A stretch of 64,000 nucleotides of DNA from a virus (taxonomy: Duplodnaviria; Heunggongvirae; Uroviricota; Caudoviricetes), in the IMG/VR virus record IMGVR_UViG_3300032116_000094, positions 1 through 64,000 of that record; one strand, given 5' to 3'. Of the stretch, positions 1 to 64,000 are shown in pieces; the stretch's first letter is position 1; the number at the start of each line of letters is the position of its first letter. Below the pieces are notes generated by a model. That model did no database searches, was not told where the DNA came from, and saw only the letters and a program-made list of their open reading frames with translations. Made by a program: the position numbers and the translations under genes.

Positions 1-177
1 GAAGTATACTATAACTATGAATTTAGAGACAAAATTTGTAAGTTAATTCGTTTAAAAAAGGTTGATTTTGAAATACTTCTGAGCAAATGGGTTGAAGATA
101 CCTTTCAAATGAAGGTTAAGACCATCGCTTCCGAGTATCCTTTCGCCTCAAAGCTGTTGAAGATACCAACCAAATAA
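1..177 (+). CDS. Array-A paralog, 3' partial (5' end upstream of window)
   Basis: In frame from nt 1. Nt 1-128 are identical to 343-470 of unit 190..516. Unique tail AS EYPFASK then LKIPTK*, stop TAA 175-177. Confidence 0.6.
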   Translation, partial: EVYYNYEFRDKICKLIRLKKVDFEILLSKWVEDTFQMKVKTIASEYPFASKLLKIPTK

Positions 178-189
178 AATCCAAATAAC

Positions 190-516
190 ATGAGCAAAGA
201 AGAATATTATAGTAAAATAAAAAAAATTGTTTACCGAAAGTTTGACGAACTGGAAGTGGTTGAACGTAACGATGGAGACGACATATATCTTCATTATAAA
301 AATAATAGATATGCTGAAATCCTAATTAAGAAAAAATCAGGTGAAGTATACTATAACTATGAATTTAGAGACAAAATTTGTAAGTTAATTCGTTTAAAAA
401 AGGTTGATTTTGAAATACTTCTGAGCAAATGGGTTGAAGATACCTTTCAAATGAAGGTTAAGACCATCGACGTAACCGATGTATTGCTCTATTTTCTGGT
501 TGAAGATACCAACTAA
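190..516 (+). CDS. Array-A paralog unit 1 (~108 aa; conserved body + unique C-terminal tail)
   Basis: ORF. N-term MSKEEYYSKIKK. WVEDTFQMKV motif. Tail KTIDVTDVLLYFL then VEDTN*. Confidence 0.7.
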   Translation: MSKEEYYSKIKKIVYRKFDELEVVERNDGDDIYLHYKNNRYAEILIKKKSGEVYYNYEFRDKICKLIRLKKVDFEILLSKWVEDTFQMKVKTIDVTDVLLYFLVEDTN

Positions 517-532
517 ATAAAAACTAAATGAT

Positions 533-862
533 ATGAGCAAAGAAGAATATTATAATAAAATAAAAAAATTAATTTACAGAAAGTTTGATGAACTAGAGGT
601 ATTCAAAAGTACTAATGGAAAGAAAATATATCTTCATTATAAAAATAGTGAATATGCAAATATCCTAATTAATAAAAAATCAGGTGAAGTATACTATCAT
701 TATAATTTTAGAGACAAATTTTTTTATACAATTCGTTTAGAAAATGCTGATTTTCAAATATTCTTGAAAGGATGGATTGAAAATACCTTTCAAATTAAGG
801 TAAGTCACCCTGCTGTAATCCCAAGCCACCTGATTCGTTGGTTGAAGATACCAACTAAATAA
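533..862 (+). CDS. Array-A paralog unit 2
   Basis: ORF. MSKEEYY N-term. Tail SHPAVIPSHLIRW then LKIPTK* (R2 read in a different frame). Confidence 0.7.
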   Translation: MSKEEYYNKIKKLIYRKFDELEVFKSTNGKKIYLHYKNSEYANILINKKSGEVYYHYNFRDKFFYTIRLENADFQIFLKGWIENTFQIKVSHPAVIPSHLIRWLKIPTK

Positions 863-874
863 AATTTAGATAAC

Positions 875-1189
875 ATGAGCAAAGAAGAATATTATAGTAA
901 AATAAAAAGATTCGTTTATAAAAGGTTTAATGAGCTGGAAGTTATTGACCGTAATAATGGAAATTTTTTGTATCTTGGTTATAAAAACAAAGGTTATGCT
1001 GAGATTGTGATCGATAAAAACTCAGGTTTGGTTTACTACTATACTGGATTCAAAGATAAAATTAATAAGATGGTTCCGTTGAAAATGCGTGATTTTGAAA
1101 TTCTTTTGGATAGATGGGTTGAAGATACCTTTAAAATAAAAGTGATCAATACCCTGTGGTACAGTAATTATTCATGGTACCGAATTTGA
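875..1189 (+). CDS. Array-A paralog unit 3
   Basis: ORF. Tail INTLWYSNYSWYRI*. Stop falls inside R2 (third frame). Confidence 0.7.
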   Translation: MSKEEYYSKIKRFVYKRFNELEVIDRNNGNFLYLGYKNKGYAEIVIDKNSGLVYYYTGFKDKINKMVPLKMRDFEILLDRWVEDTFKIKVINTLWYSNYSWYRI

Positions 1190-1218
1190 AGATACATCCC
1201 AAATAAAATTTATATAAC

Positions 1219-1551
1219 ATGAGCAAAGAACAGTATTATAATAAAATAAAAATATTCATTTACAGAAAGTTTGAAGAACTGGAAGTGGTTGAACGTGATA
1301 AAGGAAATGTTTTGTATATTCGTTATAATAATGAAATATATGCCCAGATATTAATTGAAAAAAAATCAGGTAAGGTTTACTACTCTTATAGGTTAAGTAA
1401 AAAAATGTATAAAATAATCCCGTTGGAAACGACTGATTTTGAGTTATTTTTGAGCAAATGGATTGAAAATACTTTTCAAGTGAAGGTAAAACAAATCTTA
1501 CATGGCAAAAAAACACGATCACGTGCTTGGCTAAAAATACCTTTAAAATAA
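1219..1551 (+). CDS. Array-A paralog unit 4
   Basis: ORF. MSKEQYY N-term. First ~90 nt identical to unit 1564..1902. Tail KQILHGKKTRSRAW then LKIPLK. Confidence 0.7.
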   Translation: MSKEQYYNKIKIFIYRKFEELEVVERDKGNVLYIRYNNEIYAQILIEKKSGKVYYSYRLSKKMYKIIPLETTDFELFLSKWIENTFQVKVKQILHGKKTRSRAWLKIPLK

Positions 1552-1563
1552 AATTTAGATAAC

Positions 1564-1902
1564 ATGAGCAAAGAACAGTATTATAATAAAATAAAAATAT
1601 TCATTTACAGAAAGTTTGAAGAACTGGAAGTGGTTGAACGTGATAAAGGAAATTATTTGTATCTTCGTCACAAAAATGACGAATTCGTTCAAATCATGAT
1701 TGATAAAAAATCTAGTTTGGTTTACTACTATACTAAATTCAGAGATAAAATTAATAAGATAGTTCGGTTGGAACAGACTGATTTTGAAATTCTTTTGAAG
1801 AGATGGGTTGAAGATACATTTAAAATAAAGGTGATCAATATCAAGATGAGGTTTTCACGGTGGAGCCCGATGGATGAACATAACTTTAAGATAAAATTTT
1901 AA
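1564..1902 (+). CDS. Array-A paralog unit 5
   Basis: ORF. Tail INIKMRFSRWSPMDEHNF then KIKF. Confidence 0.7.
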   Translation: MSKEQYYNKIKIFIYRKFEELEVVERDKGNYLYLRHKNDEFVQIMIDKKSSLVYYYTKFRDKINKIVRLEQTDFEILLKRWVEDTFKIKVINIKMRFSRWSPMDEHNFKIKF

Positions 1903-1906
1903 TAAA

Positions 1907-2221
1907 ATGAGTAAAGAAGAGTATTATAGTAAAATAAAAAGATTTGTTTACCGAAAGTTTAATGAATTGGAAGTGGTTGAACGTAATCTTGGCGATGCTT
2001 TGTTTCTTCGTTATAATAATGAACCATATGCTCAGATCCGAATTAATATAAAATCGGGTAATGTTTACTATTATCGTAACTTTAGAAACAAATTTATTAA
2101 GGTAATTCATATGGAAAATAGTGATTTTGAAATACTTTTGGGCAAATGGATTGAAGAAACCTTTCAAATTAAGGTTAGCGACATTATACCCCAAAAATAC
2201 ACCATTATACTCATTGATTGA
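1907..2221 (+). CDS. Array-A paralog unit 6
   Basis: ORF. Tail SDIIPQKYTIILID. Confidence 0.7.
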   Translation: MSKEEYYSKIKRFVYRKFNELEVVERNLGDALFLRYNNEPYAQIRINIKSGNVYYYRNFRNKFIKVIHMENSDFEILLGKWIEETFQIKVSDIIPQKYTIILID

Positions 2222-2250
2222 AGATACCTTCCAAATAAAAACTAAGTAAC

Positions 2251-2589
2251 ATGAGCAAAGAAGAATATTATAGTAAAATAAAAAGATTTGTTTACAGAAA
2301 GTTTGATGAACTGGAAGTAACTGAACGTAATAAACGAAATGACTTGTATCTTCATTATAAAAATAACGAATATGCTGAAATCCTAATTAAGAAAAAATCA
2401 GGTGAAGTATACTATAACTATAACTATGAACTTAGTGACAAATTTTTTATGACAATTAATTTAGAAAAGGTTGATTTTGAAATACTTCTGGGCAGATGGG
2501 TTGAAGATACCTTTCAAATGAAGGTGAATCACACCCATGAGTGCGTACTCGTGATCGAGCATATGATGTTGAAGATACCTTTCAAATAA
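2251..2589 (+). CDS. Array-A paralog unit 7
   Basis: ORF. Tail NHTHECVLVIEHMM then LKIPFK. Confidence 0.7.
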   Translation: MSKEEYYSKIKRFVYRKFDELEVTERNKRNDLYLHYKNNEYAEILIKKKSGEVYYNYNYELSDKFFMTINLEKVDFEILLGRWVEDTFQMKVNHTHECVLVIEHMMLKIPFK

Positions 2590-2601
2590 AATTTAGATAA
2601 C

Positions 2602-2937
2602 ATGAGCAAAGAAGAATATTATAGTAAAATAAAAAGATTTGTTTACCGAAAGTTTGACGAACTGGAAGTGATTCATAGTAGTCATAACAATGATTTGTAT
2701 ATTCGCTATAAAAATGATAAATATGCACAGATCGTAATCGGAAAAACAACTGGGTTTATTTTTTATTATTATGAATTTAAAGACAAAATTTGTAATATCA
2801 TTCAGTTGGAAACGCGTGATTTTAAAATACTTTTAGAACGATGGGTTCAAGATACTTTTCAAATAAAAGTGGAGCTCACTGTTAAAATTGATTACATGAG
2901 CGGTCTGCTCGTTGAAGATACCAATAAAATAACTTAA
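2602..2937 (+). CDS. Array-A paralog unit 8
   Basis: ORF. Tail ELTVKIDYMSGLL then VEDTNKIT. Confidence 0.7.
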   Translation: MSKEEYYSKIKRFVYRKFDELEVIHSSHNNDLYIRYKNDKYAQIVIGKTTGFIFYYYEFKDKICNIIQLETRDFKILLERWVQDTFQIKVELTVKIDYMSGLLVEDTNKIT

Positions 2938-2942
2938 ATGAC

Positions 2943-3272
2943 ATGAGTAAAGATAGGTTATATAAAGGAATAAAAAATATCATTTATCGGGAAATTGATT
3001 CGCTGCAAGTTAGCGAACGTAATGATGGAATTTACGTTTATCTTCATTATAAAAATCCTGACCGTGCTCAGATTGTAATTGAAAAAAATTCGGGTTGGGT
3101 TTTCTATTATTATAGATTCAAAGACAAAATTTTTAAGAAAATTCCGCTGGAAAACCGTGATTTTGAAATACTTTTAGAGCAATGGGTTGAAGATAAATTT
3201 CAAATAAAAGTGACCGGCATCTGGAGATCGAAGTTTCTTTCAATGGCTGCATTGAATATACCTCCCAAATAA
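2943..3272 (+). CDS. Array-A paralog unit 9
   Basis: ORF. MSKDRLY N-term. Tail TGIWRSKFLSMAAL then NIPPK. Tail is near-identical to the next unit. Confidence 0.7.
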   Translation: MSKDRLYKGIKNIIYREIDSLQVSERNDGIYVYLHYKNPDRAQIVIEKNSGWVFYYYRFKDKIFKKIPLENRDFEILLEQWVEDKFQIKVTGIWRSKFLSMAALNIPPK

Positions 3273-3284
3273 AAATTAAATGAT

Positions 3285-3614
3285 ATGAGCAAAAAGGAAT
3301 ATTATAGTAAAATAAAAAGATTTGTTTACAGAAGGTTTGATGAACTGGAAGTGGCTGAAGGTGATAATGGGAATATTTTGTGTTTTGGTTATAAAAACAA
3401 AGGTTATGCGGAGATTGTGATCTATAAAAACTCAGGTCGGGTTTTCTATTCTAAAAGATTCAGAGACAAAATTAATAAGATATTTCGGTTTGAAGAGATT
3501 GATTTTAAAATTTTTTTGAAGAAATGGGTTGAAGATAAATTTAAAATAAAAGTGACCGGCGTCTGGATATCGAAGTTTCTTTCAATGGCAGCATTGAATA
3601 TGCCACCCAAATAA
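3285..3614 (+). CDS. Array-A paralog unit 10
   Basis: ORF. Tail TGVWISKFLSMAAL then NMPPK (recent duplicate of unit 9 tail). Confidence 0.7.
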   Translation: MSKKEYYSKIKRFVYRRFDELEVAEGDNGNILCFGYKNKGYAEIVIYKNSGRVFYSKRFRDKINKIFRFEEIDFKIFLKKWVEDKFKIKVTGVWISKFLSMAALNMPPK

Positions 3615-3626
3615 AAATTAAATGAC

Positions 3627-3971
3627 ATGAGTAAAGAAAAATATTACAACAAAATAAAAAGATACATTTACAGAAAGTTTGAGGAACTGGAGGTATTCGA
3701 AAGTAATGATGGAAATTATTTGTATCTTCGTTACAAACATGCTGAATTTGCTAAAATAGTGGTTAATAAAAGCTTACTTAAAGTTTCCTACTATACTGGA
3801 TTCAGAGATAAAATTAATAAGATAGTTCCGTTGGAAAAACGTGATTTTGAAATTCTATTGAAGAGATGGATTAAAGATACATTTCAAATGAAGATGAAAA
3901 ATGCCAACGCGATAAAGTACGCAGAGGTGCTGCTAGTCGTTGAAGATACTTTTAAAATAAAATTTAGATAA
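3627..3971 (+). CDS. Array-A paralog unit 11
   Basis: ORF. Tail KNANAIKYAEVLLV then VEDTFKIKFR (R2 read in frame a through to KFR*). Confidence 0.7.
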   Translation: MSKEKYYNKIKRYIYRKFEELEVFESNDGNYLYLRYKHAEFAKIVVNKSLLKVSYYTGFRDKINKIVPLEKRDFEILLKRWIKDTFQMKMKNANAIKYAEVLLVVEDTFKIKFR

Positions 3972-3972
3972 C

Positions 3973-4296
3973 ATGAGCAAAGAACAGTATTATAATAAAA
4001 TAAAAAGGTACATTTACAGAAAGTTTGATGAACTGGAAGTGATTAATAAAGGAGCTTATGTGTATCTTCGTTATAAAAACGATGATTATGCCGACATCCT
4101 AATTCGAAAAGAATTAGGTTATGTTTACTATTATTCTGGATTTAAAAAGAAAATTATTAATATAACCCGGTTGGAGACACGTGATTTTGAAATACTTCTG
4201 TACAGATGGATTGAAAATACCCTTCAAATAAAGGTTAATGAGATCTATTCTAAGGGTGGAGAAACCTTCGACAGATTTGAGATTCCTTTCAAATAA
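3973..4296 (+). CDS. Array-A paralog unit 12
   Basis: ORF. Tail NEIYSKGGETFDRFE then IPFK. Confidence 0.7.
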   Translation: MSKEQYYNKIKRYIYRKFDELEVINKGAYVYLRYKNDDYADILIRKELGYVYYYSGFKKKIINITRLETRDFEILLYRWIENTLQIKVNEIYSKGGETFDRFEIPFK

Positions 4297-4308
4297 AATT
4301 TTAATGAT

Positions 4309-4638
4309 ATGAAAAAAGAAGAATATTATAATAAAATAAAAAGATTGGTTTATAGAAAGTTTAACGAACTGGAATTGGTTGAACGTAATAATCGAAATGA
4401 GTTGTATCTTCGTTATAAAAATGGTGACTCCGCTCAAATCATGATCAATAAAAACTCAGGTTGGGTTTACTATTTTAGAAGATTCAGATACAAAATTGAT
4501 AACATGATTCGGTTGGAACAGGATGATTTTGAAATACTTCTAACTAAATGGGTTGAAGATACCTTTAAAATAAAGGTGATCAACACCCATTGCACCGGGT
4601 TCGTTCACCAATTTCCGTTGAAGATACCTTTAAAATAA
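4309..4638 (+). CDS. Array-A paralog unit 13 (followed by a second repeat-spacer module)
   Basis: ORF. Tail INTHCTGFVHQFP then LKIPLK. Downstream 4617-4716 holds another full repeat plus an unrelated spacer. Confidence 0.7.
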   Translation: MKKEEYYNKIKRLVYRKFNELELVERNNRNELYLRYKNGDSAQIMINKNSGWVYYFRRFRYKIDNMIRLEQDDFEILLTKWVEDTFKIKVINTHCTGFVHQFPLKIPLK

Positions 4639-4716
4639 AGGTGATCAACACCATACAGCGGCTGTACTCAAATATATTGCAGGTTGAAGATACCCTTCAA
4701 ATAAAATTTAAATAAC
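4552..4716 (+). repeat. Repeat-spacer-repeat-spacer-repeat module at the 3' end of unit 13
   Basis: gttgaagatacctttaaaataaaggtgatcaaca occurs exactly twice (4552-4585, 4617-4650). A degenerate third copy is at 4683-4706. Intervening segments of 31 and 32 nt are unrelated. Confidence 0.85.
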
Positions 4717-5046
4717 ATGAGCAAAGAACAGTATTATAATAAAATAAAAAAATTCGTGTACAGAAAGTTTGACGAACTGGAAGTGAGCAAACGTAATCTT
4801 GGAAACGATATATTTCTTCATTATAACAATGCGAAATATGATCAGATCCTAATTCAAAAAAAATCGGGTTATATTTACTATCAATCTAAATATAGAGATA
4901 AAATTATTAAACCAATAGCATTGGAAAATGTTGATTTTGAAATACTTTTAAAGCGATGGGTTGAAGATACCTTTCAAATGAAAGTTAATGACACCGGGCT
5001 CAAGTATATGAGCAACGCCACAGAGTTAAAGAAACCTCCCAAATAA
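4717..5046 (+). CDS. Array-A paralog unit 14
   Basis: ORF. Tail NDTGLKYMSNATE then LKKPPK. Confidence 0.7.
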   Translation: MSKEQYYNKIKKFVYRKFDELEVSKRNLGNDIFLHYNNAKYDQILIQKKSGYIYYQSKYRDKIIKPIALENVDFEILLKRWVEDTFQMKVNDTGLKYMSNATELKKPPK

Positions 5047-5058
5047 AAATTAAATGAT

Positions 5059-5403
5059 ATGAGTAAAGAAGACTATTACAGCAAAATAAAAAGATACATT
5101 TACAGAAAGTTTGAGGAACTGGAGGTATTTGAAAGTAGTGATGGAAATGAGATATACCTTTATTATAAAGGTGAAAAATATGCTGAGATCCGAGCTAAAA
5201 GAACTGTAGGTGAACTAATCTATTATTATGGGTTTAGCAACAAAATTATTAAGCCAATTCCTATAGAAAATCGTGATTTTGAAATACTTTTGAGGGTATT
5301 TATTGAAGATACATTTCAAATGAAAGTTAATGAAATCTATGGCTGGGATGGACACAAGACTATCACCGCGTTAAGAATACCTTACAGGTTAAAAGATAAC
5401 TGA
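5059..5403 (+). CDS. Array-A paralog unit 15
   Basis: ORF. Tail NEIYGWDGHKTITA then LRIPYRLKDN. Confidence 0.7.
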   Translation: MSKEDYYSKIKRYIYRKFEELEVFESSDGNEIYLYYKGEKYAEIRAKRTVGELIYYYGFSNKIIKPIPIENRDFEILLRVFIEDTFQMKVNEIYGWDGHKTITALRIPYRLKDN

Positions 5404-5404
5404 T

Positions 5405-5737
5405 ATGAATAAAGAAAAATATTATAATAAAATAAAAAAGTACATTTACAGAAAGTTTAATGAATTAGAAGTTATTGAACGTGATAATGGGAACGACATA
5501 TATCTTCGGTATAAAAATGATGATTATGCTAAGATCCTAGTTAAAAGAAATTCAGGTGAAGTAATTTATTATTATAGATTTAGAAGCAAAATTCTTAAGC
5601 CAATCCCTATAGAAAAGCGTGATTTTGAAATACTTTTGAGCAGATGGGTTGAAGATAAATTCAAAATTAAGGTTAACTATATCCTAATTTTGTCTCCAGG
5701 GTCATTCACAATCAGGTTAAAAATACCTCCCAAATAA
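5405..5737 (+). CDS. Array-A paralog unit 16
   Basis: ORF. MNKEKYY N-term. Tail NYILILSPGSFTIR then LKIPPK. Confidence 0.7.
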   Translation: MNKEKYYNKIKKYIYRKFNELEVIERDNGNDIYLRYKNDDYAKILVKRNSGEVIYYYRFRSKILKPIPIEKRDFEILLSRWVEDKFKIKVNYILILSPGSFTIRLKIPPK

Positions 5738-5749
5738 AAATTAAATGAT

Positions 5750-6064
5750 ATGAGAAAAGAAAAATATTATAATATAATAAAAAAGTACATCTACAGAAAG
5801 TTTGATGTACTGGAAGTGGTTAAACGTAATGATGGCAATACTTTGTATCTTCGTTATAAAAATAACGAATATGCTGAAATCATAATTAATAAAAAATTTG
5901 GCGAAGTATACTATTATTCTGAATATAAGAAGAAAATTTGTTATATGATTGGCATTAATCAGGTTGATTTTGAAATACTTTTGAAGAGCTGGGTTGAAGA
6001 AACCTTTCAAATGAAGGTGAGTTACACCTCAGGAAGTTTTGGTGTTAATTGGCTTGTTCGTTGA
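5750..6064 (+). CDS. Array-A paralog unit 17
   Basis: ORF. Tail SYTSGSFGVNWLVR. Confidence 0.7.
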   Translation: MRKEKYYNIIKKYIYRKFDVLEVVKRNDGNTLYLRYKNNEYAEIIINKKFGEVYYYSEYKKKICYMIGINQVDFEILLKSWVEETFQMKVSYTSGSFGVNWLVR

Positions 6065-6093
6065 AGATACCTTTCAAATAAAAATTAAATGAT

Positions 6094-6423
6094 ATGAGCA
6101 AAGAAGAATATTATAGTAAAATAAAAAAAATCATTTACAGAAAGTTTGACGAACTGGAAGTGGTTAAACGTAATAGAGGAAATAATTTGTATCTTCGTTA
6201 TAAAAATGAAGAATACGCTCAGATTCGAATTAATAAAAAATCAGATTTTGTTTACTATTCTTATACTTTAAGTGACAAAATTTGTAAGATATTTCAGTTG
6301 GAAAAGCGTGATTTTGAAATAATCTTAAGGGCCTGGATTGAAGATACCTTTAAAATTAAACAAATACTTATCCAAAGATGTAATGTGCTGCTGTCATCAA
6401 CGTTGTACATACCTTTGAAATAA
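6094..6423 (+). CDS. Array-A paralog unit 18
   Basis: ORF. Tail QILIQRCNVLLSSTLY then IPLK. Confidence 0.7.
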   Translation: MSKEEYYSKIKKIIYRKFDELEVVKRNRGNNLYLRYKNEEYAQIRINKKSDFVYYSYTLSDKICKIFQLEKRDFEIILRAWIEDTFKIKQILIQRCNVLLSSTLYIPLK

Positions 6424-6435
6424 AAATTCAATGAT

Positions 6436-6777
6436 ATGAGCAAAGAAAAGTATTATAATAAAATAAAAAGATTCATTTATAAAAGGTTTAATGAATTGGA
6501 ACTGATTGAACGTAATAATGGAGAGTATTTGTATCTTCGTTATAAAAATGAAGAATACGCTCAAATCAAGATTAATAAAAAATCAGGTAGGGTTCTTTAT
6601 TATTTTAGATTCAGAAACAAAATTTGTAAGACAATTAGTTTGGAAAAGACTGATTTTGAAATACTTCTGAGCAAATGGGTTGAAGATACCTTTCAAATAA
6701 AAATGATCAGCACCGCTGTACGGACACTGAAACAATCAATGTTGGTTGAAAATACCAACCAAATAAAACTTAAATGA
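6436..6777 (+). CDS. Array-A paralog unit 19
   Basis: ORF. Tail ISTAVRTLKQSML then VENTNQIKLK. Confidence 0.7.
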   Translation: MSKEKYYNKIKRFIYKRFNELELIERNNGEYLYLRYKNEEYAQIKINKKSGRVLYYFRFRNKICKTISLEKTDFEILLSKWVEDTFQIKMISTAVRTLKQSMLVENTNQIKLK

Positions 6778-6778
6778 T

Positions 6779-7093
6779 ATGGATAAAGAAGAATATTATA
6801 ATAAAATAAAAAGATTCATTTATAAAAGGTTTAATGAATTGGAAGTGATTGAACATAATAACGGAAATCTTATATATCTTCATTATAAAAATGAAGGTCA
6901 TGTTGAGGTCATAATTCAAAAAGAATTTGGTAGTGTTTTAAATTACTATAAATTCAGACAAAAAATTTGTAAAATGGTTGACTTGAAAGTGGTTGATTTT
7001 GAAATACTTTTGAACAGATGGGTTGAAGATACCTTAAAAATAAAGGTTGTACGCAACTCAGAATTTGACTTTAAAGTTGTGTTTTCTGGTTGA
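6779..7093 (+). CDS. Array-A paralog unit 20
   Basis: ORF. MDKEEYY N-term. Tail VRNSEFDFKVVFSG. Confidence 0.7.
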   Translation: MDKEEYYNKIKRFIYKRFNELEVIEHNNGNLIYLHYKNEGHVEVIIQKEFGSVLNYYKFRQKICKMVDLKVVDFEILLNRWVEDTLKIKVVRNSEFDFKVVFSG

Positions 7094-7122
7094 AGATGCC
7101 TCCAAAATAAAACTTAAATGAT

Positions 7123-7422
7123 ATGGATAAAGAAGAGTATTATAATAAAATAAAAAATTGGGTGTACAGGAAGTTTGATGAGCTTGAACCACACAAAATT
7201 TATAGTGAGGACACAATATGCCTTCGTTATAAAAATAATAAATATACTCAGATCATAATTAACAAAAAATTAGGCGATGTAGTCTATTATACAGACTACA
7301 GAAACAAAATTTGTAAGCCTATTAGATTGCTACGAGATGATTTTGATATCCTTCTGAGCGAATGGATTGAAGATAGATTTAAAATCAAGGTTACTGACAT
7401 GGCCGGTAGATACTTTTTATAG
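7123..7422 (+). CDS. Array-A paralog unit 21
   Basis: ORF. Tail TDMAGRYFL. Confidence 0.65.
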   Translation: MDKEEYYNKIKNWVYRKFDELEPHKIYSEDTICLRYKNNKYTQIIINKKLGDVVYYTDYRNKICKPIRLLRDDFDILLSEWIEDRFKIKVTDMAGRYFL

Positions 7423-7465
7423 TTGATGAACGTTAAATATGCCTCCAAAATAAAACTTAAATAAT

Positions 7466-7804
7466 ATGGATAAAGAAAAATATTATAATAAAATAAAAAA
7501 ATGGATATATGAAAAGTTCAATGGGCTGAATATATATGAAAGTTATAATGGAAGCACAATATATCTTCATTATAAAAATGATGACCAAGTTCAGATCAAA
7601 ATTAGAAAAAATAGTGGCATAATTCAGTATTATAATGGTTTTATGGATAAAATTATTAAACCAATTTCTTTGAATCCTAATGATTTCGAAATACTCCTAG
7701 GCAGATGGGTTGAAGAAAAGTTTAAAACAGATGTTATTCACATCCGGTCTATTGGTGTTGTGCGTGTTCTGTTTGTTGAACATAAATTCAAAAGGAAAAT
7801 TTAA
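7466..7804 (+). CDS. Array-A paralog unit 22
   Basis: ORF. Tail IHIRSIGVVRVLF then VEHKFKRKI. Confidence 0.65.
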   Translation: MDKEKYYNKIKKWIYEKFNGLNIYESYNGSTIYLHYKNDDQVQIKIRKNSGIIQYYNGFMDKIIKPISLNPNDFEILLGRWVEEKFKTDVIHIRSIGVVRVLFVEHKFKRKI

Positions 7805-7815
7805 TTAAATTAATC

Positions 7816-8127
7816 ATGGATAAAGAAAAATTTTATAATAAAATAAAAATTTGGATATACAGAAAGTTTGATGAACTGGAAGTTAGTGAAAGCTCCGATG
7901 GGACAATAATATGCCTTCGTTACAAAGATAATGCTTACATTCAGGTCAGTATTGAAAAAACATACAACCAAATTATCTATAATGCCGCTTTCAGGGACAA
8001 TATTTCTAAGCTGATTCGATTGCAAAAGCGTGACTTTGAAACACTTCTAAGCAATTGGATTAAAAAGACCTTTAAAATGAAAGTGGCCACCATCATTCCG
8101 GGGTATACAGGTACATTATGTTATTGA
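7816..8127 (+). CDS. Array-A paralog unit 23
   Basis: ORF. Tail ATIIPGYTGTLCY. Confidence 0.65.
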   Translation: MDKEKFYNKIKIWIYRKFDELEVSESSDGTIICLRYKDNAYIQVSIEKTYNQIIYNAAFRDNISKLIRLQKRDFETLLSNWIKKTFKMKVATIIPGYTGTLCY

Positions 8128-8162
8128 AAAAACCTTTCAACTAAAAGTTAAATTATAATAAT

Positions 8163-8480
8163 ATGAGTAAAGAAGAATATTATGATAGAATAAAAAAATG
8201 GCTTTATATTAAGTTTGATGAACTGAAAGTAATTGAAAGCCTTAATGGAAATAACTTATTTTTTAAATATAAAAATCAAAAATATTGTGATATACGAATT
8301 CAAAAAAATTCAGGTATAGTTTTTTATTATTATATGTTTAGTGAGAAATTTTTTAACAGGATTCGTTTGAAAGAGGCTGATTTTGAAATAATTCTGAGCA
8401 AATGGATTGAAGATAGATTTAAAATTAAGGTAACTAAAATGGTTAAAAGGATCGTCGGAAGAGAAATCATTGTTGATTGA
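8163..8480 (+). CDS. Array-A paralog unit 24
   Basis: ORF. Tail TKMVKRIVGREIIVD. Confidence 0.65.
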   Translation: MSKEEYYDRIKKWLYIKFDELKVIESLNGNNLFFKYKNQKYCDIRIQKNSGIVFYYYMFSEKFFNRIRLKEADFEIILSKWIEDRFKIKVTKMVKRIVGREIIVD

Positions 8481-8517
8481 TACCTTTCAAGTGATGGCTA
8501 ATAATAAATAATACGGC

Positions 8518-8835
8518 ATGGATAAAGAACAATATTATAATAAAATAAAAAATTGGTTATCTAACAAGCTTGATAAGCTGTACATAATTGAAACCTCTGA
8601 AGGTACTTTATACCTATATAAAAAGAATGATGATTTTCCTCAGCTCCGGATTCATAAAAGTTCAGGCTTAGTTTGTTATTATATTGGATTCGCAAACGAT
8701 CTGCTTAAAAAGGTTCCAATGGGTATTATTGATTTTGAAATAATTCTGGGTGCATATATTGAAGATATTCTTGAAATTAAGGTGACTGTAATTTCCCCCC
8801 TTCCAACGGTGTATGATGTTGATGATAAATTCTAA
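8518..8835 (+). CDS. Array-A paralog unit 25
   Basis: ORF. Divergent body. Tail TVISPLPTVYDVDDKF. Confidence 0.65.
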   Translation: MDKEQYYNKIKNWLSNKLDKLYIIETSEGTLYLYKKNDDFPQLRIHKSSGLVCYYIGFANDLLKKVPMGIIDFEIILGAYIEDILEIKVTVISPLPTVYDVDDKF

Positions 8836-8857
8836 TTAACAGTATAAATATTTAAAT

Positions 8858-9172
8858 ATGGATAAAGAACAATATTATAATAGAATAAAAAAATGGGTTT
8901 ATGGAAAGTTTGATGAACTGGAAGTGATTAAAAGAAAGAAAGGGAGTAACGTGTATCTTCGTTATAAAAATGGCGAATATACTCAGGTTGAAATTGATAA
9001 AAAATTTGGTCATGTTTACTATTATTATGAATTCAGCGAGAAAATTTGTAAACATCTTCGCATTGAAAAGCATGACTTTGAAATACTTTTGAAAAGATGG
9101 GTCGAAGAGACCTTTCAAATGAAGGTGGATAATGTCATAATTTGTGTAGTACGTAGCCGCCCGATAGCTTAA
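8858..9172 (+). CDS. Array-A paralog unit 26
   Basis: ORF. Tail DNVIICVVRSRPIA. Confidence 0.65.
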   Translation: MDKEQYYNRIKKWVYGKFDELEVIKRKKGSNVYLRYKNGEYTQVEIDKKFGHVYYYYEFSEKICKHLRIEKHDFEILLKRWVEETFQMKVDNVIICVVRSRPIA

Positions 9173-9198
9173 TAAAGGTAAACTATAAATCTTTAAAT

Positions 9199-9525
9199 AT
9201 GGATAAAGAGCAATATTATAATAGCATAAAAAAATTGTTATATAAAAAGTTCGACGAGCTAAAATTATATGATAACCCTAATGGGCTTGTAAGTTATTTA
9301 CATTACGATAGAGATGATTACGCTCAGATCCTAATTTTTAAACACACAGGCCGAGTTTTTTATTATCATGGTTTCGCAAAGAAACTTTTTAAGTTTATTC
9401 GACTAGAATATGAAGATTTTGAAATACTCTTGGGTAGATGGGTTGAAGAAAAATTTAAAATACATGTGAAAAGTATCAGACAGACAACAGATGTCCGCAT
9501 ACCTGGTTTTAACTCTAATTTTTAA
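9199..9525 (+). CDS. Array-A paralog unit 27
   Basis: ORF. Tail KSIRQTTDVRIPGFNSNF. Confidence 0.65.
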   Translation: MDKEQYYNSIKKLLYKKFDELKLYDNPNGLVSYLHYDRDDYAQILIFKHTGRVFYYHGFAKKLFKFIRLEYEDFEILLGRWVEEKFKIHVKSIRQTTDVRIPGFNSNF

Positions 9526-9530
9526 ATGGC

Positions 9531-9824
9531 ATGTATAAAGAAAAATATCATAATAGCATAAAAAAATGGGTTTATAGCAAATTTGATGAACTGCACGTAA
9601 TCTCAAACTGTGAAGAAAATTTATATTTCGGTTATAAAAATGATTCTTTTTTTGTTATACGAATTTATAAAGCCACAGGTAATGTTTATTATACACATCG
9701 CTTGAGAGACCTAGTTAGTAAAAAACTTGCCTTAAATATCATTGATTTTGAGATTCTTTTACGTAGATGGATTGAAAGTAAATGTGAAATTAAAATAAAT
9801 AAAATCATTGACCTCCTTTTTTAA
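9531..9824 (+). CDS. Array-A paralog unit 28
   Basis: ORF. MYKEKYH N-term. Short tail NKIIDLLF. Confidence 0.6.
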   Translation: MYKEKYHNSIKKWVYSKFDELHVISNCEENLYFGYKNDSFFVIRIYKATGNVYYTHRLRDLVSKKLALNIIDFEILLRRWIESKCEIKINKIIDLLF

Positions 9825-9870
9825 TTTGTACATATCCCCCCCATTTTAGCTCCCCCAATTTATTTTTAAT

Positions 9871-9904
9871 TATTTGAATTTGTTAATTTTATCCTGTACC
9901 TTTG
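9871..9904 (+). promoter_or_regulatory. Internal Bacteroidetes-type promoter inside array A
   Basis: TTTG at 9873-9876. ~20-nt spacer. TAccTTTG at 9897-9904. ATG at 9914. Preceded by an unusual C-rich tract (9830-9860). Confidence 0.45.
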
Positions 9905-9913
9905 TTCTTTACT

Positions 9914-10219
9914 ATGAACGAAGATAAGCTATATACTATAACTCAAAAATGGTTACAAAGGAAACTTAGTAATCTGGTCGTATCTGAAGATATCGAAAAA
10001 ATATCACTTAAGCGTAAAGGTGATACTGACTCAACTATTGTGATCTATAAAAATCGTAATCTTGTTTGTTATTTAGGAGGATATAGAAATAAACTTACTA
10101 GTATGTTACCAATGAAAATCAGCCTATTTAATTTCTTATTGAAGAATTGGGTTAAAGATAATTATAACATTGAAATAATAGAAGTTTCCTCTAGTGCTAG
10201 CATGTACAATCATGGATAA
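9914..10219 (+). CDS. Array-A paralog, divergent subfamily (no duplicated R2)
   Basis: ORF 9902..10219. Start moved to ATG 9914 (MNEDKLYTI) because a TAccTTTG -7 box lies at 9897-9904. Motif NWVKDNYNIEI. Confidence 0.55.
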   Translation: MNEDKLYTITQKWLQRKLSNLVVSEDIEKISLKRKGDTDSTIVIYKNRNLVCYLGGYRNKLTSMLPMKISLFNFLLKNWVKDNYNIEIIEVSSSASMYNHG

Positions 10220-10553
10220 AGAAAAGCTATATAACATAGCCGGAAAATGGATTAATAATAAGTTCGATACTCTGGTGAAAGAACAAGACAATGAGCCATC
10301 TTGCATTACTCTGTGTTCTTGTCTCAACAATAAGACTATTATTCGAATTTACAAAAGTGATGGTTGTGTATGTTATAACGTAGATTACATGAAAAAAATA
10401 ATTAAGTTATTCCCCATGCAAATCGAAGATTTCGAATTACTGCTAAAAAAATGGGTACAATATAAATTTGATATTAAAGTAACTGAAGTCATAGCTTTTG
10501 ACTTGTTAATAGTTAACCCCCAAGTTAGTTATATGATTTATGCTCAAAGATAA
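10212..10553 (+). CDS. Array-A paralog, divergent subfamily
   Basis: ORF 10194..10553. Family-type start MDKEKLYNIAGKW at 10212. Overlaps previous stop by 8 nt. Confidence 0.55.
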   Translation: MDKEKLYNIAGKWINNKFDTLVKEQDNEPSCITLCSCLNNKTIIRIYKSDGCVCYNVDYMKKIIKLFPMQIEDFELLLKKWVQYKFDIKVTEVIAFDLLIVNPQVSYMIYAQR

Positions 10554-10836
10554 ATTATACCGTGTGGCTCAAAAATGGACCTACAGGAAGTTTAATAACC
10601 TGGGTGTATGGGAATCTGATCATGTTGTAGAACTTCGCCATGACGACGATCCTCGCATTACTATTCACATTTATAAAGAGCTTGAAAGGGTTTTTTATTA
10701 CGAAGATTACATGCAAAGGATCATTAATGTATTCCCCATGCAAATAGAAGACTTCGAATTGCTTTTATGTCAATGGATTGACGAAAAATTTAAAGTTAAA
10801 ATAAATAACATATATAGAATGAGATTCCGGCCATAA
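10540..10836 (+). CDS. Array-A paralog, divergent subfamily
   Basis: ORF. MLKDKLYRVAQKW..QWIDEKFKVKI. Overlaps previous unit by 14 nt. Confidence 0.55.
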   Translation: MLKDKLYRVAQKWTYRKFNNLGVWESDHVVELRHDDDPRITIHIYKELERVFYYEDYMQRIINVFPMQIEDFELLLCQWIDEKFKVKINNIYRMRFRP

Positions 10837-10873
10837 TATGAAGATGTTATATTTATTAAGATAAAAGATTATT

Positions 10874-11179
10874 ATGGATGATAAATTATATCTAGCGGCA
10901 AGAAGGGTTCTTTATAAGAAATTTGATGTGTTGTTCGTGAGAGAAGATGAGGATAAAATAGACCTTAGCCCTTACGACGACGAATATTCTGTAATTAGAA
11001 TATATAAAAAGTTCGGCATTGTTTATTATATGACAGATTTCAAGAAAAAAGTCATTCAAAAATTTCCGGTACCAAACGTTGATTTTGAAATACTTTTAAT
11101 TATGTGGGTCGAACATAAATTCGGAATTAAAGTTAAAAAAGTCAACAGCTACAGTTGGTATTTAAATGCTTTACTTTGA
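10874..11179 (+). CDS. Array-A paralog, divergent subfamily
   Basis: ORF. MDDKLYLAARR..DFEILLIMWVEHKFGIKV. Confidence 0.6.
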   Translation: MDDKLYLAARRVLYKKFDVLFVREDEDKIDLSPYDDEYSVIRIYKKFGIVYYMTDFKKKVIQKFPVPNVDFEILLIMWVEHKFGIKVKKVNSYSWYLNALL

Positions 11180-11221
11180 AGATATATTTCAGGCTATTGA
11201 ATCTTAAAAACATTTGCCAAT

Positions 11222-11521
11222 ATGAGTAAACTAAAATTTTATGTTAAAGCCGGGAGATGGTTTTATAATCAGTTTGAAAAGTTGACAATTGTCACTGAAC
11301 GCAAAGTTTTACATCTTCACACATATATTGATTTTAAATGCGATATTCGAATTTATCTAAATTATGGTGAAGTATTTTACGATGTAAATTATATGCACAA
11401 GTTGTTTAAACTGTTCCCGATATCACAATCCGACTTTGACACTATTTTAGCCAATTGGGTTGAAAATAAATTCAATATAAATGTGCGAATTATCCGGCCA
11501 TTCAATGAATCGGTTTATTAA
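11222..11521 (+). CDS. Array-A paralog, divergent subfamily
   Basis: ORF. ..SDFDTILANWVENKFNINV. Confidence 0.6.
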   Translation: MSKLKFYVKAGRWFYNQFEKLTIVTERKVLHLHTYIDFKCDIRIYLNYGEVFYDVNYMHKLFKLFPISQSDFDTILANWVENKFNINVRIIRPFNESVY

Positions 11522-11530
11522 AATAGTATT

Positions 11531-11830
11531 ATGAGTAAAGAACTATTATATCTTAAAACCAGGAGATGGTTTTACAAGAAATTTGATCAGTTGATTGTGA
11601 CTGTAGATGAAGATAATATAAATCTCAGTAGTAAAGATAATAAATCGAAATTTGTTCGGATTTATATATATGATGATGAGATTTTGGTATATTATTATAT
11701 TAGATTCAAATATCAGTTAACTAAAATAATACCATTAGAAAGATTGGACTTTGAATTTTTCTTGAAAGAATGGATCGAAGATAAATTCGGCCTAAAAATC
11801 GATTATGTATATGAAAGTGATTATAAGTAA
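11531..11830 (+). CDS. Array-A paralog, divergent subfamily
   Basis: ORF. Near-duplicate of 11857..12156. Ends ..WIEDKFGLKIDYVYESDYK. Confidence 0.6.
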   Translation: MSKELLYLKTRRWFYKKFDQLIVTVDEDNINLSSKDNKSKFVRIYIYDDEILVYYYIRFKYQLTKIIPLERLDFEFFLKEWIEDKFGLKIDYVYESDYK

Positions 11831-11856
11831 TATGGCCCAATCAAAGTATATGTTAT

Positions 11857-12156
11857 ATGAGCGAAAATAAGTTATATATTAAAGTCATAAGATGGTTTTA
11901 CATGAAATTTGATCAGTTGATTGTGACCGCAGATGAAAATCGTATAATCCTCAGTAGTAAAGATAATAAATCGAAATTTGTTCGGATTTATATATATGAT
12001 GATGAGATTTTGGTATATTATTATGCCGGATTCAGATATTATTTAACTAAAATAATACCATTAGAAACATCGGATTTTGAATTGTTCTTGGTAAAATGGA
12101 TCGAAGAGAAATTCGGCCTAAAAATCGATGATGTACGTGAAAGTGATTATAACTAA
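11857..12156 (+). CDS. Array-A paralog, divergent subfamily
   Basis: ORF. Near-duplicate of previous unit, including the shared intergenic block tatggcccaatcaaagtatatgttatATG. Confidence 0.6.
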   Translation: MSENKLYIKVIRWFYMKFDQLIVTADENRIILSSKDNKSKFVRIYIYDDEILVYYYAGFRYYLTKIIPLETSDFELFLVKWIEEKFGLKIDDVRESDYN

Positions 12157-12182
12157 TATGGCCCAATCAAAGTATATGTTAT

Positions 12183-12467
12183 ATGAGCGAAAATAAGTTA
12201 TATCTTAAAACCAGGAGATGGTTTTATAACCAATTTGATAAGTTGAAAGAATCTGAGGACACTGAAAAAATAGTGCTTAGGGATAAGCATGAGTTTTCTG
12301 TGGTCCGTATATATAAATCGGAAAAAGAAGCATTTTATTTCGTATTCTTCAGGTATGATCTGGTTAGTGTTATCCCTATTAAAAATGCAGATTTTGAAAT
12401 GTTTCTGAGAGAATGGATCGAAGATAAATTCAAAATAAAACTAACTAAAATGCACGTCAAAATCTAA
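12183..12467 (+). CDS. Array-A paralog, divergent subfamily
   Basis: ORF. ..DFEMFLREWIEDKFKIKL. Confidence 0.6.
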   Translation: MSENKLYLKTRRWFYNQFDKLKESEDTEKIVLRDKHEFSVVRIYKSEKEAFYFVFFRYDLVSVIPIKNADFEMFLREWIEDKFKIKLTKMHVKI

Positions 12468-12480
12468 GAAACACAGGATC

Positions 12481-12780
12481 ATGAAGAATGAAAAATCATA
12501 TATTAAAATCAGGAAATGGTTTTATCACAAGTTTGATATGCTGACGTTTTATACTACCAATGAAAAAATAAATCTTTTTGATATAGAAGAAGATTCTGTT
12601 ATACGAGTATATTTGATAAACAATGAAGGTGAAATCTTTTATTATGAAGATTTTATGCTTGATCTAGTTAAAATTATACCAATAAGTATCAACGACTTCG
12701 AACTGTTTTTAACATCCTGGATCGAAGATAAATTTAAAATAAAAGTAATTAAGATACACGCAAGTTCAATATCACAATAG
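12481..12780 (+). CDS. Array-A paralog, divergent subfamily
   Basis: ORF. ..DFELFLTSWIEDKFKIKV. Confidence 0.6.
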   Translation: MKNEKSYIKIRKWFYHKFDMLTFYTTNEKINLFDIEEDSVIRVYLINNEGEIFYYEDFMLDLVKIIPISINDFELFLTSWIEDKFKIKVIKIHASSISQ

Positions 12781-12819
12781 TCAAAAAATTTTTAAAATTA
12801 AACTAACAAATTAATTATT

Positions 12820-13125
12820 ATGGACAACCATAAATCATATCGTAGAACCATGAACTGGTTCTATTCCAGGTTTGACAAGCTGATTGTCATTGAAAACAAA
12901 AATAATATAGAGCTTTACAATAAAGATGATCGTGCCTCTATCGTCCGCATTCACTGGACCGGTGTTGTGTATTACTATAAAAGATTCAGAGATGATCTTA
13001 CTAAGATAGTCCCAGTATCAAAAGAAGACTTTGAAATGATTTTTAGTTCCTGGATTGAGAATAAATTTGAAATTCATATAAATACTATTAAAGAGGTTAC
13101 ATATAAACTTCATACACCAAAGTAA
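12820..13125 (+). CDS. Array-A paralog, divergent subfamily (last unit)
   Basis: ORF. ..DFEMIFSSWIENKFEIHI. Confidence 0.6.
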   Translation: MDNHKSYRRTMNWFYSRFDKLIVIENKNNIELYNKDDRASIVRIHWTGVVYYYKRFRDDLTKIVPVSKEDFEMIFSSWIENKFEIHINTIKEVTYKLHTPK

Positions 13126-13135
13126 TTATACTATT

Positions 13136-13187
13136 AGTATGAATAAAAAAAACGATTACCAGGTATTACCCTAGTAATCGTCATACT
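13136..13187. terminator. Long imperfect palindrome at the distal end of array A (candidate bidirectional terminator or recombination site)
   Basis: AGTATGA-A9-CGATTAC - loop 14 nt - GTAATCG-TCATACT. Two 7-bp stems. Lies between the convergent array end and the minus-strand gene 13206..13412. Confidence 0.35.
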
Positions 13188-13205
13188 ATGTTTATATAAT
13201 ATATT

Positions 13206-13412
13206 TTATGGTAAGCCAGACGCTGTGTAGATCTGATTTTGTAGTTCTGTCAATTTTCTTTGGCTTTCAATTGCAGTCATAAAACTCTCCGGAGTCAATT
13301 CATCGAGAGAGTTAATATTGAATTTCTGCGTTTTTATAGTAAAAACTTCATATCCGCTATTTGTTTTGGAGATAGTAATACCGTCTTCAATAAATTCTTT
13401 TAGTTCTTTCAT
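13206..13412 (-). CDS. Hypothetical small protein (68 aa)
   Basis: ORF 13206..13463 trimmed to the internal ATG (MKELKEF) so that it does not overlap the tRNA at 13433-13563. Confidence 0.4.
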   Translation of the reverse strand: MKELKEFIEDGITISKTNSGYEVFTIKTQKFNINSLDELTPESFMTAIESQRKLTELQNQIYTASGLP

Positions 13413-13432
13413 AAGAATAAGTTTTAAGTAAT

Positions 13433-13563
13433 CAGTCAGGGCAGGACTCGAACCTGCAACCATGTATGTGTAGCTCTACAAGCTGACCCGGTTTTCATCC
13501 ATCATAGAGCTACTACTCTTTTTCGGATTTAGACCGGGGCGTTACCAATTCCGCCACCTGACT
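13433..13563 (-). tRNA. Class-II tRNA (Ser-TGA-like) with ~33-nt insertion in the anticodon loop, plus an oversized variable region
   Basis: Minus strand AGTCAGG-TG-GCGGAATTGGTAACGCC-CCGGT-CT[AAATCC..GATGGA]TGAAA-ACCGG ... GCAGGTTCGAGTCCTGC-CCTGACT-G. The 7-bp acceptor pairs. The T-arm is GGTTCGAGTCC. Anticodon stem CCGGT/ACCGG is as in bacterial tRNA-Ser. No CCA encoded. Confidence 0.45.
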
Positions 13564-13618
13564 AAAATGGATTACAAAAATAAAGTTACTACTATTATAT
13601 CAAATAGTCAAATGTTTT

Positions 13619-14086
13619 TTATCGCTGAGTAAAAAAGTCTTTCAGGTCGACGGATTCTTGCTTCTCTGTACGAATAATGGCCACATCATAATTTTGTCCG
13701 TCAATAGCAAAAGTAATTACTTCTGTAGCGATATTGGCCAACGGTGATGTTTCAATGTCGCTATCTCTAGGAATCATTAGAACCGTAGTATTGTCCATAA
13801 CTTCGTCATCAGAATTAAGATATATAATCCTTCCTCCGCATGACGTGGGCGTCATAAGACCATCCATAACATGCATCCACATCGGCATACCTTTTATATG
13901 CTTATCATTATACATGTATGTGCGTTCCATTCTCCAGGGAAACATAAAAATATCTGGATCATCAGGAGTCTCATATAGATAGCTTGCATGAAGCATTACG
14001 TTAGAGTCACCAATTCTGATAATGTATTCATCATAATTGGTTTTTACTTTTTTGTTAGGTTCAAGGTCTGTGTATCTGGCAATCAT
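13619..14086 (-). CDS. Family-5 paralog (C-terminal-domain-only version)
   Basis: ORF. RYTDLEPN..TSCGG shared with 14875..15711 (RYTDLTPN..LKCGG) and 17240..17971. Confidence 0.5.
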   Translation of the reverse strand: MIARYTDLEPNKKVKTNYDEYIIRIGDSNVMLHASYLYETPDDPDIFMFPWRMERTYMYNDKHIKGMPMWMHVMDGLMTPTSCGGRIIYLNSDDEVMDNTTVLMIPRDSDIETSPLANIATEVITFAIDGQNYDVAIIRTEKQESVDLKDFFTQR

Positions 14087-14092
14087 TTTATT

Positions 14093-14854
14093 TTATGTTA
14101 AAATGGTGAAATCAAGATTTGAATTAGACAATATTGAAAATGTTGACACATTGGATCTTGTACATATTAATTTTCTTGTTTGTGATAAGGCAAAAACACT
14201 GAAAACAAGTTCTTTAATATGTTCTTCTATCAAGATTTGTGGGTTCTTTTTGCTAAAGAAAACCATAGAGTCTTCTGATGCTGTCCTATCGAAAAACAAA
14301 AGTTTTTCACCATATCGTTGTTTAAATTTGAAATACTCATTTTTAGAATCGGTTGCCAAAAATATATGATCAAACTCTTCCGCTTCAATAGCCTCAAATA
14401 TTTTATTAATATGAACTATAGGATGATGTAAAGTAATATCTGTCGTTCGGTAATGAACACCAATTGTTTTGCTTAAATCATAATTAATAAAACGATTATA
14501 CAATAATTTTTTAATATCACCATTTATTATATAATGCTTCGCTATTATCTGCTCTGTTTTTAATCTTAAATCATTGTCAAAATATGTTTGATATGTGTTG
14601 ATACCTGGCTGATAATACTCGATGTTCTCATACTTGTTATTTTTGTAGTCATCATGATCTTGTTTCTCAAACGCTACATCAAACATATTCCCCGAACCGT
14701 ACCCTGGCATATCCCACAAATCAAAATATAGTATTAAGTCTGAATTATAACCTTTATGATCATAATAAGTTACTAAGTTACCAACAGCTTCAGTTAAATA
14801 TGAGAAATAACCTCTGCGTGTCTCTTTTGCTCTAGCTGGTTTATAAAAACGCAT
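14093..14854 (-). CDS. Putative glycosyltransferase (fucosyltransferase-like)
   Basis: ORF 253 aa. VGVHYRTTD (HxRxxD) and FLATDS motifs resemble motifs I/II of GT11/GT23 fucosyltransferases. Weak. Confidence 0.35.
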   Translation of the reverse strand: MRFYKPARAKETRRGYFSYLTEAVGNLVTYYDHKGYNSDLILYFDLWDMPGYGSGNMFDVAFEKQDHDDYKNNKYENIEYYQPGINTYQTYFDNDLRLKTEQIIAKHYIINGDIKKLLYNRFINYDLSKTIGVHYRTTDITLHHPIVHINKIFEAIEAEEFDHIFLATDSKNEYFKFKQRYGEKLLFFDRTASEDSMVFFSKKNPQILIEEHIKELVFSVFALSQTRKLICTRSNVSTFSILSNSNLDFTILT

Positions 14855-14874
14855 TTTCTTATTTTTTTTATTTT

Positions 14875-15711
14875 TTATTCGAAAAGCTGATTAAGCTCAA
14901 TCGACGTTTTATCTTCAGGAGATACTATGCAACATTCATAAGTCGCACTTCCTAAGTTAAATAGTTTAACATTATGTGACAAGCTTTGAAGAACCATAGG
15001 TGTTTTGTCATTTTTGGGATAATAATTATGTGCAACATATAATGTATGTTGCGTCACATGTTGATTTAGATCTGTTATATCGAACAGAATGCCACCACAT
15101 TTAAGGTTTGTTAATGTACCAGTCAATGTATACATATGAATAGGCATTTCGTCCCTATAATACTTACTACCAACGTGTGTTGATGTTCTTACAACAGTAT
15201 ATGGTAGTCTTTTAATATCTAATTCAAACTCTGGCCCAATTAACTGTTTAGGGTATAACTTAATAACAATATTAGTGGTACCCAACCTAATAACAATAGC
15301 GTCATTTGCTGCTTTAACAAGTGTATTTGGCGTTAAATCCGTATACCGCATTTTTTTTGGCTCAGTAATTTCTGCCGGATTAACTTCAATGAATGTTAAA
15401 TTACTAACATCAACAGAAAACGATCTACCACCTGGGAATACAAGCTTAAACTCCATATCACGGATATGTTCTACACATAACGCAACATCGTGGCGTGTAA
15501 CACCATCAATAATTCCATTTATATGATAGTGCTTACCAACCTCAGGCATCTTAAGTTCAGAATATGTAAGGCTGGATAGTGGAACAAAGTAATGCATCCC
15601 CATTTGATATAAACTAACATGGGTCCTATAAACAGCTAAGCAATGAACTCTAAGCCCGGTCAAAGCTCCGCCGGTATCTGTTTTTATAAGATAAAATTTT
15701 CCTGCTTCCAT
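14875..15711 (-). CDS. Family-5 paralog (278 aa)
   Basis: ORF. TAtcTTTG box at 15718-15725 immediately upstream. Paralogous to 17240..17971 and 13619..14086. Confidence 0.6.
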   Translation of the reverse strand: MEAGKFYLIKTDTGGALTGLRVHCLAVYRTHVSLYQMGMHYFVPLSSLTYSELKMPEVGKHYHINGIIDGVTRHDVALCVEHIRDMEFKLVFPGGRSFSVDVSNLTFIEVNPAEITEPKKMRYTDLTPNTLVKAANDAIVIRLGTTNIVIKLYPKQLIGPEFELDIKRLPYTVVRTSTHVGSKYYRDEMPIHMYTLTGTLTNLKCGGILFDITDLNQHVTQHTLYVAHNYYPKNDKTPMVLQSLSHNVKLFNLGSATYECCIVSPEDKTSIELNQLFE

Positions 15712-15791
15712 GCAACAAAGATAAGACTATTATATGAAATTATAAAAAGTTTTTTTTTAAATTCTAGATATTTATTGTTAAAATAATAGTT

Positions 15792-16202
15792 ATGAAAAGA
15801 ACTATAAGGTTGACTGAAGATGATTTAACCAGGATTGTTAAAAAAGTAATTAATGAACAAAAAAACTTAGACGAGGCTTTTATTCGTAGTATATTCACTT
15901 CAGAAAATGATGAAATGTTAGAAAATATCTTTAAAATTATCAAAGATAATTTTAATCTAGATGATTTATCTCTATATCCTAATGGATATATGTATGAATA
16001 CAGAATTTTTGGAGGTTCTGCTGGAGTTTTAAGGGTGGTGAATGCTTGGTTATCTTTACCCCCAGACAGTAACATGATTGTATTATTAGATGGTAAGGAG
16101 ATTCGTTGCTCGTATATAATGGCCAGAAAAATATGGAATTTCTTTAAATCAAAATCAATTATTAAACCTATTAATAAGCCCAAAAGGATCGTAAAAAAAT
16201 GA
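15792..16202 (+). CDS. RLTEDDL N-module protein (136 aa)
   Basis: ORF. N-term MKRTIRLTEDDLTRIVKKVINEQKNLDEAF shared with 16262, 16752, 27016. Confidence 0.65.
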   Translation: MKRTIRLTEDDLTRIVKKVINEQKNLDEAFIRSIFTSENDEMLENIFKIIKDNFNLDDLSLYPNGYMYEYRIFGGSAGVLRVVNAWLSLPPDSNMIVLLDGKEIRCSYIMARKIWNFFKSKSIIKPINKPKRIVKK

Positions 16203-16230
16203 ACAATCGCCAATGATTGTGTTTTTTTTT
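16203..16230 (+). terminator. Rho-independent terminator
   Basis: ACAATC-gccaat-GATTGT hairpin followed by T9, directly after the stop at 16202. Confidence 0.6.
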
Positions 16231-16261
16231 ATTATAGATATTTATTATTAAAAAAATAATT

Positions 16262-16642
16262 ATGAAAAGAATTATAAGATTGACTGAAGATGATTTAACA
16301 AAAATTGTTAAAAAAGTCATTAATGAACAAAAAAAGTTAGACGAGGCTTTTTTTGATAAAAAAATAACTTCAGATGAGGATAAAAAATTAAGTGAGATAT
16401 TAGATTATATTGAAAACACATTTAATCCTAAAAATCTATCTGTAAAATCTAATTATTCTATCATCAAGTATAGGCTCCATGACGAAACATATTTAGAGAT
16501 TGAAGATACATCTATACCTGTTTTACTTATGAATAGTTTAATTGTTAGGTATGATAATAAAGTAATTGATTGCTCTTACAGCATGGCTAAAAAAATATGG
16601 AAATTCTTAGTCAAGAAATTTGATGAAATGGAAAATAACTAA
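16262..16642 (+). CDS. RLTEDDL N-module protein (126 aa)
   Basis: ORF. MKRIIRLTEDDLTKIVKKVINEQKKLDEAFF. C-terminal region ..CSYSMAKKIWKF similar to 15792 (CSYIMARKIWNF). Confidence 0.65.
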   Translation: MKRIIRLTEDDLTKIVKKVINEQKKLDEAFFDKKITSDEDKKLSEILDYIENTFNPKNLSVKSNYSIIKYRLHDETYLEIEDTSIPVLLMNSLIVRYDNKVIDCSYSMAKKIWKFLVKKFDEMENN

Positions 16643-16665
16643 TAACTATGTCCCCCACATAAAAA

Positions 16666-16697
16666 TGCACAATCGCCAATGATTGTGCATTTTTTTA
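16666..16697. terminator. Bidirectional rho-independent terminator (shares hairpin core with 16203-16230)
   Basis: TGCACAATC-gccaat-GATTGTGCA followed by T7. Lies between convergent genes. Confidence 0.6.
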
Positions 16698-16751
16698 TTG
16701 TATGATAATTATTGATTATCTTTTTTAAGAAATAAATTATGAAGTTTAAGG

Positions 16752-17150
16752 TTAACTTACGACTTCGAAAGCGTCTGCGTGATTATAGTGAAGCTGTACA
16801 AGATCTTCATATCTAGGCTTATATCCAGCTTTTTGATTCTTTTTTATATATTCTGGATGCGTGGTATCTTGACTATATAGAGCCTCTTTGTTTAGAGGCC
16901 TTAACTTCATCACGTTTCCGTCCATTCTCACAAACTCATACATTTCTCTTCCGTCTTTTATTACTTCTCCATCATCATCTACTCTCCATTTACGTTTTAT
17001 CTTTGTACCCGGTTCAAACGGAGGATTTTTCTTGTTTTTTCCTCCATATATACGATAATAATCCGTATGTTTTGATTTTTTTTCTTCGCTAATAATTCGT
17101 TTAACAATCCTTGTTAAATCATCTTCAGTTAGTCTTATAATTTTTTTCAT
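16752..17150 (-). CDS. RLTEDDL N-module protein (132 aa)
   Basis: ORF. MKKIIRLTEDDLTRIVKRIISEEKK. Confidence 0.65.
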   Translation of the reverse strand: MKKIIRLTEDDLTRIVKRIISEEKKSKHTDYYRIYGGKNKKNPPFEPGTKIKRKWRVDDDGEVIKDGREMYEFVRMDGNVMKLRPLNKEALYSQDTTHPEYIKKNQKAGYKPRYEDLVQLHYNHADAFEVVS

Positions 17151-17239
17151 AATTATTATTTTTAATAATAAATATCTTGATAAAAAAAAAACTACAATAA
17201 TTTACGGTTGTGCATTTTTTTTATCTACAAACCTCACAG

Positions 17240-17971
17240 TTACTTAATCTGATCAATGTCAACAATCTCAGAAAGATTAATCGCATCTGTATAATCACTT
17301 CTAAAAAGGCCTAGTGTAAAATTATCATTACCGATTTGTACTTTATTATAATGGTTTACAAGATCACCAAAATAATTAAGATCGCAATTAACGTCAGCAT
17401 CTAGCAATAATAATGTATAATCATCATCCGGATTACCTAGATATACATGAAATAACTTCGCCCCACAGGTTGTATATTTCAAGCTGCCTTTAGCATGAAG
17501 ACTCCAAGCGGGCATTTTATCAGCGTCGTAATAATCCTCAGGCAAAATAGATGATGTCCGAATAGGGCTAAACGGTAGACGATACTGTATCTTATCATTT
17601 TCATGACCATAGAGCATGTCAAACCAAAGAATCAAATTGGTATTACCAAATCGATACAAATAACCTTTCTTATTCTTGATAATCTTATTACCATGAATTT
17701 GCCCATATTCTAGCGGTTTTGGCTTCGCGTCATAGGTATACGACCACGTATATGCCGTGAACGCAGGTCCTTCAACTGTAGGTGTTGGTTCCGGTGTTGC
17801 TGGCGGCAAATTTACTTTATTGTATGTAATAGTTGATAGATCTATATCATAAGATACAACACCACATCTTAGAGTGCAAGTATTGTCGTTAACCTCAACA
17901 CAAAACACAAGTTTATTAGTGAGAAAATTGTGTGTGTGATTTGTTATATAATAATAGTTTCCAGCTACCAT
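17240..17971 (-). CDS. Family-5 paralog (243 aa)
   Basis: ORF. N-term MVAGNYYYI like MEAGKFYLI of 14875. C-term TTCGAKLF. Confidence 0.6.
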   Translation of the reverse strand: MVAGNYYYITNHTHNFLTNKLVFCVEVNDNTCTLRCGVVSYDIDLSTITYNKVNLPPATPEPTPTVEGPAFTAYTWSYTYDAKPKPLEYGQIHGNKIIKNKKGYLYRFGNTNLILWFDMLYGHENDKIQYRLPFSPIRTSSILPEDYYDADKMPAWSLHAKGSLKYTTCGAKLFHVYLGNPDDDYTLLLLDADVNCDLNYFGDLVNHYNKVQIGNDNFTLGLFRSDYTDAINLSEIVDIDQIK

Positions 17972-17991
17972 GATATTTTTTTGAAATATGT

Positions 17992-18378
17992 TTAATTTGT
18001 AAAAGATTCATCAACCCACCAATAATCACCATTGTCAATATCTATCAGATATATGTAACATTTATACTCTTCAGTATAACGGACTTCGACAATCTTACAA
18101 TCTTTTCCGAGATATTCCTCAATTCCTGTATTATCGTTTCGTCGATATAATATATGTGTTCTTAGAAGGCTACATATATTTTCTTTAGTTCTAACGCTGT
18201 CACCAACTGAATGTTGTGACGGAACACCGTCACAATGTGTAAGTAATTTTTCACTCATATAACCTGAGTTTTTAATTATATTAACAGAAAAAAAGATTAT
18301 TATAAATGTGAGAATTATACCAAGAATAACTATAATCTCCAGATATAGTTCTGTTAGTTCAAATCTCTTTAGTTTCAT
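17992..18378 (-). CDS. Hypothetical membrane-anchored protein (128 aa)
   Basis: ORF. N-terminal hydrophobic segment. TAtcTTTG box at 18386-18393 (leader ~8 nt). Confidence 0.5.
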   Translation of the reverse strand: MKLKRFELTELYLEIIVILGIILTFIIIFFSVNIIKNSGYMSEKLLTHCDGVPSQHSVGDSVRTKENICSLLRTHILYRRNDNTGIEEYLGKDCKIVEVRYTEEYKCYIYLIDIDNGDYWWVDESFTN

Positions 18379-18460
18379 GCTACAAAGATAATACGTTTAT
18401 TTAATCCATGCAAGTTTTTTTTTCTTTCCACTGAAATTTTCTATCCGTATTGCATTTTTA

Positions 18461-18883
18461 TCATTCGAAATTATATTTTACCTGGATGAAATCTTCATAT
18501 TCTAATCCGTGATCTTGACAAATCTCTTTAATACTTTCAAGATTTTTATTGATTTTATTCAATACTTTGTTAAATTTCTTGTTTGCTTCAACTAGTTCAT
18601 AAATTTCATCTTCTATAGAAGTACTATTATTAGTACTATCCCAGATCTCATGATATAAATAATTATCTCCGTCACCAACTTTAGCAAAAAATTGAATGAT
18701 CACACAATCATCTTCTTCTGTTTCCAAATCATATTCAACTTGAATATAACAGGGAAGCGAAGATACGAAAACTTCGTACACACAACCAATATTATCTGTA
18801 TCCAACAAATTAAATCGTGTCTTAGATGATTTAAGACATGATTCAATTTGTTCTTGAACATCATATTTTAACACTTCAGCCAT
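18461..18883 (-). CDS. Hypothetical acidic protein (140 aa)
   Basis: ORF. Acidic composition. Confidence 0.5.
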   Translation of the reverse strand: MAEVLKYDVQEQIESCLKSSKTRFNLLDTDNIGCVYEVFVSSLPCYIQVEYDLETEEDDCVIIQFFAKVGDGDNYLYHEIWDSTNNSTSIEDEIYELVEANKKFNKVLNKINKNLESIKEICQDHGLEYEDFIQVKYNFE

Positions 18884-18920
18884 TTTTTTAAAAATGTTAA
18901 GTTAATTGAGTAAAAGATTG

Positions 18921-18999
18921 TGACCAGGACAGGATTCGAACCTGTAAAACCAATGCAGTCTGTCTTATATGGTACGTCTGCCAATTCCGCCACCTGACC
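18921..18999 (-). tRNA. tRNA (identity unresolved; 5' half near-identical to tRNA at 13433-13563)
   Basis: GGTCAGG-TGGCGGAATTGGCAGACG... ACAGGTTCGAATCCTGT-CCTGGTC-A. Acceptor pairs with two G-U. Anticodon arm does not fold canonically by eye (possible small insertion). Confidence 0.45.
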
Positions 19000-19153
19000 A
19001 ATAAATAAATAATGCTCGATACGTTTCCGTAAGACCCGTGTATTCCTCAGCTCGTTTTGAGCCTCATTCGAGAGTAACTGATGCCTTTTGCGCTTTAAAG
19101 AATTCGGGACCTTCAGCAAACTTAATAGTTTGGTCTCCTACTTCATTATTATT

Positions 19154-19375
19154 TTATTTTGGGTTTTTATCTTTCTCAGATAATTTATCCTCCAGAATCG
19201 AAATATTCGTGTTAACTACTGATACAATCAAACCACATAAGCAACCTGTAAAGCAAAATGCATAAAAATACACATCTTTACCCTGCCCGATTTTTACCAA
19301 TGAGAAGAACATTACAAGATTGTAAAGCAGACCTTCAATAATTTTTAGCATTTTTTTTTGTTTTTTTTTGTTCAA
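19154..19375 (-). CDS. Small hydrophobic protein (73 aa)
   Basis: ORF with TM-like segment. Preceded by a structured leader and promoter at 19380-19525. Confidence 0.4.
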   Translation of the reverse strand: MNKKKQKKMLKIIEGLLYNLVMFFSLVKIGQGKDVYFYAFCFTGCLCGLIVSVVNTNISILEDKLSEKDKNPK

Positions 19376-19418
19376 CGATTAGGCTGTTTTCCGGCGGTCA
19401 CATTTAACCCCACTTACA

Positions 19419-19470
19419 CACCCCCTAGCGGAAGTGCGGGATTCGAACCCTATTGTGAAGCACCCCATCA
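19419..19470 (-). ncRNA. tRNA 3'-half-like element (T-arm GGGTTCGAATCCC nested in a GTGC/GCAC stem) within a 5' leader
   Basis: Minus strand GGGGTGC-TTCACAA-TAGGGTTCGAATCCC-GCACTTCC. No matching acceptor 5' strand or D/anticodon arms found. Confidence 0.3.
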
Positions 19471-19477
19471 CCCTTTA

Positions 19478-19525
19478 TTTAACACTGCAAAGATATATCC
19501 TTTATTTGATACTAGCAAATATTTT
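19478..19525 (-). promoter_or_regulatory. Bacteroidetes-type promoter (copy 1 of extended promoter family)
   Basis: Minus strand AAAAAATATTTGCTAGTATCAAATAAAGGATATATCTTTGCAGTG. TTTG then 19 nt then TAtcTTTG. Confidence 0.5.
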
Positions 19526-19729
19526 TTCAAGTTTAAACAAAAAATACAAATAACAAACACAATAACAATATAAATGCTATAAAAACAAACACATTCTCAA
19601 ATTCCTTTTGATATTTCTCATATACACTAATAGGTAATGCCATTGCAAAAAGCAAAATGAAAATTTCAATAAAAATGAAAATGAACAATAATGAGCAAGT
19701 ATTTTGGAAATTAAACATGATTGTTGGTT

Positions 19730-20131
19730 TTAAATTGAATTAATAATAGTTTCGATCCTTTCGTTAATCCGATTGAGTTTTTCACCGTAAGATTTGATCT
19801 TAGGATCATCATTAGCTTCTTTGGTTCTGGCAATATGCTTCTCAAGATCAATGTACTGATACGCTCTAGACCATTCATAGTGCTTCTGAATCCTGTCCTC
19901 CAAGATAGACTTTGCAATACTTAGCTCATTAAGTGACATCATTCCAAGCGAATGCCCAGGTTTATTCTCAGCAAACAAGCCATCATTCATAGCATATAGT
20001 TTATCATAAATATTCGACTTCTCAATGCCATATGCCATCAAGGCATTAATTATTAGAGACGATTCATCAGGTGTAAACATGTTATTGATTTTTTTTAAGA
20101 GAAAACATAAATTGCAATAAGAATAAAACAC
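19730..20131 (-). CDS. Hypothetical protein (133 aa)
   Basis: ORF. Confidence 0.5.
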   Translation of the reverse strand: MFYSYCNLCFLLKKINNMFTPDESSLIINALMAYGIEKSNIYDKLYAMNDGLFAENKPGHSLGMMSLNELSIAKSILEDRIQKHYEWSRAYQYIDLEKHIARTKEANDDPKIKSYGEKLNRINERIETIINSI

Positions 20132-20292
20132 GTATCAATCGTAGAGTCCAAAAACGCTTCTGTAGTTTTTTTACCCTTATCTTTCGCCATTAAGTAAGCG
20201 AACAAAATTATAAATAAAATTACTGCATCACTAAAAATTTCAGTCTTGATCATGATGTGATTTTTTTTAGATAACGCAACACGCGATTACCT

Positions 20293-20342
20293 TTGTTTGA
20301 TACTGCAAAGATATAACCATTATTTGAGACTACCAAATATTT
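20293..20342 (-). promoter_or_regulatory. Bacteroidetes-type promoter (copy 2, ~85% identical to 19478-19525)
   Basis: Minus strand AAAAATATTTGGTAGTCTCAAATAATGGTTATATCTTTGCAGTATC. Upstream of an unlisted ~51-aa ORF starting near 20254. Confidence 0.5.
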
Positions 20343-20346
20343 TTTT

Positions 20347-20913
20347 CTACGATTCAATTATCTCTAACAAATAATCACAAGAATTAGATAAATTATGCGA
20401 TAATTCATATTGTTTACCCATAATATAACCAAGCAAATCTTCTAATCGATCATCATATCCATCATATAAATTTTCCGCATCAATACTCAGCTCATCTATC
20501 TTTTTAAGATACAACTCAAGATCTTTTAAAACCTGCCTCTGAAAACTATCTATAAAGCTTACTAGCCTATAATCAGGCTGCAAATTATCCATAATTACAT
20601 TAATAGTCTCTTTTATCTTAACTATCTCACCCCGCAAAAAAGACGCATACCCGGCGTTTAATATTTTTCTATTAAAAGAGTCCTCCCGATTACTCACAAT
20701 GTCATCATCAACAAAATCATAATTAACATCTCTAACTATGAGATTGTTTTTATTGATGAACTCTAATATAGAGTTTGTTATAAAATATAATTTATATGCC
20801 GCTTTCTTAAGCGAACTAAGACTTTCTTCTTGCTCAAATATGACATTTTTAACTATATTGTTAAGCTGGGTTTCTGTTATTATTAACTTATTCATAATAA
20901 TATATATACTCAC
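20347..20913 (-). CDS. Hypothetical protein (188 aa), N-terminus weakly RLTE-module-like
   Basis: ORF. N-term ..LIITETQLNNIVKNVIFEQEE. Confidence 0.5.
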   Translation of the reverse strand: MSIYIIMNKLIITETQLNNIVKNVIFEQEESLSSLKKAAYKLYFITNSILEFINKNNLIVRDVNYDFVDDDIVSNREDSFNRKILNAGYASFLRGEIVKIKETINVIMDNLQPDYRLVSFIDSFQRQVLKDLELYLKKIDELSIDAENLYDGYDDRLEDLLGYIMGKQYELSHNLSNSCDYLLEIIES

Positions 20914-20964
20914 GCATAAAAAAAATGGGTCACGAAACTAATTCGTGACCCAAATAAAACTTAA

Positions 20965-21843
20965 CTACTTAATAAGTCCCCCCGGTAGCATAATACCGGT
21001 ATTCCCACTAAGAGAAGTTTGAGGAAGTGCCCCATCCCACTTGTCAATAAACATCGACTGGATAACCAAAGGAGATAGGGTTTGTTGTTTAAGACGCCTA
21101 GCTTCAGAATCAGCTTTCGCCGTGATAAGCATCGCCTCAGCATCCGCTTTAGCCGTAGCCAACTTTACAGCCGCTTGAGCATTCGCCTTCTCAACCTCAG
21201 CCTTGGCCGCATAAACCGTTTGCAAAGCTTCGTTCTTAGCCTGGTTGGTCCTTAGAATGCTCGATGGAGGCGTTACTCCTGTGACAAAATTATCAAGCAC
21301 AAAACCTACCCGCTTAAACCCAATACGAACAGAATCCTCCAGCATCCTCTGAACCCGAACCTTGTCATCCATCATAATAGTGTCCTTCAGTGACCCAATA
21401 ATTTCAGTAAATGAATTACGAATGATCGGAGTTAGAATGTACTGACCTACAGAACTCAAAAACTTGTCGTCTTCACCACTAGCCAAAAAAGAGTTATACC
21501 TGTGACAAATTCGAACAGCTTGCTCCCGATCAATCGAAAACGTGAATTGCGGATCTACTGTCCATTCACCATTTTCTTTCGATAGAACAACCGATTTTTC
21601 GAGGTCGATACTATACGATTGACTAGGAATCACGAATGACCTTGTGAGTGGAGAGAAGTCAACCGGAAAATATCCGGTCCAGACCTGATAATCTGATTCA
21701 CCATTCATACCCCCATTTGTCATCCATACACCAACTTGGTTGGGTTTGACGTAGGTTCGCATGATGAGGTTGAGTACCAGATACGAAAGAAGAATCACCC
21801 CGACCACAATGGCCGAGTACTTTACTGTGTTGCTTTTAAACAT
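20965..21843 (-). CDS. SPFH/band-7 (stomatin/prohibitin/HflKC-like) membrane protein
   Basis: ORF 292 aa. N-terminal TM segment. Ala-rich coiled coil AKAEVEKANAQAAVKLATAKADAEAML typical of SPFH proteins. Promoter TAccTTTG at ~21903-21914. Confidence 0.55.
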   Translation of the reverse strand: MFKSNTVKYSAIVVGVILLSYLVLNLIMRTYVKPNQVGVWMTNGGMNGESDYQVWTGYFPVDFSPLTRSFVIPSQSYSIDLEKSVVLSKENGEWTVDPQFTFSIDREQAVRICHRYNSFLASGEDDKFLSSVGQYILTPIIRNSFTEIIGSLKDTIMMDDKVRVQRMLEDSVRIGFKRVGFVLDNFVTGVTPPSSILRTNQAKNEALQTVYAAKAEVEKANAQAAVKLATAKADAEAMLITAKADSEARRLKQQTLSPLVIQSMFIDKWDGALPQTSLSGNTGIMLPGGLIK

Positions 21844-21928
21844 ATGATTTGAGTTTGTTTAGAAAAAAAAGATATCGAGATTTTGCTCTCGTTTTTTGAT
21901 ACCGCAAAGGTATGTATTTTATTTCTAA

Positions 21929-23347
21929 CTATCTAGGTGGATAATATGATTTTACAAAAGTTTTGATTTCATGATCAAAGATTTCTCCTTCATGCCATTC
22001 ACCTTGAAACCATTTTCCATCACGCCAAAATCCCATAACAAATGTTCCATAAAACCATCTACTATCTTTAAATGTGCCATTATGCCATGTACCATTATTC
22101 CATGTACTATAATTAAATATACCATCATGCCATGTACCATTATTCCATGTACTATCATTAGTAAATGTACCTTTATGCCATGTACCATCATTCCATCTAC
22201 TATTATTAGTAAATGTGCCATTAAGCCATCTGCCGTTTTCCCACCGGCTATCATTAAATATACCATTATGCCATGTACCATTATGCCATGTGCCACCAAA
22301 AAATTTGCCATCAATCCAATCTCCATCATACCACTCTCCTTCAAGAAATATTATTTTTAAATCGTCATCGTCATTGTTTTTATGCTGAACAGAAAACACA
22401 GCATTACTGAAAGATGCTTCCGCTAACCAAGGTGCTATAATAAAAAGTCTTTCAGGTGTTAAGTTTCCAAGTAACCTACTAGTTTGTTTAGATAATTTAT
22501 CAATCTTTCTCTGATAATATACGTCATTAACTATTGGAACCGCGTTATTTGAATCGTATAATTTACTATCTTGGACAAAAACCCCAGTTTTACCTTTCTG
22601 GCAATAATCAAAAATTCTTAACAACGTTTTGGGATAATTTTTATTATGTAAACCATATTTAGTAAAAGAGTCATATTCAACGCCATACAATATATCAGTT
22701 CTCTTGTCTATAGAATAATAAGGTTTTATTAAAATCCTAGCTATTGGTCTTTTAATATTAAGATCATGTCGTTTTATCAAATAAGACACAATAGTGCCTT
22801 GAGTTATGTCTAACGGGAGATATTTGTTATATTGAGAAACTTTATCATCTCTTATATTCATGCAGGAAGTCCAATTTCTATCTGTACTCATACCTACTAT
22901 GTCATATGGATGCTTGCTAATAACAATTAAATAATCGTCACCAATAGATAATAAACTTTTCTCCCCAGCATATTTTTTTAATAGATCAAGTGCCTCTTTA
23001 TCCCTTTTACCTAAAAAAGTTAAAACTTTACCAATATTGATAATATTTTTATCATTAAATTTTTTTACTTTTCCTTTGTAAAAATTTACAACCTCATAAC
23101 CTCTATATCCTAGAAATTTTGTAATAATAGGCTCACATTCCAGGATATGTTTATCATCAGAGTCGTTTTTAACGTCATCTAATGTGAAATATAATCTATC
23201 CCCAGATTTGTTTTTGTAATTAGCTATTTTTTTTAAGTTATCCCATACATTTTCTATTCTTTGATTAGCTAGCCGACGATCAAGCCCCATATAAGGCCTA
23301 ATCTCAGATGGTTTTAAAGCCTCAAAAAGTTGTTTTTTGTTCCGCAT
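21929..23347 (-). CDS. Protein with C-terminal tandem W-x-(N/D)-G 8-residue repeats (472 aa)
   Basis: ORF. C-term GTWHNGTWHNGIFNDSRWENGRWLNGTFTNNSRWNDGTWHKGTF... with ~14 repeats, MORN- or cell-wall-binding-like. The nucleotide repeats create spurious ORFs on both strands. Confidence 0.6.
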   Translation of the reverse strand: MRNKKQLFEALKPSEIRPYMGLDRRLANQRIENVWDNLKKIANYKNKSGDRLYFTLDDVKNDSDDKHILECEPIITKFLGYRGYEVVNFYKGKVKKFNDKNIINIGKVLTFLGKRDKEALDLLKKYAGEKSLLSIGDDYLIVISKHPYDIVGMSTDRNWTSCMNIRDDKVSQYNKYLPLDITQGTIVSYLIKRHDLNIKRPIARILIKPYYSIDKRTDILYGVEYDSFTKYGLHNKNYPKTLLRIFDYCQKGKTGVFVQDSKLYDSNNAVPIVNDVYYQRKIDKLSKQTSRLLGNLTPERLFIIAPWLAEASFSNAVFSVQHKNNDDDDLKIIFLEGEWYDGDWIDGKFFGGTWHNGTWHNGIFNDSRWENGRWLNGTFTNNSRWNDGTWHKGTFTNDSTWNNGTWHDGIFNYSTWNNGTWHNGTFKDSRWFYGTFVMGFWRDGKWFQGEWHEGEIFDHEIKTFVKSYYPPR

Positions 23348-23565
23348 AAAATATGTGAATATTATATGTAATAAATATTCACATATTTTAATTTATCTAG
23401 TTGTTGATTTTACGCGAGTATTTAATTTGCATTCTTGTGCAGAAGCAAATGTAATGAAAGGACCATCTCACACGGACAAGCCCAACAGTAGCGATACAAA
23501 TAATCGACTCAAAGAGCTCAACAAATGCAAGCCCAAAACTGGTAACTAAGAAGTTACTCCAAAAT

Positions 23566-23868
23566 TTAAAGAGAAGTTTGTTGACCATATCTAACAAGTT
23601 TATGTCGGCCATCAATGAGCCCCACGATAATCTCGTTTATGAACTCTTGTCCGGATGTGAATTGACTAGGAACGCCTTCTTCTTGATTAACCTGAAGGTA
23701 AAACAGGCTGTCTTCAGATTCAGTACCAAAATCAACATCTGTTGTGTCAGCAAGAGATGTCTCACCATTTAAAAGAATATCGATATAGCAATCTTTCGGA
23801 AAGCTATCCAATACCTGGTTTGTTTTGTGAAAACATTTAGGTGAAACTTGTGTGAATGTGTCAGTCAT
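23566..23868 (-). CDS. Hypothetical protein (100 aa)
   Basis: ORF. Promoter copy 3 at 23884-23930. Confidence 0.5.
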   Translation of the reverse strand: MTDTFTQVSPKCFHKTNQVLDSFPKDCYIDILLNGETSLADTTDVDFGTESEDSLFYLQVNQEEGVPSQFTSGQEFINEIIVGLIDGRHKLVRYGQQTSL

Positions 23869-23883
23869 GTCTTTTTTTTTCTT

Positions 23884-23930
23884 GATGCAAAGATATAGGG
23901 TTATTCTGAATCTACCAAATATTTTTTTAT
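23884..23930 (-). promoter_or_regulatory. Bacteroidetes-type promoter (copy 3 of extended family)
   Basis: Minus strand AAAAAAATATTTGGTAGATTCAGAATAACCCTATATCTTTGCATCAAG. ~17 nt to ATG at 23868. Confidence 0.5.
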
Positions 23931-24313
23931 TATTCTACTAATCGATTATGTAGATACAGCATAATGTCATCCAGGTTTTCACTGAAAAAAAGCCGAGCAC
24001 AGTTGTTTGTATCTGACGTAGTTCCGCTAACAGAATATAAAGATGAAGTAACAAGATAATTAATTAAATAAACAACTCCGCCAGAGTATGCACACGCAAA
24101 ATAATCCGTGATCGATAGATCTTTCTTAAGAAATGTATCAACATCTACCAATTTAGTAATTGGTAGGTTAGATTTTTTTACAGCATCAAAAAAGTACTCA
24201 TAAACACGCCTCTTTTCCGCAATAATAGTTAGTTTATCATACTCATTTTTAAGAGATTCCAGAGTTTCTTCTGCGATTCTAATTTGTTCTTCTATTTCAT
24301 TAATAGTTTGCAT
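23930..24313 (-). CDS. Hypothetical protein (127 aa)
   Basis: ORF. Confidence 0.5.
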   Translation of the reverse strand: MQTINEIEEQIRIAEETLESLKNEYDKLTIIAEKRRVYEYFFDAVKKSNLPITKLVDVDTFLKKDLSITDYFACAYSGGVVYLINYLVTSSLYSVSGTTSDTNNCARLFFSENLDDIMLYLHNRLVE

Positions 24314-24326
24314 GTGTTTTATTATT

Positions 24327-24599
24327 TTAGTTTTCGTTTAATTCACATTCTTTATCATATATTTTACACCAATAATCACGACCATGTGGTGTTTTACGCC
24401 AGTCGAAACCCGCAAGTATACAATCTGGGGGGTACTTTGAGTAACTAGATTTACTCTTAATATAATTCATTAAATCATTCGCCTCAACACTATCAGATCT
24501 AGACGATCTAAGCATATAGTTGTAATAACAAGAGATGGCATCTTCGGCCCAGGGTTTGCCCTGTTTTTTTGCTTCACAAAAATATTCAAGTATTTTCAT
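24327..24599 (-). CDS. Small paralog pair member A (90 aa)
   Basis: ORF 24327..24725 trimmed to MKILEYFCEAKKQGKPWAED. Paralog of 24586..24861. Confidence 0.5.
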   Translation of the reverse strand: MKILEYFCEAKKQGKPWAEDAISCYYNYMLRSSRSDSVEANDLMNYIKSKSSYSKYPPDCILAGFDWRKTPHGRDYWCKIYDKECELNEN

Positions 24600-24861
24600 G
24601 TAATAGATCAGTGTGATAAATATTATGCCAGTAATTGTAGCCTTCACTGGTCGATGCCCACTCGAAGGCATAAAATAAAATATCTCTAGTATTTGTAATA
24701 TCAACAGAACTATTAAATATATCATCTAAATCACTACGAGTTATTTTGCCCTTATCACGTCTAATATGTTTAATACGAGATTTATAAAAATTGTATATTG
24801 CCATATCAGCCCAAGATTTCCCTTCTTTTTTAGCTTTAACTAAATAATCTAATATTTTCAT
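24586..24861 (-). CDS. Small paralog pair member B (91 aa)
   Basis: ORF 24586..24963 trimmed to MKILDYLVKAKKEGKSWADM. Overlaps member A by 14 nt. Confidence 0.5.
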   Translation of the reverse strand: MKILDYLVKAKKEGKSWADMAIYNFYKSRIKHIRRDKGKITRSDLDDIFNSSVDITNTRDILFYAFEWASTSEGYNYWHNIYHTDLLHENT

Positions 24862-24974
24862 AATACAATTTTTAATAAGGTTGCAATATATAACCAAAAA
24901 TCTTTGAGCACTGTTCGATACAACCCGCACCAAATCAATGCTCAAAAATTTTTTAAACCACAAATCACACAGGA

Positions 24975-25238
24975 CTACACAGCATACTCAGCCTTTTCCA
25001 TCAATTCGAGCTTCATTTTAAAACTGTCAACTATTTCCTCAAGTTCTTCAATCGAATCATCAACATGTTCTTCAAGATCATACAAAGATGTCTTGAATTC
25101 ATAATACTCGTTTTCAAGGTCCTCAAGTTTGGAATTCATCTCATTTAGTTGTTCCTTCAGGTAATCATTTTCATCTTTAATGACTCCAAGTTCAATCTGA
25201 AGGGTTTCAATTTTCTCAATGATTTCTTTAATGTCCAT
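24975..25238 (-). CDS. Acidic coiled-coil protein (87 aa)
   Basis: ORF. Heptad-like E/L-rich sequence. TAccTTTG box at ~25263-25275. Confidence 0.5.
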   Translation of the reverse strand: MDIKEIIEKIETLQIELGVIKDENDYLKEQLNEMNSKLEDLENEYYEFKTSLYDLEEHVDDSIEELEEIVDSFKMKLELMEKAEYAV

Positions 25239-25307
25239 GTTTATTATTGTTTTTTTTTTGTTTCAACAAAGGTAAGGGCTTTTTAGGACCTGTGCAAGTT
25301 TTTTTTT

Positions 25308-26006
25308 TCAATGACGAAAAGAAGTTTTCTTGTCAAAACCGTGAGAAGTCAATTTCTCAACATCCGTTCTTTGATCAATAACTGCGATATCTTGCCGTTC
25401 AAGTAGCCAATTCGTGATTTTCAAGTACATTTCTTCAGCCGGAATGATGCTACTTATCTTCCAGTCAGATAAAACTGGATTTTTAAATGCACCACGATTA
25501 TTAGCAATAACAACAGGGCAATCCATAATGTTGTTCCAGTCCCTATACATCGAATGGTATTTTGGATTTTTGTTAGCACTGTTGAAATTATTGATGAATA
25601 TTTGTTTATATTCATCAAATGTTACCGGCTCAGTTAACACATACTCACGACTGAATATCTTATCCGATTTACTCGCTCTAAGGATAAGGCTAACAATCTT
25701 TCTAGAAGTGTTAGGTACGTAATAATATGTCCTTTTATTATTGTAGGTAATCTTTTGCTCATTGCATAAGTCAATGATATCTTCACCCATCAATAGTTTC
25801 TTATTGTTAACATCAACCAGAACATCAATAACAAGCCCGCAGATAAAGAATCTGTTCAACAGTAGATCTGTGACAAACATATTAATACCTCTATTCACAA
25901 ATTTAAATTCATACTCACAGTTCCTTTCATATCTAACAAGAGGATCTTCCCCCATGAAAGCCTTGCAGTAGTCGTAGTAGTCTTTATATTTAGAGTCGAT
26001 TATCAT
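25308..26006 (-). CDS. Hypothetical protein (232 aa)
   Basis: ORF. Promoter TTTG..TAccTTTG at ~26020-26060. Confidence 0.55.
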   Translation of the reverse strand: MIIDSKYKDYYDYCKAFMGEDPLVRYERNCEYEFKFVNRGINMFVTDLLLNRFFICGLVIDVLVDVNNKKLLMGEDIIDLCNEQKITYNNKRTYYYVPNTSRKIVSLILRASKSDKIFSREYVLTEPVTFDEYKQIFINNFNSANKNPKYHSMYRDWNNIMDCPVVIANNRGAFKNPVLSDWKISSIIPAEEMYLKITNWLLERQDIAVIDQRTDVEKLTSHGFDKKTSFRH

Positions 26007-26194
26007 GATCAGTTGTTTTAGACCACAAAGGTAAGACTAGTTTTTCAAATTACCAAAAAGAAAATAACAAAAAAATACTGCGACGGCACAAAATGCAAAA
26101 AATCCAAGAATTGCATACATAATCCACCAAAAGATGTCATATAGTTTTTGCATAAAATTTTTGTTCAACCAATTTTCCAACATAATATATTTTT

Positions 26195-26425
26195 TTAGTT
26201 TTCTTCAAAAAATTCAGCGATTAGATTCCCGGTATGATTACGAAAAACATTTGTCCCGTCAGAGTCAAACATAATGATCTTACCACTATCAGTTGCAAAC
26301 TCACAATAAATAGAATCCATTTTACCCTCTGAGTTCCAGCAAAGGCTGGTCACATTCTTAATACCGAAAGAGTTACCATGAATGTCTTTAACGATTACTT
26401 TTGGTTGCCTTTTAAATTTATTCAT
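26195..26425 (-). CDS. Hypothetical protein (76 aa)
   Basis: ORF. Confidence 0.45.
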   Translation of the reverse strand: MNKFKRQPKVIVKDIHGNSFGIKNVTSLCWNSEGKMDSIYCEFATDSGKIIMFDSDGTNVFRNHTGNLIAEFFEEN

Positions 26426-26436
26426 ACATTTAAATA

Positions 26437-26799
26437 TTAGATAATCACAATCTTATTATGGTAATTCGCATCATTGATAATATCATTAATCATACCCCAA
26501 ATAAACTCTTTAGTCAGATCTTCACCAAAGAACAAGATAGCTTCACAAGTGGCATGTCTGAGAAATAGTTTAAGTATACCTTTGTGTTCGAGATTAAGAT
26601 TATAGTATAACAACAAATCACACCCGATATATCCGGCAGGAACTTCATCCGTTGGTTCCTGCCGATACATTCCACTAACTATTTCTGCACCAACATTATA
26701 TGGAGATGCCTTAATAACACATATAACTTCTTTGATTTGTTCGCTTATATTTGGCGGTATTTCATTCTGAGTGTTAATTGTTAAAGTACTAATTACCAT
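26437..26799 (-). CDS. Hypothetical protein (~120 aa)
   Basis: ORF 26437..26847 trimmed to the internal ATG at 26799 to avoid a long overlap with 26789..26974. Confidence 0.45.
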   Translation of the reverse strand: MVISTLTINTQNEIPPNISEQIKEVICVIKASPYNVGAEIVSGMYRQEPTDEVPAGYIGCDLLLYYNLNLEHKGILKLFLRHATCEAILFFGEDLTKEFIWGMINDIINDANYHNKIVII

Positions 26800-26974
26800 G
26801 TTTAAGAAAGGCTGCCCAAAAAAGATAAATAAATGCCGTGACCGCAATAGAAATACCGCAACTAAGCATTACATGAAAAATAGTTTTGAAATGAAAGCTA
26901 AGAAATATTCCTAAAGTTAGTGCTAAAAAAACTGAAGGAAACAACCAAGGGTGCTGTTTATTTTTATTTTTCAT
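26789..26974 (-). CDS. Small membrane protein (61 aa)
   Basis: ORF. Hydrophobic. Confidence 0.35.
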   Translation of the reverse strand: MKNKNKQHPWLFPSVFLALTLGIFLSFHFKTIFHVMLSCGISIAVTAFIYLFWAAFLKHGN

Positions 26975-27015
26975 GTTGTTATGTTTTTTTAATTGTTTCT
27001 AGTTTGTCAGAAATA

Positions 27016-27555
27016 TTAATCAATATTATCCGCAAAGTCCATTTCAGTTTCTTTATATGGAGGAGTAGAATGAACAGGTAAGCCCATACCAGTAAATAAC
27101 TCATTACTCATGAGTTTATTATAAAGGTTTGGTGACATGGCTCCAGAAGGCTTTAAAGTTAAAAGAAACTTTATCCTAGTTAACTTTATCTTGTTCGCCA
27201 TTGTATTAACTATATAGTCATTTGATTCTTTGTATCTAATAGACTTTTCGATATTATCATTTAATACGTCTAGAAATTGTACATCTTTAACGTAAAAAGT
27301 ATTCTTACTTAAGCCACGTCCACGTGCTCCCGTAACAGCGTTAGCATCTTCTTTATTACAAAAAGCAATAATTTTTTTACCATTAGTTAGTTCATAAAGT
27401 AATCTATAACCTGTTAATTCATACATATTACCATCATGTATGAAATACGATCTACCTAAAATAACATCTTTTAAAGCTTCACGATCAGAATTCTCGTTAA
27501 TCACCTTTCTAATTAAATGTGTTAGTTCTGACTCTGTTAATCTTATCTTTTTCAT
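27016..27555 (-). CDS. RLTE N-module protein (179 aa)
   Basis: ORF. MKKIRLTESELTHLIRKVINEN. Promoter TTTG..TAccTTTG at ~27607-27650. Confidence 0.6.
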   Translation of the reverse strand: MKKIRLTESELTHLIRKVINENSDREALKDVILGRSYFIHDGNMYELTGYRLLYELTNGKKIIAFCNKEDANAVTGARGRGLSKNTFYVKDVQFLDVLNDNIEKSIRYKESNDYIVNTMANKIKLTRIKFLLTLKPSGAMSPNLYNKLMSNELFTGMGLPVHSTPPYKETEMDFADNID

Positions 27556-27646
27556 TTACAATTTTTTAATTATAAATATCATAAAGATGATGTTTTATTT
27601 CAGGCTACAAAGGTAAAATGTTTATACTAAACCAACAAATATTTTT

Positions 27647-27856
27647 TCAAAAAGATAGCACCATATTTTTAAAGTCATTACAAGCATTAAATCCTCTAAC
27701 ATACTCAGCGCGCATTTTTTCGTATATTAGCAGCTTATTTAGCTCAAACCATTCTTCAAATGGCATTTCATTATTTTTGCCGGCATTGTAAGCGTCCTCA
27801 AATTCATAAATAATCGTACTGTGATCAGAAAAAAATAAATCGATAGCGTCTTTCAT
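27647..27856 (-). CDS. Hypothetical protein (69 aa)
   Basis: ORF. Confidence 0.45.
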   Translation of the reverse strand: MKDAIDLFFSDHSTIIYEFEDAYNAGKNNEMPFEEWFELNKLLIYEKMRAEYVRGFNACNDFKNMVLSF

Positions 27857-27936
27857 AATAATGTATATTTTTTTGCTAAATAATATAAAATTACCACCAA
27901 CAGTTCAAGATATTTAAGTATTAATTTATATTTATC

Positions 27937-28503
27937 ATGTATACAAATAAAAAATATAAAAGTATGATAAGAACAATATCTAGCAGTTATTTGTCTAATT
28001 TTTCAACTACACCTATCAGATATGGTAGTTATGATCCTAAAACCCCTCAATATTATGACAATTATTGTGTGTATATTACCATTGATACCTGGAGTAATTT
28101 TATTACAACATTAGAAAATATGGATATCTTGAACAAGGATAGGTTTATTTTTCCAGATAAAGTATCCATACTTAATACTGTTCCATCTTACAAGAGTAAG
28201 TATAGGTCCGAATATTTGATCCCAGATAAATTTCAATTTAATTATAATTTAACTTTACATGATTTTGGCTTAGTACAATTACATAAAAACATGGAAGCAG
28301 GCACTATTACTATGTTTAATACATACCCAATAAGTATTCCAAATAATCTATATAACGCAAGTTATATTAAAATAATTGATGATATCAATGATGGCGATAT
28401 GGAATTTTATTATGAATCTTATTTAAAAAAACGATCAGATGTCTTTAATTATAAGTTTGACAACACTATGGGAAATAAATTGACGCTTATAACAAAAAAA
28501 TAA
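27937..28503 (+). CDS. Array-C paralog, subfamily a (188 aa)
   Basis: ORF. ..TWSNF..NLTLHDFGLVQL..PNNLYNAS shared with 28619, 29155, 29723. Confidence 0.6.
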   Translation: MYTNKKYKSMIRTISSSYLSNFSTTPIRYGSYDPKTPQYYDNYCVYITIDTWSNFITTLENMDILNKDRFIFPDKVSILNTVPSYKSKYRSEYLIPDKFQFNYNLTLHDFGLVQLHKNMEAGTITMFNTYPISIPNNLYNASYIKIIDDINDGDMEFYYESYLKKRSDVFNYKFDNTMGNKLTLITKK

Positions 28504-28618
28504 TATATGAATATATCGAAATTTAATGAATTTTATAACGAAGTTGTATTGTCGCGTGAATCAAATTTTATATTTGAAAAAGACAAGATTAATATTTTAT
28601 TAAAGCCAAAATAAAAGT

Positions 28619-29158
28619 ATGATAAAAATAACTAATTTAGAATTATTTAAGGGATTTTCCACTATACCTAGAACACAACGTAATGATCCGGAAGCTTTTT
28701 TTAGTAAAAAACATGCTGATATTTACATAAATACCTGGCTAAACTTTAATTCATATATTACACTTGCTAAACAGTACGGAGAACAGATGGGTAATGCTGA
28801 GATATATGGTCATCTAGAAATTTTTGGCGACGAGGATAGATATAGTAGAAAATACTTAAGAAGTAAAATATTTGCTGACAATTTATATATCGAACAATTA
28901 ACGTTAAAAAATTTAGGTTATATAAAATTACCTGAAAATTTTGTATCAGGTAGTATTTCATGCCAAAAAACGTTCTTAATTGATATGCCTAATAACTTGT
29001 ATAATGCTAGTAGAGTGCATTACTCTGGTACTCCAGAAGAAGAGGATGCGTTTCTGAAATATTATGAAGGTAATCTTAAAAAATTAGAAAATAAATTTAA
29101 CGTAAAAAAAGACTTAAGGCTTTTTCCTACAATTGATATTACAAATAAATTTTTATGA
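28619..29158 (+). CDS. Array-C paralog, subfamily a (179 aa)
   Basis: ORF. ..NTWLNFNSY..LTLKNLGYIKLPENF..DMPNNLYNAS. Confidence 0.6.
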   Translation: MIKITNLELFKGFSTIPRTQRNDPEAFFSKKHADIYINTWLNFNSYITLAKQYGEQMGNAEIYGHLEIFGDEDRYSRKYLRSKIFADNLYIEQLTLKNLGYIKLPENFVSGSISCQKTFLIDMPNNLYNASRVHYSGTPEEEDAFLKYYEGNLKKLENKFNVKKDLRLFPTIDITNKFL

Positions 29159-29721
29159 ATATAATAAATAAAAGTGATTTAGAATCTTTTATTCTAAATA
29201 ATGACGAACGTATAGAATATACTACAAATTTATGGCCATTATCTTACGCTGATGATAATATCATATATGTACCAATTAATATATGGTTAAGATATGTTAG
29301 TCATATCAATCGAATAATGATTTCTGATCCTAGCCTTCGTTTTTCAGTTGAAATACCTGAGCTAGATGCTCTCTATATACAGAATAACAATGAAAGAGGA
29401 CCTGGGTCTCTCGATATATCCTCAAATGAAGTCATAATGCCCGATCAATTTACAGTCAATTGTGATGTTTATTTATCAGATTTAGGTGATATTTCAATTC
29501 CTGATAATTTTATTATTAAAAATAAAACAATAGCCTGTGGTGATACACGTCTTAGGGAAATACCATTACATTTATTCGGTGCAGAAGTAATAAGTTTTTC
29601 ATGTGGTTTGCATACAACAGAAAATCTTAAAAACTATTACGACTCAACATTATTACCGCTTAAAAAATCATTAAACATCACGATAGAAAGTAAGTATAGG
29701 GTCACAGTTAAAAAAAGATAA
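29155..29721 (+). CDS. Array-C paralog, subfamily a (188 aa)
   Basis: ORF. ATGA overlap with previous gene. ..INIWLRYVSHIN..SDLGDISIPDNF. Confidence 0.6.
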   Translation: MNIINKSDLESFILNNDERIEYTTNLWPLSYADDNIIYVPINIWLRYVSHINRIMISDPSLRFSVEIPELDALYIQNNNERGPGSLDISSNEVIMPDQFTVNCDVYLSDLGDISIPDNFIIKNKTIACGDTRLREIPLHLFGAEVISFSCGLHTTENLKNYYDSTLLPLKKSLNITIESKYRVTVKKR

Positions 29722-29722
29722 A

Positions 29723-30235
29723 ATGAATATACCAGACTTTACATTATTTAAAACTTCTAATAACGAAACTGTTGATTGTTATTTTAGTTATCTGGACATA
29801 GATATTGAGGTATGGTTACGAATATGTAACTATATTAACGCTATTAGTACTGTCTCAAGTTTTACGGATGAGCCTTTCGACTATCATTTAAATATTACCT
29901 GCAAAAAATCTTTATATGAATATAAAGATACAGATATACTTCCAGATAATTTTAAATTATCACACAAGAAAAATTTGACTTTAGATAATTTTGGTTACAT
30001 CAAATTGCCCCAGTCTTTTAATATGTTTCATGGCACTATTATTCTTAATAATACTTATTTATTAGATTTACACGAACACTTATATTTCAGCAAATTTATA
30101 TATTTCAAGGCTGATACTGATGACTACATTAATGAATTAAGTAAATATAAGGACGAATATTTAATTCCTGCATCAAAAAAACTTAATTTTAAAATTACAT
30201 TATATGATGAGAGAACAGTTATTATTCAATGTTAA
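29723..30235 (+). CDS. Array-C paralog, subfamily a (170 aa)
   Basis: ORF. ..EVWLRICNYIN..LTLDNFGYIKLPQSF. Confidence 0.6.
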   Translation: MNIPDFTLFKTSNNETVDCYFSYLDIDIEVWLRICNYINAISTVSSFTDEPFDYHLNITCKKSLYEYKDTDILPDNFKLSHKKNLTLDNFGYIKLPQSFNMFHGTIILNNTYLLDLHEHLYFSKFIYFKADTDDYINELSKYKDEYLIPASKKLNFKITLYDERTVIIQC

Positions 30236-30256
30236 AAAAATGGCTAGCTGTGATTG

Positions 30257-30535
30257 CTAGCCATTTAAAATTGATAACTCTTTTATCTGATAAAAATTAT
30301 GTGTTATGTTAATTTCATCTGAGAGCTCAGACATAACCTCTATAGTAACATAAAAAACACCATCTAAGTAATAAGATTCGTCAAAAATTTGCATTTCAAC
30401 GACCTCATCATTATTAAATAAAAGTAAAGAGTCTGGATTAATCTTAATCGAAGAAACCTCAAAAACAATATCGGCTAACTTATCTTGTGTTGCCCAGGAA
30501 GGATGATGACGTCCATTTGAAAATTTAATTATCAT
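30257..30535 (-). CDS. Hypothetical protein (92 aa)
   Basis: ORF. Confidence 0.5.
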   Translation of the reverse strand: MIIKFSNGRHHPSWATQDKLADIVFEVSSIKINPDSLLLFNNDEVVEMQIFDESYYLDGVFYVTIEVMSELSDEINITHNFYQIKELSILNG

Positions 30536-30873
30536 AGTCTGTTTTTATTTTTCTTTTTTTTCTTATATCCGTCACCAAAATGTGACGAGTAAATTTCAGC
30601 AATATTTGAGATAATATGTTTGTGACTGTCTTTCATAGATGTCTCAAAATTCTTTTTCTCCACTGCTTTACCAACAACCTTGTTGTTTTTTATTTTAACC
30701 AAAATAAGCTTATCTTTGAACGGATCACTTTGTACGATTAAATAATGATCTTCATCAACCAAATATTTACTTTGGATAAACTTTCCTTTAAGATCCTCTT
30801 GTTCAACTGATTGTGAAATGGCGACAAAGCCATTATTACTTGATTTCCTGAAAATATTTTTAAATGCTAACAT
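30532..30873 (-). CDS. Hypothetical protein (113 aa)
   Basis: ORF. TAtcTTTG at ~30897-30904. Confidence 0.5.
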   Translation of the reverse strand: MLAFKNIFRKSSNNGFVAISQSVEQEDLKGKFIQSKYLVDEDHYLIVQSDPFKDKLILVKIKNNKVVGKAVEKKNFETSMKDSHKHIISNIAEIYSSHFGDGYKKKKKNKNRL

Positions 30874-31078
30874 ATCTTATATTTTTTTGTCCAACAAAGA
30901 TACGTGATTTCATTTTATATTTCAAAGAAAATTTATTTTTTTTTATTTAAACAAAGTTATGATATTGAGGTTATACATAATGAACGGTAGTGAATGACGT
31001 ATAACCGATAAATCATAACTAAAGCAATGTTTATAATACGATTTAATATATTTATGAAAGATAGAAAAACTATTAAAT

Positions 31079-31567
31079 ATGAATATTCTACCACAGATAG
31101 ACAACTTTAGAACTAAACCTAATTCTATTTTAGATGCTGAGCATACTATCACTCTTGATGATTGGTGTTTAGCATTAAATTATATGGAAACTATCGGGGG
31201 CAGTTTTACACATGACGGAATCATAAGGATTATGAAAGGTTCTGATCTTCCAAGTGATTCTATTTTAAATAAAAAATTGTTAATACCAAAAAATTTTACC
31301 TGTACAGAGAGAATCGTCCTTAGAAATTTAAAAATCGTAGAATTACCAGAAGATTTAACGATAACTGGGGTTGGGTTAATTCTTTTCGATACATTCTCTT
31401 TTTCAAAATTAGACTTAAATAAAATTAACTACATTTATATTGAAATATCAGGAGATCAACCAGATTACGATCTTGAAAAGATAGATAATTTTATTATGGA
31501 GCATTATGGCCCTAAGGCTGAAAAAGAATTCTTAGGAAGTTTGATTACATACACAATATTGTCATAG
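31079..31567 (+). CDS. Array-C paralog, subfamily b (162 aa)
   Basis: ORF. ..LALNYMETIGGSF.. shared YM..IGG.F motif with 32192, 32669, 33969. LRR-like LxxLxLxxLP segments. Confidence 0.55.
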   Translation: MNILPQIDNFRTKPNSILDAEHTITLDDWCLALNYMETIGGSFTHDGIIRIMKGSDLPSDSILNKKLLIPKNFTCTERIVLRNLKIVELPEDLTITGVGLILFDTFSFSKLDLNKINYIYIEISGDQPDYDLEKIDNFIMEHYGPKAEKEFLGSLITYTILS

Positions 31568-32137
31568 TATTTTATTCATAAATGACCGTATTGCTGATAT
31601 ATCCTCAAGAACAGGCTGACCGGATGCAAAATTTGGTATCTGATTAGATTGGTTGGGTAAGACAACTCTTGTACCGTCAACAAAATTTGAAGAGTCTTTA
31701 GGAAAAAATCTAGGAGCTTCTGAAGGAATGTTAGTCGTATTAGATACATGTATATGATTATAATGACCCTTAGTTTGCCACAATATAGCCTTAGGTATAT
31801 TATACTCTGACCCAGTATTTGTATATCCCATACTAACTAATGTTTTCACTAATAAATCACCCAATTCTTTAAATTCTTTAGGATTAGATCCCTGGCCAAT
31901 ACCATTAAGCCTAGATATATCAACAGCCATACCCTTTCCATGTCTACTAAGCCTATTAGTACCTTTAACATACTTAGAGTGATTACTAACCGCTGATGTT
32001 ATAATAGCGACAAAATCATGTCTAATATGAGTTCTGATATAGTCACAAGCATTTTTTAAATCTGTAACCAATGCAGGATTTATCTTGTCATTACTTACAA
32101 CATTATCTAATTTTAAAGAATTACTAATATTTACCAT
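31562..32137 (-). CDS. Putative zinc peptidase, M15/LAS family (peptidoglycan peptidase-like)
   Basis: ORF 191 aa. SRHGKGMAVDIS (SxHxxGxAxD) and HYNHIHVS (HxH) motifs. Confidence 0.5.
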   Translation of the reverse strand: MVNISNSLKLDNVVSNDKINPALVTDLKNACDYIRTHIRHDFVAIITSAVSNHSKYVKGTNRLSRHGKGMAVDISRLNGIGQGSNPKEFKELGDLLVKTLVSMGYTNTGSEYNIPKAILWQTKGHYNHIHVSNTTNIPSEAPRFFPKDSSNFVDGTRVVLPNQSNQIPNFASGQPVLEDISAIRSFMNKIL

Positions 32138-32191
32138 TAACTTTGTATTTATTAGTATAAATATCTCAAATTAGTAAAAAATAAACATGAT

Positions 32192-32665
32192 ATGGAATTT
32201 ATAACATTACCAGAATATAAATGTTTTTCAACTCAAAGTGATAAAAATTGCGATATATGGCAAAGAATGCTTGATTATATGCACGCCGTTGGCGGTAATT
32301 TCATTTATGACGGTTATGGTACCAGATTTGCTCCGGAATATTGTTTAAATATTGATAACGTATTATCTTCAGATTTAACAGAATTAAATTTTCCTGGGCA
32401 CATGATTATTAGGTCTCATGTTTTTGCTATTAAAGATGCCGGTAAATTACAACTGCCAGATAATACTACATTTGATGTAGATTTTTTGTATATTGAAAAT
32501 ACATTGGTTGTAAATATACCTGAAAATACTAAAGTTTTAGGTGAGATAGACTTTAACATGTCTCTTTTAGATGAAGAATACTTTACATACGACAAAGAAA
32601 ACCAAAAAATAATAACAGAAACGATTAACAATCTAAAAAAAATAGGCAAAGTAAATTTTATATAA
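32192..32665 (+). CDS. Array-C paralog, subfamily b (157 aa)
   Basis: ORF. ..MLDYMHAVGGNFIYDG. Confidence 0.55.
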   Translation: MEFITLPEYKCFSTQSDKNCDIWQRMLDYMHAVGGNFIYDGYGTRFAPEYCLNIDNVLSSDLTELNFPGHMIIRSHVFAIKDAGKLQLPDNTTFDVDFLYIENTLVVNIPENTKVLGEIDFNMSLLDEEYFTYDKENQKIITETINNLKKIGKVNFI

Positions 32666-32668
32666 AAA

Positions 32669-33100
32669 ATGGAGTTAATTTTACCTGATCTAGAATCATT
32701 TAAAACGGATGAAGAAGATTCACAATATTTAAACTTATTCAAATACATGAATAATATTGGTGGTATTTTTGTTGCAAAAACAGTTAATTTTGTAATAAAC
32801 CCCTGGAATTACGGTACAGAAACTGACCACTATAATTTATCTTTCCCTGGAACGCTAAAAGTACTTGGTAATGTAAAGTTTTATGATGCCGGGTTTATTA
32901 ATATAGGGTTTAAATTAGAAGTTTATGGTGATTTAATCGTTTCTGAAACAATATTTATTAATCCTGATATAAAAGTTATTAATGGACGTGTTAGGTATTT
33001 TATTAGTGCAGCAGATTGTAGGGCTAATGAATCTATTTGTCTAAAAAATGTAGATTATCTTTCTAAATTATCATCTGATTTTAGATATGAATTTGATTGA
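32669..33100 (+). CDS. Array-C paralog, subfamily b (143 aa)
   Basis: ORF. ..LFKYMNNIGGIFVAK. Confidence 0.55.
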   Translation: MELILPDLESFKTDEEDSQYLNLFKYMNNIGGIFVAKTVNFVINPWNYGTETDHYNLSFPGTLKVLGNVKFYDAGFINIGFKLEVYGDLIVSETIFINPDIKVINGRVRYFISAADCRANESICLKNVDYLSKLSSDFRYEFD

Positions 33101-33108
33101 AAAAATAT

Positions 33109-33139
33109 TTTGCGTTTTAATAAATTAGTTTTACCTTTG
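33109..33139 (+). promoter_or_regulatory. Bacteroidetes-type promoter for 33165..33899
   Basis: TTTG at 33109-33112. 19-nt spacer. TAccTTTG at 33132-33139. ~25 nt to ATG. Confidence 0.5.
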
Positions 33140-33164
33140 CGGTTCACAAATAAAAAAAACAACG

Positions 33165-33899
33165 ATGAAGTATATTGACGTCAAACAAAAACTGCAAGAT
33201 AAAGGTTTTAATCCAGAGTATGTACAAACTGGAGGTTATCTAGGTATCCTTTCATTTGTAAACCCTAATATTGAAGGTGAAATTATGGTTCATTTTGTTG
33301 ATCCAGAGGATGAAAATTCTATACCTGAAGAGATCGATTACATGGATAGTGAATTTCTTCATAATATCCCCGTAAAAGTTGTCACATTGCTTATCGATAA
33401 CCTAAATATCCCATACATGTCAGATGACATTCTTGACATTTATGGTGACAGGCACAATAACATTATTACTCTACTTAATGATGATATTGACAAGTACCTA
33501 GATACTTGCCTCAATATTGTTTGTGATCATGAGTATTTTTTGAATTTCATTGTTAGATATAACAATGAAGCTAACTCTTTCTTGATGAAAGTATTGAGCT
33601 TAAAAAATCAAATTGTTGCAGATGGACAATACAAGTTTTGTTTTTTCGCGACAAATGGTAATGAAAATAGTGTCTGCCCTTCAGTTGAAGCTCGATATTC
33701 CCTAGAACATGATACCTTCGTTCTATTTTTCACAATGGATACAATTTCATTTAAGAAAGAAGTCGGGATATCTGCTATAGGCGATCAATATATGTTTGAT
33801 ATTGATCATAATATTGAAGATATAAAAGAGACTTTTAACTCACAACTTGCTAATTGGCTTAGTCATAAAGAAACATGGCCTGATTATGTTTACGCATAA
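33165..33899 (+). CDS. Hypothetical acidic protein (244 aa)
   Basis: ORF. Confidence 0.55.
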   Translation: MKYIDVKQKLQDKGFNPEYVQTGGYLGILSFVNPNIEGEIMVHFVDPEDENSIPEEIDYMDSEFLHNIPVKVVTLLIDNLNIPYMSDDILDIYGDRHNNIITLLNDDIDKYLDTCLNIVCDHEYFLNFIVRYNNEANSFLMKVLSLKNQIVADGQYKFCFFATNGNENSVCPSVEARYSLEHDTFVLFFTMDTISFKKEVGISAIGDQYMFDIDHNIEDIKETFNSQLANWLSHKETWPDYVYA

Positions 33900-33968
33900 T
33901 CAGGTTTTTTATTATTTTTATACCATGTTCGGATATTTATAAAAATAATACTAAGAAAATTTATTTTT

Positions 33969-34433
33969 ATGATACATAGACTACCCTCACTAAGATATTT
34001 TTTATATGATGATGATGGGCCTGGACATGAAAACTCAACTATAAGCTACGCTAGATCTGAATATAACAAAGCTCTGCCTTTAGCTGTTGAATACATGGAT
34101 AACATAGGCGGTAAGTTTGAAACAAAAGAAAATATCGGGATATATAAGAAAAAAATTAACACAGGAAGATTGTACTCTGTCCATAGCTTATATTTAGGAA
34201 TAAATGCTGAGCAAGACTCGTTTCCTAATATAGAAATTGTTAATAAGTATATCATAATCGATATAAACGGCAATATTAAACATTTAAATAATATTACTCA
34301 TTGTGAGCAAATTATATGCAATAATGTTATATTGTTAGATATAACAGATAATTGGTCCGAAACAAACTCAAACTATCCTTTTAAATATGAAATAAACGGA
34401 AAAATTGTCAATTGCAAAAAAGCTATTAAGTAA
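33969..34433 (+). CDS. Array-C paralog, subfamily b (154 aa)
   Basis: ORF. ..AVEYMDNIGGKFETK. Confidence 0.55.
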   Translation: MIHRLPSLRYFLYDDDGPGHENSTISYARSEYNKALPLAVEYMDNIGGKFETKENIGIYKKKINTGRLYSVHSLYLGINAEQDSFPNIEIVNKYIIIDINGNIKHLNNITHCEQIICNNVILLDITDNWSETNSNYPFKYEINGKIVNCKKAIK

Positions 34434-34499
34434 TAGCCCCCCTGATGTTCTTATATATAAAATGGACGCAGATTAGTTTCTGCGTCCATTGTTTTTTTA

Positions 34500-34859
34500 C
34501 TATGAATATTTTTTAAGTATTTCATTAAAAAAATCAGAAGATATACTTTTTAGGCTACACTCCTCATACTCCGGCATACAAGATATTTCTAAAACAGTTT
34601 TACCTTTATATTTCAGCATGACCAATGTTTCATCTTCACTGTTTTTCAGATTTGATCTAATGTCAAGATCTAAATTTGTTTTCAAATCATCAAAGCATTC
34701 ATCTTTATCACAGATTTTTTCTGTTATGTCATCTATTAAACCCACAGAGTTGTCTGGATACCCTAAATGATCAACGTATTCTTTTATAAATTTAACTAAT
34801 TCAACATTTTTAGCTTCAATCTTCCTTTCTTGAAATAACTCAACCAATAAATTTTTCAT
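34500..34859 (-). CDS. Hypothetical acidic protein (119 aa)
   Basis: ORF. Confidence 0.5.
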   Translation of the reverse strand: MKNLLVELFQERKIEAKNVELVKFIKEYVDHLGYPDNSVGLIDDITEKICDKDECFDDLKTNLDLDIRSNLKNSEDETLVMLKYKGKTVLEISCMPEYEECSLKSISSDFFNEILKKYS

Positions 34860-34871
34860 AATATTTTATTT

Positions 34872-35696
34872 TTAAACTTGGCTAGATTCCTTAAGCATTT
34901 CGTAAGCCCTAGCTAACCTTGTTAAACCAATACCTCCACCAAATCGCTCAAAGAAATTTAAACTAAGAAATTCTTCCAATTCTTTCTCAACTCGTTCTCT
35001 ACCAAATAATTCAAAAAGTTTATTGGCATATGCCCCATCCATTATGTTATAGAACATTTGCCTCATATAATTAACGTCACAAGATCTTTCCGCAGATCCA
35101 ATTGTTTCCTGCCCATAAAGGATAATATCTATCTTATTAAATAGATCATTTCCAGCATGTTTCATATTCCAAAATGGAGATGTCCTGTATGGAAATTTCT
35201 CTAAAGATATAACATTACCAAGTTCTTTCCACATCCTAGATTCGTGCTCATCCTCTAAAATAGGAACCCCTCCGTATTCATCACACATATCGTCATAGTT
35301 TCTACTAACCGGGCTAGAAAATCCTAGATAATCTAGAAGTTCAGCCTCCAATTTTTTAAGCTCAGCAAATCCCCCCTTTGACTCAAATTCAAACATAGGG
35401 AAAATTTTCTCATGTCTTCCAGGGATCGGGTTTTTCTCATTACGGTATGATGTGGAGACGCAAAACACACCTGGCCAATCAGGGTTCTTCAGAAGCTCAT
35501 ATTCAAGCCACATTTGACCCGTTTGTGGTAGAGGCCATACTACTCCATCGTATTCAAAAGTCGCCACAGAGTGGGGATTTTCGCACGCAGCGAGTATTGA
35601 TAATCTGGACTGAGTAGGTACCTCAATCCATCCTTTAGATAAAAAGAAAGATCTCATTTTAGAGACTAGTTCGTGATATGTTTTTGTTTGTTTCAT
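34872..35696 (-). CDS. AsnA-like / truncated class-II aminoacyl-tRNA-synthetase catalytic core (AsnRS/AspRS-type), no anticodon-binding domain
   Basis: ORF 274 aa. Motif 2-like YRNEKNPIPGRHEKIFPMFEFE. ETIGSAER. Motif 3-like FERFGGGIGLTRLARAYE. Confidence 0.55.
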   Translation of the reverse strand: MKQTKTYHELVSKMRSFFLSKGWIEVPTQSRLSILAACENPHSVATFEYDGVVWPLPQTGQMWLEYELLKNPDWPGVFCVSTSYRNEKNPIPGRHEKIFPMFEFESKGGFAELKKLEAELLDYLGFSSPVSRNYDDMCDEYGGVPILEDEHESRMWKELGNVISLEKFPYRTSPFWNMKHAGNDLFNKIDIILYGQETIGSAERSCDVNYMRQMFYNIMDGAYANKLFELFGRERVEKELEEFLSLNFFERFGGGIGLTRLARAYEMLKESSQV

Positions 35697-35742
35697 TTTA
35701 TTTATTTAGATCAAAAATAATAAATAAATGATGGTTTGTAAA

Positions 35743-36669
35743 TCATAACTGCTCAATTAATTCAGGTTTCCCAACAACTAGACTATATCTATTATGAAGA
35801 TTAGAATTGGTTGCTACTGTAATATACATTAAAACTAAGGTCATATATATATGTTCAACTAACTCATTTTTAGTTTTCTTAAAATATTCATAATTAAATA
35901 TTTCCGGCCTATTTGTTAATAGGTTATATTTAACATTTATTTCTGAATTTTTAACTACCATATCTGTTATCACAATATATTTAGTTAGATTTCTATTACT
36001 TGAAACATCAATAAACTTCTTGCTCATAACATGTTTTTTAAATTGTTCAAAAAAATACATAGTTAAATTATGTATTATCACATATATTTCTGTTGTTCTT
36101 TGTTTTAACGCAAATTCTAAATCAAATGTAGTTGCCTGTCTGATAATATGTTTTAATTGTTTACCATAAAAAGATTTCGACATAATATTAGGATCACTAT
36201 GATATTTGTTAATATTTTGAATAATATTAACATTATTGTAGGCAATATAATTTATTTCCCCCCCAATTTCACGGCATACGTATTTTTTATCCCTACCTTT
36301 ATACCACTCACCAACTACAATTCCCGAAATAAATGGAAATCCACACAAACCTAATAATAAAGATTCATTAGTACTTACAGGAAAAACTAATTTAGACCCA
36401 AAAATATCTTTTTCTGTTATTTTTGAACGAGGAATACCTTTCACTCTGGATAATTCTGTTAAATAACGATATCTGAGCGTGAAAATAAATGGAGGTAAAT
36501 CAAATATCTTATCCAAAGAAAATGTCTCAACTAACTTTATAAAAGTTCTATAAGGATAACTACTCATGTCAATCATAGCTAAAGAAAATTCTTCTGAGCT
36601 TAATTCAGAGAATCTCTTTTCTATTAGAGAATATACTTTAAATTCTAAATCAGAAATTTTAGGCTTCAT
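35743..36669 (-). CDS. Array-B paralog (308 aa)
   Basis: ORF. Shared family motifs (..Y.YL.LLS.KLN.P...IT..D.., W...G.GYKYV, NG.FYY). Confidence 0.6.
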   Translation of the reverse strand: MKPKISDLEFKVYSLIEKRFSELSSEEFSLAMIDMSSYPYRTFIKLVETFSLDKIFDLPPFIFTLRYRYLTELSRVKGIPRSKITEKDIFGSKLVFPVSTNESLLLGLCGFPFISGIVVGEWYKGRDKKYVCREIGGEINYIAYNNVNIIQNINKYHSDPNIMSKSFYGKQLKHIIRQATTFDLEFALKQRTTEIYVIIHNLTMYFFEQFKKHVMSKKFIDVSSNRNLTKYIVITDMVVKNSEINVKYNLLTNRPEIFNYEYFKKTKNELVEHIYMTLVLMYITVATNSNLHNRYSLVVGKPELIEQL

Positions 36670-36685
36670 TAGTTTGTTGTGGTTT

Positions 36686-37582
36686 TTATATATAATTGAC
36701 TGCGCATCGATAATTGTAATTCAAAAACTCAGTTTTCTTTATAAGGAATTCTTTGTATTGGCGATCAAGATATTGTTGACCAGAATATAAGCTAATTTTA
36801 TCCATAAATTTATTTATTTTACGGCAATAAAAATTTACTGTTCTATCTTCATGATTTACAACAACATTATCTAAAATAATACTAAAAACGTCTTTTAATT
36901 TAATATGAACTAAACGTGCATCATCACTTTTTATGTAAGTTTTAAAGTCATCAGTGATTGTTCTTAATATAACAGCTACAATATAATCGAAGTCAGCATC
37001 CGAACTTTGGTTTAAAACTATATTAAGATCATTCTTTTTGCATTTTGCAATAATACACTGTTTATTATTCATTACATCATATATATTATAGTATTTAGTA
37101 AAAAGATCATTTTCATGAAAAACCATGTTATTAAATGAAACTAAATTTATCATCCCCGTAGGATTTCTACCAACATATTTAAACCCATTTTTTCTATGCT
37201 CCCATTTGGAATGAAAATTATCAGACATAATAGGAAACCCAAATGCAACCAGTTCTCCTATTACCGAATAACCAACATTAATGTTAAGGACATTATTTAT
37301 TATATCATCAACGGTAATCTGACTTAGGCTTTTATTCAATTTTTCGGATAATAAAGTTAAATAATAGTATCGCATATAAAACAATTTGGTAGGATACCCT
37401 GTACTATCTTCAACATTTAAAGTCTCCATTAATTTTACAAATCTGGTATATAATTTACCTCCACTAATAAAACTAGCATATCCTGGGGCATATTTAAACA
37501 TCATTTTTTTTGGATCATACCCCATAAATTTATTAAATGTTCTATATAAATTAGGTTCAAAACTGAATATCTTTGGTTCCAT
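36686..37582 (-). CDS. Array-B paralog (298 aa)
   Basis: ORF. Family motifs. Confidence 0.6.
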   Translation of the reverse strand: MEPKIFSFEPNLYRTFNKFMGYDPKKMMFKYAPGYASFISGGKLYTRFVKLMETLNVEDSTGYPTKLFYMRYYYLTLLSEKLNKSLSQITVDDIINNVLNINVGYSVIGELVAFGFPIMSDNFHSKWEHRKNGFKYVGRNPTGMINLVSFNNMVFHENDLFTKYYNIYDVMNNKQCIIAKCKKNDLNIVLNQSSDADFDYIVAVILRTITDDFKTYIKSDDARLVHIKLKDVFSIILDNVVVNHEDRTVNFYCRKINKFMDKISLYSGQQYLDRQYKEFLIKKTEFLNYNYRCAVNYI

Positions 37583-37603
37583 ATTTTTATTTAATAATTT
37601 TTA

Positions 37604-38527
37604 CTACGTATTAAAATTTAAGTTAATATTTAAATTATATAACTCACTTAATTTTGATTTACTATAAACATAGTCAGAATATTGTTTATAAATACCATGC
37701 CACCAGGTACTCTTAATATTATCTATAAGCTGATCATCATAATCATCTGGAGCACTAACTATATTTATGTTTACTGTCATTTTTTTAGCCCTTGAATCTA
37801 CTTCAAATGTTGCATTCGCGGAATAAAAAAAATCCCACTCACGATAAAAACCCGTAACACCAAAATGATCCTTAGCATTATCACAGAAAGACTCCGTAAG
37901 GTTTTCACTAATTGCCCCAATTATATCCCGATTTTTTGTGTTTAATATAACCCTAAGATCCTCTTGTTTACAAGGAACTATACCATTAAGCCAGATAACT
38001 ACATCAAATAATTCTTCATCGTAATAAAAAATACCATTTTCAAGAATAATACCAAGTAAAATATTATCTGAAGTTCTAGCTACATATCTTTTTGATTTTA
38101 TATCCCAAGAACCGACAATACTTTTATTAGATGGAGATTTAAAAATCCATATTTTTTTTGCTGTAAAAGGAAATCCCCCCCGGATAATTCCAAACATTTC
38201 CTCAGCATAAAATGTGGGAATTTGTATTGGCTTTGCATTATAAACGTCAGACTCTGTTATTTCGTTTACAGGTTTATTTAATTTTTGTGATAGTAATTTT
38301 AAATAGATATAACGAGAAACCGCCATATTAATCGTAAAAGACTGAAATTTATAGCTAGGCATTTTTAGTTTTTCAAGACGTCTGGTCATCCTATGAATAA
38401 CAACGCCTAAACTAAAACTATCAGACATTATGTTTTGGTTAAAATCTTCTAGGTATATTTTAAGTTCTCTTTCAATCAATACTCTAAGAGCTTTCTCTAA
38501 TGGAGAAATTGTAAGCATTATTTTCAT
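37604..38527 (-). CDS. Array-B paralog (307 aa)
   Basis: ORF. Family motifs. Confidence 0.6.
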   Translation of the reverse strand: MKIMLTISPLEKALRVLIERELKIYLEDFNQNIMSDSFSLGVVIHRMTRRLEKLKMPSYKFQSFTINMAVSRYIYLKLLSQKLNKPVNEITESDVYNAKPIQIPTFYAEEMFGIIRGGFPFTAKKIWIFKSPSNKSIVGSWDIKSKRYVARTSDNILLGIILENGIFYYDEELFDVVIWLNGIVPCKQEDLRVILNTKNRDIIGAISENLTESFCDNAKDHFGVTGFYREWDFFYSANATFEVDSRAKKMTVNINIVSAPDDYDDQLIDNIKSTWWHGIYKQYSDYVYSKSKLSELYNLNINLNFNT

Positions 38528-39465
38528 ACATCAATAACCGTCTTAAAATTAAATTTATATGTACTCCATAATCTACTATCACAATCTGCGTTTAGTTTAA
38601 TTTGGGTTAGAAAATATTCAGTAATCTTATTTTCAAAATTTTTATCTTTTTTTATTTTTAAAAAGATATCTTCTAAATCAACAGTATTTTTGTTTACCTC
38701 ACGTCTAACCTTATTCTTATCTACGGATACGTGCAGTGTAATATTCAGATCTTTTAAACGAACTTTTTCTAGTGTTAAATCTAATAATATAGTTTCACCA
38801 TCAATGAAATAATAATGCTCAAAATTTTTAAGTTCAGTGTATAGAAATTTTTTAATACAATCTATAAATTTAGTTTTTACTAAACCCAAAATAGACTCAT
38901 AATTTAAATTAGGTAGTTTGCTAATTGCAGCCATATCTGAATGGCTAACAGGTATAATAAATAAAGATTTAAGTTCTATAAAAATACTTGTGTTAACTAA
39001 ACCATAGTACCCATAATGTTTTACGCCATTATAAAGATAAACGATGTCATTAGTATCAGTATCCCGAATAATATATTTATACCCATTTCCCTCGTCAACC
39101 CAATTCGATTTATATTTTTCACTTAAAAACTTAATTTTAAATTTTATTAGTTGAGCTGTCATTTCATTATCAGCGTCTATATTATATATCTCCGCATTAA
39201 TAATATCATCTATTGTTAATTTAGATATCTTTTTTTTGCGTATCTGGGATAAAACTGTTAAAGCAAAATATACTATGTAACACTTACGTGACGCGCTATT
39301 AAACTTATTTGGTATACCAAAATATTTTAATATACGAGATATATGATCATGCAACTCATCTCCAGATATAAGATCATATAATTTAGGACCACCTAAAGTA
39401 AGACCTATCTGTTTGTCTATGGTGTTAAATATAACAATATCTTGCTTGGTTAATCCTTCTAACAT
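38524..39465 (-). CDS. Array-B paralog (313 aa)
   Basis: ORF. Family motifs. 4-nt overlap with previous. Confidence 0.6.
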   Translation of the reverse strand: MLEGLTKQDIVIFNTIDKQIGLTLGGPKLYDLISGDELHDHISRILKYFGIPNKFNSASRKCYIVYFALTVLSQIRKKKISKLTIDDIINAEIYNIDADNEMTAQLIKFKIKFLSEKYKSNWVDEGNGYKYIIRDTDTNDIVYLYNGVKHYGYYGLVNTSIFIELKSLFIIPVSHSDMAAISKLPNLNYESILGLVKTKFIDCIKKFLYTELKNFEHYYFIDGETILLDLTLEKVRLKDLNITLHVSVDKNKVRREVNKNTVDLEDIFLKIKKDKNFENKITEYFLTQIKLNADCDSRLWSTYKFNFKTVIDV

Positions 39466-39493
39466 AATTTTTTAATACTATATTTATAAATAT

Positions 39494-40432
39494 CTACTCA
39501 TTGAGTAGTAGAGAAAAAACTAAAGTTCCCAAATTTAATACTTTACTTTTTGGGCTATATTTATAATAAACCTCAAAAACCAATGGCAATAGTTCATGCC
39601 TTAAATTAGTTTTAACCTCATCGTCAATCGGATCAGTTGTAAAGTGAAACTTTAAATCTTTTTTATTAAAAACTATTTTAGATAACCTAACATTAAAAGG
39701 ATAGTTTTCGAATATCAAAGCAAACCTGCGTATCTTAATAATCTTTTTGTACAATCTTTCAACTCGTTTAGCTTCAAGCTCAAGAAGCTTATTGCGCACT
39801 CCATCATAATCTAAATCAAGTTTTTCAATAACTTTCAAATCGTATGCATTCGCACTAACGTATTTTTTGCTAAATTCTGGAGAAACCTCTGATGAGGTAT
39901 AAAATTCGTTTACGTATTGTACCCCGTTAGAAAATATAGATACAAGATTAGTTCTACTATAGTAGTATAAATATTTTAACCCTTTAGATTTATCCCAGAG
40001 TCCAGATGAATCATAATGACCACGTGTAGAGCGAAAAGGAAATAAATAATACAAACAAATATTATCCATGAAACCTTCATTGATTATAATTTGTTCCGAA
40101 TTCGAGATATCAGTAAACGTCAATTCACTTCTACTTTTACCCAGCTTATATGCTATCTGTGTAGCAATAAGATACTTATAAAAGTAATAAGTTTCATAAT
40201 TACTATTCGGTTTTAACCCAAGAAACTTACTTTGCTTGTAAAAAACCACCCTAATATTATAATTTAAAGACAGAATATCTTTCGTAGTGTAAAAAAATAT
40301 ATCAAAAATTCCTGGGGGGATATCATACGGTTTAAGTCTTCTTTCCGAAAGAAATTTTTTAATATAAGCACGTAGTGATTTATCAATTAAATCAAAAGCT
40401 CTTACTTCGAAATTACTAAAATATTTGGCCAT
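39494..40432 (-). CDS. Array-B paralog (312 aa)
   Basis: ORF. Family motifs. Confidence 0.6.
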   Translation of the reverse strand: MAKYFSNFEVRAFDLIDKSLRAYIKKFLSERRLKPYDIPPGIFDIFFYTTKDILSLNYNIRVVFYKQSKFLGLKPNSNYETYYFYKYLIATQIAYKLGKSRSELTFTDISNSEQIIINEGFMDNICLYYLFPFRSTRGHYDSSGLWDKSKGLKYLYYYSRTNLVSIFSNGVQYVNEFYTSSEVSPEFSKKYVSANAYDLKVIEKLDLDYDGVRNKLLELEAKRVERLYKKIIKIRRFALIFENYPFNVRLSKIVFNKKDLKFHFTTDPIDDEVKTNLRHELLPLVFEVYYKYSPKSKVLNLGTLVFSLLLNE

Positions 40433-41346
40433 TATATATATTTTTTACCATTTATGTATATACTAGTTTCGCCAGAATCTAACAAACGGCTATGAAAGAT
40501 GAAAGCACTACGTTGTAAATTATTCATTACATGAAGAAGCGTTTTAGCCACATTATTTAATAATTCATCTGTTTTTATTTTTGATTTAAAATAAAAATTT
40601 ATATTTTCTTTTCCGGAGTAATCAATTTTAATTAGCTTGGACTGAGTTTCTGCAAGATATTTTATATATTTTCCATCTTCATGTACTTCATACATACGTT
40701 TCAATTCTTTTATACTTAATTTCTTTATTTTATCTATATAACCACTATAATCTAAATCATAGGTTTCTATAACTTCAAGATCACGGATTGAACAAGGTCT
40801 AGCAAAATCACTAAAAATACTTGGGATAGTGAAATTATATGTATCATAATTATAGTAGAACTCCCCATTTGTATATATAAACCAAAGTCCTGAACTATAA
40901 ACTTTATACTTAAGACCATTCTTGTTAACCCAAACAGCTTTCATATCATCCCCAGTGAAAGGTATCAAATTAGCAATTGCTGCTGTCGCCCACTCGTTAT
41001 CTTTTACTAAGATATCTTTCGCATTTATAATATCCTTTTGTGTCAAATAATTTATGTGCTTATCTAACTTTGCCGCTATTTCTGAGCAAAGTATATATTT
41101 GACATATAAAACGGTTAAATCACCTTGTATTCCAAAAAATTTAGCTTTTTTAATGAAAATTTCTTCCGATTTTTGAGCAAAACCTGCTGATAGGTAAATA
41201 TATCGATATAAATCGAAACTAATTTTCAGTTTTCTAACTGGATTATAATACTGAAAAGTCTTCGCAGCTTCATATAATGACTCTTCAACTTTTTTTAAAA
41301 AAAATATTTCACGACTATTAAATACTATGCCCATAATTATAAACAT
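40432..41346 (-). CDS. Array-B paralog (304 aa; start may be internal)
   Basis: ORF. Family motifs. 5' end overlaps the upstream paralog by ~29 nt. Confidence 0.55.
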   Translation of the reverse strand: MFIIMGIVFNSREIFFLKKVEESLYEAAKTFQYYNPVRKLKISFDLYRYIYLSAGFAQKSEEIFIKKAKFFGIQGDLTVLYVKYILCSEIAAKLDKHINYLTQKDIINAKDILVKDNEWATAAIANLIPFTGDDMKAVWVNKNGLKYKVYSSGLWFIYTNGEFYYNYDTYNFTIPSIFSDFARPCSIRDLEVIETYDLDYSGYIDKIKKLSIKELKRMYEVHEDGKYIKYLAETQSKLIKIDYSGKENINFYFKSKIKTDELLNNVAKTLLHVMNNLQRSAFIFHSRLLDSGETSIYINGKKYI

Positions 41347-42262
41347 TAATACCGTTTATGTTTAACCGAACCCTAGAGTATGAAAAGTTAGATAAGTTAC
41401 CTATGTTATTATATGACATATGAATAAAAGTTGCAATGCCGTCTCCAAGTTTATGTATACTTTTTTCCGATAAATTAGAAATATCACGGTTAAGTGGTGT
41501 TTTAAGATCAACGATTAATATTTTATCTAATATTTTAAAATCATCCAAAACCAACCCTTCATCTTTAAAATTAGCATCAAATTTCAGTTGCTCTGTCAAA
41601 AATTTTTTTAATTTTTTAAAATTTAATTTTGTAAGATAATCAACTAACTCTTCATGGCTAAAATCATGATTCATAATTATATTTAATTCACGAGCAGTCG
41701 ATTTTTCTTTATTTGGTAAATATGTCCCAATATATGGGGGACTTGAATGATTAAATACGTTATCATTATAATAATATACCCCATTAGTATAAACTAGAGC
41801 TAAATTTTGATTTTTTTTAACAACATATTTTAAGCCATTAACTTCAACCCAATTTGAGATAAATGATTTTGATCTGCTTGGCACCAATAACGATATTGCC
41901 GGTAAAAAATCAGGCCTTGATACAAGGATAGGTGTAAAATTAATTACATCTGACATTGTTAGATCTTTAACCGGTTTATTATTTCTTGCAGCAATCTCTG
42001 AATACAAAAGATATTTGACAATCTCTCGTCGTGGATTAACATTATAATAACCCAATTTATTTAATAACTTCATAAGTTCTTTAAATGAAAATTGACTAAA
42101 ATCAGGTAAATAAATATAATCATCATATATTTTTGTGAGGAAACTAGGATTTATATACTTCTCCGGCGGGCTATCACCAAAATATTTGCGATAAATATGA
42201 TTAATATATTTATTAATTATACCATAAGAAATAACATCTCTATTATTTAATAATCTTTCCAC
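41318..42262 (-). CDS. Array-B paralog (314 aa)
   Basis: ORF. Family motifs. Confidence 0.6.
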   Translation of the reverse strand: MERLLNNRDVISYGIINKYINHIYRKYFGDSPPEKYINPSFLTKIYDDYIYLPDFSQFSFKELMKLLNKLGYYNVNPRREIVKYLLYSEIAARNNKPVKDLTMSDVINFTPILVSRPDFLPAISLLVPSRSKSFISNWVEVNGLKYVVKKNQNLALVYTNGVYYYNDNVFNHSSPPYIGTYLPNKEKSTARELNIIMNHDFSHEELVDYLTKLNFKKLKKFLTEQLKFDANFKDEGLVLDDFKILDKILIVDLKTPLNRDISNLSEKSIHKLGDGIATFIHMSYNNIGNLSNFSYSRVRLNINGINVYNYGHSI

Positions 42263-42325
42263 AACCCGCTTTTAATTTTTAAATGTTTATGTATATACTT
42301 ATCAAGATACTCATATAGTGCGGTT

Positions 42326-43255
42326 TCACTTTTTGTTATTAGATTTTCCATATATTTTAATTTCTACGTTTATTTCATATTTATTCGGAATATCAAGAGC
42401 ATATTCATATGGCTCCCCCATTATAGATTTTAATAATCTATCTTTCACTACATCCTCAAAATAAGCTTTAGATCCTGAAGTTATTGAATTTTTCTCAGAA
42501 GTAATTTTAAAATTAAAGCCATTTTTTGTTTTTTTAACTTCATTGACTAAAAATTTTTCAGAAACATGGCCAGCTATATTAACGGTTATAGACCCAAAGT
42601 ATACCTGGAAATATTCATATACTTTTTTATGAACAAATTTTTTAACTTGTTCCAAAGTATAGTCATTTTCGGCAATATAATTTATTAAACTTGGTCCAAC
42701 AGAAATAAGGTTAAATTTTTTTGCAATATTATCAAAAGGAATATTTGGTGCAAAATAATAGTATTCTCCATTTGAATATACAAATGATGCCTGATCTTCG
42801 ATAGAATTGTTATAATAAACATAATTATTGCCTTTATCCTTAATCCATTTGGATGCTCCAACAGCTCCTTGAGCTGTTTTAAATGGAATTTTAGAAATTA
42901 AAAGAGCCGGAATAAATGAAACTACAGTTTTTTGTTGCGGCAGTTTCATTAAATCATTAATATCTATTTCTGAATAATTTTTACCAAATAAATTTTTTAT
43001 CGTTGAAAAATGTATGTATCTACCAAAATAATAATTAAACATCATCCCTGCTGTAGATACCCCCAATCTAGATAAAACAGATTTAAACGTTTTCATAATA
43101 AATTCTCTATTCACAATGTTATTAACATATGCACTAGCCATATCACCAATAAATTCGTCAGCCATAGATGGAGCATATAACATAAATTTTTGATAAATTA
43201 ACCTATCAGCCGCACTAAAAAGTGTTATATCAAATTTAGATAAAACTCTACTCAT
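42326..43255 (-). CDS. Array-B paralog (309 aa)
   Basis: ORF. Family motifs. Confidence 0.6.
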   Translation of the reverse strand: MSRVLSKFDITLFSAADRLIYQKFMLYAPSMADEFIGDMASAYVNNIVNREFIMKTFKSVLSRLGVSTAGMMFNYYFGRYIHFSTIKNLFGKNYSEIDINDLMKLPQQKTVVSFIPALLISKIPFKTAQGAVGASKWIKDKGNNYVYYNNSIEDQASFVYSNGEYYYFAPNIPFDNIAKKFNLISVGPSLINYIAENDYTLEQVKKFVHKKVYEYFQVYFGSITVNIAGHVSEKFLVNEVKKTKNGFNFKITSEKNSITSGSKAYFEDVVKDRLLKSIMGEPYEYALDIPNKYEINVEIKIYGKSNNKK

Positions 43256-43256
43256 A

Positions 43257-44156
43257 TTACTCTACTTCAATTATAAAATTTAATTTTGATATATCTATCA
43301 AATTACGATAAATTCTTATTATGTAAGAATTAATAAGAGCAACTTTTATCGCTCCGCCGTTTATTAGTTCTTCATATAAACTGTTAGTAAGATATTGGCC
43401 TATAACTTTAAACTTAAATTTAAATGTCCTCTTAGAGAAAGATACGCCAATAATTTTTAAATCCACATTTTTTTCAGAAAGAGTTCTCGCTGTCAATAAT
43501 AAATCGATATATGTTTTAGCTTTTCGACCCATACTAATTATTGCTGCTTTTTCGATATCTGCTGAACGATTATCATATATAATCGACATCTCAGGATCAT
43601 TCACTAAACGGATGTCTGGCCCAAGATTTGATGTGTCAAATTCTTGCCAGTCAGGAAAAGCTATTTTATTCCTATAAAGAATACCTCCAGAATAAATCCA
43701 AGAAATAATCCGGCTCCCATTTATATCAGTAATTACAACATATTTTTGTCCTTTAAAATTTACCCATTTACCTATAGATTTAAGTGTAAATGGTACTTTA
43801 AAAAAAATCGCAGCAGAAACTGCTGACTGATTATGCATAAAACCAGGACCACGTATATGACTTTCCATAAAATCTTCTTGAGTTAAAGATTTACGGTTTT
43901 TATTATGTTTATAACAAACATGTGAGCTAAAAATATATTTAAAAAACATAAATCCAAAGTTATCTCTTTGATAACCAAAAAAAGGTATTTTTTTTAAAAA
44001 AGCATTTTTTATCTCATCATGATATTTGTTATACATAGAAAGCATATCTTTCTGCTGGTCATTTTGAAAGACAATATTAGATAATACATTTTCACTAATG
44101 TATTTATCTATGCTTTCAAATGCAACTATTTCCCTTTTTGTGAAAAATTCTGGCAT
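43257..44156 (-). CDS. Array-B paralog (299 aa)
   Basis: ORF. Family motifs. Confidence 0.6.
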   Translation of the reverse strand: MPEFFTKREIVAFESIDKYISENVLSNIVFQNDQQKDMLSMYNKYHDEIKNAFLKKIPFFGYQRDNFGFMFFKYIFSSHVCYKHNKNRKSLTQEDFMESHIRGPGFMHNQSAVSAAIFFKVPFTLKSIGKWVNFKGQKYVVITDINGSRIISWIYSGGILYRNKIAFPDWQEFDTSNLGPDIRLVNDPEMSIIYDNRSADIEKAAIISMGRKAKTYIDLLLTARTLSEKNVDLKIIGVSFSKRTFKFKFKVIGQYLTNSLYEELINGGAIKVALINSYIIRIYRNLIDISKLNFIIEVE

Positions 44157-44167
44157 AAAAATATTGA

Positions 44168-45127
44168 TTAGAATTTAATATTTATATCTGACAAATCTAT
44201 AGAATCCGCACTAAAAACACTTGTATTTAAATCATACCCATGTTTATCAAATTGAATTAAAAAATACACCTTATCATGCACCCTATTTTTAATAGCAATT
44301 TTTTCATCTAGGCTAAGATCCTTAGGGTTAATTTTTGAGTTGTTTTCAGCATCTATTATATTGATTATTTTTATATCAAAAATAATTTTTTCATTTTCAT
44401 TTCTTATACTAGTAAATTTAAAGTAAATATCCGTATCTTCATCTGGTGGGGCTGAAATATAATATCTGTTTTGCTGATCATCCCCTAACTTAAACCCTTT
44501 AGTAAAATCAACAGCAAGTTGATCGTATATGGCTTTTTTAAATGAATTATCTTTGTCAATTTTACTATTAATAACGGTCTCTAACTCAAATAACGTAACA
44601 TGACGAGTTTCGTCAGTTATTCCTTTCGGTAACTTTATATTACGGCCAAAAGTATTTACCGTGTTGTATTTTAACTTATATTTCTCATTATTTACATAAG
44701 CAAAAAAAGGCACCACATCACTAAACCTTTTTTCATAACATACATATTTAAGCCCAGTATCTGATTGATTAATCCAGCGGCTTATTGTAGAAGCGTCTAC
44801 ACAATCATACTCTAAAAAATTTAGAATAAATGCATTTTGTAACTCGCGATTTCTAATTTTAAATTTTTGACCAATCAAATCTTTAAAATCAAGATCAATT
44901 AATTTTTTATTTCTATTTTTTGCTATTATATTATAACACAAATATTTAATACCATAATAGTCGTCAGAATTAGGGTACAAAATCCCGAAATATCTTAAAT
45001 ATTTGCGAACGAATAATATCATTCCAAAATAATTTTCATTAGACACTGAAAACAGATCCTTGTTTTTTAATTTTTTATCTAAATAACTAAATAATTTAAT
45101 TTCGAAGTCCGATACTAACTTAATCAT
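44168..45127 (-). CDS. Array-B paralog (319 aa, most divergent)
   Basis: ORF. Weaker family similarity. Confidence 0.5.
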   Translation of the reverse strand: MIKLVSDFEIKLFSYLDKKLKNKDLFSVSNENYFGMILFVRKYLRYFGILYPNSDDYYGIKYLCYNIIAKNRNKKLIDLDFKDLIGQKFKIRNRELQNAFILNFLEYDCVDASTISRWINQSDTGLKYVCYEKRFSDVVPFFAYVNNEKYKLKYNTVNTFGRNIKLPKGITDETRHVTLFELETVINSKIDKDNSFKKAIYDQLAVDFTKGFKLGDDQQNRYYISAPPDEDTDIYFKFTSIRNENEKIIFDIKIINIIDAENNSKINPKDLSLDEKIAIKNRVHDKVYFLIQFDKHGYDLNTSVFSADSIDLSDINIKF

Positions 45128-45177
45128 ACAAATTATATAATAGCAAATTAGCCCCCATTTTAGGTGGGGGCTTTCAG

Positions 45178-45498
45178 TTAATTAACATCAACAAAAGAAT
45201 TAGGAAACATTTTACACGCTCTGAGATAATTCTCCAATAATGGGATAAATTCTTTGTAAGCAGTTTTTATCTTCTCATCTTCTGAGTTTATATAAACGTC
45301 TTCTTGTTCTTTTAATTTATCTAGGCCACTGCTTATAGGTTTTATCAATTCTCTGGCAGCTTTTATTCCAACCGCATTAGGTTTCCAAAGAATTCTATAA
45401 AGGCCAACATTTGTCGCAATTTCACATAAATTTCTAGATAATTTTGTTGAAAAAACCGTATCTTGGTTTTTTGATGTTAAACACAATGTTTGTTCCAT
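45178..45498 (-). CDS. Hypothetical protein (106 aa)
   Basis: ORF. Confidence 0.5.
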   Translation of the reverse strand: MEQTLCLTSKNQDTVFSTKLSRNLCEIATNVGLYRILWKPNAVGIKAARELIKPISSGLDKLKEQEDVYINSEDEKIKTAYKEFIPLLENYLRACKMFPNSFVDVN

Positions 45499-45501
45499 AA
45501 T

Positions 45502-45939
45502 TTAACTTAGGTATTTTAGTTTATACAAGGTAGAATATATTAATTCCAATATAGTATCTACCTGATTTTGAAGATAAGAATCTTTTATCTCTTTCCTGGA
45601 TATTTCGATGTTATCTGCTAGGCCTTTAAAATAAGAGATTACTTGTTCTGAACTACTGTAATTCTCAATACCTTCACAGTCAAAACTTCCAATTATGCCG
45701 TATTTCCCTTGATAAGATTCAACAAATCCATCAATTAAATCACCAATACCCTCATAATATGAGCCCAACGCCTTGTGCTCTGCATATGATTTTGTTTGTA
45801 AATGAAAAACATGAGATTGATTCCTGGATGTTAATATATCCGATACAAACATATCAACACCTTCAGTTTTTGTTATTTTAACAGTGTCTTGCTCGCCGAT
45901 CAATGAATTGATCAAGTCAGCCTTCGTAAATTTGCTCAT
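45502..45939 (-). CDS. Hypothetical protein (145 aa)
   Basis: ORF. Confidence 0.5.
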   Translation of the reverse strand: MSKFTKADLINSLIGEQDTVKITKTEGVDMFVSDILTSRNQSHVFHLQTKSYAEHKALGSYYEGIGDLIDGFVESYQGKYGIIGSFDCEGIENYSSSEQVISYFKGLADNIEISRKEIKDSYLQNQVDTILELIYSTLYKLKYLS

Positions 45940-45972
45940 AATAGTATTTTTTTATATAAATATCTGAAGAAA

Positions 45973-46662
45973 TTATTTATCCAACCCGTGAGCGGATAAT
46001 GTGTATTTAAAAGGATTTCCTGGTATATTTTTAATGCACTCAAGCATCTTATCAGCAACCATGTGGATCTCAAGCTGAGCTGTTTTATCGGCTCTAAGCA
46101 TATAAAAATGATAAAATGATCTCCAGTTAAAAGATGTATCCAATGTCAGCATAGAGTTCATTGTCCTAAAGAAACGAGAGCTTTCCTTTGCCCTTTTTCT
46201 TGTCAATACAGGTGTTAGTTCACTGGCGGATCTGTGATATAAAAAGTTCCCCAATTCAGTATAAACTCTAAGCATATCTGCCCAAGTTTCAACTGAAACT
46301 TTATTCATATCCAAATAAGGAATATCACTGATGTCATTTATTTTAACTCCCTCCCAATCTTCAGGAATGTAAAATTTGTCTGTGAGTTCTTTGTATCTTG
46401 CAGACTCACCATTTACCGAAACGCCAATCCTGTGCTTTAATGTGTGGATGTGTGAGGCCTGTTCCACCTCTATATTAAAGTGGAATAGTGATTTCTCAAA
46501 AGGTGTTTCATGTTTATGCTCTGCTAGATATTTCAATAGATCTGGCATCCTTTCAAGTTTCTCATCTGTGATTTCTCTGTCTGTGGATGTCCAAGCACTT
46601 TGAGCATGGGTTTTATCGCTACCATAGTAGCCAATAAGTTCTACTGTAATCTTTCTGTTCAT
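45973..46662 (-). CDS. thyX: Flavin-dependent thymidylate synthase ThyX-like
   Basis: ORF 229 aa. KHRIGVSVNGESARY resembles the ThyX RHR..S..RY signature. Size fits ThyX. Confidence 0.55.
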   Translation of the reverse strand: MNRKITVELIGYYGSDKTHAQSAWTSTDREITDEKLERMPDLLKYLAEHKHETPFEKSLFHFNIEVEQASHIHTLKHRIGVSVNGESARYKELTDKFYIPEDWEGVKINDISDIPYLDMNKVSVETWADMLRVYTELGNFLYHRSASELTPVLTRKRAKESSRFFRTMNSMLTLDTSFNWRSFYHFYMLRADKTAQLEIHMVADKMLECIKNIPGNPFKYTLSAHGLDK

Positions 46663-47018
46663 AGTAAATATTCAATTGAAAAAATGTTAATGTCATCTTC
46701 CGAAAACTCGTTGTTTGCGTATTTTACACACGAGTTGATGGGTTTGTCTAAAGATACATAAAAACTATGGTATGTTAAAGCACCTCTAAACACTATTAAT
46801 AAATTTTTAAGCTGATCTATCTCATAATCAACTAAATATGAATTTGGCATGTTCTGGAAATAATCGTTATTGACGAATATTTTTATAAACCATAATTTGG
46901 TTAGGTCTTCTAAGGCCCCATGCGTTTTATGTACTGAAAATAGTGTATGATACTGGTATACAAACCTTTGCACTAAATGAAATAGTACTAACTCCGAAAC
47001 TGATAATTTGACTTTCAT
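46659..47018 (-). CDS. Hypothetical protein (119 aa)
   Basis: ORF. ATGA overlap with thyX-like gene. Confidence 0.5.
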   Translation of the reverse strand: MKVKLSVSELVLFHLVQRFVYQYHTLFSVHKTHGALEDLTKLWFIKIFVNNDYFQNMPNSYLVDYEIDQLKNLLIVFRGALTYHSFYVSLDKPINSCVKYANNEFSEDDINIFSIEYLL

Positions 47019-47255
47019 ATAAAAAAATAGCTTTTACGCTTATTTAGTGCGTAAAAGCTATTAAGTAAATAGTTGCTAAAATCTACTTATTAAATAATTC
47101 CTCTTCTCCAAACAACGTAATTAAAACTTCTTGTGCAATATCCGCTAGTTCTTTTGCCGGATCAGCGTTTTTCGTTCTAATAACCTCGTCCAGAACTTCA
47201 CCATAACAACCTAATTTTTCTGATCTCCAAAGTAATTCTTCAAAAAGCCTGTCAT

Positions 47256-47543
47256 TCATTTTGTACCTATAATTAAATCGTCGAAATTTATATTGGGGTT
47301 TTTATTATTCTTAATATCTCCAGAATTAACAATTCTCGCAATGTTAATTATCTCAGAATGGCATACAGATATTTTATCTCTTAAATTTTCAGTCATTTGA
47401 TATTGTTCAGATTCAATAACTTGCCACAAATTTTCACAAATTACTGACATCTCATGTAACTTAGTTTTAAGATCTTCCCCATCCTGAGATGGCTCTCTAA
47501 CGAGAGTCGCTAATTGTTCCGTTGTTATTATAATTTTGGCCAT
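47256..47543 (-). CDS. Hypothetical protein (95 aa)
   Basis: ORF. Confidence 0.5.
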   Translation of the reverse strand: MAKIIITTEQLATLVREPSQDGEDLKTKLHEMSVICENLWQVIESEQYQMTENLRDKISVCHSEIINIARIVNSGDIKNNKNPNINFDDLIIGTK

Positions 47544-47558
47544 ATTAAATAAATATCA

Positions 47559-47825
47559 CTAATCAGATCTTTTAAGACCATAGTTACAAATAAAAAAATT
47601 AACATTGCTTTCAGCAATATATTTTGGCCATTTTTTTAATTTCTGCACATGTTTAATTGCCTCTTGTTTAAACGATTTTTCTTTTTCTTCGGTTATAGTC
47701 CAATCATGATACCATGCATCTTGCCTATTTACTACGTCATCGTAAGTAACATTGACTTCAGCATGTTTAAACATCATGTTAACAAGATCTTTTATGATAT
47801 TATCGTTATCCATTATTAATGTCAT
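47559..47825 (-). CDS. Hypothetical protein (~88 aa)
   Basis: ORF 47559..47882 trimmed to the internal ATG to avoid overlap with the phosphoesterase gene. Confidence 0.4.
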   Translation of the reverse strand: MTLIMDNDNIIKDLVNMMFKHAEVNVTYDDVVNRQDAWYHDWTITEEKEKSFKQEAIKHVQKLKKWPKYIAESNVNFFICNYGLKRSD

Positions 47826-48414
47826 TAAAGTTAAAAATGTATTGTTCAAGTTCATCGAGGCAGATAAATCTAACACCATCAATTATTTCATTCAAAGAAT
47901 GATGATGATGTCCGAAGATCCAAAAATCCGGTTTATGATCATCAAGCATAGCTTGTAGTGCTTGCCTGGTTGTAGATTTATCCGTATAACCAAATAGCAT
48001 ACTCATAATTCTTTGTGGGCAATCATGAGATACTACTATTTTAGGTTTAATTTTAAGATAGTTATCAACAACTTGTAGGCTTTCAGCGTAACTCATCTCT
48101 TCATTACTGAAGAAAGTTTTACCTTCAACCCTATGATGTTTGTCAATAGAATCAGCACCTCTAACTGTAAAAATTGAATATTCCTCAAAGTATTTGCTAT
48201 TGCCTGTTGACGGATATTCGTCTTTTACGGCCATAGGCATATAGTCGTGATTACCAGGATTAATCCAATGATTAGGTCCAATATTTTTGATATGCCAAGT
48301 CCATTCTTTTTTAAAACCAAAATCACCAACACATATGGACATGTGACAATCTTTGATTGCTTTTTTGTATTTTCTCAGCTCACCATGAGCATCTCCAATT
48401 ATCTTTATTTTCAT
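47806..48414 (-). CDS. Metallophosphoesterase (calcineurin-like phosphoesterase)
   Basis: ORF 202 aa. Motifs GDAHG, GDFG, GNHD, GHHHH in canonical order. Confidence 0.75.
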   Translation of the reverse strand: MKIKIIGDAHGELRKYKKAIKDCHMSICVGDFGFKKEWTWHIKNIGPNHWINPGNHDYMPMAVKDEYPSTGNSKYFEEYSIFTVRGADSIDKHHRVEGKTFFSNEEMSYAESLQVVDNYLKIKPKIVVSHDCPQRIMSMLFGYTDKSTTRQALQAMLDDHKPDFWIFGHHHHSLNEIIDGVRFICLDELEQYIFNFNDINNG

Positions 48415-48415
48415 A

Positions 48416-48709
48416 TCACACTTTTTGTTCTAGGCCTGAACGTAGGTTTTCAAGTATAATTTCACCATCAGTAAGTTTAGCTATGACTGAGGTGGAAACT
48501 ATACAATTTTTTAATACAACATTTGGAATGTTGATAAGAAAATCCTCCCCATTAAAAAATCTCAGGTGGTTTTCTCCATTTAGACACCCATCAATAGATT
48601 TAAGGAATAGTTTAAATTGCGTAGGATTTAAAAATGTCTCATCGCAAATCAGACCAAATTTTTCGTGAATTATTTTTACTCGGCAAATTTTTGTTGTGTC
48701 CATGTTCAT
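48416..48709 (-). CDS. Hypothetical protein (97 aa)
   Basis: ORF. TAtcTTTG at ~48722-48729. Confidence 0.5.
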   Translation of the reverse strand: MNMDTTKICRVKIIHEKFGLICDETFLNPTQFKLFLKSIDGCLNGENHLRFFNGEDFLINIPNVVLKNCIVSTSVIAKLTDGEIILENLRSGLEQKV

Positions 48710-48764
48710 TTTTTTTGATAGGACAAAGATACAAAATCTTTTCTGAATAAATAAAATATTCTAC

Positions 48765-49352
48765 CTAAATTTTTAACCCAGGAATAAATCTTGCTGTTAT
48801 ATGATCTTTAAAAGACGACCAGCTTTCAAATTTAACTCTAACACCTTTTTCTTGTACATATTTTTCAATACAATATCGGAAAAATTTATCTCTTTTATTT
48901 ATTGCTTCTTTATAGTCATTTTCAGTATATGGTGATAATGAATTTTTAAACATAAATTTTATGGCTTTTAAAAATTCTTTATCCCAAATAAATAAAGGCT
49001 TATAAATAATTGATTTAATACAAATAAAAGATTTTAAATTTTGATATGTTTTAATAACTGAATAACGACCCATAAGGTAATCTAAAAGCCAAATTATATT
49101 AGACGCTAATTTGAAAGGATGATTGTTTTTTGTTAATTTATATTTTCTACCAACACTTCTTAAGTCAACTAGTACGTCATATGTTAACTCTAAACGATTA
49201 GAATCATCTTCAACCTCAATAAATAATACATCTATTATATACTCAAACCCATCGACAGAAAAGGTTGAATAAACTCTATTATCATCAGCTAAATAAGTAC
49301 TATAATTTGACGGCTGAGAAAATGTCTCATATATCAATTGCCTCTTTCTCAT
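48765..49352 (-). CDS. Hypothetical protein (195 aa)
   Basis: ORF. Confidence 0.5.
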   Translation of the reverse strand: MRKRQLIYETFSQPSNYSTYLADDNRVYSTFSVDGFEYIIDVLFIEVEDDSNRLELTYDVLVDLRSVGRKYKLTKNNHPFKLASNIIWLLDYLMGRYSVIKTYQNLKSFICIKSIIYKPLFIWDKEFLKAIKFMFKNSLSPYTENDYKEAINKRDKFFRYCIEKYVQEKGVRVKFESWSSFKDHITARFIPGLKI

Positions 49353-49650
49353 ATTTATATAAATACTCTAAATTACGCAAATATTCTTCAATATTTGATA
49401 AAGTGCTTTCTAATCGATTACCCTTTAGAAAAGTAAATCCTAACCTTGATTTACAAATCAATATATTTGATCCATCTGAGAAGTTAATGAAATTAGAACC
49501 TCGATTTATAACATAAATCTTGCCTGATTTTCCGACATAAAAATCATCTACTTTGAATCCGGAGATTACCAATAATTGTGCTTTAGTTCTGAAATCCATT
49601 TTTTTAATTTTAAATGTTACAAAAGAAATGACCAGCAGAGTGCCGGTCAT
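49327..49650 (-). CDS. Hypothetical protein (107 aa)
   Basis: ORF. 26-nt overlap with previous. Confidence 0.45.
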   Translation of the reverse strand: MTGTLLVISFVTFKIKKMDFRTKAQLLVISGFKVDDFYVGKSGKIYVINRGSNFINFSDGSNILICKSRLGFTFLKGNRLESTLSNIEEYLRNLEYLYKYEKEAIDI

Positions 49651-49699
49651 TATAACTAAGCCACAAATTTATGGCAATTTTCTAAAATGAGGTAATAAA

Positions 49700-50540
49700 A
49701 AATAAAAAGCTGAGATTACACTTTTTAACAGTTGCCTTTATAAGGATTATTGGTTCCCTTAATATCCACTAACATCTTTTGGATGGTAGCAACCAATGCC
49801 GACTTTTATGTGAGTCACACATTCTTGACGCTACTCTCTCTCTTACTAATCTATTCTCTTCAATCCGGCAAGACTGACTAAGCTTTCGAGGGCCTAGAGA
49901 TATTTTGTAAGAATACATAACAACTTGCGGTCATTATATGCCACGAACTGCTCGTGACTATGTAGGCATTTCTTTTCGTAGCGTCCGGTAGACACTTTTG
50001 CTATAATTATTCAGTAGTTATTCATTCTAAACATAAATAATGAACTTTTTTAGTTAAGTTGTGGATAAAATCAAGTTGCGGTCTACCGTCAAAGCTATCT
50101 AACCTTTTGAGTTAAATAATACTTTACAACTCGATATGATGTCCCCATCATCATGCTTCAAGACATCTCTTCGATACAGACTGGTAATCTGTAAGGAGCG
50201 TAATACCAGCACCACCTGAAATACTACATTACCTTTCGGTTTTAAGACACCTATTACATTGGATACCGCAATAATTAGACTGGATATTCCTAATCTCTTG
50301 CAAGAACCCTATGAGTTAATCTTATTGGTCTTCCGACCTCAACCCCGCAATCCACATTTACGGGATTATTACTCCATTTCGCCTACACCGTCGGCCTCAA
50401 CTACTGAGGAATAATAATATCTCACTTGTGTGCTCAAGCTCGGTAACAAGCCGCAGTAGTATGTTTTTAGCATACTAACCACTTTATCCTGCTTTCGCAG
50501 TTTATTTAATGACCACACACGGCCAATATCTTCTATCAAA
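49700..50540. other. ORF-free, GC-elevated ~0.85-kb block (candidate structured ncRNA or decayed gene)
   Basis: No ORF >=60 aa in any frame across ~840 nt in an otherwise gene-dense region. Composition visibly GC-richer than surroundings. Directly abuts the 3' end of tRNA-Met. Confidence 0.3.
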
Positions 50541-50551
50541 GAACTAATTTG

Positions 50552-50623
50552 TGGCGGAGCCTGGACTCGAACCAGGACCTTTAGGTTATGAGCCTAATGA
50601 AGTAACCCTTTTTCCACTCCGCA
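50552..50623 (-). tRNA. tRNA-Met (anticodon CAT; initiator/elongator/Ile2 not distinguishable)
   Basis: Minus strand TGCGGAG-T-G-GAAAAAGGGTTACTTCA-TTAGG-CTCATAA-CCTAA-AGGT-CCTGGTTCGAGTCCAGG-CTCCGCC-A. Clean anticodon stem-loop with CAT. T-arm. Acceptor pairs 2-7. 1:72 mismatch. No CCA. Confidence 0.6.
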
Positions 50624-50899
50624 ATATAACGAACAATAAATATCAATATTTATCAGATTAGTCAAGTAGTTTTTAAGAAAAATTTACAACAACATGATAT
50701 TTATTCAAGATAAACCAAAACCAGGAAAATCTTTTACTTTGTAACATTTCTTCTATAACAGGTTGTAATTCACGATCACTACTAATAACAAGTTGTTTTT
50801 TTGGTATACAATTATCTAAATAATTTCCCAAAGTGTCAACATCTTCTCTATCATTTATTTTACTTATAAAACCCAGTAAAAATTGTAAATTTCATATGT

Positions 50900-51289
50900 T
50901 TATACGGGTGTTGTATTTTGAGGTGTGGTAATATAATTATAAGCAAACGTTAATAATTCTTCAAGCCTGTCATCAGGTAATTGATTATACATTGCCTGAT
51001 ATAACATAAAAGATTTAGTCCGTTCATTAACTTCAGTTCTTAGTAAATAATCTAATCTATCTCTAAAATTAAATTTAGAAACATTTTCAACATGTTCGTG
51101 CGGAACTGAGGCTATATCTAAATATTTATATTGTAAAATCTCTACAGGCCATTCGCCCGTTGGTAACGAATCTAAAATTGCTTTATAATTACGAATATTT
51201 AAATCGTATGAATTTACTTCGAGCTCTCTACTTACAGTATTTATTGCTAATGTTTTTAATTTTTGCTCTTCGCTAACAGAATTTATCAT
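50900..51289 (-). CDS. Hypothetical protein (129 aa)
   Basis: ORF. Confidence 0.5.
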   Translation of the reverse strand: MINSVSEEQKLKTLAINTVSRELEVNSYDLNIRNYKAILDSLPTGEWPVEILQYKYLDIASVPHEHVENVSKFNFRDRLDYLLRTEVNERTKSFMLYQAMYNQLPDDRLEELLTFAYNYITTPQNTTPV

Positions 51290-51314
51290 TTTTTTGTTTT
51301 TTTATTTTTTTTAT

Positions 51315-52511
51315 TTATGCAAATGAATTTGCAAGATCTAATGATGTTCTAGTTGGTTCTTGAGCAGGTAATGCCAATTTATATGCTATATTACCTGAAA
51401 CTCCATTTGCCCCCCAAACATAAACGTTAGCTTTTGGTGTTGTGTCTCCTGCTGTTATAATATACCTATCATTAATTCCAAACCATTTGATAATTCTAGG
51501 ATTGGTGCCTGGAAGAGTTGTTGTAAGAGTTATTTCTGTACCGAAACCATAATCAGCATTATTTGAACCAGTCCAATTATAAATTCTAAAAACTGGTGGT
51601 GAATTAAATGCTAACGCCACATACTTCTGATCTGAACTGAAAGCTGCTGATACAGATGTTATAAATGTGGTTGGATTTATATATCTTGTACCAACACCAT
51701 TACCTGTCCAAGGGAAAATACACACAGTTGCAACAGGAGTGTTTGTTGTTGTTGTGGAAGCTATTAACATATCACCTTTAGGTGAAAATTTAACATCTCT
51801 AAAATCACCACCTGAAGTATCTATCACTATTTTTGTACCATAAGCCAAAGGAGATCCTGAAACAGGGTATATATTTAATGCCCCATCGTTTGTTGCTGAT
51901 GTGGCCCCTATAGCTAAATAATTACTATCTGGATGCCAACCGCAACAAAGGCAAAATGTCGCACTTGTTGGGAATGACCCTGGATTTGAAAGTTTTGTAC
52001 CTAACGGAGGATTTGATGTAGAACCTGTTACATTATATGATGCAAAGCAATTACTATCAGCAATAGGAATTGTTAGAACATTACCATCCGGGCTAAACCT
52101 GAGTTTATTAACAGTACTTGTGATTACTGTTGTGATATCTGATGGATTAGTTAATAGTGTTCCAAGTGGGGACGTCCCTCCTGTTAATGAATACATATTT
52201 AGGCGTGGTGATGAAAGCCCGCCTAACGCCAAAATACTATTTGATGGATGAAAATCAATTCCTTGAGTATAATTAATATTGAACGAACCTGGCACAGCTA
52301 TTCTTGTACTAAAACCAAATGTTCCGGTTTGGCCCGTCATATTATATAAGTTAAACCCTTCCCCCACTGTAGTATCATTGTTCGCCCAACAAATATAGGC
52401 GGGAGGATTTTGAACATTCGCCCCACCCAAATATTCACTACGCTCTCTAGTAACAGAATTAACTGTTGTTATAGCTGTGAAAAAAACTCCACCGATTTTA
52501 CTTATTGTCAT
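51315..52511 (-). CDS. G/T/S/N-rich beta-propeller-like repeat protein (PD40/YVTN-like repeats)
   Basis: ORF 398 aa. Recurring FSPDGNVL, FHPSNSILA, WHPDSNYLA, FSPKGDMLIA, FSSDQKYVALA blocks. Structural or receptor-binding candidate. Confidence 0.5.
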   Translation of the reverse strand: MTISKIGGVFFTAITTVNSVTRERSEYLGGANVQNPPAYICWANNDTTVGEGFNLYNMTGQTGTFGFSTRIAVPGSFNINYTQGIDFHPSNSILALGGLSSPRLNMYSLTGGTSPLGTLLTNPSDITTVITSTVNKLRFSPDGNVLTIPIADSNCFASYNVTGSTSNPPLGTKLSNPGSFPTSATFCLCCGWHPDSNYLAIGATSATNDGALNIYPVSGSPLAYGTKIVIDTSGGDFRDVKFSPKGDMLIASTTTTNTPVATVCIFPWTGNGVGTRYINPTTFITSVSAAFSSDQKYVALAFNSPPVFRIYNWTGSNNADYGFGTEITLTTTLPGTNPRIIKWFGINDRYIITAGDTTPKANVYVWGANGVSGNIAYKLALPAQEPTRTSLDLANSFA

Positions 52512-52921
52512 TTTTTAATAGATAATGCTTTAAATATAAGATGTGTTAATTCATCACTAATTGGCGACGGTAATTTTTTTGGCGAAAAATATCCGCACTG
52601 AGTGTGCTCAAATCCATCCTTAGCTTTTTTTAAATCAGGTATAATTGGTTTGTCGTATTCAACCCAATAAATATATACCACACTATCTAAATATCCTCGT
52701 CTACTTATATTTTTTATTTTATCCAAAAAAAATATTTCTTTATCTAGATCAATATCTGTTTCTTCATAAAATTCGCGATATGCTGCCTGAATAGGCGTTT
52801 CATTATCCTCAATTTTACCAGAAGGAACTGACCATTCATTAGGACGTGAAGCATCTGGACTTCTTTTACATAAAAGAATTTTGCCTTTACTTTTTAAAAT
52901 TATTCCCGAATATTCATTCAT
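52508..52921 (-). CDS. NUDIX hydrolase
   Basis: ORF 137 aa. Nudix box SGKIEDNETPIQAAYREFYEETDI (Gx5Ex7REUxEExxU). Confidence 0.75.
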   Translation of the reverse strand: MNEYSGIILKSKGKILLCKRSPDASRPNEWSVPSGKIEDNETPIQAAYREFYEETDIDLDKEIFFLDKIKNISRRGYLDSVVYIYWVEYDKPIIPDLKKAKDGFEHTQCGYFSPKKLPSPISDELTHLIFKALSIKK

Positions 52922-52979
52922 AATTAAGTAATATAACTATTATATATATTATTTTTAAAAAGTAAAATATTTATTATTA

Positions 52980-53324
52980 ATGTTATTAAAAATAAATAAT
53001 AATAAATTTAATGTTAAATTAGCCATTAGCCCTGATGAAAGAAGTGAGGGTATGATGAATAAAAAGTTTAATGAAGAATATAATGGAATGCTTTTTGTTG
53101 AAGATGAAAGTGATGTCCATTGTTTCTGGATGAAAAATTGCATAATATCTCTAGATATTATTTTTATACAAAAAGGTACAATTACCAAAATACACGAGAA
53201 CTGCCCCCCCTGTGTTACAGATAGCTGTGAAACATATTGTGGTTACGGAAATTTAGTTCTAGAAGTTGCCGGTGGCACTTGCGCAAAACTAGGAATTAAG
53301 AAAGGTGATAAGATGACCTCATAA
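52980..53324 (+). CDS. DUF192-family protein
   Basis: ORF 114 aa. LAISPDERSEGMM..GMLFVEDESDVHCFWMKNCIISLDIIFI..CPPC..YVLE-like order matches the DUF192 (COG1430) pattern. Confidence 0.65.
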   Translation: MLLKINNNKFNVKLAISPDERSEGMMNKKFNEEYNGMLFVEDESDVHCFWMKNCIISLDIIFIQKGTITKIHENCPPCVTDSCETYCGYGNLVLEVAGGTCAKLGIKKGDKMTS

Positions 53325-53371
53325 CACCTAAATAATCAATTAAATTTTACTGGTGACAAATAATAACACGC

Positions 53372-53971
53372 ATGATAACTTCATGTAAAAAAAAACATTT
53401 GCCTATGAAACAACTAAAAAACATTTTAACGATTACTGTCGCATTATTTATCGGATTTACTATTGGTTACTATAAAAAAATATCTGAATTATTAACGAAT
53501 AAGCCCGTTCCAAAAGTTATCCAACATCAAAAAGATGATTCCCCAATTTCAATTAAGATGTATAATACCATCCGCGAGAAATCAAGAGAGTATCAGATAC
53601 CTACATACATTGCATTCAACATAGCGTACCTGGAAACCAGGTATAGAGGCCCGTTCGATTCAAAATATAACCCAGCATTAATTTCATCAGTAGGAGCTGT
53701 GGGTCCAATGCAATTAAGAGAATCAACAGCAGAATTTATTACTAAAAGAGATATAGATAACGAACAACTTAAAAACGACATATCTCTTAATGTAGAAATT
53801 AGCATGAAACTTTTAAAATATCTTTACGATAGATACGGATCATGGGAAATAGCGTGTAGCTACTATAACACAGGTAAGGCCAAAAAAAATAGTTTCGGAT
53901 CTTATTGTGTAGAAAATGTTGACTACACATATAAATGGGAAAATTATAATAAAACCATTTTCACGCCATAA
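53372..53971 (+). CDS. Lytic transglycosylase (SLT domain), N-terminal TM/signal
   Basis: ORF 199 aa. ..YLETRY..ISSVGAVGPMQL..SYYNTGK resembles the SLT catalytic E-S/T..GLMQ..AYN.G pattern. Start may be internal (MKQLKNILTI at ~53405). Confidence 0.6.
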   Translation: MITSCKKKHLPMKQLKNILTITVALFIGFTIGYYKKISELLTNKPVPKVIQHQKDDSPISIKMYNTIREKSREYQIPTYIAFNIAYLETRYRGPFDSKYNPALISSVGAVGPMQLRESTAEFITKRDIDNEQLKNDISLNVEISMKLLKYLYDRYGSWEIACSYYNTGKAKKNSFGSYCVENVDYTYKWENYNKTIFTP

Positions 53972-54549
53972 TATACACCATCTCTATATTCTATTAGATA
54001 ATATACATTTAACCCCCCCCTATTTCTTCCCCTTATATTAGCCAAATATTCGGCGTCTAATGGACTATCATGTATCGAGAGTACGACACCAAAGGGTGTT
54101 ATTAATATCGCCCTGTAAGCCAAGCTACGGCTAAAATTAACGATGCTATCCTGAACGACAATAGTATCGTTACCAGGGTGATCAGGAAACCTACAGCCCC
54201 TAACGATATATTTGTAATGGCTAAAATATACAAGCCCATTAAAGTCATAATCGGCTTTCTTTAGGTATACTGTTCCAATAGAATCAAAATTTAAAATGTA
54301 TGTCTCTGAGTAAGATAGAGAGTCATATGGGGGATCAAAAACATAATCCTCAGGTATTGTGCTGTAGTCGCAAGTCGTACTATCAATAACGTATACTACG
54401 CCATTCTGCCTTAAAGTACCACCTAAGTGCTGCTCGTTAGTTAGATGCAAAGTATCACCCCTACAAACAAAAATTGTCGTATCAACAGCTTGTGCTAATG
54501 ATACGACAAAGTTTGTTACAAATAGAATTATAGTTATAAATGTCTTCAT
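53944..54549 (-). CDS. Secreted hypothetical protein (201 aa)
   Basis: ORF. N-terminal signal peptide MKTFITIILFVTNFVVSLAQA. Confidence 0.55.
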   Translation of the reverse strand: MKTFITIILFVTNFVVSLAQAVDTTIFVCRGDTLHLTNEQHLGGTLRQNGVVYVIDSTTCDYSTIPEDYVFDPPYDSLSYSETYILNFDSIGTVYLKKADYDFNGLVYFSHYKYIVRGCRFPDHPGNDTIVVQDSIVNFSRSLAYRAILITPFGVVLSIHDSPLDAEYLANIRGRNRGGLNVYYLIEYRDGVYYGVKMVLL

Positions 54550-54752
54550 AATTATAACTATCGCAAAAAATCAATTAAGACGTTTTTGGCGGATAAACTT
54601 TAGGCCTACGTCTAGGTTTGTAAGACTTTTTTTTAACCGGCTTAGCCAAAAGCTCTGTCTCAGAAAAATCCTTCACATAGTTATTCGTAATAGGATTAGT
54701 TCGGTTAAATAGTTTTGAAAATGTTTTTTTAAAAAATTCTAGGATCATAATA

Positions 54753-54974
54753 TTATTTTGTTTCTTTTAATTTGTTAATCTTTCGAGAAAGATACCATAC
54801 AGCTTTCTCCAAATCTTCAATTTCTTTACTTGGATCTTTCTTGCCGGATCTAACTATGTATTTCAAAGCATTTCCATTGTGGAAGTCTAAATTGTAGTGT
54901 TCTATGATTTTAATTACTTCAAATGGATTGTCCGCACCCCCATAGTGCTCCGGGTGATCTACGTTTTTATTCAT
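54753..54974 (-). CDS. DUF3310-like phage-associated small protein
   Basis: ORF 73 aa. HPEHY..GNALKYIVRSGKK..DLEKAVWYL pattern typical of phage DUF3310 proteins. Confidence 0.5.
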   Translation of the reverse strand: MNKNVDHPEHYGGADNPFEVIKIIEHYNLDFHNGNALKYIVRSGKKDPSKEIEDLEKAVWYLSRKINKLKETK

Positions 54975-54978
54975 ATAT

Positions 54979-55740
54979 TTAAGTTAATTTTTTGATTTCA
55001 TTAATCTTAACCGACTGCATAATATATGACATAACTTTACGCTTAAAAAGCGGTGCCAATGTCTCTTCTATTGGGAAACTTTGGGGTATTTTAACAAAAA
55101 ATACCGGTGCTTTTCGTTTATTCTTTGTTATCAACTTTGTTGAGTTAGAAATATGATAGTCCAGATCATATGACTTAGAGTCCCCAGAAAATATCAAATT
55201 TAAGTCAGTATTGTTCTCCGCGATAGTAAATACATTTTTGGTTATTAGATACTCCCAAATATATACATTATTATCCGTTTCATCAACATAAACTATCACA
55301 CCAAAGTTATAATTTTTTATGTTATTTTTATTCCTCTTAGGAATTAATTCGATATTATCATAGATATACGACCAATAATGCCTAACTATCTCAAAATACT
55401 CATAAATTTTCATAGTAGAAAATTTAACTGAGTTAATAATTTCTATCTGCTCAACCTCGTTAAATTCTGGCAATTCTTTAAAACTCAAATCTTGTAATAT
55501 AACTTCATCATCGTATGATTTAAATTTTTTATCAGTATAAACCATCATATGTTCGTGCATGATAGCGTGTAGATTAGCTAAGTGCAACGATATTTCTATA
55601 AATGTTGGATACAATTTGTGCTCATTTATTAATGCATCAATTTTTTTTAGATACCCCAATAAAACATACTGCTTATGTTCAAAGTCTATCGGCTCCTGGA
55701 TAACCCAATCTGTATCCATAATAAATTTAATTTTACTCAT
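54979..55740 (-). CDS. Hypothetical protein (253 aa)
   Basis: ORF. Confidence 0.55.
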   Translation of the reverse strand: MSKIKFIMDTDWVIQEPIDFEHKQYVLLGYLKKIDALINEHKLYPTFIEISLHLANLHAIMHEHMMVYTDKKFKSYDDEVILQDLSFKELPEFNEVEQIEIINSVKFSTMKIYEYFEIVRHYWSYIYDNIELIPKRNKNNIKNYNFGVIVYVDETDNNVYIWEYLITKNVFTIAENNTDLNLIFSGDSKSYDLDYHISNSTKLITKNKRKAPVFFVKIPQSFPIEETLAPLFKRKVMSYIMQSVKINEIKKLT

Positions 55741-55784
55741 AAATCATATTCTAGTTCATAATGATAAATAATATTTTACTAATT

Positions 55785-57080
55785 TTAAAGTGAACCGCCA
55801 TCTTCATAATATATATGATATCCAACTCTATTAATAACAGAATAACCTAAAGGCCCTTCACCATGTAAAATATATTGTTCTTCGCCGTCACTTCGAAGAA
55901 CATCCATAACCCAAGCATTTTTATCTACAAATCCAGCTATAAATTTGGAATCATAGCCCATTTCCTTTAAAAAGCTAACCGGGTCATCTTTTATACTATC
56001 CAACCAGTTAGAGACATAGTTCTCAATAGCCTCTTCAGAATAAGTTTTTTCCTCTTCAATTGATTCTATTTCAGACTCTATCTCGGTTAACCTATCTCTA
56101 AGTTCCTCTATTTCATCTTCATCTTCCAATTCACCAATTTTATACTCTATTGTTTCTGCTTCACTTCTTAATATGTCAATTTCATTCATCTGACTTTCAG
56201 TTAGTTCCATATCATCCTCATCTAAATAAGATTCCGGAGACTCTCTAACCCATTCATCTATGGTACCCTCAAAAGAATCTCTAACTTCATCACCGTCAAC
56301 ATAATAATCAAGATCCATATTTGACATATCCATATCATCATATAAGCTATTAATATTTTCTGTCGCATATTGTGTACATTCGTCATCAGTAAGTACTATG
56401 AATGTCTTATCATAGGCAGTAGTGTTCTCACCTTCAATCACAATATAATAGTCACGATTCGAACCATATCTAACTGGGAAGATAGAATATAATCCAAAAT
56501 TATTTTCGTGCAATTCATAAATCTCATTTTCAATTTCATCAATACGTTCTTTCAATTCTCCGTAAATAATGTTATCTTCACCAATACTTTCTAATCGACC
56601 TTGTAATTCTTCTAAATTAGTTTCTAAGGCTAATATCTTGTCTTGATATTCAGGGTCAATTATGTTCTCATCAACAAAATACTCATATAACGCATTAACT
56701 TTATTACTTTCTTCTGTATCATTTTCTATATTAAATAGACCTCTAACTTCATATAATTTCAGCTGTTCAAGACGGTCTTGCTTAATTTTACGTAATCTTT
56801 TACGCTCTAAAGGTGTATTTGAATCTGATGTATATCTACCAACCTTAATGTGACTGATGTTTGAAATATTGGTATTACTAATATTTAAGTAACCCTTAAC
56901 TTCAATAATACCTTCTAAGTTATCAATATTTGAACGACTTAAATCTAGACTGTCTGTTATTATAATATTTTTATTCCTTATCTTTGGTAACTTAAGCACT
57001 AATCTTGGATTACCCCCAGCAAATTTTAATAATTTACGATATTCTGCACTGGTTAATGATATAGTTTCTTTATCTTCCAT
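55785..57080 (-). CDS. Large acidic coiled-coil protein (431 aa)
   Basis: ORF. Long D/E-rich heptad-like central region. Confidence 0.55.
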   Translation of the reverse strand: MEDKETISLTSAEYRKLLKFAGGNPRLVLKLPKIRNKNIIITDSLDLSRSNIDNLEGIIEVKGYLNISNTNISNISHIKVGRYTSDSNTPLERKRLRKIKQDRLEQLKLYEVRGLFNIENDTEESNKVNALYEYFVDENIIDPEYQDKILALETNLEELQGRLESIGEDNIIYGELKERIDEIENEIYELHENNFGLYSIFPVRYGSNRDYYIVIEGENTTAYDKTFIVLTDDECTQYATENINSLYDDMDMSNMDLDYYVDGDEVRDSFEGTIDEWVRESPESYLDEDDMELTESQMNEIDILRSEAETIEYKIGELEDEDEIEELRDRLTEIESEIESIEEEKTYSEEAIENYVSNWLDSIKDDPVSFLKEMGYDSKFIAGFVDKNAWVMDVLRSDGEEQYILHGEGPLGYSVINRVGYHIYYEDGGSL

Positions 57081-57173
57081 CGAATTTTCAATTTAATCTT
57101 TTTTGCTCTATTTATATATTTATAAATATAAATATTATTGCAATAAATAAACTAACACTAAAACAAATTAAAT

Positions 57174-57326
57174 ATGGGATGCGGATGCAAAAACAAAGGC
57201 AATAATGCCGAACAACCAACAACTAACAGTACAACAACAAATACTCAACAGGCAACAAAGAGTGTAACAGAAAAGTTAAAAGAAGATATCCAACGTACTG
57301 TTAAAAAATACTATAACAATAGATAG
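57174..57326 (+). CDS. Small Cys-rich N-terminus ORF (50 aa), unlisted in ORF track
   Basis: ATG 57174, stop TAG 57324-57326. MGCGCKNKGNNAEQPTT... Followed directly by a strong terminator. Confidence 0.25.
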   Translation: MGCGCKNKGNNAEQPTTNSTTTNTQQATKSVTEKLKEDIQRTVKKYYNNR

Positions 57327-57334
57327 TATAAAAA

Positions 57335-57362
57335 AACCGCAATAATTGTTGCGGTTTTTTTT
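57335..57362. terminator. Bidirectional rho-independent terminator
   Basis: AACCGCAA-taattg-TTGCGGTT hairpin flanked by an A-run upstream and T8 downstream. Confidence 0.65.
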
Positions 57363-57417
57363 ATGTTATATTTATACTTATTTTTTTTTAATGTAAAATT
57401 ATAAAAAAATAATAATC

Positions 57418-58137
57418 ATGAGATTATCAAATAACATAACAAAACAAACTATCGTTAATTTATTGGCTGAATATATCTTAAATGAATTAGGCCCAGACAC
57501 AGCAACTCAGATAACAGTCATAGATCAAGGTAATTTTTTCGTCATATTAGGATGTACTAACACAAAAAAGAGTTTAAAACTCACAGAAATATTTATTCAA
57601 TTTACCGATAAGTATTCAGATTTAATATCTGAAGCTAACTATCCAAAAGAACTAAGTTTTGTAAATTTTATTCGGGCATCTAATGAAGACGATTTAGTAA
57701 CTTCTTGCGAAATAAATCTATACAATACTGAAAGGCCTTCAATCAACACAATTTGCGTACCTGCCGGTTTGATCCCCATTCATACTCCAGATCTTTTGTC
57801 CTCCCAATTCCCACATGGTTATGGGTTAAAAACTAACAGAGCATTATTATTATACTTTGAATATATTGCATATAATATAATGGACGGCACAAACACATCT
57901 GAGATGTGTATTTCTTTTCATAAAGAAAATGAATTCGAAGATAAATTACAGGTCAAGTCTGTATCTCTTAGAGACAATGAAAAAATAAAGTCCGCAATAC
58001 TAGATTTATTCGATCTAGATTACACTAAATTTATTAGTGAATATAATTCATATGATTTTACAGGCGAGGTATTAAACCCCATGATGGAGAAACCCTGGTT
58101 GAAAAAAGAAATTGATACTATTGATCTATTAATCTAG
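57418..58137 (+). CDS. Hypothetical protein (239 aa)
   Basis: ORF. Confidence 0.55.
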   Translation: MRLSNNITKQTIVNLLAEYILNELGPDTATQITVIDQGNFFVILGCTNTKKSLKLTEIFIQFTDKYSDLISEANYPKELSFVNFIRASNEDDLVTSCEINLYNTERPSINTICVPAGLIPIHTPDLLSSQFPHGYGLKTNRALLLYFEYIAYNIMDGTNTSEMCISFHKENEFEDKLQVKSVSLRDNEKIKSAILDLFDLDYTKFISEYNSYDFTGEVLNPMMEKPWLKKEIDTIDLLI

Positions 58138-58422
58138 TATCAATTTCTTTTTTATTATTTCTATCCCTTCATCTATACCATGATAATGTTGATCCGGAGC
58201 ATATAGTTCGCTATCAAGATTACCTTTTTCGTCTGTCTTTATTATCATAAAAGATGGCACATATTCGTTCCCACCCACAGCCTCAACGAATAATTCGAAT
58301 TCATCCGGATAAAGATCAATATCTCTATCGTGAAAAGAGATATTATTCTCTGTCAACATATCTTTCATCATCGTGCAGTATGGACACGATTTCATTGTAA
58401 ATAAAACTAGTTCTCCCCCCAT
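58129..58422 (-). CDS. Glutaredoxin
   Basis: ORF 97 aa. CPYC active site after a beta-strand start (LVLFTMKSCPYCTMMK). Confidence 0.8.
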   Translation of the reverse strand: MGGELVLFTMKSCPYCTMMKDMLTENNISFHDRDIDLYPDEFELFVEAVGGNEYVPSFMIIKTDEKGNLDSELYAPDQHYHGIDEGIEIIKKKLILD

Positions 58423-58730
58423 ATTGTCGCCATTTTAGTTATTTCTTCTTTAGACGTTATTCCTATTTTAGATTTTACTTCTTTACCTGAGTAAAATCCT
58501 TTAATTACCGGAACACTTCTTATACCCAAAGACATTGATAATTCTATATCAGTATCTACATCAAAAGTATACAATTTAGTTTCGTTACCCTCATTCTCAA
58601 GTTTTTCCATAACTTCCTCAAAAACAGGTTTAAGAACTTTACATGGCCCACACCATTGAGCATAAAACTCAACAAGGATTTTTTTATCTGAGTTTAGTAA
58701 CTCTTTTAACTTATCAGGACTAATATCCAT
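58407..58730 (-). CDS. Thioredoxin
   Basis: ORF 107 aa. WCGPC active site (FYAQWCGPCKVLKP). 16-nt overlap with glutaredoxin gene. Confidence 0.85.
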   Translation of the reverse strand: MDISPDKLKELLNSDKKILVEFYAQWCGPCKVLKPVFEEVMEKLENEGNETKLYTFDVDTDIELSMSLGIRSVPVIKGFYSGKEVKSKIGITSKEEITKMATIWGEN

Positions 58731-59118
58731 AATTTTTACTTTTATTTAGTTTATTTATCAGAATTTTTACAAATTCTAAATTTTCTTGCTGAAATATTAT
58801 TGTTAACGAATACCAAGAATTTTCATCCGAATTCCAATCTTTACCCATACTAGGGTTTGCCGGTACTCTACTCAAATATAAATATATATTTTTACCAAAT
58901 TCTAAAATATATTCATAGCCAACGATTTTAGAGTCATTATCCGAACTTTGCTGATATTGAGCTACAACTATTTTAAATTTATCTAATTCAAATATAGATT
59001 TGTTAAACGTACCATTTATCGTAATGGTTGAATAGTCGTATTTCGACTCTTTATTTATTTTTTTTAAAAATTTTTTCAAAAAACTCATAATGAAAAATTT
59101 GGGAGGATATTTTTGCAT
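58720..59118 (-). CDS. Hypothetical protein (132 aa)
   Basis: ORF. 11-nt overlap with thioredoxin gene (operon-like). Confidence 0.5.
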   Translation of the reverse strand: MQKYPPKFFIMSFLKKFLKKINKESKYDYSTITINGTFNKSIFELDKFKIVVAQYQQSSDNDSKIVGYEYILEFGKNIYLYLSRVPANPSMGKDWNSDENSWYSLTIIFQQENLEFVKILINKLNKSKNYGY

Positions 59119-59151
59119 ATCCCCCCATTTAAGCGGTTAACTTACAGTTTA

Positions 59152-59919
59152 TTATTGAAGATATTCTTCAGCCATCTTCCAAAGACCTGTATTAATATTG
59201 TTGATGAGTTTAATGTCTGTCAAAAATCGAACAGAAGTACGTCTCTGAGTTCCGGTGGAATATGTGATACCTCCGCGTACAAAGTTTTCCTGAAGTGTAT
59301 TAAATGTGTTCCAGAGATTAGGAACAACATCTTCATTCCTATTGGGCTTTACAAGTCTTTCAGGTGAAAGATTTTCAGGAATCCTTTCTTCTGGCCACCT
59401 TAGACTCATTGCTTTTCTAGCAAATTCATGTCGTTCATCATCAGTCATAATCCTTGACATCATTTCTTTGACATTTCCCTCAATCATTGGTAGCATTTCA
59501 GCGAAATTATCTGTAAGTTTTCGAACTTCAGATACATCGAAGTACTTGTGCTTCAAAGTAATTGTACCACTAAGTGATGTGGGCACTGTCAGACCATTAG
59601 AACAAGCCAGGCGGAAAAGACCAGCTTTAACTGAAAGAATGTTGCTACCATCATGTGAGTTAGATATTACAGCCTCAAACAGGCTATCACCAACAACTTT
59701 TGGAACACTTCCGTTCCTGAGCCTAATCTCATGCCTAGAATATTGGCCCCTACCAGTTTGTTTTGCACTAAAGATGTCCCATCCCTCAGCACTAAACTTC
59801 TCAAGAATATCTATTGTTGGGACGAAAACATACTTGCTCGAAAGCTTTGGCGATGGTGAGGTTGTGAAAATAGACGGAACGTTAGTTCTGAGTGTTTCAA
59901 ATTCAATTGGTGCTGCCAT
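59152..59919 (-). CDS. DUF932-like (phage/plasmid-like) protein; GC-richer than neighbours
   Basis: ORF 255 aa. ..AVISNSHDGSNILSVKAGLFRLACSNGL.. resembles the conserved core recalled for DUF932/TIGR03299 proteins. TAtcTTTG at ~59944-59951. Composition visibly less AT-rich. Confidence 0.4.
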   Translation of the reverse strand: MAAPIEFETLRTNVPSIFTTSPSPKLSSKYVFVPTIDILEKFSAEGWDIFSAKQTGRGQYSRHEIRLRNGSVPKVVGDSLFEAVISNSHDGSNILSVKAGLFRLACSNGLTVPTSLSGTITLKHKYFDVSEVRKLTDNFAEMLPMIEGNVKEMMSRIMTDDERHEFARKAMSLRWPEERIPENLSPERLVKPNRNEDVVPNLWNTFNTLQENFVRGGITYSTGTQRRTSVRFLTDIKLINNINTGLWKMAEEYLQ

Positions 59920-59978
59920 GTGTCGTTGTTTTTTAATTGTGCTGCAAAGATACGATAATCGTATTCACAATTGCAAAT

Positions 59979-60260
59979 TTAATTTGAAGAAAAATTAAAG
60001 TTTTTTCCTGAGACCGAAAATTTAACAATTTTAAAGCTATCAGGCGGATTTTCAAACCTAACATTAGATATTGACTCTAATTGTTTAATAGTTAACGTTG
60101 GATCACCGTTATTATTATAATTTTTGTTTGCGATTTCACGAACTTTATCAAAAAATATTTCGTGCTCCATATCGCCAACTATTTTCTCAAATAACTCTAA
60201 ATTTTTTTCAAAAAAGTTTTTAACCCCAGATAAGTATATATCGACCTCAATTTTACTCAT
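59979..60260 (-). CDS. Hypothetical protein (93 aa)
   Basis: ORF. Confidence 0.45.
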   Translation of the reverse strand: MSKIEVDIYLSGVKNFFEKNLELFEKIVGDMEHEIFFDKVREIANKNYNNNGDPTLTIKQLESISNVRFENPPDSFKIVKFSVSGKNFNFSSN

Positions 60261-60444
60261 ATTATTATTCTCAATTTACTTTAATATAACAATTAAATAT
60301 ATTTAATGTTATATGAAAACTAAAGGATGTACAAGCTGTAAAGAAAAAAACTACAACTCTAATTTTGGTGAAATAGCTTTAGCTATATACTTAGCCGGAA
60401 CAATTATCTTAGGAAATATAGTGATAATTAAGTATATTATTAAC

Positions 60445-60957
60445 TTAATTAAGTAGCATATAAAATCCAAGACTACCACCATTTCGATTAATATCCGATA
60501 GTGATGTAACATACATTCCTTTAACAAAGAATTTTTCACTAAAGTTAGAATATATTACCACTTTATAGTCACCATCATAAAGTCTAAAATTTCTATAATT
60601 CTGATAACCTATGGCCAGTTTACAAAAATTAGCGTTTAGTCCAACTTCAAAATCGCTGGCAGTACCTATTAGTCCTCTAATAAATAGGTTTTCCCTGGTA
60701 TATTCAACGCCAACTAGAGTACTAAAAATTCTCCAACGATCCGATTCAACATTGTTTTTTAGAACTAGATCTACATTTGAATTACATTCAACTATTGGCT
60801 TGAAATATTCAAATTTATTTTCAAATTCAGCTCTAAAGGTGAAATTTGCGGTAGGAACTCTAGGACCGATTCCGCCGGTGAAACAAACATATTTATTAGA
60901 TTGTGAATAACCAAAAATTGGTAAAAAAATTAGAAATACTTTAAAAAAAATTTTCAT
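60445..60957 (-). CDS. Secreted/outer-membrane beta-barrel-like protein
   Basis: ORF 60445..60990 trimmed to MKIFFKVFLIFLPIFGYSQS (Bacteroidetes-style signal peptide). Alternating hydrophobic pattern. Confidence 0.45.
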   Translation of the reverse strand: MKIFFKVFLIFLPIFGYSQSNKYVCFTGGIGPRVPTANFTFRAEFENKFEYFKPIVECNSNVDLVLKNNVESDRWRIFSTLVGVEYTRENLFIRGLIGTASDFEVGLNANFCKLAIGYQNYRNFRLYDGDYKVVIYSNFSEKFFVKGMYVTSLSDINRNGGSLGFYMLLN

Positions 60958-61026
60958 GCTTTTATATTGTGTTTTATGTGTAAATGACATTTTTTTTAAT
61001 TTTTAACAACACAAAAAATATTATAT

Positions 61027-61671
61027 ATGGATAAAAAATACTCTGTAGTTGTTTTTAAAAACAAAAAACTAAGAAAAATATTAAAAAGGTTTAAGACTAA
61101 AGATGGTGCGAATAAATTTTATGAAAAGAAACTATCTGATAGCAATTCTATTATTTTTGATAAAAAAATAGAAAATGGAAGAGCGGTTTATTTTGAATTG
61201 GCATTAATTTCAAATGAAAAAAGTGATGACATTATATATAAATCAGATGACTTAGGTCGAAATATTCCTGTCATATCTGAAAATGACAATTTTTCTATAA
61301 AAAAAATTGCTGACTTTAAATTAATTGAAAAAATCCAAAAAATAAATAGCCAGGAAAAATTAACTCTAGTCCAAATTGTTAATTCATACCTCAAAGGTAA
61401 TTCAATTAAATTAATTTCCAAACTAAATAATAAAATTATTATCCAGGATGATGATTCTTTTATTCTATTTAGCTGTAAATCAAATGATGATGCTGATCGT
61501 TTTATTTCTACACTTGAAGATTACTTACTAAATACCAATAAAAAAAATGCAATACTAGTACGAGATACTGATATTGCACAAAAAAAATATTTGTATGATA
61601 TGTTTGAAAAACTAGGATATAGTAGAGATATGTTGTATAGAGTATCAACTACTCATTTAAAACAAAAATGA
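61027..61671 (+). CDS. Hypothetical protein (214 aa)
   Basis: ORF. Confidence 0.55.
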   Translation: MDKKYSVVVFKNKKLRKILKRFKTKDGANKFYEKKLSDSNSIIFDKKIENGRAVYFELALISNEKSDDIIYKSDDLGRNIPVISENDNFSIKKIADFKLIEKIQKINSQEKLTLVQIVNSYLKGNSIKLISKLNNKIIIQDDDSFILFSCKSNDDADRFISTLEDYLLNTNKKNAILVRDTDIAQKKYLYDMFEKLGYSRDMLYRVSTTHLKQK

Positions 61672-61873
61672 ATTCAATGTTAGATATAACAATTTTAAAC
61701 ATTTTATCTTCATTACCAATAACATTGGTAAGTTCATTAATAGTTGAATTAAAATCATCCTTTGACACTTCAAAAACAACTGTTTTATTACCGGTATATA
61801 GCTGATCCAGTCCTTCTGAGATTAAAGCTAATTTACCTAAAATCCCATCAAAACTTTTTTTATCTTTGTCCAT
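61649..61873 (-). CDS. Hypothetical protein (74 aa)
   Basis: ORF. Confidence 0.35.
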   Translation of the reverse strand: MDKDKKSFDGILGKLALISEGLDQLYTGNKTVVFEVSKDDFNSTINELTNVIGNEDKMFKIVISNIEFIFVLNE

Positions 61874-62025
61874 AAGGTATGTTGTTTAGGTTCTTCGTCC
61901 AAAATTTGTGATTTCTTCAATCCAGCCAAAGATTTTGCAAATTCTTGCTTTTCTTTTTCAAGCTCGGCTTGGTCTTTTTGTTTTTCACTGTTCAGCCAGT
62001 TCTGTAGTTTCTGTAATCTGCTCAT
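61837..62025 (-). CDS. Hypothetical small protein (62 aa)
   Basis: ORF. K/E-rich. Confidence 0.3.
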   Translation of the reverse strand: MSRLQKLQNWLNSEKQKDQAELEKEKQEFAKSLAGLKKSQILDEEPKQHTLWTKIKKVLMGF

Positions 62026-62410
62026 TGTTTATTTTTGTAGTATCTTTCTTTATATCAAAAGTTAGATTGTATAAATCGCTTATTGGGTATTTACTGAAAA
62101 AGGTATCCAGCTCATTTTTTTTCTGCACCAATAACAATTCTTTTGCTTCATTTTCCTTATTATATTGAATAAGACCTTTAATATTGTCAAATTGTGATTC
62201 CATTGATAAATCATTTAATTCACAAAAAAAAGAAAAAGTCCTGTAGCCTTCAGAAATTTGTTTCTGTTCTGCAACTGTTTCTTTGTCAACAAATTTCTTA
62301 ATGAGTTTCCATTTTTCCGGGAAAGAGACATCTATGCTCAAAAACTTATCCAATTTCCTTATAGAAATTAAATAAGGTAAAATTTGCTCTAAATTTTCAT
62401 ATAATTTCAT
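61985..62410 (-). CDS. Hypothetical protein (141 aa)
   Basis: ORF. Confidence 0.5.
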   Translation of the reverse strand: MKLYENLEQILPYLISIRKLDKFLSIDVSFPEKWKLIKKFVDKETVAEQKQISEGYRTFSFFCELNDLSMESQFDNIKGLIQYNKENEAKELLLVQKKNELDTFFSKYPISDLYNLTFDIKKDTTKINNEQITETTELAEQ

Positions 62411-62584
62411 TGCTAGTAAATAACGTAGGTTATTATGTATGATAACATCATACCATAGAAAATTAATTCTGTGTTTGTTAACTTAACATGTTTCGCCGGT
62501 GTACTAAGTATTGAAAATATAATGATAGCAAACAATCTTATAATTGCCAATATCGAAAAAACAAGTATGTAAAACAAACAAAGA

Positions 62585-62767
62585 TTAATCATTTTTATTC
62601 TTTCTTTCTTCTAAGATTGTTTTTCTTAATGCTAACATATCTTCCTTAATTTCAAGGGCAAGCTTCCTAGCTCTGGTTCCAGCACTATCATTACCTTGAC
62701 TAAACTTACGAAGTTCCATTGATATAGTCTCAGTTTTAGCTTTTAATTCATTAATAAATTTTTCCAT
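62585..62767 (-). CDS. Hypothetical small protein (60 aa)
   Basis: ORF. Confidence 0.35.
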   Translation of the reverse strand: MEKFINELKAKTETISMELRKFSQGNDSAGTRARKLALEIKEDMLALRKTILEERKNKND

Positions 62768-62804
62768 AATTAATTCTATTTAAATTTATGTTTATTGTAA
62801 AGAT

Positions 62805-63251
62805 TTATCTTATAATATTTTTGTCCAACAATTTATAAAATCTCAAACATAAGTCTAATTCATATTTGGTATGAGGCTTGTAGTGATCAAAAATGCCTGA
62901 GAAATACCGAATTATTTCATTTTTTAACTTGGCTTCATCATGAGAATAATAAATCTCTAAGAAAAGAGTTTTAAAATATTCATAATGCTCACCTTCTTCT
63001 CTGAAATAGATGTTTTCTTTCTTAAAATTTTGAATGGTATTGTTCCAGCACCATTTAAAATGGTTAATGTTATCGTTTAATGATGTCGTGATCCTTGTCT
63101 CAACAGGAACAGAGGTTCCTCCAAGATATGTTTTTTTTATTAGATTAGTAAGAGAGATTAAAAAATCTAAAAAAAGTTCACTTTTTTCTGGTATTAAGTT
63201 ATTAACGCTTAACCAGGTTTCGATATCTTCTTTAGTTATGTTTTTCGCCAT
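62805..63251 (-). CDS. Hypothetical protein (148 aa)
   Basis: ORF. Confidence 0.5.
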   Translation of the reverse strand: MAKNITKEDIETWLSVNNLIPEKSELFLDFLISLTNLIKKTYLGGTSVPVETRITTSLNDNINHFKWCWNNTIQNFKKENIYFREEGEHYEYFKTLFLEIYYSHDEAKLKNEIIRYFSGIFDHYKPHTKYELDLCLRFYKLLDKNIIR

Positions 63252-63317
63252 TTAAAAAAAAATTCCATAGATAAGTCTATGGAATTAATATAATAAAAAA
63301 AATAATTAAATTAAATA

Positions 63318-63998
63318 CTATTGTGTTGGTTTTGTGTAATTTGTTAAAACATTAATTCTATTGAACTCTTCATGTAATATTGTCTTTTCAGACTCATTTT
63401 TAGATTCTAACTTAGCTAATATATCCTGAGATGTCTTTTTAGTTTTAGCTTTACCTAAAGCACCCTTAGGCCCTAATTTACTACCAGCATAATCTATAGG
63501 TGTAGGATATCTTTTATATGACGCATTTTTTTGTTCCTGGCCGTAATAGTTGTTTTTATAATTTTTCATCATTCTCTCACCCAATTCACTTTCAACCGCA
63601 TTTGCATATTTTTGAGAATTACCTGATTTAGCATCACCTTTTAAATATCTCGCTATTCTCTCATCATCAAAATGTATTTCATCTGGTATTAAATTTGTCA
63701 TACCAGGATGTGAAAATGCGTCAACATATTCATCAACAGCATCTGAAGGGATATAGGCTTTCTTATCCATTTTAGCTAATTCACCATTACCCTTTGGAAA
63801 TCCTTTAGGGTTTGGATCAAATTTACCTTTAGATCCATCTTTAAGGTACTCATTCATTTTTTTAGCAACATCCTTAATAGCCTGGTTGTTTTCCTGCTTA
63901 GATTTTTTTAAAACTTTCTCTGTCTCAGCTAAACCTTTTGCTTTTTTTTGCTCAGAAACAATATTATATATCAAAAATCTAAGTTCAGATTCTGTCAT
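63318..63998 (-). CDS. Hypothetical protein (226 aa) with RLTE-module-like N-terminus
   Basis: ORF. N-term MTESELRFLIYNIVSEQKK. Start ATG at 63998, just inside the window. Confidence 0.5.
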   Translation of the reverse strand: MTESELRFLIYNIVSEQKKAKGLAETEKVLKKSKQENNQAIKDVAKKMNEYLKDGSKGKFDPNPKGFPKGNGELAKMDKKAYIPSDAVDEYVDAFSHPGMTNLIPDEIHFDDERIARYLKGDAKSGNSQKYANAVESELGERMMKNYKNNYYGQEQKNASYKRYPTPIDYAGSKLGPKGALGKAKTKKTSQDILAKLESKNESEKTILHEEFNRINVLTNYTKPTQ

Positions 63999-64000
63999 TT

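What the first reader, a model, noticed from the sequence alone, without database searches (positions are those of the whole stretch)
49700..50623. ORF-free GC-elevated 0.85 kb abutting tRNA-Met: candidate ncRNA or island boundary
This is the only long stretch in the window with no ORF of 60 codons or more in any frame, and it is conspicuously less AT-rich. It touches the 3' end of tRNA-Met (50552-50623). tRNA 3' ends are classic integration sites, and integrases decay there. Alternatively, the composition and lack of ORFs fit a structured RNA. I saw no RNase P, tmRNA or SRP hallmark by eye.
Basis: partly seen in the sequence, partly recalled or inferred. Interest (0 to 1): 0.55.

Follow-up and report, generated by a model that had tools for sequence, protein, structure and literature searches.

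The report
Phage GOLLD RNA beside initiator tRNA
The gene-free, GC-richer stretch is a full-length copy of GOLLD, a known giant (~820 nt) structured non-coding RNA of phages, sitting 25 bases downstream of an initiator-type tRNA-Met; it is an ordinary member of a known family whose function is still unknown, not an integration scar.

Summary
Window 49651-50899 is by far the longest stretch without an ORF of 60 codons or more (1,249 nt; the next is 337 nt). It has 38-39% GC against 29.8% for the window.

The cause is a known RNA gene on the minus strand. Rfam's GOLLD model (RF02032) matches full length at 50134..49707 (231.5 bits, gathering score 150). The 390 nt upstream (50526..50135) are the GOLLD 5' domain. 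The whole 820 nt aligns end to end with GOLLD env-38, the RNA whose cryo-EM structure is a 14-mer nanocage. In an alignment of 89 non-redundant phage relatives, the 5' domain forms 99 consensus pairs, 81 of them with compensatory changes.

Residues that make the inter-chain contacts of the env-38 cage are largely conserved here. A tRNA(CAU) with a 1:72 mismatch, the initiator type, lies 25 nt upstream on the same strand, as it does for env-38. A terminator-like hairpin follows the RNA.

I found no integrase fragment and no repeat of the tRNA 3' end in the window. The context is an uncultured, probably jumbo, freshwater phage.

One point may be new. In these phages the tRNA next to GOLLD is mostly the initiator-type tRNA-Met (28 of the 31 adjacent CAT tRNAs). 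Novelty is low.

The parts
50811..50839 (-). Sigma-70-like promoter candidate (TTGACA-17-GATAAT) about 190 nt upstream of the tRNA. Weak evidence; inferred start of the tRNA-GOLLD transcription unit.
   Evidence: 11 of 12 consensus positions match. However, the region holds 10 promoter-like sites against 8.8 expected from shuffles, so this site is not significant by itself. The host's promoter type is unknown.
50551..50623 (-). tRNA(CAU) of the initiator type: U1 x C72 mismatch, discriminator A73, anticodon stem UUAGG/CCUAA with two G-C pairs next to the loop, no encoded CCA.
   Evidence: ARAGORN; Rfam tRNA 54.8 bits; acceptor-stem register and 1:72 analysis.
50527..50550 (-). Short spacer (about 24-25 nt) between the tRNA 3' end and the first nucleotide that aligns with GOLLD env-38.
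   Evidence: MAFFT alignment with env-38. The nhmmer hit starts at 50529. This is the shortest tRNA-to-GOLLD distance among the 20 loci with an upstream tRNA-Met.
50135..50526 (-). GOLLD 5' domain (env-38 type; the 'cap' domain of the cage). It is not covered by the Rfam model.
   Evidence: It aligns with the 5' region of env-38. In the 89-sequence alignment A1, RNAalifold predicts 99 pairs, 81 of them with compensatory changes. 96.1% of cells are paired against 78.4% in shuffles, and the covariation score is 0.570 against 0.220 shuffled and 0.08-0.12 when the partners are slid. The window itself forms 93 of the 99 pairs.
49707..50134 (-). GOLLD 3' domain (the universally conserved half). It includes the A/U-rich variable linker at about 50070..50003, which holds no embedded tRNA.
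   Evidence: Rfam RF02032: 231.5 bits against a gathering score of 150, E = 2.3e-64, model positions 1-416 of 416, not truncated. No tRNA is called inside it.
49627..49651 (-). Intrinsic-terminator-like hairpin (11-bp stem, 5 G-C pairs, then TCTTTTGT) 56 nt after the GOLLD 3' end. Inferred end of the transcript.
   Evidence: 3 terminator-like sites in 1.8 kb against 0.5 expected from shuffles. This one is the strongest and is on the right strand.

Best explanation
Window 50526..49707 (minus strand) encodes a full-length, two-domain GOLLD RNA of about 820 nt. It is of the same subtype as GOLLD env-38 and is carried by an uncultured, probably jumbo, freshwater phage. This identity is shown.

The rest is inferred. 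The RNA is probably transcribed together with the initiator-type tRNA(CAU) that ends 25 nt upstream. The transcript would start somewhere in the 276-nt intergenic region upstream of the tRNA and end at the hairpin at 49651..49627. Cleavage at the tRNA 3' end, which has no encoded CCA, would release the GOLLD RNA. By homology with env-38, the RNA then folds into a 5' 'cap' domain and a 3' 'ring' domain and assembles with copies of itself, through kissing loops and A-minor contacts, into a closed RNA-only cage. Env-38 forms 14 copies with D7 symmetry; the copy number here is not known. The A/U-rich linker would point into the interior.

What the cage does is unknown for the whole family. Published facts are that a Lactobacillus brevis prophage GOLLD accumulates during lytic growth and is dispensable for phage production in the laboratory. 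Published proposals are encapsulation or storage of tRNAs, ribosomes or other cargo.
For: Shown:
- Rfam GOLLD matches full length at 231.5 bits, E = 2.3e-64.
- The RNA aligns end to end with env-38 at 63% identity, including the 5' domain (env-38 sequence from PMC12286853 Suppl. Table 4).
- 121 full-length relatives were found in IMG/VR loci, forming 89 clusters at 95% identity. Their lengths are 770-867 nt (median 819); the window hit spans 822 nt.
- Covariation in the 5' domain is strong, and the window forms 93 of 99 consensus pairs.
- The MFE z-score is -3.8.
- An identical GOLLD sequence and identical neighbouring genes occur in four other metagenome assemblies, L012-L015. No gene is called in the gap in those whose contigs extend across it.

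Support for cage assembly:
- Residues that form inter-chain bridges in the env-38 cryo-EM structure (Suppl. Table 2) were mapped onto the window.
- B1 donors A34/A35, B2 G140/G141/A145/C146, B3, B5, B6 donors, B9 G-C and B10 donors are identical in the window and near-invariant across the 89 relatives.
- B7 changes A547-U617 to C50000-G49928, a compensatory change. Across the 89 the pair is C-G in 56, G-C in 27 and A-U in 5.
- The B8 loop is UCGAA, which contains the palindrome UCGA, instead of CGCAA. 19 of the 89 share this form.
- B4 keeps 3 of its 5 Watson-Crick pairs.

Support for the transcription unit:
- The tRNA is on the same strand with a 25-nt gap.
- A terminator-like hairpin lies downstream.
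- The same order, tRNA-Met then GOLLD, is found in the 635-kb phage LR745206.1, in env-38 and in 20 of 83 relatives.
Against: - There are no expression data for this locus, so the transcript ends and the processing are inferred.
- The promoter candidate is not statistically distinguishable from background.
- My copy of env-38 came from a PDF-to-text conversion and lacks about 17 scattered nucleotides. Residue mapping therefore used local offsets. 11 of 140 listed residues did not match, and two adjacent pairs of residues mapped to one column.
- B4 is weaker here than in env-38, and some receptor residues differ (for example U603->G and A682->U). The stoichiometry could therefore differ; other GOLLDs form 10- or 12-mers (PMC12990946).
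- The function of the family is unknown.
Confidence: 0.93

Rival explanations
1. tRNA-linked integration site: the stretch is the decayed end of an integrated element whose integrase has eroded next to the tRNA-Met 3' end.
For: Only the general rule that tRNA 3' ends are integration sites, plus the lack of ORFs.
Against: - The gap ORFs have no Pfam hit, integrase or otherwise, at E <= 1.
- There is no second copy of the tRNA 3' 22-mer in the window at 3 or fewer mismatches.
- The stretch is fully accounted for by a GOLLD RNA.
- Genes on both sides are phage-like and syntenic in independent assemblies.
- The tRNA-then-GOLLD order recurs in unrelated phages.
Confidence: 0.01
2. Frameshifted pseudogene of a protein-coding gene.
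For: Absence of long ORFs.
Against: - There is no protein-family similarity in any small ORF.
- Conservation among 89 relatives follows base pairing, with compensatory changes in 81 of 99 pairs, not codon structure.
- The Rfam E-value is 2.3e-64.
Confidence: 0.01
3. A GOLLD-derived relic that is no longer functional or no longer assembles.
For: - The window's GOLLD is a singleton even at 75% identity clustering.
- Its B4 kissing loop keeps only 3 of 5 pairs, and some A-minor receptor residues differ.
- Its Rfam score (231 bits) is lower than those of the relatives scanned in L001-L011 (269-318 bits).
Against: - 93 of 99 5'-domain pairs are intact, against a median of 96% among relatives.
- The CM alignment is full length.
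- Nearly all invariant contact residues are kept.
- The sequence is identical in four other assemblies from different samples, so it sits in a circulating phage.
- The deviating B4 and B8 forms are shared by many relatives: about half for B4, and 19 of 89 for B8.
Confidence: 0.04
4. A different large phage RNA (ROOL, tmRNA, group I/II intron, RNase P) or a cis-regulatory leader of the downstream gene.
For: ROOL and tmRNA also sit near phage tRNA genes. tmRNA lies upstream of tRNA-Met and GOLLD in L004 and L009.
Against: The Rfam scan of the whole window at gathering thresholds gives only GOLLD and two tRNA matches. A terminator-like hairpin separates the RNA from the next gene.
Confidence: 0.01

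Closest known systems
GOLLD env-38 (marine metagenome, JCVI_SCAF_1096627009515; cryo-EM structure PDB 9MEE; Kretsch et al., Nature 2025, PMC12286853)
   Same: - Two-domain architecture: 5' about 390-420 nt, 3' about 410-430 nt.
- Alignable end to end at 63% identity.
- Lies downstream of a Met-tRNA.
- Most residues of inter-chain bridges B1-B3, B5-B7, B9 and B10 are conserved or compensated.
   Different: - The sequence is diverged.
- The B4 kissing loop keeps 3 instead of 5 Watson-Crick pairs.
- The L21a loop is UCGAA (palindrome UCGA) instead of CGCAA.
- The variable linker is about 68 nt here; the disordered segment in env-38 is 42 nt.
- The source is a freshwater phage at 30% GC.
- Assembly has not been tested here.
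GOLLD of the uncultured 634,780-bp phage LR745206.1 (locus L001)
   Same: - The only DNA-level hit for the GOLLD region itself in INPHARED (70% identity over the 5' domain); the only other hit covers just the tRNA-Met.
- Same order, tRNA-Met(CAT) then GOLLD; Rfam 287 bits.
- Same UCGAA form of the L21a loop.
   Different: - 84-nt rather than 21-nt spacing (distance from the tRNA 3' end to the start of the nhmmer hit).
- An extra insertion in the 5' domain.
- A tRNA-Pro lies 190 nt downstream.
- The flanking genes share no detectable DNA similarity.
Streptococcus agalactiae GOLLD (about 700 nt; dodecamer PDB 9L0R; 3' domain decamer 9LMF), as summarised in PMC12990946
   Same: Same family and the same conserved 3' domain. 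It also forms a homo-oligomeric cage.
   Different: According to the review, it lacks P9, P11a-c and P21b and so forms 12-mers. The window RNA aligns along the whole of env-38, so it appears to belong to the longer type. I had no Sag sequence for a direct comparison.
Mycobacterial GOLLD RNAs inside tRNA arrays (loci L214, L225, L238; PMC6582537)
   Same: Rfam GOLLD 3' domain (197-221 bits), within or next to tRNA genes.
   Different: - A tRNA is embedded in the linker (His in L225, Gln in L238).
- The neighbouring tRNAs are Phe and Asn, not Met.
- nhmmer with the env-38-type profile matches only their 3' half.
- The window RNA has no embedded tRNA.
ROOL RNA (phage/prophage, near tRNA islands, octameric or hexameric nanocage)
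   Same: Works alike in what is known: a large ornate phage RNA, often near tRNAs, that forms an RNA-only cage.
   Different: Unrelated sequence and fold. There is no ROOL match in the window.

Membership tests
GOLLD RNA (Rfam RF02032) | Score at or above the curated gathering threshold of the family covariance model, over the whole model | tested here: met
   231.5 bits against a gathering score of 150; model positions 1-416 of 416; E = 2.3e-64; not truncated.
GOLLD RNA (Rfam RF02032) | Conserved 3' domain, including the long-range pseudoknot and the conserved motifs AGCAAAAGU, GUGGAUA...GGGAA...AAUAAUCC and GUGUAAUCUCAGC | tested here: met
   The CM alignment shows all helices aligned, with only a few non-canonical pairs flagged. 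The motifs can be read directly in the sequence.
GOLLD RNA, env-38 type | A structured 5' domain of about 400 nt, homologous to P1-P13 of env-38 | tested here: met
   Aligned with env-38. 99 consensus pairs, 81 with compensatory changes, 96.1% of cells paired, 0 of 500 shuffles as high. The window forms 93 of 99 pairs.
GOLLD RNA | Total size of about 800 nt with no coding capacity | tested here: met
   820 nt (50526..49707). The longest overlapping ORF is 56 aa, and none has a Pfam hit. Relatives are 770-867 nt.
GOLLD RNA | Phage or prophage context, often next to tRNA genes | tested here: met
   tRNA(CAU) lies 25 nt upstream. Neighbours include NUDIX, metallophosphoesterase, ThyX, SLT, DUF3310 and DUF932. 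Relatives lie on IMG/VR contigs of up to 483 kb.
GOLLD RNA | Homo-oligomeric RNA-only cage (10-, 12- or 14-mer) held together by kissing loops and A-minor contacts | tested here: inconclusive
   Only a proxy could be tested. Most env-38 contact residues are conserved or compensated, but B4 is shorter and some receptors differ. Assembly itself needs an experiment.
GOLLD RNA | Accumulation during lytic growth | not testable with these tools
   Reported for the L. brevis prophage GOLLD (as cited in PMC7567579, and PMC12286853). There are no expression data for this phage.
Bacterial-type initiator tRNA (tRNA-fMet) | No Watson-Crick pair at 1:72 | tested here: met
   U1 x C72, with the 2-7:66-71 stem fully paired (6 of 6).
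Bacterial-type initiator tRNA (tRNA-fMet) | Three consecutive G-C pairs (29-31:39-41) in the anticodon stem | tested here: not met
   Only two are present (G30-C40 and G31-C39); position 29:41 is A-U. 26 of the 31 GOLLD-adjacent tRNAs show the same pattern. I therefore call it 'initiator-type', not a proven initiator.
Integrative element at a tRNA gene | Direct repeat of the tRNA 3' end at the far border, and an integrase gene or remnant | tested here: not met
   No second copy at 3 or fewer mismatches within 64 kb. No recombinase similarity in the gap ORFs.

The most novel reading that the evidence does not exclude
In phages carrying env-38-type GOLLD, the RNA may be specifically coupled to a phage-encoded initiator-type tRNA(CAU), forming a two-gene unit of tRNA-fMet and GOLLD.

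Evidence from the 89 non-redundant loci:
- 31 of the 43 tRNAs nearest to GOLLD carry the anticodon CAT. CAT tRNAs are only 62 of all 462 same-strand tRNAs in these loci.
- 28 of those 31 have a 1:72 mismatch, against 5 of 31 CAT tRNAs elsewhere in the same loci (odds ratio 48, p = 4e-9, not corrected for shared ancestry).
- In 15 of the 22 loci that hold exactly one tRNA, that tRNA is the GOLLD-adjacent CAT tRNA.
- The window shows the tightest version: a 21-25 nt spacer and no tRNA array within 64 kb.

This would point to a role of the cage in handling initiator tRNA or in translation initiation during infection, for example a precursor that stores or times the release of tRNA-fMet, or a link to the reported binding of ribosomes.

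I found no paper in the searchable library that links GOLLD to initiator tRNA. The original 2009 paper and the 2020 Mycobacterium paper were not available to me.
Probability: 0.2. Interest if true: 0.7.

Novelty: already known. Interest (0 to 1): 0.3.

Why it matters
For annotating this window the result matters in a simple way. The only 'empty' kilobase is not junk, a pseudogene or an island border. It is a gene for one of the largest and most elaborate bacterial or phage non-coding RNAs known.

For the field the locus adds little. GOLLD, its two-domain fold, its phage context and its position downstream of a Met-tRNA have all been published.

Two things may be useful:
- This is a divergent member of the env-38-type subfamily (a singleton at 75% identity) in a widely sampled freshwater phage. 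It keeps nearly all the cage-contact residues and so gives a natural test of which contacts are essential.
- The comparative set built here shows that the tRNA partner of this GOLLD subtype is predominantly the initiator-type tRNA(CAU). If that holds up, it gives a concrete and testable handle on the unknown function of GOLLD.

Tried and rejected
- Integration-site reading. I searched the window for a repeat of the tRNA-Met 3' 22-mer allowing up to 3 mismatches and found only the tRNA itself. I scanned all eight ORFs of 30 aa or more in the gap, plus the two flanking ORFs, against Pfam at E <= 1. There were no recombinase hits, only two sub-threshold chance hits in the flanking ORFs. Rejected.
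- Close DNA relatives among deposited phages. Megablast of 24 kb around the locus found nothing. Sensitive blastn of the locus found only the GOLLD 5' domain of LR745206.1 and a tRNA-Met in a crAss-like phage.
- PHROGs scans of 20 neighbouring proteins gave no structural hallmark genes, so the phage lineage and its host remain unknown.
- Genome-contig scan with a 3'-domain pattern of 17 specified bases. The pattern was too unspecific for 596 Gb. Of 120 loci returned, only three Mycobacterium loci are GOLLD, by nhmmer over all 120 and Rfam on a subset of 18. This was not enough to test the initiator-tRNA link across the whole family. It only shows that the link is not universal.
- Exact residue numbering of env-38. 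The supplementary PDF text lost about 17 nucleotides. I used local offsets, which left 11 of 140 listed residues unmatched, so the contact mapping is approximate.
- Papers not held: Weinberg 2009 (PMC4140389) and Morgado 2020 (PMC7549688). What I say about them comes from papers that cite them.
- The promoter call is not better than chance.

Full report
**1. The observation**

All three points hold.

- A six-frame scan shows that 49651-50899 (1,249 nt) is the longest stretch of the window not covered by any ORF of 60 aa or more. The next longest gap is 337 nt. The ORFs inside are at most 56 aa.
The window mean is 29.8%, which puts the stretch at the 98th percentile of 844-nt windows.
- The GC rise is real but not unique. 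Three other places reach the same value.
- ARAGORN and Rfam both place tRNA-Met(CAT) at 50623..50551/2 on the minus strand. Its 3' end therefore faces the stretch.

**2. What it is**

An Rfam scan of the whole window at gathering thresholds gives three matches. One is the GOLLD family (RF02032) at 50134..49707 on the minus strand. It scores 231.5 bits against a threshold of 150, E = 2.3e-64, and covers model positions 1-416 of 416.

The Rfam model describes only the universally conserved 3' half of GOLLD. The roughly 400 nt between it and the tRNA needed their own test.

- I took the sequence of GOLLD env-38, the member solved by cryo-EM, from Supplementary Table 4 of Kretsch et al. 2025 (PMC12286853).
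- Window 50526..49707 aligns with it from the first to the last nucleotide at 63% identity. The alignment includes blocks of near-identity in the 5' part, such as AAAUAAA..CGAAAG..GGAUAAAGUG, CAAGUGAGAUAU and UCGGAAGA.CAAUAAGA.UAACUCAUAG.
- The paper gives 1-420 as the 5' region and 421-833 as the 3' region of env-38. Here the two parts are 392 and 428 nt.

**3. Relatives**

- The only deposited phage with DNA similarity to the GOLLD region itself is the 634,780-bp uncultured phage LR745206.1, which matches the 5' domain at 70%. It carries a full Rfam GOLLD (287 bits) with a tRNA-Met(CAT) upstream on the same strand.
- Three short patterns taken from the 5' domain retrieved 10, 60 and more than 119 IMG/VR loci. 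All ten loci from the first pattern carry a full-length Rfam GOLLD about 200 nt downstream of the pattern.
- A profile HMM built from ten full-length seeds found 121 full-length copies in the loci held. These form 89 clusters at 95% identity, with lengths of 770-867 nt and a median of 819.
- The window copy clusters only with four copies from other metagenome assemblies of the same phage (L012-L015). It is a singleton at 75% identity.

**4. Structure of the 5' domain**

- On the 89-sequence alignment A1, RNAalifold predicts 99 pairs in 20 helices. 81 pairs show at least one double (compensatory) change.
- Counted independently, 96.1% of cells form standard pairs against 78.4% after shuffling. 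The covariation score is 0.570 against 0.220, and 0 of 500 shuffles reach the observed values.
- Sliding the partners by 1-3 columns drops pairing to 36-42% and covariation to 0.08-0.12.
- The window sequence forms 93 of the 99 pairs.
- The whole 820-nt RNA folds 3.8 sd better than dinucleotide shuffles.

The 'unassigned' half is therefore a conserved structured domain, not a spacer.

**5. How it probably works**

What is established for the family comes from papers.

- GOLLD occurs in phages and prophages, often near tRNA genes (PMC5737381; PMC12286853).
- In a Lactobacillus brevis prophage it accumulates during lytic growth but is dispensable for phage production (as cited in PMC7567579).
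- Env-38 assembles without protein into a closed 14-mer with D7 symmetry. The 5' domains form the caps, the 3' domains form the rings, and the variable linker points inside.
- Other GOLLDs form 10- or 12-mers, depending on which helices they have (PMC12990946).

I mapped the residues listed for the ten inter-chain bridges of env-38 (Suppl. Table 2) onto the window and the 89 relatives.

| Bridge | State in the window |
|---|---|
| B1 | Donors A34/A35 kept |
| B2 | G140, G141, A145 and C146 kept |
| B3 | All listed residues kept |
| B4 | Central three of five Watson-Crick pairs kept; the outer two are lost, as in about half of the relatives |
| B5 | All listed residues kept |
| B6 | Donor adenines kept |
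| B7 | A547-U617 becomes C50000-G49928, a compensatory change (C-G in 56, G-C in 27, A-U in 5 of the 89) |
| B8 | Loop is UCGAA, containing the palindrome UCGA, instead of CGCAA; 19 of 89 share this form |
| B9 | G-C kept |
| B10 | Donor adenines kept |

The residues kept in B1-B3, B5, B6, B9 and B10 are also near-invariant in the family. This supports, but does not prove, that the window RNA forms the same kind of cage.

One caveat applies. My copy of env-38 lost about 17 nucleotides in the PDF-to-text conversion. Numbering was therefore restored with local offsets, and 11 of 140 listed residues did not match.

**6. The transcription unit (inferred)**

- The tRNA and GOLLD are co-oriented and 25 nt apart.
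- The tRNA has no encoded CCA; its 3' end reads ...GCC-A-CAA.
- A strong terminator-like hairpin (11-bp stem followed by a T-run) lies 56 nt after the GOLLD 3' end. Such sites occur 3 times in this region against 0.5 expected.
- A TTGACA-17-GATAAT site lies about 190 nt upstream of the tRNA, but promoter-like sites are not enriched here (10 against 8.8 expected).

The simplest model is one transcript, tRNA then GOLLD, cut at the tRNA 3' end.

**7. The rival reading (integration site) fails**

- There is no second copy of the tRNA 3' end in 64 kb.
- No gap ORF resembles an integrase or any other protein family.
- The locus is syntenic in independent assemblies, with no gene called in the gap.
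- The surroundings are phage-like on both sides: NUDIX, metallophosphoesterase, ThyX, SLT, DUF3310 and DUF932.
- The exact 398-aa neighbouring protein occurs on contigs in the 0.2-1 Mb class. Together with the 30% GC and the kinship of the RNA with a 635-kb phage, this suggests a jumbo phage.
- There is no close deposited relative. The best ThyX match, at 58% amino-acid identity, is to a contig from a freshwater spring.

**8. The tRNA partner**

Among the 89 non-redundant loci I asked which tRNA is the nearest same-strand neighbour of GOLLD.

- Upstream within 600 nt, it is tRNA(CAT) in 20 of 83 loci, another tRNA in 8 and none in 55.
- Downstream within 200 nt, it is tRNA(CAT) in 11 of 84.
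- In total, 31 of the 43 nearest-neighbour tRNAs are CAT, although CAT tRNAs are only 62 of the 462 same-strand tRNAs in these loci.
- 28 of the 31 lack a pair at 1:72 (C x A in 15), 30 have A73 as discriminator, and 29 have at least two G-C pairs next to the anticodon loop.
- Of the 31 CAT tRNAs elsewhere in the same loci, 26 are paired at 1:72. The odds ratio is 48.5 and Fisher p = 3.8e-9.
- The window tRNA fits this pattern: U1 x C72, A73 and stem UUAGG/CCUAA.
- In 15 of the 22 loci that hold exactly one tRNA, that tRNA is the GOLLD-adjacent CAT tRNA.
- 14 of the 22 GOLLD clusters at 80% identity include such a case.

Three caveats apply.

- The sequences are related, so the p-value overstates independence.
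- The third G-C pair typical of initiators is absent from most of these tRNAs.
- In three mycobacterial GOLLD loci the neighbouring tRNAs are Phe and Asn, and a tRNA is embedded in the linker. The link is therefore, at most, a property of the phage env-38-type subfamily.

Kretsch et al. mention that env-38 lies downstream of a Met-tRNA. I found no paper in the searchable library that links GOLLD to initiator tRNA.

**9. Verdict**

The finding is real and is explained by a known RNA family. Novelty is low: this is a bona fide GOLLD of the structurally solved subtype with the same tRNA neighbour. Interest is modest, and comes mainly from the recurrent pairing with an initiator-type tRNA, which could help in approaching the unknown function of GOLLD.

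Noticed in passing
window 190-13125 (+): A head-to-tail array of 38 small paralogous genes (94-119 aa, period about 340 nt). Median pairwise identity is 39% (range 17-76%), and all start with a conserved MSKE(E/Q)YY.KIK N-terminus. The one member scanned (2251-2589) has no PHROGs hit. The array fills the first 13 kb of the window and may continue beyond its left end.
   Followed up: partly
window 34872-45127 (-): Eleven consecutive ORFs of 274-319 aa on one strand. The last ten look like very divergent paralogues (median identity about 18%, shared N-terminal pattern). The first (34872-35696) is different and matches phrog_29758 (E = 3e-98, unknown function).
   Followed up: partly
window 13433-13563 (-): A 131-nt tRNA-like element. 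Rfam's tRNA model scores 42.5 bits, with a 38-nt insertion in the anticodon loop and a 26-nt variable region, and standard ARAGORN misses it. With the intron option, ARAGORN calls tRNA-Val(AAC) with a 38-nt intron. By eye, GUAGCUCUA in the insert is complementary to UAGAGCUAC in the variable region. Its nature is unresolved.
   Followed up: partly
89 IMG/VR loci with env-38-type GOLLD (for example L004, L009, L020, L100); window 50551-50623: The tRNA next to GOLLD is predominantly an initiator-type tRNA(CAU). 28 of the 31 adjacent CAT tRNAs have a 1:72 mismatch, against 5 of 31 non-adjacent ones. This does not hold in three Mycobacterium GOLLD loci.
   Followed up: yes
L004 332-706 (+); L009 5101-5488 (-): In two phage contigs a tmRNA gene lies directly upstream of the initiator-type tRNA and GOLLD, and a tRNA array of about 15-20 genes follows downstream. 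The order is tmRNA, tRNA-fMet, GOLLD, tRNA array.
   Followed up: no
window 49327-49650 (-): The mechanical ORF starts at the ATG at 49650, inside the terminator-like hairpin after GOLLD. A more plausible start is the ATG at 49599 (AAAAAAATGGATTTC), giving about 90 aa. The gene calls in other assemblies use the 107-aa version.
   Followed up: no
window 51315-52511 (-): The 398-aa protein two genes upstream of the tRNA has faint WD40/beta-propeller signals. Its only phage hit is a 'WD40 repeat protein' at 28% identity in a freshwater-spring contig. The identical protein occurs on 19 contigs from several metagenomes, so this phage is widely sampled.
   Followed up: partly
L225 1953-2025; L238 543-615: The mycobacterial GOLLD copies carry a complete tRNA (His in L225, Gln in L238) inside the linker of the 3' domain, as described in the literature for Mycolicibacterium.
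   Followed up: no
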